Below are positions 1 through 24,000 of a DNA stretch of 24,000 nt, in pieces. How positions within the stretch are numbered: the first letter of the stretch is position 1; the number at the start of each line of letters is the position of its first letter. The notes beneath the pieces were generated by a model that was given only the letters and a program-made list of their open reading frames with translations, searched no databases and was not told where the DNA came from. A program made the translations under genes and the position numbers. Source of the stretch: Puniceicoccaceae bacterium (GTDB lineage Bacteria > Verrucomicrobiota > Verrucomicrobiia > Opitutales > Puniceicoccaceae). Location of the stretch: contig DAISIK010000001.1 of assembly GCA_036822055.1 (NCBI GenBank), positions 66,989 to 90,988 of the forward strand, written 5' to 3'.

Positions 1-993
1 TATCAGGGCCTCACCCTCAAGAAGGGCCCAACCACCGCTACCGACGACGAGCTCGATGCCGAGATCCAAAACCTTCTTTCGCAACACGCTGACTTCGTCC
101 CGATCGACGGACCCGGCAAGAAGGGTGACTACGCCAAATGCAGCTACCACGGCTCACTCGATGGCACCCCGGTTTCCGAGCTGCTCCCAGATCATCCGAT
201 TTATGGCACTCAGAATAATACCTGGGAGGAAGTCGGCGCCGAGGCCTCACCCGGAATCAGCAGCCTGATTGAGGCCCTCGTCGGCATGTCGGCAGGCTCG
301 AGCACCACCCTTGAACATCATTTCCCGGACGACTTTCCCCATCCCGAGCTTCAGGGAAAAACCGTAGCTTACACCCTTGAAGTGCACGAGGTACGCGAAC
401 GCCAATTTCCAGAGTTCAATGAGGAATTTGCGAAACTTCTGGAGTACGAATCCACCGACGACCTCAAAGCGGCCACTCGCGAAAAGCTCGAAAATCAAAA
501 GCGAAACCTGAACAGCAGTCTGATGCGGAAGCAGGTTATGGAGCGCTTGGACGCCAACAGCTCTTTCGACCTCCCTGAGAGCCTTGTCGAAACCCGAACC
601 CAACAGGTTCTCGTTGAATTCATTTCAGACCGCATCAGACAAGGGGCCGAACAAAAGGACTTCGAGGCCCATAAGGACCAACTCTTCGAGAGCGCCGAGC
701 AAGCCGCTCGCAAGCGGATCAAGCTGGACTTTATCTTTGCGAAGATTGCCGAAAAAGAAAACGTCACCGTCACCGAGGAGGATTTTAGCCGTTACATCTA
801 CTCCCGAGCTCTTCAAACACGGAAAAAGCCCCAGGATATCGTCAAGGAGCTGCAGGAGGACCGCCGTTCCATCGAAGAAATCCGGCGCAATATCCTCGCC
901 GAAAAAACGATCGTGAAAATCGTCGAGCAGGCCGACCAGCAAGAACTCTCCGCAGAAGAGTTTGAGCAGTTCACCCGGTCGCCGGGAGCTTGA
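1..993 (+). CDS. tig: Trigger factor (ribosome-associated chaperone / FKBP-type PPIase), 5'-truncated by the window edge
   Basis: Frame 1 is open from base 1 to the TGA at 991-993. The translation (YQGLTLKKGP...GDYAKCSYHGSLDGTPV...DLPESLVE...IKLDFIFAKIAEKENV) reads as the PPIase domain followed by the helical C-terminal domain. It sits in the classical tig-clpP-clpX synteny. Confidence 0.9.
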   Translation, partial: YQGLTLKKGPTTATDDELDAEIQNLLSQHADFVPIDGPGKKGDYAKCSYHGSLDGTPVSELLPDHPIYGTQNNTWEEVGAEASPGISSLIEALVGMSAGSSTTLEHHFPDDFPHPELQGKTVAYTLEVHEVRERQFPEFNEEFAKLLEYESTDDLKAATREKLENQKRNLNSSLMRKQVMERLDANSSFDLPESLVETRTQQVLVEFISDRIRQGAEQKDFEAHKDQLFESAEQAARKRIKLDFIFAKIAEKENVTVTEEDFSRYIYSRALQTRKKPQDIVKELQEDRRSIEEIRRNILAEKTIVKIVEQADQQELSAEEFEQFTRSPGA

Positions 994-1007
994 GTCCTCG
1001 CCGCTGC

Positions 1008-1036
1008 TTGCAATTGCCCGTCCCCCACTCAATACT
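1008..1036 (+). promoter_or_regulatory. Candidate sigma70-like promoter for clpP (TTGCAA, 17 nt spacer, AATACT)
   Basis: TTGCAA at 1008-1013, exact 17-nt spacer, AATACT at 1031-1036, about 17 nt upstream of the GTG start at 1053. Each hexamer matches the E. coli consensus at only 4 of 6 positions, and promoter rules for this lineage are unknown. Confidence 0.2.
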
Positions 1037-1052
1037 GTCGGTTTAATTCATC

Positions 1053-1679
1053 GTGAGCTATCTTCCACTACCATACGTCTACGAGCGCGACGGTCGCACC
1101 GAAAGAGCCTGGGACATCTACAGTCGCCTCCTTCGGGATCGCATCATCTTCATCGGCACACCGATCAACGATGCAGTCGCCAACGCTGTCATCGCCCAGC
1201 TTCTCTTCCTCCAGATGGAGGACCCCAAGAAAGACGTCCACATCTATATCAACACCCCCGGAGGAAGCGTCACCGACGGCATGGCGATCTACGACACCAT
1301 GGCCTTCATCAAGTGCGACGTGGTGACCTATTGCGTTGGTTTAGCCGCCAGCATGGGAACCGTCCTCCTCGCAGCCGGTACCAGGGGTAAGCGGTACGCC
1401 CTCCCAAACAGCCGCCTGCTTCTCCACCAACCCTCCGGCGGAGCTGGCGGGCAAGCCTCCGATATATCAATTGCTGCAAAAGAGATTCTCCGCTGGCGCA
1501 AAACCATCAACGAGGTCCTCTCCCGGCACACGGGCGAGCCAGTCTCCCGCATTGAGAAGGATTCAGACCGGGATTTCTACCTCTCTGCAGACGAAGCCAA
1601 GGCCTACGGCATCGTTGACCACGTTATTGAGAACAAGGCCGCCCTCACACCCGCAGAGGCCCAGTCCTCTCCCTCCTAG
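1053..1679 (+). CDS. clpP: ATP-dependent Clp protease proteolytic subunit ClpP
   Basis: 208 aa with a GTG start. Full-length ClpP signature: [14 protein letters not shown], catalytic Ser in GLAASMG, His in LLHQP, Asp in DSDRD. Followed directly by clpX. Confidence 0.97.
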
Positions 1680-1694
1680 ACTCTCCGGCATTTC

Positions 1695-2990
1695 ATGGCA
1701 AAATCCACTCGCATGACCTTCTGCTCGTTTTGCGGAAAGTCCCAGAATGAGGTCCGGAAAATGATTGCTGGACCCGCCGGTGTCTACATCTGCGATTCGT
1801 GTGTGGCCGTCTGCAAAACCATCATTGATCGAGAGCTTCAGGATGCTCCCAAGGAGATCTCAGGAGACCCCCAGCAAGAGAAACAATCCCAACTTCGCCC
1901 CAGCCAGATCAAGGTCGCCCTCGACCAGTACATCGTTGGCCAAGACGATGCCAAGAGGGTCCTCTCCGTCGCAGTCTACAATCACTACAAGCGACTCTCC
2001 GCTGAAATTGCCCCGAAAATCGGCTCCGATGACTTCTCGGGCGTCGAAATCGAAAAAAGCAACGTCCTCCTCATCGGCCCAACGGGCAGCGGCAAGACAT
2101 TCCTCGCTCGTCAACTCGCCCGCCTCCTCAATGTGCCCTTTGCCATTGCCGATGCCACCACCCTTACCGAGGCTGGCTACGTCGGAGACGACGTTGAAAA
2201 CATCGTTCTCAGGCTCCTCCAGGCTGCCGATTTCGACGCTCGGCGCGCTGAGACCGGCATCATCTACGTTGACGAAATCGATAAAATCGGTCGCAAAACC
2301 GATAATGTCTCCATCACCCGCGACGTCTCCGGTGAGGGCGTCCAACAGGCCCTTCTCAAAATCCTCGAAGGCACGGTCTGCAACGTTCCGCCTCAGGGAG
2401 GACGCAAGCACCCAAACCAGGAGTACATCCAAGTCGATACCTCAAAAATCCTTTTCATCTGCGGTGGGGCCTTTGTCGGTCTCAAAGAGATCGTCCAAAA
2501 CCGGCACGGCAACAAATTCCTCGGTTTTCAGACCGACTCGAAAACGACCCCAAAAACTGAGGCTCCCGATTCTCAGATTCTCCGAGAGGTTCAACCCGAG
2601 GACCTCGTCCGTTTTGGGCTCATCCCCGAGTTCATCGGGCGCCTGCCGACCGTCTCCATATTGGACGAGCTCGATCTCCAGAGCCTCGAGTATATCCTCA
2701 CTTCCACAAAAAACTCCCTCCTCCGCCAGTACTCGAAGCTCTTTTCCTACGACCATGTCGAGCTTCGCTTCAGCAAAGATGCCGTAACCGCCATCGCCGA
2801 GAAGGCCCTTACAATGAAGACGGGCGCCCGCGCCCTCAGGTCAATCCTTGAACGACTAATGCTCGACGTCATGTTTGAGATCCCAGACCAGGGGGATATC
2901 GAATCCGTCTCGGTCACCCGGGCCGTTGTTGAAGGCAGGGCCAAGCCCCGAATTCGTCGGCGCCGCGATTCCAAGAAAAATGCCGCCTGA
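1695..2990 (+). CDS. clpX: ATP-dependent Clp protease ATP-binding subunit ClpX
   Basis: 431 aa. N-terminal zinc-binding CSFCGK...CDSCV, Walker A GPTGSGKT, Walker [13 protein letters not shown] ClpP-docking loop (FLGFQ), C-terminal [11 protein letters not shown]. Confidence 0.97.
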
Positions 2991-3330
2991 GGCCGATCCC
3001 CCAGAGCACCCGCCCGCGCTCCCAGACATCATCGTCGATCCCTACGCCCCACCCCCCGGTAAAAGGCGCCGCAAAGTCGATCTGCTCGCCCTTAATTCAG
3101 CTTTCATGCGGGTGCCAGGGATGAAAATTGAGGGAGCCCGGGCCCTCCTCGACCTCGGTCTCTCCCAGCTCTATGAGCTGGCCGGTCGGTCCCCCGAGGC
3201 CCTCCTCGCCGACCTCCCCCCGGAACGACAAAACCAGGGTCAAATTCTTCCGTGTTTCCGACTAGCCGTTTACTATGCCGAAACCAGCGACCCCGATCCA
3301 AGCCTCTTGCGCAGTGAGGCATGGAGGTAG
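2980..3330 (+). CDS. Small helix-hairpin-helix protein, Cdd1 ('pathogenicity locus') family-like
   Basis: The track ORF is 2875-3330. I place the start at the ATG at 2980, which overlaps the clpX stop by 11 nt. 116 aa: Pro-rich N-terminus with KRRRK, then [35 protein letters not shown] (HhH) and [10 protein letters not shown]. This resembles the Cdd1/PF11731 pattern as I recall it. Confidence 0.55.
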
Positions 3331-3393
3331 CCCCACGACCCAGATTGGCCATCGATTCCCTTGCCTAGCGGCAGGCATTGATTCATACCGAGA

Positions 3394-5730
3394 ATGATGA
3401 CCACTGAGGCGATTAATTTTACCGGTCTCGACGAACAAGCCATTCGCTCGATCCTTGAGGAGCACCGCCTTGGTCTTACTGTAGAGGAGGCCCGCAAAAT
3501 CCAGTTTGAGATCCTTCAGCGCCCCCCGACCCTTACCGAATTGGTGCTCTGGTCGATTCAAGGCTCAGAGCATTGCTCCTACAAAAGCAGCCGCCCTTTC
3601 CTCAAGGCTTTCGTCACCGATGCGCCGAACGTCATCCTTGGCCCCAGGGAAGATGCCGGCATCGTCGAGGCCGCTCGCGACGCCCTCGGCAACCGCTATG
3701 GCATCGCCCTCAGTCACGAATCTCACAATCACCCCTCCCAGATTGTCCCCTACGAGGGGGCAGCCACCGGAGTAGGCGGGAACGTCCGCGACGTTTGCTG
3801 CATGGGAGCCACCGTCGTTGCCCTCGCTGATGGGCTTCGCTTTGGCCCTGTCGATTCCAACAAAACCCGCTGGATCCAAAGTGGGGTGGTTTCCGGTATC
3901 GCTGGCTACGGCAATCCCCTCGGCATTCCCAGCTTGGCAGGGGACCTTTGGTTCGACGATGGCTACGCTGACAACTGCCTCGTCACCGTCCTCACCCTCG
4001 GGGCCATTGCCGAGGCCGAGCTCATCCACTCCGCCGCCCCTTCCGGATCCGAGGGCTATCAACTCATTCTGGTTGGTAAACCCACAGACAATAGCGGCTT
4101 CGGAGGAGCGAGCTTTGCCTCCTTTGAACTCGAGGAATCCGAGAAGGAAAAAAACAAGGGAGCCGTCCAGGAACCCAATGCCTTTCTCGAGCGTCACCTC
4201 CTCAAAGCTACCTACTCCCTCCGCGATATCCTTCGCTCCGAAGGGCGCATTTCCGACGTCGGCTTTAAGGACCTTGGCGCCGGAGGCATAGCCTGCGCCG
4301 CAGTTGAGCTGGCGGATGCCGCCGGTCTCGGAGCGCACCTGCAGTTGGAGCTGGTTCCCCTTGCCACACCCCAGCTCGCCCCTCATGTCGCCCTTTGCTC
4401 AGAGACGCAGGAGCGCTTCATGTGGGTCGCTCCTCCCGACCTCACCCCACGCATCCTCGAGCATTACAACCATACCTTCGACCTTCCCGGCATCTCCACC
4501 GGTGCCCGCGCTTCGGTCGTCGGAACCATTCGCTCAGATGGTCGATTCCTGGTCACCCACCACGGAGAAGTTCTCGTCGATGCAGCGGCCAGTGAGGTCA
4601 CCCGAGGTTTGGTTTACCAACGGCCGTGGAAATACCAACCGCGAAACTTTCAAGAGCCTGATGGGACCCTTGAACGCAGCGATCCCGCAAACGTCCTCCG
4701 CAGATTGCTCGCCCACCCCAACGTTGCCTCCCGCGAACCCATCTACGAATCCTACGATAAGCAGGTGCAAGGGCTTGTCTCCCTCGAGCGGGGGCGTGGA
4801 GCAGCCGGCGTCCTTCGACCCTTCGACGACCTCCGCTTTCCCGCCGAGATCCGTCAGGTCGGCGTGGCGGTAGCCCTCGATCAAAACCCTCGCTACAACC
4901 GTATCGACCCTTATTGGGGTGCCGTTCTCGCCGTCACCGGCGCCATGCGTAAGGTCGCCGCCGTCGGCGCCTCGCCCATCGCCATCACCGATTGCCTCTG
5001 TTACGGCAACCCGGAGAAACCAGCCCAAATGGCAGACTTTGTCCTCGGCATCAACGGGGTTGCCGATGCCTGTAAAAACATTCACCTGCGCGATTTCCCT
5101 GCTCACCCGGTCCCCATCGTTGCCGGAAACGTTTCCCTCTACAACGAGTCTTCCCAGCGAGCCATCCCCCCCAGTCCCATCATTGGGTGTATTGGAAAAA
5201 TGGATACAGCGGATCTCTCCCTTCCCTTCTCTCTTCAAGAAGTGGGCTCGGACATCTATCTCATCGGGGAAAGGCTCAACGAACTCGGGGGCAGCCTTCT
5301 CTATCAACTGCTGGGCTTCACCGGATCAACCATCCCAAAGCCGGATTTCGAAAAAACCGAGGCCGAGATCCATCTTCTTGTTGAGCTGGCTGCCCGCAGG
5401 CTTCTCCTCTCAGCCATTCCAATTGCCGAGGGTGGACTGGCTCTCGCTGCCTCCCGTCTTGCCATCCACGGCAACCTCGGTCTTGACCTTACCCTTCAAT
5501 CACCCCTCCAACCCATACGGGCGTGGTTTTCCGAGACTCCCGGATTCCTCGTCGAAGCCCGGCCTTCCCATCGCTCGGAAATCGAAGATCTCCTCCACGC
5601 TTCAGGTGTCTCCTGGCAGCGCCTCGGCCAAACCGGGGGCTCTTCCATTTCTTTTGAGGGCCTTCTCGAAGTTTCTGTCTCCGAAGTAGCCCCCGCCTAC
5701 CACAACTCCCTTCGCGAACAACTGACCTAA
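3394..5730 (+). CDS. purL: Phosphoribosylformylglycinamidine (FGAM) synthase subunit PurL (small-PurL type)
   Basis: 778 aa. Motifs LVLWSIQGSEHCSYKSS, ESHNHPSQIVPYEGAATGVGGNVRD, duplicated AIRS-like halves. Heads a purine operon. Confidence 0.95.
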   Translation: MMTTEAINFTGLDEQAIRSILEEHRLGLTVEEARKIQFEILQRPPTLTELVLWSIQGSEHCSYKSSRPFLKAFVTDAPNVILGPREDAGIVEAARDALGNRYGIALSHESHNHPSQIVPYEGAATGVGGNVRDVCCMGATVVALADGLRFGPVDSNKTRWIQSGVVSGIAGYGNPLGIPSLAGDLWFDDGYADNCLVTVLTLGAIAEAELIHSAAPSGSEGYQLILVGKPTDNSGFGGASFASFELEESEKEKNKGAVQEPNAFLERHLLKATYSLRDILRSEGRISDVGFKDLGAGGIACAAVELADAAGLGAHLQLELVPLATPQLAPHVALCSETQERFMWVAPPDLTPRILEHYNHTFDLPGISTGARASVVGTIRSDGRFLVTHHGEVLVDAAASEVTRGLVYQRPWKYQPRNFQEPDGTLERSDPANVLRRLLAHPNVASREPIYESYDKQVQGLVSLERGRGAAGVLRPFDDLRFPAEIRQVGVAVALDQNPRYNRIDPYWGAVLAVTGAMRKVAAVGASPIAITDCLCYGNPEKPAQMADFVLGINGVADACKNIHLRDFPAHPVPIVAGNVSLYNESSQRAIPPSPIIGCIGKMDTADLSLPFSLQEVGSDIYLIGERLNELGGSLLYQLLGFTGSTIPKPDFEKTEAEIHLLVELAARRLLLSAIPIAEGGLALAASRLAIHGNLGLDLTLQSPLQPIRAWFSETPGFLVEARPSHRSEIEDLLHASGVSWQRLGQTGGSSISFEGLLEVSVSEVAPAYHNSLREQLT

Positions 5731-5742
5731 CTGATCTCCCCT

Positions 5743-6795
5743 ATGCCCAAACTGGATTACTCAGCCGCTGGCGTTGATATCGATGCCGGAAACCGGACTG
5801 TCGAGCTCATCAAACAAACCGTTGCCCGCACCCACCGACCGCAGGTTCTCGCAGGGATCGGCAGTTTTGGTTCCTTCTTTGACCTCTCTGCCCTGCTCCA
5901 ACAATACCGCCGACCAGTCATGGTCCAGAGCATTGACGGAGTCGGTACCAAGGTCACGGTTGCCAGAATGGCCCAGAGCTACCGCAGCCTCGGGCACGAT
6001 GTCGTTAGCGCTTGTTGTAACGACATCATCGTCCACGGAGCCGCTCCACTCACCTTTCTCGATTACATCGCCAACCAGAAGCTTGTCCCCGAGGTGGTCG
6101 CCGAAATCGTTTCAGGCATGGCCGAAGCATGCCTCGAAAATGGCATCTCTTTGGTAGGGGGAGAGACCGCCGAAATGCCCTCCACCTACCAGCCTTCCGA
6201 ACACGATCTCGTTGGCGTCATCACCGGAGTTGTCGAATATGAGAAAATCATCGATGGACGGGCGGTTCTTCCCGGTCAGGCCGTCATCGGGATCCACTCA
6301 AGCGGACTGCACACCAATGGCTACTCTTTAGCGCGGAAGGTATTTTTCGAGGTTGGCAACTTTTCCCTCGAAACCGTCCTCCCCGAGCTCGGGGCACCCT
6401 TGGGCGAAGTCCTCCTCAGGCCTCACCTCAATTACACCCGGCCAATCCACGCCCTCCTCGAAAAGGATTTCCCGATCACCTCGATCGCTCACATTACTGG
6501 TGGTGGCTTGCTGGAAAACATCCCTCGCGTTCTCCCCCCGCAGACCCGTGTCGAGCTCGACCTCTCCTCTTGGCAAGTTCCGCCGGTTTTTCAATTGATC
6601 GGCCAACTTGCCCAACTCGAACCCTCAGATCTTTTTCGAACCTTCAACATGGGGATCGGGATGACCGTCATTTGTCCCCCCGAGACCGCTCCGTCGGCCA
6701 TCTCCGCCATTGAGAACAGTGGTCCCTTTACCGCCAGCCTGATTGGAAAAACCGCCTCTGGAAACCGGGAAGTCAGGCTCCTCCCTCAAGCTTAG
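5743..6795 (+). CDS. purM: Phosphoribosylformylglycinamidine cyclo-ligase (AIR synthetase) PurM
   Basis: 350 aa. YSAAGVDIDAGN, SIDGVGTKV, GGETAEMP, HITGGGLLENIPRVLP are typical PurM motifs. Confidence 0.95.
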   Translation: MPKLDYSAAGVDIDAGNRTVELIKQTVARTHRPQVLAGIGSFGSFFDLSALLQQYRRPVMVQSIDGVGTKVTVARMAQSYRSLGHDVVSACCNDIIVHGAAPLTFLDYIANQKLVPEVVAEIVSGMAEACLENGISLVGGETAEMPSTYQPSEHDLVGVITGVVEYEKIIDGRAVLPGQAVIGIHSSGLHTNGYSLARKVFFEVGNFSLETVLPELGAPLGEVLLRPHLNYTRPIHALLEKDFPITSIAHITGGGLLENIPRVLPPQTRVELDLSSWQVPPVFQLIGQLAQLEPSDLFRTFNMGIGMTVICPPETAPSAISAIENSGPFTASLIGKTASGNREVRLLPQA

Positions 6796-6805
6796 GACGA
6801 CGCCC

Positions 6806-8074
6806 ATGTTTCGCATCGCCATCATTGTTTTTCCCGGGAGTAATTGCGAGACCGAGTCTGCCGCCGCCATCCGCCGGGCCGGCATGGAGCCGGTTGAGTT
6901 CCTCTGGAACGGTCCCACTGAAACCCTGCAATCCTGCGACGGGTTTTTCCTCGTCGGCGGTTTTTCCTACGAGGACCGCTCTCGTGCCGGCATCATTGCC
7001 TCCCTCGACCCCGTCATCCAAACCATTCGCGATGCCGCCGATTCAGGGAAACCCGTTCTCGGAATCTGCAACGGTGCCCAGATTCTCGTCGAGACCGGTA
7101 TCGTCCCCGGCACCGGGTCGATCTCCGCAGCCCTCGCTGCCAACCAGAGGCTTCACCGCGGTCAGGTCGTTGGTCACGGTTTTTTCAATACATGGGTGAA
7201 CCTAGGGCTGGCCTGCCCGCCCCCTGCCTGCGCCTTCACCCGTCTCTTTCCTCCACAGACCAACCTGAGTGTCCCTATCGCCCACGCCGAAGGGCGCTTT
7301 GTCCTGCCTCCCGATCTTCTCCCGCTCCTCGAGGCCAACCAGCAGGTCGTTTTCCGCTACGTCGATTCAGCTGGCCACCCGGACCCCGCCTTTCCGACCA
7401 ACCCAAACGGCAGCGTTGCCAACATCGCTGCCCTGTCCAACCACCGGGGCAACGCGCTCGCCATCATGCCGCACCCCGAGCGCACCGCCGCCGGGGATCT
7501 TCTCTTCACTTCTCTTCGCGACTATCTCGAAGCTGGCTCCCCCACCCGAGACGGTGAGCTTCAGTGGCAGCCAGCTCCTGCCAGCGAGCCCCTGGCGTGG
7601 GTTCCCCAACCTCGGGAAACCCTCCTTCCCATCCATCTGATCATCACTGATAACGTCGCCGATTCGGTCGAACGCGCCCTGCAAAATCGGGGCTTTTCCC
7701 TATCCGTGGAGCGCCAGGTCGTCTGGGGCCTTCAAATCGATCCCAGCCTCCACCAAGTCACCCTCGACCAGATTCATTCCTCCGGAGTCCTCTACAACTC
7801 CAACAAGGAATATCCTGTCACCAGTCCCTTTGCCCCGTCTTCCGACCATCAGGCAGTCCTCATCAGCGAACCAATGCTCGACGTAGAAGCCCTCCGACGC
7901 TACCAAAACCTGCAGTCCCATTTCTCCATTCCCGGCCTTCAGGCACTTTCCCGCCGCACCTTTTGGAGACTATCCTTTCCCCAACCGGTAGATCCCCAAA
8001 CCCTCTTCGAAATCGCCCTCACCCACATCTTTCACAACCCAGTTTCCGATAAGCTTTTCCGCCTCGCGCCTTGA
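6806..8074 (+). CDS. purQ: FGAM synthase glutaminase subunit PurQ with a C-terminal extension of about 150 aa resembling two tandem PurS modules
   Basis: The track ORF starts at 6743 inside purM. The ATG at 6806 lies 10 nt after the purM stop and gives MFRIAIIVFPGSNCE. PurQ core: nucleophile Cys in GICNGAQ, HAEGRF, MPHPER. After a Pro-rich linker, residues ~273-422 read as two PurS-like repeats (see findings). Confidence 0.9.
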   Translation: MFRIAIIVFPGSNCETESAAAIRRAGMEPVEFLWNGPTETLQSCDGFFLVGGFSYEDRSRAGIIASLDPVIQTIRDAADSGKPVLGICNGAQILVETGIVPGTGSISAALAANQRLHRGQVVGHGFFNTWVNLGLACPPPACAFTRLFPPQTNLSVPIAHAEGRFVLPPDLLPLLEANQQVVFRYVDSAGHPDPAFPTNPNGSVANIAALSNHRGNALAIMPHPERTAAGDLLFTSLRDYLEAGSPTRDGELQWQPAPASEPLAWVPQPRETLLPIHLIITDNVADSVERALQNRGFSLSVERQVVWGLQIDPSLHQVTLDQIHSSGVLYNSNKEYPVTSPFAPSSDHQAVLISEPMLDVEALRRYQNLQSHFSIPGLQALSRRTFWRLSFPQPVDPQTLFEIALTHIFHNPVSDKLFRLAP

Positions 8075-9042
8075 AACCGTCGCTAAACTCCCTCCGTCCC
8101 CATCTCGCCGGAACCCTTGACCGCACTCACCTGAGGACTCCCGTCCTTCGAGGAAAGGTGCGCGACCTCTACCCCCTCGGGGAGGAAGTCCTCTTCATCT
8201 GCACCGATCGGCTGACTGGCTTCGATCGCTTCCTCACCCGTATCCCGCTCAAAGGCAGCATCCTTAATCAAACCAGTAGCTGGTGGTTTTCACAGACCGA
8301 GCACCTCATCCCCAACCACTTCCTCCACTCCCCCGCCCCCGCTGCCACCGTCGCCCGCCGGTGCGAAATGCTTCCCCTCGAGTTTGTCGTGCGCGGTTAC
8401 CTCACTGGCACTACCGATACTTCCCTCTGGACCCATTACGCCAAGGGAATTCGGCGGTACTGCGACCAATCGATTCCCGATGGCCTCCGAAAGAATGATC
8501 CCCTTCCCGTCCCCATTCTCACCCCCACCACCAAATCCAAGGACCATGACCGACCCATCGGCGAGGCTGAGATCCTCTCCTCTGGCCTCATCTCTCCCGC
8601 CGATTGGGAGGTAGCCAGCTCCGCCGCCCTCGCCCTCTTCCGATTTGGCTCGGAAGTCGCCGCCGAGCGCGGTCTTGTTCTCGTCGATACCAAATACGAG
8701 TTCGGGAAACTTCCCGATGGCACCATCATTCTGGCCGACGAAATCCACACTCCCGATTCCAGTCGGTACTGGATCGCTTCCACCCTCGAAGAACGCCTCT
8801 CCCAGGGTCTCGAGCCGGAGAATATCGACAAGGAAATCATCCGCCTTTGGTATCGCGAACACTGCGATCCCTACGTTGATGTGAACCTGCCAAAACTCCC
8901 TGACGAACTGATTCTCGAGCTGTCTGCCCGCTACCTCCAGCTCTTCGCCATGATCACCGGGCAACCCTTTCCCCTGCCAGCTCCGACTCAGGATCCCGAA
9001 GCGGTCCTCGCCGCCACCCTCCGTGCCCAAAATATCCTCTAG
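8071..9042 (+). CDS. purC: Phosphoribosylaminoimidazole-succinocarboxamide (SAICAR) synthase PurC, long form
   Basis: 323 aa. TTG start forms a TTGA overlap with the purQ stop, and it is the only standard start upstream of the conserved RGKVRDLY. Motifs TDRLTGFD and LVLVDTKYEFG. Confidence 0.9.
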   Translation: MKPSLNSLRPHLAGTLDRTHLRTPVLRGKVRDLYPLGEEVLFICTDRLTGFDRFLTRIPLKGSILNQTSSWWFSQTEHLIPNHFLHSPAPAATVARRCEMLPLEFVVRGYLTGTTDTSLWTHYAKGIRRYCDQSIPDGLRKNDPLPVPILTPTTKSKDHDRPIGEAEILSSGLISPADWEVASSAALALFRFGSEVAAERGLVLVDTKYEFGKLPDGTIILADEIHTPDSSRYWIASTLEERLSQGLEPENIDKEIIRLWYREHCDPYVDVNLPKLPDELILELSARYLQLFAMITGQPFPLPAPTQDPEAVLAATLRAQNIL

Positions 9043-9118
9043 GCCCTGGAGCCCCTAATCCACTCCCCAGGTTGGCCCTTACCCCTCCAGCCAGCCCGCT
9101 CCCTACCCGATACCCATC

Positions 9119-11041
9119 ATGAGTGAACCCATCAAACACGAATGCGGCCTGGCTATCATCCGCCTCCGCCAACCCCTCGAGTACTATTACGAGAAGTACG
9201 GCACCCCTCTTTGGGGATTCTACAAACTCTTCCTCCTCATGGAGAAACAACACAACCGGGGACAGGATGGTGCAGGGGTGGGGGCCGTCAAACTCGGAGT
9301 CTCCCCCGGCCAGGCCTTCATGTTCCGCGAACGAAGCATCAAATCCAACCCCCTCGACCGAATCTTCAAGAGGCTGCTCGGAGACTACGAACGAAAGGTC
9401 TCCAGCGGAGACATTCATCCAGAATTTATCTCAACGGTTCGCGAGAATTTCGATTTTGCCGCCGAGGCCCTCATCGGTCACCTGCGCTACGCCACCAGCG
9501 GAGGCTACAATCAAGGTGCTTGTCACCCCTACACCAGGCGCAGCAACTGGCCCACCCGCAACCTCATGCTCGCCGGGAACTTCAACATGACCAACACCCC
9601 CAGCCTCAACCAACGTTTGATTGAGCGCGGCCAGCACCCTATTTTTGGCACTGATACCCAGACCATTCTCGAGGAAATTGGTTTCCATCTCGACGAGGAA
9701 CACGATCGCCTGTATCATTATTTCCGAGACGTCGAGGGGCTTGAGGGTGTGGCCAACAGCGCCCGCATTGCCAGAGAACTTCGCATCGAAAACATCATTC
9801 GCCCCGCCTCAGCTTCCTGGGATGGCGGCTACGCCATTGGCGGCCTTACTGGTAGCGGCGAGGCCTTTGCCACCCGCGACCCCTGGGGTATCCGCCCGCT
9901 CCACTACTTTATCGACTCGGAGGTCGTTGCCATCGCCTCCGAACGCGCTCCCCTCATGACGGTTTTCGACCGCAAGGTCTCGGAAGTGGAAGAGATTCCG
10001 CCCGGTCAATGCCTAATCATTGACCGAGCGGCCGAAACCCGATTTGCCACCGTCCGTCCACCCCAGGCCAAATCCAGCTGTACCTTCGAGCGGATCTACT
10101 TCTCCCGCGGCAACGACCCCGAAATCTACGCCGAACGCAAGCGCCTCGGCGCCGCCCTCGTTCCCCGGGTCATCGAGTCTATCGGAGACAACTTCGAGGA
10201 TGTCGTCTTTTCGTACATCCCCAATACAGCCGAGATTGCCTACTACGGCTTCATGCAGCAAATCCGTTCCTACCGCCGCCGACAGGTCAAAGAGGAGATC
10301 CTCCAGGCAGCCGCCGAGAATCGGATCAGCCCAGAGCTGCTCGATCGGGTGATTATGGGCTCCTGGCCAATCTCCGAGAAGGTTGCCCATAAAGACATCA
10401 AACTTCGCACCTTCATCACTCAGGAGAAAGAACGCACCCACCTCGCCTCCCACGTCTACGACATCTCCTACGGAACCGTTGAGCCCGGACAAACCCTCGT
10501 CTGTCTCGACGACTCCATCGTTCGCGGCACTACCCTCCGCCGATCCATCATCCAAATCCTCTCCCGACTCAAGCCGCGGCACATCCTCATCGCCTCCACT
10601 GCTCCCCAGATCCGCTACCCCGATTGCTACGGGATCGACATGTCCCAACTCGGCAAGTTCATCGCCTTTCAAGCGGCCGTCGCCCTCCATCAGGTTGCGG
10701 GACACAGTCACATCCTCTCCGAGATCTACGAAGCTTGCCTTGCCCAGCAGGATCAACCCCTCGACCAACCGATTCCCAACCAGGTACGGAGACTCTACTC
10801 CTCGTTCTCCGAAGCCCAGATCTCAGCCAAGGTCGCCGAGCTCATCACCCCCGAGATTCCCGACTGGGACGGCCGGGTCTCCATCCTTTACCAAACCATT
10901 CCCGACCTCCTCTCCGCCCTGCCCGAACACACCGGCTCGTGGTATTTCACCGGAGAGTACCCCACCCCCGGAGGCTTTCACGCCCTCAACAACGCCTTCA
11001 TCAATTTTTACGAGAACCGCATCTCGGCCCGTAGCTATTGA
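9119..11041 (+). CDS. purF: Amidophosphoribosyltransferase PurF, long (~640 aa) form
   Basis: N-terminal MSEPIKHECGLAIIRL places the Ntn-hydrolase Cys at position 9, implying a short propeptide. Also MEKQHNRGQDGAG and the PRPP-binding loop LVCLDDSIVRGTT. Confidence 0.93.
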   Translation: MSEPIKHECGLAIIRLRQPLEYYYEKYGTPLWGFYKLFLLMEKQHNRGQDGAGVGAVKLGVSPGQAFMFRERSIKSNPLDRIFKRLLGDYERKVSSGDIHPEFISTVRENFDFAAEALIGHLRYATSGGYNQGACHPYTRRSNWPTRNLMLAGNFNMTNTPSLNQRLIERGQHPIFGTDTQTILEEIGFHLDEEHDRLYHYFRDVEGLEGVANSARIARELRIENIIRPASASWDGGYAIGGLTGSGEAFATRDPWGIRPLHYFIDSEVVAIASERAPLMTVFDRKVSEVEEIPPGQCLIIDRAAETRFATVRPPQAKSSCTFERIYFSRGNDPEIYAERKRLGAALVPRVIESIGDNFEDVVFSYIPNTAEIAYYGFMQQIRSYRRRQVKEEILQAAAENRISPELLDRVIMGSWPISEKVAHKDIKLRTFITQEKERTHLASHVYDISYGTVEPGQTLVCLDDSIVRGTTLRRSIIQILSRLKPRHILIASTAPQIRYPDCYGIDMSQLGKFIAFQAAVALHQVAGHSHILSEIYEACLAQQDQPLDQPIPNQVRRLYSSFSEAQISAKVAELITPEIPDWDGRVSILYQTIPDLLSALPEHTGSWYFTGEYPTPGGFHALNNAFINFYENRISARSY

Positions 11042-11060
11042 CCAAGGCCGTGCGTGCCCG

Positions 11061-12083
11061 CTACTCGTCCGCTGACGGCAAGGAAACTTCTCTCAAACGC
11101 TTCAAGGTATCGTGCAGGTCTGAAACGAGGGGCTCCAAGCCTTCCCCGTATCCTGCAGAGATGCGATAGACCTTCTCCCCGGTTGCCACCTCCAGACGGC
11201 GAGCCACCTCCTCTGCTCCGGGCTCATCCATCTTGTTTCCTGCGATCAGATAGGGACGCTCCGCCAGCTCCGCTTTGTAGGCACGGACCTCCTCCCGGAG
11301 CACCTTAAAGTCCTCCACCGCATCCCTGCCGTCTCCCTCCGAAAGGTCGATCAGGTAGAGTTGGACCGGGCAACGTTCGATGTGTCTCAGAAACCGGTGA
11401 CCCAAGCCACGGTTTTCCGCTGCACCGTCGATCAGGCCGGGCACGTCTGCCATACGCAATCTACGGTAACGATCGTCGTACTCAGTGTATCCAACCGATG
11501 GAGTCAGAGTCGTAAAAGCATAGGCTCCAATCTCTGGCTTTGCCTTGGTCAAGCGACTCAGCAAGGTCGATTTTCCCGCATTGGGAAACCCAACCAGTCC
11601 CACGTCAGCAATCACCTTCATCACCAAGCGGTAGGCGCCTTCCTCGCCTGGGGCTCCCTCGGTGAATTTTCGCGGACTCTGGTTAGTTGCCGTTTTAAAA
11701 TGCACATTCCCCAGTCCTCCCTTCCCACCTTTGCAGATGACAAAGGTCTCCCCGTTTTCCAGCAACTCCTTCACCGTCTTGCCACTCTCCAAGTCGATCA
11801 CCTCGGTTCCTTCCGGAAGGCGCAGCTCTACGCTCGCCCCGTTCTTCCCATGCCGCTGCCGACCCATCCCTCCACCACCATGGCGGGCTTTCCAATTTTT
11901 CTTAAAATGAAACGCCCGGAGATCGGCCACATTTTCATCACAGACCAGCACAACGTCACCGCCCCGCCCACCGTCTCCACCATCAGGTCCTCCCTTGGGG
12001 ATATACTTTTCGCGGCGAAAACTCATCCCCCCATCACCACCGTTCCCGGCTCGCAGGGTAACCTTGACGTCATCAAAAAACAT
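11061..12083 (-). CDS. obg: GTPase Obg/CgtA (short form, no C-terminal OCT/TGS-like domain)
   Basis: 340 aa. Glycine-rich Obg fold (GNGGDGG...GGPDGGDGGRGG...GGKGGLGN), G1 GFPNAGKST, G3 DVPGLI, G4 GNKMD. Convergent with purF with only 19 nt between the stops. Confidence 0.95.
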   Translation of the reverse strand: MFFDDVKVTLRAGNGGDGGMSFRREKYIPKGGPDGGDGGRGGDVVLVCDENVADLRAFHFKKNWKARHGGGGMGRQRHGKNGASVELRLPEGTEVIDLESGKTVKELLENGETFVICKGGKGGLGNVHFKTATNQSPRKFTEGAPGEEGAYRLVMKVIADVGLVGFPNAGKSTLLSRLTKAKPEIGAYAFTTLTPSVGYTEYDDRYRRLRMADVPGLIDGAAENRGLGHRFLRHIERCPVQLYLIDLSEGDGRDAVEDFKVLREEVRAYKAELAERPYLIAGNKMDEPGAEEVARRLEVATGEKVYRISAGYGEGLEPLVSDLHDTLKRLREVSLPSADE

Positions 12084-12145
12084 TCACCACATTCCAGCGG
12101 ATCGGGCTCCGCTCGCAACGTAAATCAATCGCCCCGCCAACCGTC

Positions 12146-12865
12146 CTATTCCCGATCCTCTCTCCAATCCCGAGACCTCGTCGAGGGTATCGCTTCGCCT
12201 CCACGCACCATCGCCTGCAGCTGATCACCTTCCGCGCGTTGGAGGTCGATCACCACGTCCCAGCCGAAGGACTCCGACTCCCGCCCACCCATCTTCAAAT
12301 ACAATGTCTGGTCAGAGAAAAAACCGGTCTCCAGCGGATAGTCTCCCTCCCGCCCCTTCAGCCGACTGATCTCGCCCGCGGCCAGAGCGTTCATGAACCG
12401 GGCATTCTGCTCATCGGCTCGCACCCCTGCCATCCTTGGATTTCCCGACAACTTCGCTTGATAGACCACCAAAACCGAGCCTGCGGCAACGTCCACTACC
12501 GCCAGATCAATCTCACCGAGAGTTCTTCCGGACTGATTGAAGTATTGCACCCTCGCCACCACCTCGTATCGGGGAGCGGGGAAACGCTTTTTCAACTCCA
12601 CGAAACCCAATGCCTCGAGAACCGAACCCACCTTACCATAGTCAAAATTCAAACCCCGGATTGCCTCAGCATATCTATTCAGCAGCCTCTCCCGGTCTGC
12701 CTCAGCAGGCATCACAAACTGGGCTCGCTGGAGGGTTTCCTCGGGTGATTCGCTGCGGTCGACCGCCTCCTTCCCACAACCCGAGATCAGGAGACTAGCT
12801 ACCACCACCATCACGAGTGCCAACCAACGGCCGGAGTCCCTCCGCATTAGTTCAAAGCTTTTCAT
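12146..12865 (-). CDS. Hypothetical lipoprotein with a PD-(D/E)xK / Mrr-catalytic-like core motif
   Basis: 239 aa. N-terminus MKSFELMRRDSGRWLALVMVVVASLLISG|C is a lipoprotein signal with lipobox ISGC. The central part reads VLEALGFVEL...GEIDLAVVD...VLVVYQAKL. Lies 62 nt upstream of obg on the same strand. Confidence 0.6.
   Translation of the reverse strand: MKSFELMRRDSGRWLALVMVVVASLLISGCGKEAVDRSESPEETLQRAQFVMPAEADRERLLNRYAEAIRGLNFDYGKVGSVLEALGFVELKKRFPAPRYEVVARVQYFNQSGRTLGEIDLAVVDVAAGSVLVVYQAKLSGNPRMAGVRADEQNARFMNALAAGEISRLKGREGDYPLETGFFSDQTLYLKMGGRESESFGWDVVIDLQRAEGDQLQAMVRGGEAIPSTRSRDWREDRE
12779..12865 (-). other. Lipoprotein (SPase II) signal peptide coding segment
   Basis: Basic n-region (RR..R), hydrophobic LALVMVVVASLL, and lipobox I-S-G-C with Cys at residue 30. 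Confidence 0.6.
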
Positions 12866-13000
12866 ATTCAGATAGCCGATACCCCAATAGAAACAGCCAG
12901 TCGAGGGGCTTCCCTGTTAAACCTTTGTCATATTCCCCTCCTGCTCCTCATCCAAAGCTCCCAAGCCTCCTCTCTGGCATGACACCTGCACCGTTCTGCC

Positions 13001-13078
13001 ATGATCCGTTCACTCCTAATCCTCAAGGGCCTCCTCGCCTCCTCCATCCTTTCCACCCTCCCTCAAGTTACCTTGGCC
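13001..13078 (+). other. Putative Sec signal peptide of the MTAP-like protein
   Basis: n-region with R3/K9, hydrophobic core LLASSILSTL, and a c-region V-T-L-A followed by SEPP. Caveat: an in-frame TTG at 13073 could give a signal-less protein. Confidence 0.5.
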
Positions 13079-13963
13079 TCTGAACCCCCGCGCGATCCTT
13101 CCATCTTTATTGCCGTCGTCGGCGGCACCACCTTCGGTACGCCCGAAAAGTTTGGCGACGGTCTCGTCGAGAAAGAAGGCGAGTTTTCCTTCCAGACCAA
13201 GGCTGGACCCAGCCCGATAATCTATCGGATGCGGTATAAAGAGGTACCATTTTATTACATTCCAATCTACGGCATGGATTCCCGGAAACCCGGCGACCCT
13301 GAGTACGCCTACCACCTCCGGACCTGGACTGCCCTGTACGAGCTCGGCGTCACCCACGCCCTCAGTGGAGCCACTGCTGGCGGCATCAAACCAGAGTACG
13401 ACTACGATGACATTTTCTTAATCGACGACTTCATGGAGTTTCGCACCTCGCGCCCAAACAATGTTCTCGAACTATCCGGCCATCAACGCCCTGGCATCTT
13501 CCCAAACTTCGAAGCTCCCATCAGTCCCTCACTGCATCAGCTCCTCGTCGAAGAGTCGCATAAAAAGGCCAGTCAGGGATACTCCGGGAAGATTTATCCC
13601 AATGGAGTGTTCTTTCAGTTTGCACCAGGTCGTTTCGAAAGTCCGGCCGAAATTCGGGCTATGGCTCAGTTGGGAGCCGACATCACCAGCATGAATCAGG
13701 CAACCTGCATCATCTATGCTCGTCAGTTCGGCATCCGTTTCGCCTCCATTTGCTCGGTCTCCAATCCAGCTGTCGGGGTGCGACCCTTCACCTTTGAGGA
13801 AATGCAACAGAGTGTCCAAAGGATCGCCGCCTTTGCTGTCCCTGTTGTTCTAGAGGTTATTGCTCGCATCCCGGAGGAGGCCATGCAACCAGAGCCCAGC
13901 AGCACCGGCGACACTTTTGAGGGCTCCTACCTTAACCCCGAAGGAGAGACCACCGATGGCTGA
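13001..13963 (+). CDS. MTAP / purine nucleoside phosphorylase family (PNP_UDP_1)-like protein with N-terminal signal peptide and divergent active-site motifs
   Basis: 320 aa. By eye it is collinear with 5'-methylthioadenosine phosphorylase: FIAVVGGTT, TKAGPSP, WTALYELGVTHALSGATAGG, DDIFLIDDFMEFRTSRP, APGRFESPAEIRAMAQLGADITSMN, IRFASICSVSN. The N-terminus MIRSLLILKGLLASSILSTLPQVTLA|SE is Sec-signal-like. Confidence 0.7.
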   Translation: MIRSLLILKGLLASSILSTLPQVTLASEPPRDPSIFIAVVGGTTFGTPEKFGDGLVEKEGEFSFQTKAGPSPIIYRMRYKEVPFYYIPIYGMDSRKPGDPEYAYHLRTWTALYELGVTHALSGATAGGIKPEYDYDDIFLIDDFMEFRTSRPNNVLELSGHQRPGIFPNFEAPISPSLHQLLVEESHKKASQGYSGKIYPNGVFFQFAPGRFESPAEIRAMAQLGADITSMNQATCIIYARQFGIRFASICSVSNPAVGVRPFTFEEMQQSVQRIAAFAVPVVLEVIARIPEEAMQPEPSSTGDTFEGSYLNPEGETTDG

Positions 13964-14072
13964 TTCCAAAACAAAATCCTCTCCCCAGCGCCGAAGGTTT
14001 CTCAAACAGAGCCTTTCCACCGTCCTTGGAGTCGGCTTTCTCAGCCATGCTAGCCGTTCCCCGGCCATCGCC
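13956..14072 (+). other. Putative Tat signal peptide (RRRFLK motif)
   Basis: MADSKTKSSPQRRRFLKQSLSTVLGVGFLSHASRSPAIA. This is a near-consensus S/T-R-R-x-F-L-K motif, a moderately hydrophobic h-region, and AxA-like sites (SHA or AIA). Confidence 0.7.
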
Positions 14073-15560
14073 TCGACCCCCGCGTCAGCTCCCCCGGTCC
14101 CGGATATCGAGTCTCTTCCGCCCCTCCACCTCACCAGTCCTCTAACCAAATCGCCCTCTCGCTCAATCGCCGATCATTTTGAATCAATCAAGAGTTCGGG
14201 AGATCACGTCGCACTCTACAAGTTTCTCTACGCCCTCCCCAAAGGCGGAGACATTCACCACCACCTCGGCGGGGGTTTTCTCGCCCGCCGCTGGTACGCC
14301 ATCGCCACCGACCAAAGGCGCAATGGCGGACAAACCTTCTACACCCGCTGCCGTATCTCCCGCCCGGTCGAGTTCCCACTCCCTGCTCCCCTCAACCGGC
14401 CTCACCTCCACTTTTGGCTCACCCTCAACCAAGCTGAGTTCGATAAACTCTCCAGCGATCAAAAAACCGATTTCAAACCCCTGCAGGACCTCGATGATGA
14501 TGAGCGGGAGGCTTGGATCTCCTCGGTCAAACTCGATCGCCCGGGCGAGGGCCGGGATGAGTTTTTTGAATACATCTGGGGACGGCTCAACAACCTCCTT
14601 TTCAGCATCCACGTCTGCTCCGAGCTCGTGGTTGAGAACATGCAGCTACTCGGTGCCGAGGGCGTTCGTTACCTTGAGCTGATGACCTTCTACTCCCTTT
14701 GGCGTGACGAAAAGGGAACCATTCTTCCGGCCTCCGTGGCTGACCAATTCTGGAGGCACCGCCTTGCCCAACCCGACGCCCGGGCCACCGGGGTACTCGT
14801 TAAATTCAAGGCCGTCATCCTCCGTTTTGCTCCAGATGCGATTGAACGTGCCGAGCAGCACTTCGTCCATATCGATGCCAACCGCGACCTCTGGGTGGGC
14901 GTCGATATGGCCGGGCGGGAAGACGATAATCGAGGTTACCCGCGCCGCTTTACCGAGGTCTTTGATCGAATGCTCCGAAAATACCCGGAGATCAATATCT
15001 CCATCCACGCGGGCGAAGCAGAAAAGGCAGACCGCAACATCTTCGAGTCTCTCCGCCTCGGAGCGCATCGGATCGGCCACGCCATCAACCTGCTTCACGA
15101 CGAGCAGACCATGCAAATGATGCGCAACAATCGCCACCTCCTCGAAATCAATCTCGTCAGCAACCACCTGCTCGGTTACGTGCCAGATCCTGCCCTCCAC
15201 CCCTTCCCGATCTACCTTCGCCAAGGCATTCCCTGCTGCCTCAATACAGATGATCGAGGGATGTGGGATTCCAATATGACCGACGAGTACTTTCTCGCCG
15301 TCAGCCAGTTTAACCTCTCGTGGACTGAGCTGGTCCAGCTTGCTCGCAACAGCATCGAACACGCTTTCATCAGTCAGAGTGAGCGCGCCACTATTTCGCG
15401 GAGCTACGAATCCGCCCTCGAAACCTTTGCCAACTCCTACACTCGTTTCGATCCACCTTCACTCCTCGAATCAACCCCCGCCGAAACTTACGGCTATGGG
15501 CGCAAACACCTCGGTCTGGCTCGACTCGCCCGGACCCTTCCTCATTCAGGGAGTCTGTGA
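13956..15560 (+). CDS. Adenosine deaminase family protein, ADA2/ADGF (CECR1)-like, with twin-arginine (Tat) signal
   Basis: The track ORF starts at 13860. I place the start at the ATG at 13956, which overlaps the upstream stop by 8 nt (ATGGCTGA). 534 aa. Tat motif QRRRFLKQS followed by a hydrophobic stretch. Deaminase motifs all present: LPKGGDIHHHLGG, GVDMAGRED, SIHAGEAE, HRIGHAINL, CLNTDDRGMW. The long insert after the first His motif matches the ADA2 architecture. Confidence 0.8.
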   Translation: MADSKTKSSPQRRRFLKQSLSTVLGVGFLSHASRSPAIASTPASAPPVPDIESLPPLHLTSPLTKSPSRSIADHFESIKSSGDHVALYKFLYALPKGGDIHHHLGGGFLARRWYAIATDQRRNGGQTFYTRCRISRPVEFPLPAPLNRPHLHFWLTLNQAEFDKLSSDQKTDFKPLQDLDDDEREAWISSVKLDRPGEGRDEFFEYIWGRLNNLLFSIHVCSELVVENMQLLGAEGVRYLELMTFYSLWRDEKGTILPASVADQFWRHRLAQPDARATGVLVKFKAVILRFAPDAIERAEQHFVHIDANRDLWVGVDMAGREDDNRGYPRRFTEVFDRMLRKYPEINISIHAGEAEKADRNIFESLRLGAHRIGHAINLLHDEQTMQMMRNNRHLLEINLVSNHLLGYVPDPALHPFPIYLRQGIPCCLNTDDRGMWDSNMTDEYFLAVSQFNLSWTELVQLARNSIEHAFISQSERATISRSYESALETFANSYTRFDPPSLLESTPAETYGYGRKHLGLARLARTLPHSGSL

Positions 15561-15622
15561 GGTCTAATCAGCCTCCTCAACCAGATGATCTGCTTCGAGT
15601 AACCTGCTCGGATAACGCTCTC

Positions 15623-16540
15623 TCACCGAGACTCTTCAAGAGCCCTCAGCGTGATCATCCAGTCCTTCCCGTAGCTGATCCCAAACACCTCCGCGAAGCT
15701 CTCCATGTTGAGAGCCAGACTTACCTTGAGCAGGCTGTTCAGGTATAAAAGAGGTTCTCCTTCTGGCACATCTCCAAAGGTTGCCACGTATGGAACCTCC
15801 CCTGCGTAACGTTTCTCATCCTTAAAATGGATCTCAACCTGCAAGCGACCGCCCCGGTCAACACCGAGCTGCTCCAAAAGGTTCCCCTCAATATTGGTCC
15901 AGACGTTGCCATACCTCACGTCGAGGTTCATCACCGTGCCCCGGATCTCTCCCAAGGCTCCATCAAGGTGGGCCCGTTCGTGAGCCAAACTTTCAACACC
16001 CTCGAGCTGACCCCCGACATCCTCGAATCGGATCTGTCCGCTGGCCAATAAAGCTCCCGTGTAGGCATAGACATCCCTCCCGTGAAAGGTGTACGACTGC
16101 TCCGAATTTTCCCTGCGATTGACCGCCTCATCAATTTCCCGGACCTCCGCCACCCCCATCTCTTCAGCCACGAAGGTTAGCGTCCCGTTATCGGGAGTTA
16201 CAAAGAAGTGCCCCGTTTCAGTTTTCAGGACGACCGACTTTCGGTCTGTCCCAACCCCGGGATCCACCACCGAGACAAAAACTGTTCCCTCCGGCCAATA
16301 GGGAGCCGTCTGCTTCAGAACCAGAGCTGCGATCCAAATATCGTAGGGAGGAATCTCATGCGACAGATCAAAAAGGTCGATCTCTTGGGACACCCCATAA
16401 GCCACTCCCTGCATTGCCGATACAGCACCATCGCCCAGACCGAAGTCCGATTGAAAGACCAGCGCTCGCCCTTCGGCCAACGCCACCTGAATCGTCAAAG
16501 CCAGTACAGAATAGAACCTCCAATTAAGCATTTTTCCCAC
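15623..16540 (-). CDS. SAM hydroxide adenosyltransferase / SAM hydrolase family (DUF62, PF01887) with N-terminal signal peptide
   Basis: 305 aa from GTG 16540. The ATG at 16531 (MLNWRF...) is the more likely start. Family motifs: FQSDFGLGDG, VSVVDPGVGTDRK, TPDNGTL, YTFHGRDVYAYTGA, YGNVWTNI. The Asp/Arg/His residues of the hydrolase-type triad appear to be present. Confidence 0.85.
   Translation of the reverse strand: MGKMLNWRFYSVLALTIQVALAEGRALVFQSDFGLGDGAVSAMQGVAYGVSQEIDLFDLSHEIPPYDIWIAALVLKQTAPYWPEGTVFVSVVDPGVGTDRKSVVLKTETGHFFVTPDNGTLTFVAEEMGVAEVREIDEAVNRRENSEQSYTFHGRDVYAYTGALLASGQIRFEDVGGQLEGVESLAHERAHLDGALGEIRGTVMNLDVRYGNVWTNIEGNLLEQLGVDRGGRLQVEIHFKDEKRYAGEVPYVATFGDVPEGEPLLYLNSLLKVSLALNMESFAEVFGISYGKDWMITLRALEESR
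16475..16540 (-). other. Putative Sec signal peptide of the DUF62 protein
   Basis: (MGK)MLNWRFYSVLALTIQVALA|EGRALVFQSDFG. It has a basic n-region, a 13-residue hydrophobic core and an A-L-A cleavage motif. The conserved domain begins only about 5 residues after the predicted cleavage site, and no standard alternative start lies downstream. Confidence 0.55.
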
Positions 16541-16559
16541 TAAAGCTTAAATCGAACCA

Positions 16560-16587
16560 ATTTTACATTTGATTCCATGCTTGAGAA
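16560..16587 (-). promoter_or_regulatory. Candidate sigma70-like promoter for the DUF62 gene (-35 TTCTCA, 16 nt spacer, -10 TAAAAT on the - strand)
   Basis: On the minus strand, TTCTCA (plus 16582-16587), a 16-nt spacer, then TAAAAT (plus 16560-16565), 20-29 nt upstream of the start codons. This lies in the most AT-rich stretch of the window, the divergent gap to the ABC gene. Confidence 0.25.
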
Positions 16588-17270
16588 CCAATGCTAAAAG
16601 AGAACCCTTGCCTTCGTTGAACACTTCATCTCCAGACTCACTCGTGCTCGATTCCCTCGCCGTTCACTACCTGAACGAGAGTCCTGCCTCGCAAAGCCAC
16701 CGTTCCGATATCTGGGGACAAACCGTCGAACTCGTTCCCCACACTTTCGCCCTCGTTGTCGCTCCTTCCGGCACTGGTAAAACCACCCTCGTCCACTGCC
16801 TTTCGGGGGTCATCACCCCGGATCAGGGGACCATTTCCCTCGGGGGAGAAATCCTCCCACCTCCGGGGTCGCCATTCTGGTCCGAACTGCGCTCTCGAAA
16901 AATTTCCACCGCATATCAGAACCTCAACCTGATTCCGGAGCTCACTGGCACCGAAAACCTGCGCCTCGCCCCCTTTCTCGACCGCGACCCGATGGCCTTT
17001 GCCGATCGCCTCGGCATCGGCAAACGCCTCCACGCCCGCGTCAATCAGCTCTCCACTGGCCAACGCCAGCGTCTCTCCCTCTGCCGCAGTCTCGCCCGCC
17101 CCTATTCACTCCTCATCCTCGACGAACCGTTCAGTCACCTCGACGATCGATCGGCCGCCCTCGCTGCTGAGCTGATCGAAGAAGAGGCTGCCTCGCGCGC
17201 GGCCATCGTCCTCTGCACGGCCCTCTCCCAACGATGTCCCCTCAGCTGGGATCAGACCCTCCACCTGTGA
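16569..17270 (+). CDS. ABC transporter ATP-binding protein (MacB/LolD/FtsE-like class)
   Basis: Walker A APSGTGKTT, Q-loop YQNLNLIPELT, signature LSTGQRQRL, Walker B LLILDEP, D-loop SHLD. The start is uncertain. 16569 is a TTG, and in-frame TTG 16617 or GTG 16644 would give a more typical N-terminus (SLVLDSLAVHY). Confidence 0.85.
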   Translation: MIPCLRTNAKREPLPSLNTSSPDSLVLDSLAVHYLNESPASQSHRSDIWGQTVELVPHTFALVVAPSGTGKTTLVHCLSGVITPDQGTISLGGEILPPPGSPFWSELRSRKISTAYQNLNLIPELTGTENLRLAPFLDRDPMAFADRLGIGKRLHARVNQLSTGQRQRLSLCRSLARPYSLLILDEPFSHLDDRSAALAAELIEEEAASRAAIVLCTALSQRCPLSWDQTLHL

Positions 17271-18496
17271 AGTCCATCCCCCGCTCCCTCCCCCTCCGGC
17301 GGCTTTTTGCCCGCTCCGGAGGTCCCATCCAAAAGCTCTTTGCCTGGCTTGGAGTCCTCTCCGGGCTCTCCATTCTCCTCGTCTCCATCCACCTCTACCT
17401 GGAATTCCTCCGCTTCACCACCGCCGGAAACGAGTGGATCAGTTCCCGATATCTGATCATTCAAAAAACCGTCACCGTCCGGGATTCCTTCTCCCAGGGA
17501 CGCGCAACCTTTAGTGAAGAAGAGATCGATCACCTCGGCAGCTTCCCTTCCGTTACCGGGATCGCCCGCTTCCGTTCCAATTCCTTTCCGGCCGGCATCC
17601 AGATCGGTGGAGGCATCTTTCCGGAATTTTTCTCCTACGTCTTCCTCGAATCTGTCCCCGATGCTTTTGTCGACGCACCGGCCAAAGGCTGGTCCTTTGA
17701 CCCTAAGAAAAACGAGATTCCCGTTCTCATCCCCAGCGAGTACCTCAACCTCTACAACTTCGGCTTTGCCCCCTCCCAGGGATTGCCCCAAATCCCCCCC
17801 TCCATGGTCCATCGGGTTCCCTTCAGTGTTCTCTTTTTTCTCGACGATCAAACCCTCCGCTTCTCCGGCCGGATCGTCGGCTTCAGTGATCGAATCAATA
17901 GTATCCTTGTTCCTGATACTTTTCTCGAGTCGATCAATCTTCGCGCCTCCCCCGGAAGCCCCCCTTCTCCCCCCGCACGCCTCCTCCTCGAAGTCGCCGA
18001 CAGCCCCGACCCCGACCTCCTCACCCTTCTCGAATCACCCGGTTACAGCCTCAACCGGGAGGCCCTTTCCGGGGGTCAGATTCGCCGCCTCGCCCACCGG
18101 GTTGCCTTCGCCCTTCTCTCCCTCGGCAGTGGGGTCGTTGTCCTCGGGGTACTCGTCGTTCTCCTCGCCCTCGAACGACAGCTGGAACAATCCCGGTCAC
18201 GCATTCACACGGTTTTCCTTCTCGGCCATCATCCCCGTCATTTGATTGCTTTTTTCCAACGTCGTCTCGCCCTCTTTGTCCTCGGCGCCGTCCTCTTCGC
18301 CTACATCATCCACCGCTACACGGGCCGCCAGCTTGAGGAGGTCTTCAACCGCACTGGTGAGTTTTCCGGCTTTCTCGCCACCCGCCCGGAAATTGACCTG
18401 CTTGCTGCAGGCTCCGCAATCACACTTCTCCTGTGGACAGCCATCCGTATCCGCCTTAGCATCTGGTCTTTCTTCCGCAATACCCTTCCTTCATGA
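17234..18496 (+). CDS. FtsX/MacB-like ABC transporter permease (4 TM with a large periplasmic domain)
   Basis: 420 aa. TM1 is LFAWLGVLSGLSILLVSIHLYL, followed by a hydrophilic domain of about 230 aa, then three C-terminal TM segments (VAFALLSLGSGVVVLGVLVVLLAL, LALFVLGAVLFAYII, LLAAGSAITLLLWTAI). The start is ATG 17234 (37-nt overlap) or GTG 17267 (GTGA overlap with the ATPase stop). Confidence 0.65.
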   Translation: MSPQLGSDPPPVKSIPRSLPLRRLFARSGGPIQKLFAWLGVLSGLSILLVSIHLYLEFLRFTTAGNEWISSRYLIIQKTVTVRDSFSQGRATFSEEEIDHLGSFPSVTGIARFRSNSFPAGIQIGGGIFPEFFSYVFLESVPDAFVDAPAKGWSFDPKKNEIPVLIPSEYLNLYNFGFAPSQGLPQIPPSMVHRVPFSVLFFLDDQTLRFSGRIVGFSDRINSILVPDTFLESINLRASPGSPPSPPARLLLEVADSPDPDLLTLLESPGYSLNREALSGGQIRRLAHRVAFALLSLGSGVVVLGVLVVLLALERQLEQSRSRIHTVFLLGHHPRHLIAFFQRRLALFVLGAVLFAYIIHRYTGRQLEEVFNRTGEFSGFLATRPEIDLLAAGSAITLLLWTAIRIRLSIWSFFRNTLPS

Positions 18497-19251
18497 GCCG
18501 CCCTCCTCTTCTCCTCGGAGTCAATATCGACCACAGCGCCACCCTCCGTCAGGCCCGCTACCGGGAGGAGGCCACCAGCTGCGGAAGGTACATCGAGCCC
18601 GATCCGCTTGCCATCGCCCTCGCCGCCGAGGCCGCCGGCGCCGACGGCATCACCGTTCACCTGCGCGAGGATCGGCGCCATATCGTCGACCGGGACATCG
18701 CCCGCATCAGGGAGTCCATCGCCACCCGCATGAACCTCGAAATGGCCTGTACCGAGGAAATGACCAACATTGCCATCCAGACCCGTCCAGACAGCGCCTG
18801 CCTCGTTCCGGAAAACCGGGCCGAGGTAACCACCGAGGGTGGACTCGACTGCGTTCAGCAATTCGCCCGTGTCTCCCAAACCACCAAGGCGCTTCAGGAC
18901 TCCGGCATCGCGGTCAGCTTGTTCATTGATCCCGATCTGGATCAAATCGCCGCTGCAGTTTCCCTCGGCGCCTCCATGGTTGAGTTTCACACCGGCTCCT
19001 ACGCCCATGCCTGGTTCGACCCCACAGAGCGTCGCTCCGAGCTTCAGCGCCTCCGTCAGGCTTGCTCAGCAGCTGCCGCTCAGGGACTCGTCGTCAATGC
19101 AGGGCACGGAATCAACTACATCAATATTGGGGAAATCCTCGAACTCCCCCACCTCCATGAACTCAATATCGGTCACGCCATCATCAGCCGGGCTCTCCTC
19201 ACTGGCATCGGGGAGGCCGTGCGCGAGATGAAACACAGGATGAACCGTTGA
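18493..19251 (+). CDS. pdxJ: Pyridoxine 5'-phosphate synthase PdxJ
   Basis: 252 aa. LLGVNIDHSATLRQAR, GITVHLREDRRHI, RMNLEMA, CLVPENRAEVTTEGGLD, VNAGHG, HELNIGHAII. ATGA overlap with the permease stop. Confidence 0.95.
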   Translation: MSRPPLLLGVNIDHSATLRQARYREEATSCGRYIEPDPLAIALAAEAAGADGITVHLREDRRHIVDRDIARIRESIATRMNLEMACTEEMTNIAIQTRPDSACLVPENRAEVTTEGGLDCVQQFARVSQTTKALQDSGIAVSLFIDPDLDQIAAAVSLGASMVEFHTGSYAHAWFDPTERRSELQRLRQACSAAAAQGLVVNAGHGINYINIGEILELPHLHELNIGHAIISRALLTGIGEAVREMKHRMNR

Positions 19252-19652
19252 ATCTGCCGCCCTCGCTCCCGCCCCACGTTCCTGGCATCGGGCTCGATCT
19301 GATCGAGATCTCCAGAATCCAATCCGCCCATCGGCGCCATGGTGAAGCCTTTCTCCATCGCATCTTCACCGAGGAAGAGATCGCCTACTGCCTCGCCATC
19401 CGCAATCCCTACCCATCCCTGGCTGCCCGTTTCGCTGCCAAGGAGGCCATTGCCAAAGCCCTCGGAACCGGGATCTCCAGCCGCTTCGGGTGGAAATCCG
19501 CCTCCGTTCACCACCATCCTGGAGGCGCTCCCGGCGTCCGCCTGGACCATGCCACTACCCAGCTCCTGGCCTCCCTAAACGCTCGCTCGGTTCGTCTCTC
19601 CCTCACCCATACCAGCACTACCGCGTCCGCCGTGGCCATCCTTCAGCAATAG
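19248..19652 (+). CDS. acpS: Holo-[acyl-carrier-protein] synthase AcpS
   Basis: 134 aa with a TTG start forming a TTGA overlap with the pdxJ stop. GIGLDLIEISRI, IFTEEEIAYC, ARFAAKEAIAKALGTG. pdxJ-acpS adjacency is a well-known conserved pair. Confidence 0.9.
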   Translation: MNLPPSLPPHVPGIGLDLIEISRIQSAHRRHGEAFLHRIFTEEEIAYCLAIRNPYPSLAARFAAKEAIAKALGTGISSRFGWKSASVHHHPGGAPGVRLDHATTQLLASLNARSVRLSLTHTSTTASAVAILQQ

Positions 19653-19758
19653 GAACCTGCCCTTCCAGGCTACCCGCAGAGTTCTCAACCCATCCCGGGA
19701 CTTTCGCAGCTATCATTTCCATTTGGCTTCCTCGTCGCTCCATCTACATTTGACATTC

Positions 19759-20946
19759 ATGCCGGAAAACGATCCTCCCACCCTCTCCACTTCAGTGCCC
19801 CCCTCCGCTGACTTTTCCACCCGTGCAGTTCATCAGGGTGCCTTCATCGACACCATCTACGGCTCCGTTGTCCCACCGATCTACACCAGCTCTACCTTTC
19901 GGTGGAACGACCCGCTCGAAGTCCCGGAAATCGACTACGCCCGCTGCAAAAACCCCACCCGTCATGCCCTTCAGGAACTCCTCGCCTCTCTCGAAGGAGG
20001 CCAGGCGGCCATCGCCACGAATAGTGGAATGAGTGCCATCCATACCGTCCTCCTTCTACTCAGTGCTTCCGATCACGTGGTTTGCGGTTTTGATGCCTAT
20101 GCTGGCACTTATCGGCTCTTCACTTCTGTCCTCTCCCGCCTCGGAATCGAGTTTACCTTCGTCGACATGGCCGACCCCGCCGAGGTCCAGGCCGCCATCA
20201 CCGACCGCACCCGCCTTGTCTGGGTCGAAACCCCGAGCAACCCCCTCATGCAGCTCACCAATATTGCCGCCATCGCCGAGCTGACAAGCGCCCTTCCCGA
20301 CTGCCTCCTCGCCGTCGACAATACCTTTCTCAGCTCGGCTTTCCAAAGACCGCTCGAACTGGGTGCTGACCTCGTCGTTCACGCCACCACCAAATACCTG
20401 AGCGGGCACAGCGATGTCATTGGTGGTGCCGTGGTAGCCCGCCAGTCCGAGGTCGGTTCCCGCCTCCAGTCGCTCGTTACCGCCATCGGTAGCGGCCAAT
20501 CTGCTTTTGATGCCTACCTCGTTCAACGCGGTATCCGCTCCCTCGTCCCGAGAATGCAGCACCACCAGACCAACGCCCTCGCCCTCGCTACCTGGCTCGA
20601 ATCCCATCCTTCAGTATCCCGGGTTTTCTACCCCGGACTACCTTCTCATCCTCAGTTCCAACTTGCCCAAAAGCAGCAGAGTGGTCCAGGCGGTATGCTC
20701 AGCTTTATCGTCGACCCTTCCCGCACTGATGCCTGCGAGGTCGCTCGTCGCGTCCGGGTTTTCCAACTCGCCGTCAGCCTCGGCGGCACCGAATCCCTTC
20801 TCGAAATCCCCTGGCACATGAGTCACCATTCCCTCAGCGAGGATGAGCGCACCTCCATGGGATTGAGCCCCCAACTCATCCGCCTCTCCCCGGGACTGGA
20901 ATCGACCAACGATCTCATTCAAGACCTCCAGCAAGCCTTAAACTAA
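19759..20946 (+). CDS. Cys/Met-metabolism PLP-dependent enzyme (cystathionine gamma-synthase / beta-lyase / gamma-lyase family)
   Basis: The track ORF starts at TTG 19723. The first ATG is 19759 (MPENDPP...). Motifs: YARCKNPTR, SGMSAI, VWVETPSNPL, DNTF, and the PLP-lysine motif ATTKYLSGHSDVIGG. Exact specificity cannot be assigned by eye. Confidence 0.9.
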   Translation: MPENDPPTLSTSVPPSADFSTRAVHQGAFIDTIYGSVVPPIYTSSTFRWNDPLEVPEIDYARCKNPTRHALQELLASLEGGQAAIATNSGMSAIHTVLLLLSASDHVVCGFDAYAGTYRLFTSVLSRLGIEFTFVDMADPAEVQAAITDRTRLVWVETPSNPLMQLTNIAAIAELTSALPDCLLAVDNTFLSSAFQRPLELGADLVVHATTKYLSGHSDVIGGAVVARQSEVGSRLQSLVTAIGSGQSAFDAYLVQRGIRSLVPRMQHHQTNALALATWLESHPSVSRVFYPGLPSHPQFQLAQKQQSGPGGMLSFIVDPSRTDACEVARRVRVFQLAVSLGGTESLLEIPWHMSHHSLSEDERTSMGLSPQLIRLSPGLESTNDLIQDLQQALN

Positions 20947-21113
20947 ATCCACCCAACGCCAATCGGGGCTGTGCCGTATCCACTAAACAAATACGCTTTG
21001 AACACCTACCTCTACTCCGCGGACTCCGCCCCCCAGGCCCTGCTCCCTAATGCCTTGACCCCTGCTTACCTTTTACACCAATTTAAATAGGTCCCCCCCG
21101 AAACCCCATTTTT

Positions 21114-22178
21114 ATGCAAGAGCCCGAGCCTCACGACCCCTCCACCGCCCCCTCCATCGCTGATAGCGATTTCGAAATTCAGCTCACCGAGGAGCATGTG
21201 GAGAACTGCCGCCAAGCCTATCAAGCGGTACAATATGAATTGTCCAAAGTCATTGTCGGTCAAACCAAGGTCGTTGAGGAGATCCTCATCGCCATCTTCA
21301 CCCGCAACCACGCCCTTCTCGTAGGAGTACCGGGTCTCGCCAAAACCCTCCTCATCTCCACCCTCGCCAAAACCCTCGATATGCGCTTCCGCAGGATCCA
21401 GTTTACCCCGGACCTTATGCCGAGCGACATCACCGGAACCGATGTTATCCAGCAGGATCAACGAACCGGAAACCGCGAGTTCAAGTTCATTCATGGACCC
21501 CTCTTTTCGAATATTGTTCTGGCGGATGAGATCAATCGGACGCCCCCGAAAACTCAGGCCGCTCTCCTCGAGGCCATGCAGGAGCGCTCCGTCACCATCG
21601 GCGGAGAAACCCGGCCACTTCCCAAACCCTTTTTTGTTCTCGCCACTCAAAATCCCCTTGAACAAGAGGGCACTTATCCGATGCCCGAAGCTCAGCTCGA
21701 TCGCTTTCTCTTCCTCATCAAAGTAGGCTACCCGACTGCCGACGAAGAATTCGAAATTATGAGGCGGGCCACCAGTTCCGGAGGCGAAAAACCCCACCCC
21801 ATCCTCGATGCCGAGTCAGTCATCATTTACCAGCAACTGATCGGCATGCTTCCCGTGGCCGACGATGTTTACCACTACGCCAAGCGGCTCGTTCGCTCCA
21901 CCCGCGGTGGAGAACCCGATGGGCTCGATCTTGCCCGTGAGTACCTCAGCTTCGGCGCCGGACCCCGAGCCAGCCTCTCTCTAATCACCGCCGCCCGCGC
22001 CCACGCCATTTTCAACGGTCAACTTTGCGTCGAGGCCGCAAACATTGCCGCAGTCGCTCCCTCCGTCCTTCGCCATCGCATAGCCCCCAACTTCGCTGCT
22101 CAGGGCGAGGGCCTAACCAGCGATGACTTGATTGAGCGATTTCTTGCCGAGATCCCACCCCACGGAAACGAGTACTAA
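21114..22178 (+). CDS. MoxR-family AAA+ ATPase
   Basis: 354 aa. VIVGQTKVVEEILIAIFTRNHALLVGVPGLAKT (Walker A), FSNIVLADEINRTPPKTQAALLEAMQE (Walker B), ATQNPLEQEGTYPMPEAQLDRF. Confidence 0.93.
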   Translation: MQEPEPHDPSTAPSIADSDFEIQLTEEHVENCRQAYQAVQYELSKVIVGQTKVVEEILIAIFTRNHALLVGVPGLAKTLLISTLAKTLDMRFRRIQFTPDLMPSDITGTDVIQQDQRTGNREFKFIHGPLFSNIVLADEINRTPPKTQAALLEAMQERSVTIGGETRPLPKPFFVLATQNPLEQEGTYPMPEAQLDRFLFLIKVGYPTADEEFEIMRRATSSGGEKPHPILDAESVIIYQQLIGMLPVADDVYHYAKRLVRSTRGGEPDGLDLAREYLSFGAGPRASLSLITAARAHAIFNGQLCVEAANIAAVAPSVLRHRIAPNFAAQGEGLTSDDLIERFLAEIPPHGNEY

Positions 22179-22184
22179 ATCGCA

Positions 22185-23087
22185 ATGGCAGACCCCCGCT
22201 CCCCTTCCCGGCTGGTCGATGCGGACATCCTCTCCCGCGCTCGTCACCTCGGTCTCGAAGCGAAGCGGGTCGTCGAGGGCTACCGCGTCGGGGAACACCG
22301 GTCCCCCGCTCACGGCTTCGCCATCGAGTTTGCCCAACACCGGGAATACTCTCCCGGCGACGATACCCGCCACCTCGATTGGAAGCTCCTCGCCAAGTCG
22401 GAGAAACTCTTCATCAAGCAGTACGAGCAAGACACCAATTTTGTCGCCCACCTGCTCGTTGATGGCAGCGAATCGATGGCCTACGGAAGCGGTTTGCTAA
22501 CCAAATTTGAGGCGTCGCGCATCCTCGCTGCCAGCATCTGCGAACTTGTCTTTCTCCAGGGCGACGCCGTTGCCCTTACCCTCTTCGACGACCATCTCCG
22601 CGAGCAAATCACCCGTACCGACTCCCGGCAAAACCTCCTCAATATTTGCAAAGTCCTTGCCGAGTTCGTCCCCCAACGAACCACCGACCTCACCGCCTCC
22701 CTCAGCGCCTATTCCCCCCATCTCCACCGCCGCGGCATCGTCATCCTCCTCTCCGATCTCCTCGTCGATCCCGATGTCTTTCTCCAAGCACTCCGCCGCC
22801 TCGCCATGAGGGGAAGCGAGGTCATTGTTTTTCAAGTTCTTGATCCCGCTGAAATTCATTTTCACATCAACGGGAACTTTCGCTTCCTCGGGCTAGAGGC
22901 CTCCGGTAACCGTTCCATCAATACCCGCGACCTTCGCAAGGATTACCTCGCTGCATTCTCAAAACACCTCCGGGCCATCCGCCGGGCTTGTGAAACTTGT
23001 TCCGCCACCCACCACCTGGTCGATATCGGCCTCCCCCTTTCCGAGTCTCTCGCCACCTACCTGGCCTCCCGGCGTCGGATCCTTTAA
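22185..23087 (+). CDS. DUF58 domain protein (VWA-like, MoxR partner)
   Basis: 300 aa. GEHRSPAHGFAIEFAQHREYSPGDDTRHLDWK is the DUF58 signature. LLVDGSESM is MIDAS-like. Lies 6 nt after the MoxR stop. Confidence 0.9.
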   Translation: MADPRSPSRLVDADILSRARHLGLEAKRVVEGYRVGEHRSPAHGFAIEFAQHREYSPGDDTRHLDWKLLAKSEKLFIKQYEQDTNFVAHLLVDGSESMAYGSGLLTKFEASRILAASICELVFLQGDAVALTLFDDHLREQITRTDSRQNLLNICKVLAEFVPQRTTDLTASLSAYSPHLHRRGIVILLSDLLVDPDVFLQALRRLAMRGSEVIVFQVLDPAEIHFHINGNFRFLGLEASGNRSINTRDLRKDYLAAFSKHLRAIRRACETCSATHHLVDIGLPLSESLATYLASRRRIL

Positions 23088-23091
23088 ACCC

Positions 23092-24000
23092 ATGAGTTTT
23101 CTCTCCCCATGGGCTTTCATCGGCCTCACCGCTCTGAGCCTTCCCATCCTCGCTCATCTCATCCATCGCCTTCGTCAAAAAAAAGTTCCCTGGGCCGCCA
23201 TGCGGTTTATTGAGGAGGCCCTTCGCCAGTCCCGGAGCAAAAAGCGGATTAACGATCTTCTCCTTCTCCTCCTGCGTTGCCTCGCTTTGCTCTTTCTCGT
23301 CCTCGCTTTTGCCCGTCCCTTCATTGGCGAGCAGGCGGCCCTGGCCACCGAGGAGGAAGCCGTCATCCTCGTCCTTGATCTTTCCGCCAGCATGGGTGCC
23401 ATTGAAGCGGGCGTCGACCGCCTCACTCCCGCCCGGCAGACTGCCCTCGAACTTTTGGACGAACTCCCCTCCCGCACCCCCGTCGGTCTCCTCTTCGCCA
23501 CCGATCGGATCGAAGCCATCGCCGCCTCGCCCACCCTCGAACGAGGCCGCCTTCGCCAGGCCATTCAAGCCGCTGCCCCTCGCCCACGGGGCACCAACTT
23601 GCCTCTCGCCCTCGAAACTGCCGCTCAATCCCTGCTTTCCTTCACTTCCGGGCGTGTGATCCTCGTTTCGGACCTCCAAGCCAGTGCTTTCGAGCAGCCC
23701 CCCAGCCTTTCCGACCTCAAAACAACCTATCCAAAGATCAGCTTCGACTTCCGTCCTATCGGTGCCACCACCCAGCTCGAAAATCTGGCTGTCACCGATT
23801 TGTACCTCGCCGGATTCGGCAATGCCACACGGGGGAAAAATCAGTTCATCGTCGAAGTCACCAACTTTGGAAGCGCCCCTGCCCTCTCTGTCCCGGTGCG
23901 CCTCGCCCCCAACGGCGGTCCCGCTGAAGCTCAAACCATTATCCCTGAAATCGCACCCGGAGATACCGCTCAGGTCGCTCTCGAGATTTTCCTCGATCAA
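23092..24000 (+). CDS. BatA-like protein: N-terminal double-transmembrane (aerotolerance regulator N-terminal) domain plus VWA domain, 3'-truncated by the window edge
   Basis: This ORF is absent from the track because it has no stop in the window. The ATG at 23092 opens frame 1 through to 24000 (303 codons). It reads MSFLSPWAFIGLTALSLPILAHLIHRLRQKKVPWAAMRFI, has a second TM segment LLLLLLRCLALLFLVLAF, and a VWA MIDAS motif VLDLSASMG. Confidence 0.8.
   Translation, partial: MSFLSPWAFIGLTALSLPILAHLIHRLRQKKVPWAAMRFIEEALRQSRSKKRINDLLLLLLRCLALLFLVLAFARPFIGEQAALATEEEAVILVLDLSASMGAIEAGVDRLTPARQTALELLDELPSRTPVGLLFATDRIEAIAASPTLERGRLRQAIQAAAPRPRGTNLPLALETAAQSLLSFTSGRVILVSDLQASAFEQPPSLSDLKTTYPKISFDFRPIGATTQLENLAVTDLYLAGFGNATRGKNQFIVEVTNFGSAPALSVPVRLAPNGGPAEAQTIIPEIAPGDTAQVALEIFLDQ

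Follow-up and report, generated by a model that had tools for sequence, protein, structure and literature searches.

A candidate extracytoplasmic purine-nucleoside scavenging locus in a marine Puniceicoccaceae bacterium

Overall organization of the locus

The window, which is the whole stretch of 24,000 nucleotides that was analysed, contained three neighbouring genes for putative exported enzymes of adenosyl-nucleoside chemistry. The features of the locus are listed below, with a slash at each predicted cleavage position.

13001–13963, + strand: gene a, nucleoside-cleaving enzyme of the PNP/MTAP fold (NP-I, trimeric type) with predicted export, 320 aa (PF01048 match, AF2/Foldseek)
13001–13078, + strand: predicted Sec signal at the N-terminus of gene a, MIRSLLILKGLLASSILSTLPQVTLA/SE; the conserved IFIAVVGGT core follows (homolog conservation, AF2 helix)
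13956–13963, + strand: 8-nt overlap of the gene a stop and the gene b start, ATGGCTGA (direct sequence reading)
13956–15560, + strand: gene b, predicted exported ADA2/ADGF-like adenosine deaminase, 534 aa (PF00962 match, Zn/catalytic motifs)
13956–14072, + strand: predicted Tat-type signal of gene b, MADSKTKSSPQRRRFLKQSLSTVLGVGFLSHASRSPAIA/S (QRRRFLK, h-region, AIA/S), followed by a Pro/Ser/Ala-rich linker (RR motif in homologs)
15561–15622, no strand: 62-nt spacer separating genes b and c, which converge (direct sequence reading)
15623–16531, − strand: gene c, DUF62 enzyme of the SAM hydrolase type with predicted export, 302 aa counted from its ATG start (SAM_HAT_N and SAM_HAT_C)
16475–16531, − strand: predicted Sec signal at the N-terminus of gene c, MLNWRFYSVLALTIQVALA/EG (core offset relative to solved DUF62 proteins, homologs)

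The coordinates of the three open reading frames in the initial annotation were confirmed, and its 8-nt overlap and 62-nt convergent spacer were both read in the sequence. The overlap makes translational coupling of genes a and b likely, and a Shine-Dalgarno-like GGAGAG was read upstream of the gene b ATG. In the spacer between genes b and c, a terminator-like site was not found and the fold was not significant (z = −0.04). A GTG at 16540 is an alternative start of gene c.

The three enzyme cores recognised initially were recovered by Pfam as PNP_UDP_1 (PF01048, E = 2.9e-17) in gene a, A_deaminase (PF00962, E = 1.9e-34) in gene b, and SAM_HAT_N (E = 1.2e-51) with SAM_HAT_C (E = 3.6e-21) in gene c. 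The PF08451 domain that had also been proposed for the deaminase was not detected in the Pfam search of gene b. All three proteins scored far below the NCBIfam equivalog cut-offs and may therefore act on substrates other than those of the families so named.

Export signals

The export signals were judged by homolog conservation, by the offset of the core relative to solved relatives, and by a check of exceptions. In alignments, the core of solved cytoplasmic relatives started about 20–25 residues earlier than that of the window proteins. Residue 34 of gene a corresponded to residue 9 of human MTAP, and residues 24–26 of gene c corresponded to residues 4–6 of 2zbu, SalL, and PH0463. The N-terminal extensions had an n-h-c layout with small residues at positions −3 and −1. 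In the AF2 model of gene a (pLDDT 84.9), an N-terminal helix (residues 2–17) was followed by a low-confidence linker and a confident core.

A hydrophobic, signal-like segment of variable sequence preceded the core in 100 of 112 PNP-like homologs, 108 of 119 ADA-like homologs, and 114 of the 120 closest DUF62 homologs (56–100% identity), the last of which spanned Opitutales, Chitinophagaceae, Siphonobacter, and Pasteurellaceae. The Tat motif RR-x-[F/L] was present in 88 of the 119 ADA-like homologs, and more distant members of about 469 aa carried a Sec-type signal instead, so that the family switches signal type. The N-termini were as quoted in the initial annotation, and its proposal of export signals on all three proteins was borne out by their retention in roughly 90% of the homologs of each family. 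These alignments support the assignment of all three enzymes to clades with conserved export signals, and the enzymes would then be located outside the cytoplasm.

It is very improbable that the N-terminal segments are instead the product of wrong starts, or anchors to the cytoplasmic membrane, and that the enzymes act in the cytoplasm. The segment was absent as called in 12/112 PNP-like, 6/120 DUF62, and 11/119 ADA-like homologs, and a crude hydrophobicity score alone did not separate the N-termini of the trio from some cytoplasmic proteins of the window. However, when the starts of two of the 12 PNP-like homologs were examined (Coraliomargarita parva P0007; P0004), both were start-codon miscalls that hid a signal peptide, and no in-frame ATG was present between the hydrophobic segment and the core in genes a, b, and c. 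The conservation of variable extensions ahead of the catalytic core in several phyla, the maintained n-h-c layout, and the near-consensus RRxFLK of the deaminase, which alternates with Sec signals, also argue for export.

Deaminase and SAM hydrolase-type enzyme

The zinc and catalytic motifs of gene b (DIH101HH103, H351AGE354, RIGH375, and NTD432D433) were found in at least 118 of 120 homologs. In JGI, homologs are named "adenosine deaminase CECR1". The TIGR01431 (adm_rel) model was aligned to residues 72–492 with an E-value of 7e-25, but the score was below the cut-off of the model. Deamination of adenosine by an ADGF homolog that a bacterium secretes has been reported (Skaldin et al. 2018, Mol Biol Evol, doi 10.1093/molbev/msy193, as cited in PMC10358891). 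Gene b resembles that protein, as far as the citation describes it, in its length, predicted export signal, Zn/catalytic motifs, and almost full-length TIGR01431 match. It differs in its Tat signal and Pro/Ser-rich linker, its score below the TIGR01431 cut-off, the undetected PF08451 domain, and its pairing with a putative exported PNP-fold enzyme.

In gene c, the hydrolase triad Asp90, Arg97, and His150 was present, in place of the Tyr, Thr, and Tyr of the chlorinase SalL. The two Pfam domains, the SDFG ribose motif, and the Asp-Arg-His triad are common to the DUF62 (R)-SAM hydrolases PH0463 and Salinispora SAM hydrolase, and gene c scored 137 bits against the NCBIfam (R)-SAM hydrolase model (cut-off 350 bits). 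As read from the sequence, the catalytic motifs of both gene b and gene c are intact. The characterised DUF62 members are regarded as housekeeping enzymes of the cytoplasm that clear (R)-SAM (bioRxiv 10.1101/2025.08.29.672840); gene c differs from them in its predicted Sec signal and its membership of a large signal-bearing clade.

The initial annotation had described the exported system as unusual. Since a secreted ADGF-type deaminase is already known from the cited report, the export of gene b is less unusual than was implied, and Borrelia is known to export MTA nucleosidases (PMC7557402). For the exported DUF62 and PNP-like clades, no describing paper was found in the literature searched.

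Nucleoside-cleaving enzyme

The top Foldseek matches of the gene a model were human MTAP, Planctomyces PNP I, and P. aeruginosa MTIP (3ozb), with about 20% identity. Among the 50 matches listed, query-normalised TM-scores were 0.54–0.69 and target-normalised scores reached 0.85. Gene a shares with trimeric PNP, MTAP, and P. aeruginosa MTI phosphorylase the NP-I fold, the Thr of the GGT phosphate loop, the RFE...AE motif, and the Asn of 6-oxopurine PNPs. It differs from the trimeric enzymes in its predicted export, in its identity of about 20–25% to any solved member, in the lack of the Arg-His dyad, and in a conserved extra C-terminal tail (PEPxSTGExFxGSY). Its scores were far below every NCBIfam MTAP, PNP, and MTIP equivalog cut-off.

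Residues Glu213, Asn255, Tyr90, and Gly91 of gene a were invariant in 120 homologs. Glu213 and Asn255 aligned with the FE and N residues of T. maritima PNP, whereas human MTAP has Ser and Asp there. Residues of this type are those by which PNPs bind 6-oxopurines. The alignment thus supports base-binding residues of the 6-oxopurine PNP type, which would fit an order of deamination before cleavage, and gene a probably acts after deamination.

The canonical Arg-His phosphate dyad, which is found in the alignment as PRHG in archaeal MTAP and as Arg60-His61 in human MTAP, was missing in the gene a clade. All 120 homologs had [R/P]-[M/I/F/L/V]-Tyr-Gly at this site, and gene a itself had Pro-Ile-Tyr-Gly. 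Arg88, one position upstream, was present in 86/120 homologs and was replaced by Pro in the subclade of the query. Because of the clade-wide absence of the dyad and this replacement, phosphorolysis by gene a is not assured. The phosphorylase part of the initial MTAP/PNP label is therefore uncertain, and gene a may cleave its substrate by phosphorolysis or by hydrolysis.

MTAN is a member of the NP-I family. A nucleoside hydrolase (nucleosidase) that evolved in the same fold, as MTAN did, would release hypoxanthine or guanine into the periplasm together with free ribose, and gene a may possibly be such an enzyme, although this is somewhat doubtful. The replacement of the dyad in every homolog is in its favour, and by general reasoning ribose-1-phosphate formed outside the cytoplasm would not easily be taken up. 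The Bgp and MtnN proteins of Borrelia burgdorferi are exported MTA/SAH nucleosidases by which a transportable purine base is released outside the cell (PMC7557402), and they give a precedent for the export of an enzyme that cleaves adenosyl nucleosides and has broadly the same fold. However, they are MTAN hydrolases of the hexameric type, another subfamily, which acts on adenine nucleosides; they lack a partner deaminase and come from a host-dependent spirochete. Retention of Thr43 (Thr18 in MTAP) and of Ser/Thr at position 125, Arg88 in most homologs, an Arg at the canonical position in the distant L099 homolog, and the invariant Arg151 and Arg163, which could substitute for the dyad, are more consistent with a phosphorylase.

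Gene neighbourhoods

The pairing of the PNP-like gene with the ADA2-like gene is genuine and conserved. The pair recurred in three close relatives, with an 8-nt overlap in L087, an 11-nt overlap in L093, and a separation of 41 nt in L088. A TonB-dependent receptor lay directly ahead of the pair in all three, and none was found in the window. The flanking genes encoded a Tat-exported canonical adenosine deaminase, xanthine dehydrogenase with XdhC, adenine deaminase, or a NUP protein. In the distant pair L099 (bog metagenomes, 31–33% identity), the gene order was reversed and the signal types were swapped, with Sec on the ADA2-like and Tat on the PNP-like protein. PNP-like orthologs at 52–62% identity stood alone with no deaminase nearby, and the ortholog of Coraliomargarita parva (73% identity) was also solitary.

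The order of TonB receptor, PNP-like gene, and ADA2-like gene resembles the rus PUL of Bacteroides thetaiotaomicron, in which a TonB-dependent importer and nucleoside-cleaving enzymes serve ribose scavenging (bioRxiv 10.1101/574913). The rus PUL differs in its SusC/D pair, IUNH-family nucleoside hydrolase, and ribokinases, and in having neither a deaminase nor a PNP-fold enzyme.

At all loci examined, DUF62 adjoined the pair only in the window's species. In the closest relatives, its convergent slot was held by the Tat-exported canonical adenosine deaminase. The orthologous exported DUF62 of C. parva headed a urate/allantoin catabolism array. In Pasteurella, Chitinophaga, and a further Opitutales contig, the genes around exported DUF62 were unrelated. 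Of the three-enzyme module proposed initially, the pair was thus co-localised in relatives (L087, L088, L093, and L099), and the trio was not. A lipoprotein gene and an ABC/FtsX gene, suggested as further members, were not found at related PNP-ADA loci. The ABC/FtsX genes were fused by overlaps to pdxJ-acpS, and the nuclease fold claimed for the lipoprotein amounted to a motif pattern resembling PD-(D/E)xK, which neither Pfam nor PDB matches supported.

Proposed pathway

The export signals on normally intracellular adenosine-handling enzymes point to purine scavenging outside the cytoplasm. The locus is read here, with a probability of about 0.55, as a periplasmic or secreted unit for purine-nucleoside scavenging and catabolism in a marine Puniceicoccaceae bacterium, built on the coupled PNP-ADA pair and most likely fed by DUF62. 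The Tat-exported deaminase would act on adenosine, and possibly on related 5′-substituted adenosines or AMP, giving the inosine form and ammonia. The Sec-exported PNP/MTAP-fold enzyme would then cleave the inosine-type nucleoside to hypoxanthine and ribose or ribose-1-phosphate, and the products would be taken up for salvage or oxidation. The Sec-exported DUF62 enzyme beside the pair most likely supplies it by converting exogenous S-adenosylmethionine-type compounds to adenosine and methionine. We infer the actual localisation, the substrates, the reaction order, and the membership of DUF62 in this pathway. Of the single chain of three chemistries proposed initially, the deaminate-then-cleave part fits the 6-oxopurine-type residues of gene a, whereas the DUF62 link is, at the loci examined, confined to the window's species.

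That confinement, together with the convergent and separate transcription of DUF62 and the wide occurrence of its exported clade in Chitinophagaceae and Pasteurellaceae without PNP or ADA neighbours, would suit a functional unit of the pair alone. DUF62 would then be an unrelated exported neighbour on the opposite strand, with its own promoter and another periplasmic role or substrate. This is unlikely, though a serious alternative, since the gene in the DUF62 slot of relatives also encodes an exported enzyme of adenosine metabolism, in C. parva the DUF62 ortholog stands first in a purine-catabolic array, and adenosine, the known product of the DUF62 reaction, is the substrate of the neighbouring deaminase.

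The scavenging unit could also act on 5′-methylthioadenosine rather than adenosine, through methylthioinosine to hypoxanthine and methylthioribose(-1-P), as an exported analogue of the P. aeruginosa route from MTA deaminase to MTI phosphorylase. The deaminate-then-cleave logic is common to both. MTIP 3ozb (target-normalised TM-score 0.85) and MTAPs are among the structural neighbours of gene a, its best sequence match is an MTAP, and its 6-oxopurine-type residues suit MTI as well as inosine. The P. aeruginosa pathway is cytoplasmic, however, and gene a scored 54.6 bits against the MTIP equivalog NF006599 (cut-off 223 bits). The MTA deaminase of P. aeruginosa belongs to another family (Amidohydro_1 type), whereas gene b is an ADA2-like A_deaminase. 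The neighbourhoods with xanthine dehydrogenase, adenine deaminase, and NUP point to general purine catabolism, and a pair dedicated to MTA is improbable. Dissolved adenosine and MTA have both been measured in seawater (PMC9723752), and a pair acting on MTA would scavenge a common marine exometabolite.

Organization of the three genes

The window sequence matched a metagenome-assembled genome of Puniceicoccaceae (Opitutales, Verrucomicrobiota; GCA_050330715.1, contig JBHJNO010000014.1). The three open reading frames described in the initial annotation were present:

13001–13963, plus strand: gene a, PNP-like protein, 320 residues, Pfam PNP_UDP_1
13956–15560, plus strand: gene b, ADA2/ADGF-like deaminase, 534 residues counted from the ATG, Pfam A_deaminase
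15623–16531, minus strand: gene c, DUF62 SAM hydrolase-type protein, 302 residues counted from the ATG, SAM_HAT_N and SAM_HAT_C

An amino-acid-identical copy of the gene a product was also encoded by two Logan contigs. The overlap of genes a and b was seen at 13956–13963 (ATGGCTGA), with a GGAGAG site preceding the ATG of gene b, and the spacer between the convergent genes b and c was 62 nt, as had been claimed. A promoter/terminator scan and RNA folding of this spacer gave no signal above shuffled controls. The domain matches of the three proteins all clearly exceeded the Pfam gathering thresholds, and the proteins scored far below every NCBIfam equivalog cut-off; therefore, all three are divergent within their respective families.

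Predicted export signals

Export was judged by the evolutionary conservation of the N-termini, which were read in the best 120 homologs of each protein. All three proteins were extended at the N-terminus compared with solved cytoplasmic relatives. The PNP-like core started at residue 34, which aligned with residue 9 of human MTAP, and residues 24–26 of the DUF62 protein aligned with residues 4–6 in 2zbu, SalL, and PH0463. The segment before the core was variable in sequence among homologs and kept a common plan, in which basic residues come first, a hydrophobic stretch follows, and small residues immediately precede the core. A signal-like segment was counted when at least 8 residues with a mean Kyte–Doolittle value of at least 1.6 lay before the core and inside a stretch of 10 or more uncharged residues. 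Among the best 120 homologs of each protein, such a segment was found in 100 of 112 PNP-like, 114 of 120 DUF62, and 108 of 119 ADA-like sequences. The N-termini of the exceptions, as called, were mostly very short. The two exceptions that could be checked were start miscalls: an upstream start added MKNHRFITSILSFLAAMSSVFA, with a predicted cleavage point before QQ, to Coraliomargarita parva P0007, and MTPITPLRLLFFSFVLIWGVQA, with a predicted cleavage point before APPP, to the homolog P0004.

The signal of gene b was composed of QRRRFLK, SLSTVLGVGFLS, and AIA, with cleavage predicted before the following Ser. It reads as a Tat signal, with an S/T-R-R-x-F-L-K motif, a moderately hydrophobic h-region, and an AxA site, and the product is predicted to bear the secretion signal expected of an ADGF/ADA2 protein. 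The RR-x-(F/L) motif was found in 88 of the 119 deaminase homologs, and more distant members of about 469 residues carried Sec-type signals instead. Such switching between Tat and Sec with export retained would be hard to explain unless the destination were under selection. In the AF2 model of protein a, a helix (residues 2–17) was followed by a low-confidence linker and a confident core. A crude Kyte–Doolittle score of the first 45 residues could not by itself discriminate between the exported and the cytoplasmic proteins of the window; therefore, it is the conserved extension ahead of the core that carries the argument for export. From this evidence, export of all three proteins, at least across the inner membrane, is highly probable.

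Predicted active site of the PNP-like enzyme

The gene a product matched PNP_UDP_1 (PF01048) with 63.3 bits (cut-off 25.1) and fell below the equivalog cut-offs of MTAP (TIGR01694; 70.2 vs 274.85 bits), PNP (NF006054; 67.1 vs 218 bits), and MTIP (NF006599; 54.6 vs 223 bits). Its AF2 model (pLDDT 84.9) showed the alpha/beta PNP/MTAP fold. A Foldseek search of the PDB returned human MTAP, Planctomyces PNP I, S. tokodaii MTAP, and P. aeruginosa MTIP, with E-values of ~1e-17 and ~20% identity. As modelled, the protein has the trimeric PNP/MTAP fold.

The phosphate site was altered. The phosphate-binding Arg-His dyad (R60-H61 in MTAP and R84/H86 in PNP) was absent, and Ile89-Tyr90 occupied its position; (M/I/F/L/V)-Tyr was found there in all of the best 120 homologs. 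Of these 120 sequences, 86 had Arg at position 88 and 32 had Pro. Archaeal MTAP has PRHG, whereas the query has Pro-Ile-Tyr-Gly and its best 120 homologs have (R/P)-(M/I/F/L/V)-Tyr-Gly. The enzyme may be either a phosphorylase or one that has turned hydrolase.

The base site was of the 6-oxopurine PNP type. RFE213 lined up with 'yEtpae' and SN255PAVG with 'vtNmaag' in T. maritima PNP (1vmk). Glu213 and Asn255 were invariant in the best 120 homologs, while MTAP has Ser and Asp at these positions. The corresponding E201 and N243 of human PNP contact N1-H and O6/N7 of the base. These residues favor inosine, guanosine, or MTI as the putative substrate, which fits an order with the deaminase acting first.

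The exported PNP-like clade also had a conserved C-terminal tail, PEPxSTGExFxGSYxxPD (window 13856–13963; columns ~320–345 of alignment A1). The tail fell outside every alignment to solved MTAP/PNP structures and was modelled with pLDDT ~47–61. By analogy with the C-terminus of MTAP, it might reach the active site of the neighboring subunit.

The deaminase and the DUF62 hydrolase

The A_deaminase domain (PF00962) of gene b scored 119.7 bits. The zinc and catalytic residues His101, His103, His351, Glu354, His375, and Asp432-Asp433 were kept in at least 118 of the best 120 homologs. Residues 72–492 aligned to positions 55–475 of 479 in TIGR01431, almost the whole ADGF profile, with a score under the cut-off (87.7 vs 315 bits). 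The ADGF N-terminal domain PF08451, which had been proposed for this protein, gave no match in a Pfam search at E ≤ 0.01. The best solved relatives included bacterial ADAs, the ADGF-type AMP deaminase of Helix pomatia, and human ADA2. Adenosine, AMP, and 5'-modified adenosines are all possible substrates.

Gene c matched PF01887 and PF20257 with 174.8 and 75.7 bits, both over the gathering thresholds. Its SDFG ribose motif was kept, and Asp90, Arg97, and His150 aligned to the Asp, Arg, and His of 2zbu, whereas these positions are occupied by Tyr, Thr, and Tyr in the chlorinase SalL. The triad was found in at least 118 of the best 120 DUF62 homologs. Because the SDFG motif and the triad are kept, gene c encodes a hydrolase-type DUF62 protein; a role as a halogenase, either chlorinase or fluorinase, is ruled out by the triad. 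The protein scored below the cut-offs of the (R)-SAM hydrolase equivalogs NF058624 (137 vs 350 bits) and NF053629 (103.9 vs 470 bits). The exported DUF62 clade was also present in host-associated Pasteurellaceae. Several of these proteins (P0129, P0145, P0207, and P0216) and PDB entry 7ccg bore the labels 'DNA-directed RNA polymerase subunit delta' or 'acetolactate synthase', which look like propagated misannotations.

Recurrence of the deaminase and PNP-like pair

Close relatives were compared at the three closest loci on usable contigs, L093 (83% identity), L087 (79%), and L088 (76%). The PNP-like and ADA2-like genes were adjacent in all three; the two genes overlapped by 8–11 nt in L087 and L093 and were separated by 41 nt in L088. 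A TonB-dependent receptor gene was located directly upstream of the pair at 3/3 loci, and the surroundings encoded purine-related proteins: xanthine dehydrogenase subunits, XdhC, adenine deaminase, a NUP-family protein, and a cytoplasmic ADA. Further exported proteins were found at these loci:

L093 6263–7450, minus strand: Tat-exported canonical adenosine deaminase, signal MLRRSFLATAALGG
L087 10646–11836, minus strand: Tat-exported canonical adenosine deaminase, signal MQRRAFLASTLLGG
L093 11077–12177, minus strand: exported alpha/beta-hydrolase with a SAM_HAT_C-like domain, ~370 residues, signal MHHLPRLLLALLLPVLAASA with predicted cleavage before AP
L087 4233–5351, plus strand: counterpart of the L093 alpha/beta-hydrolase protein

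Both canonical deaminases passed the TIGR01430 cut-off and were convergent to the ADA2-like gene, the slot taken by the DUF62 gene in the window. The predicted export of two different adenosine deaminases by L087 and L093 suggests a distinct substrate for the ADA2-like one.

The alpha/beta-hydrolase fusion shared clusters with the TonB receptor, PNP-like, and ADA2-like genes. It had a GDSMGG nucleophile elbow, a weak Hydrolase_4 match, and a C-terminal PF20257 match (E = 5e-8), and no NCBIfam family was found for it. The L093 protein was considered as a second DUF62 linked to the pair and rejected, since only its C-terminal domain is SAM_HAT_C-like. It may be an esterase acting on an adenosyl-containing compound.

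The pair was also found in a bog-metagenome lineage (L098, L099, and L101), in which a PNP-like gene with a Tat signal (TRREAL...) came directly after an ADA2-like gene with a Sec signal. The proteins were 31–33% identical to those of genes b and a, and the PNP-like protein keeps the Glu and Asn residues:

L099 7948–10801: ADA2-like (537 residues) and PNP-like (342 residues) genes, with the order reversed and the signal types swapped compared with the window

The PNP-like protein of L099 carried TRREALVLGIPGAALLATGA as its Tat signal, and its LPRYG motif places an Arg at the canonical phosphate position. Because the predicted exported pair recurs both in close relatives and in the bog lineage, across a deep divergence, the pairing is good evidence of functional coupling.

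Elsewhere, the PNP-like gene was solitary, both in orthologs of 52–62% identity from other Opitutales and Bacteroidota and in the C. parva ortholog (73% identity). A contig search with the PNP-like profile was swamped by canonical MTAP/PNP sequences, and the pattern FE[TS][AP]AE[IV]RA also occurred in ordinary PNPs; ADA or DUF62 was near none of the six true orthologs that it yielded (L004–L009). At the Bacteroidota locus L086, an Amidohydro_1 gene directly upstream of the PNP-like gene was considered as a non-orthologous deaminase partner and rejected, since its product is an exported Xaa-Pro-dipeptidase-like protein (NF051886).

Genomic context of the exported DUF62 proteins

At the loci examined, a DUF62 gene lay beside the pair in the window's own species only. 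The exported DUF62 ortholog of C. parva (71% identity) headed a co-directional urate/allantoin catabolism array:

L089 5641–14495, co-directional: DUF62 ortholog, cupin, EamA transporter, OHCU decarboxylase, HIU hydrolase (transthyretin-like), M20 amidohydrolase, Amidohydro_1, amidase, SBF transporter, and Cupin_5

Unrelated genes surrounded the exported DUF62 genes of Pasteurella testudinis, Chitinophaga agrisoli, and a further contig from Opitutales. Membership of DUF62 in the same pathway is chemically plausible because the known DUF62 product is adenosine, and the two purine-related contexts lend it weak support. Of the three-gene module in the initial annotation, the PNP-like and ADA2-like pair was conserved, and the DUF62 adjacency was seen, among the loci examined, in the window's species only.

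Proposed extracytoplasmic purine processing

The initial observation stands, and its interpretation finds partial support. A deaminase and a PNP-fold enzyme, both predicted to be exported, form a conserved pair that would process purine nucleosides outside the cytoplasm. The DUF62 protein beside it in this one species is a likely candidate for a feeder enzyme. New here are an exported clade of PNP-fold proteins whose phosphate site is altered, the repeated pairing of this clade with ADA2-like deaminases, and a large exported DUF62 clade.

Taken jointly, a large, overlooked DUF62 clade of Opitutales, Chitinophagaceae, Cytophagales, and Pasteurellaceae would act outside the cytoplasm on exogenous adenosyl-sulfonium compounds, and the three enzymes of this Puniceicoccaceae bacterium would form a periplasmic route from SAM or MTA to hypoxanthine; we give this reading a probability of roughly one in four. 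The exported DUF62 protein would team with the Tat-exported ADA2-like deaminase and an undescribed exported PNP-fold nucleosidase or phosphorylase. The complete route would pass from SAM or MTA to adenosine, inosine, and hypoxanthine in the periplasm, and would harvest nitrogen, sulfur, purine, and ribose from dissolved metabolites.

Related systems are already known. A bacterial secreted ADGF homolog has been reported to deaminate adenosine (Skaldin et al. 2018, as cited in PMC10358891), Borrelia exports the MTA/SAH nucleosidases Bgp and MtnN (PMC7557402), and Bacteroides uses a TonB-linked system with a nucleoside hydrolase to scavenge ribose-containing nutrients (bioRxiv 10.1101/574913). 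Recent work described DUF62 proteins as intracellular (R)-SAM hydrolases and did not mention signals (bioRxiv 10.1101/2025.08.29.672840). A literature search for exported or periplasmic DUF62 and periplasmic PNP found nothing relevant.

Dissolved adenosine and MTA have been measured in seawater (PMC9723752), and the harvesting of these and related adenosyl compounds by heterotrophs is poorly mapped. If the enzymes act extracytoplasmically, marine Opitutales would, ahead of uptake, turn adenosyl nucleosides into ammonia, sugar, and bases that are easy to import, and in the relatives this conversion would occur downstream of a TonB-dependent receptor. Bacterial extracellular purine processing would then include more than nucleotidases and the secreted ADGF-type deaminase already published. 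The PNP/MTAP fold would gain an uncharacterized exported branch whose phosphate site is altered, and it would be questionable whether DUF62 proteins are (R)-SAM 'repair' hydrolases of the cytoplasm only. Cultured carriers, C. parva and Pelagicoccus species, make the idea directly testable.

Flanking genes

The following genes flanked the trio or lay further upstream:

12146–12865, minus strand: lipoprotein with a clear lipobox, LLISG, before the Cys at the predicted cleavage point
16569–19652, plus strand: ABC ATPase, FtsX/PCD-like permease, pdxJ, and acpS, chained by stop/start overlaps (37 nt and 4 nt)
3394–11041, plus strand: purine de novo biosynthesis block (FGAM synthase parts, AIRS-domain protein, SAICAR synthase, and GATase)

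The lipoprotein and the ABC/FtsX transporter had been suggested as possible parts of the system. Both were discarded because they are absent beside the pair in L087, L088, and L093, and the ABC/FtsX genes overlap into pdxJ-acpS. From its gene overlaps, the transporter pair appears to be co-transcribed with these two housekeeping cofactor genes.

The lipoprotein had no Pfam, NCBIfam, or PDB homology, even by a 41-sequence profile, and its single-sequence AF2 model had a pLDDT of 37. In its uncharacterized family of 147 cluster representatives, the pattern GExD...ExK (Gly117, Glu118, Asp120, Glu136, and Lys138) was invariant or near-invariant, which is compatible with a putative PD-(D/E)xK nuclease; the window protein has Gln136 in place of the near-invariant Glu136. 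Two family members gave a weak DUF6602 match.

The GATase of the purine block was an amidophosphoribosyltransferase-like protein of 640 residues. The block immediately preceded obg and the scavenging genes, so that purine synthesis and putative scavenging genes are neighbors. Over positions 1–24000, the GC content was 55–62%, the majority of genes were on the plus strand, and the GC skew was strongly and uniformly negative (−0.10 to −0.32 per kb) without a switch, the plus strand being C-rich.
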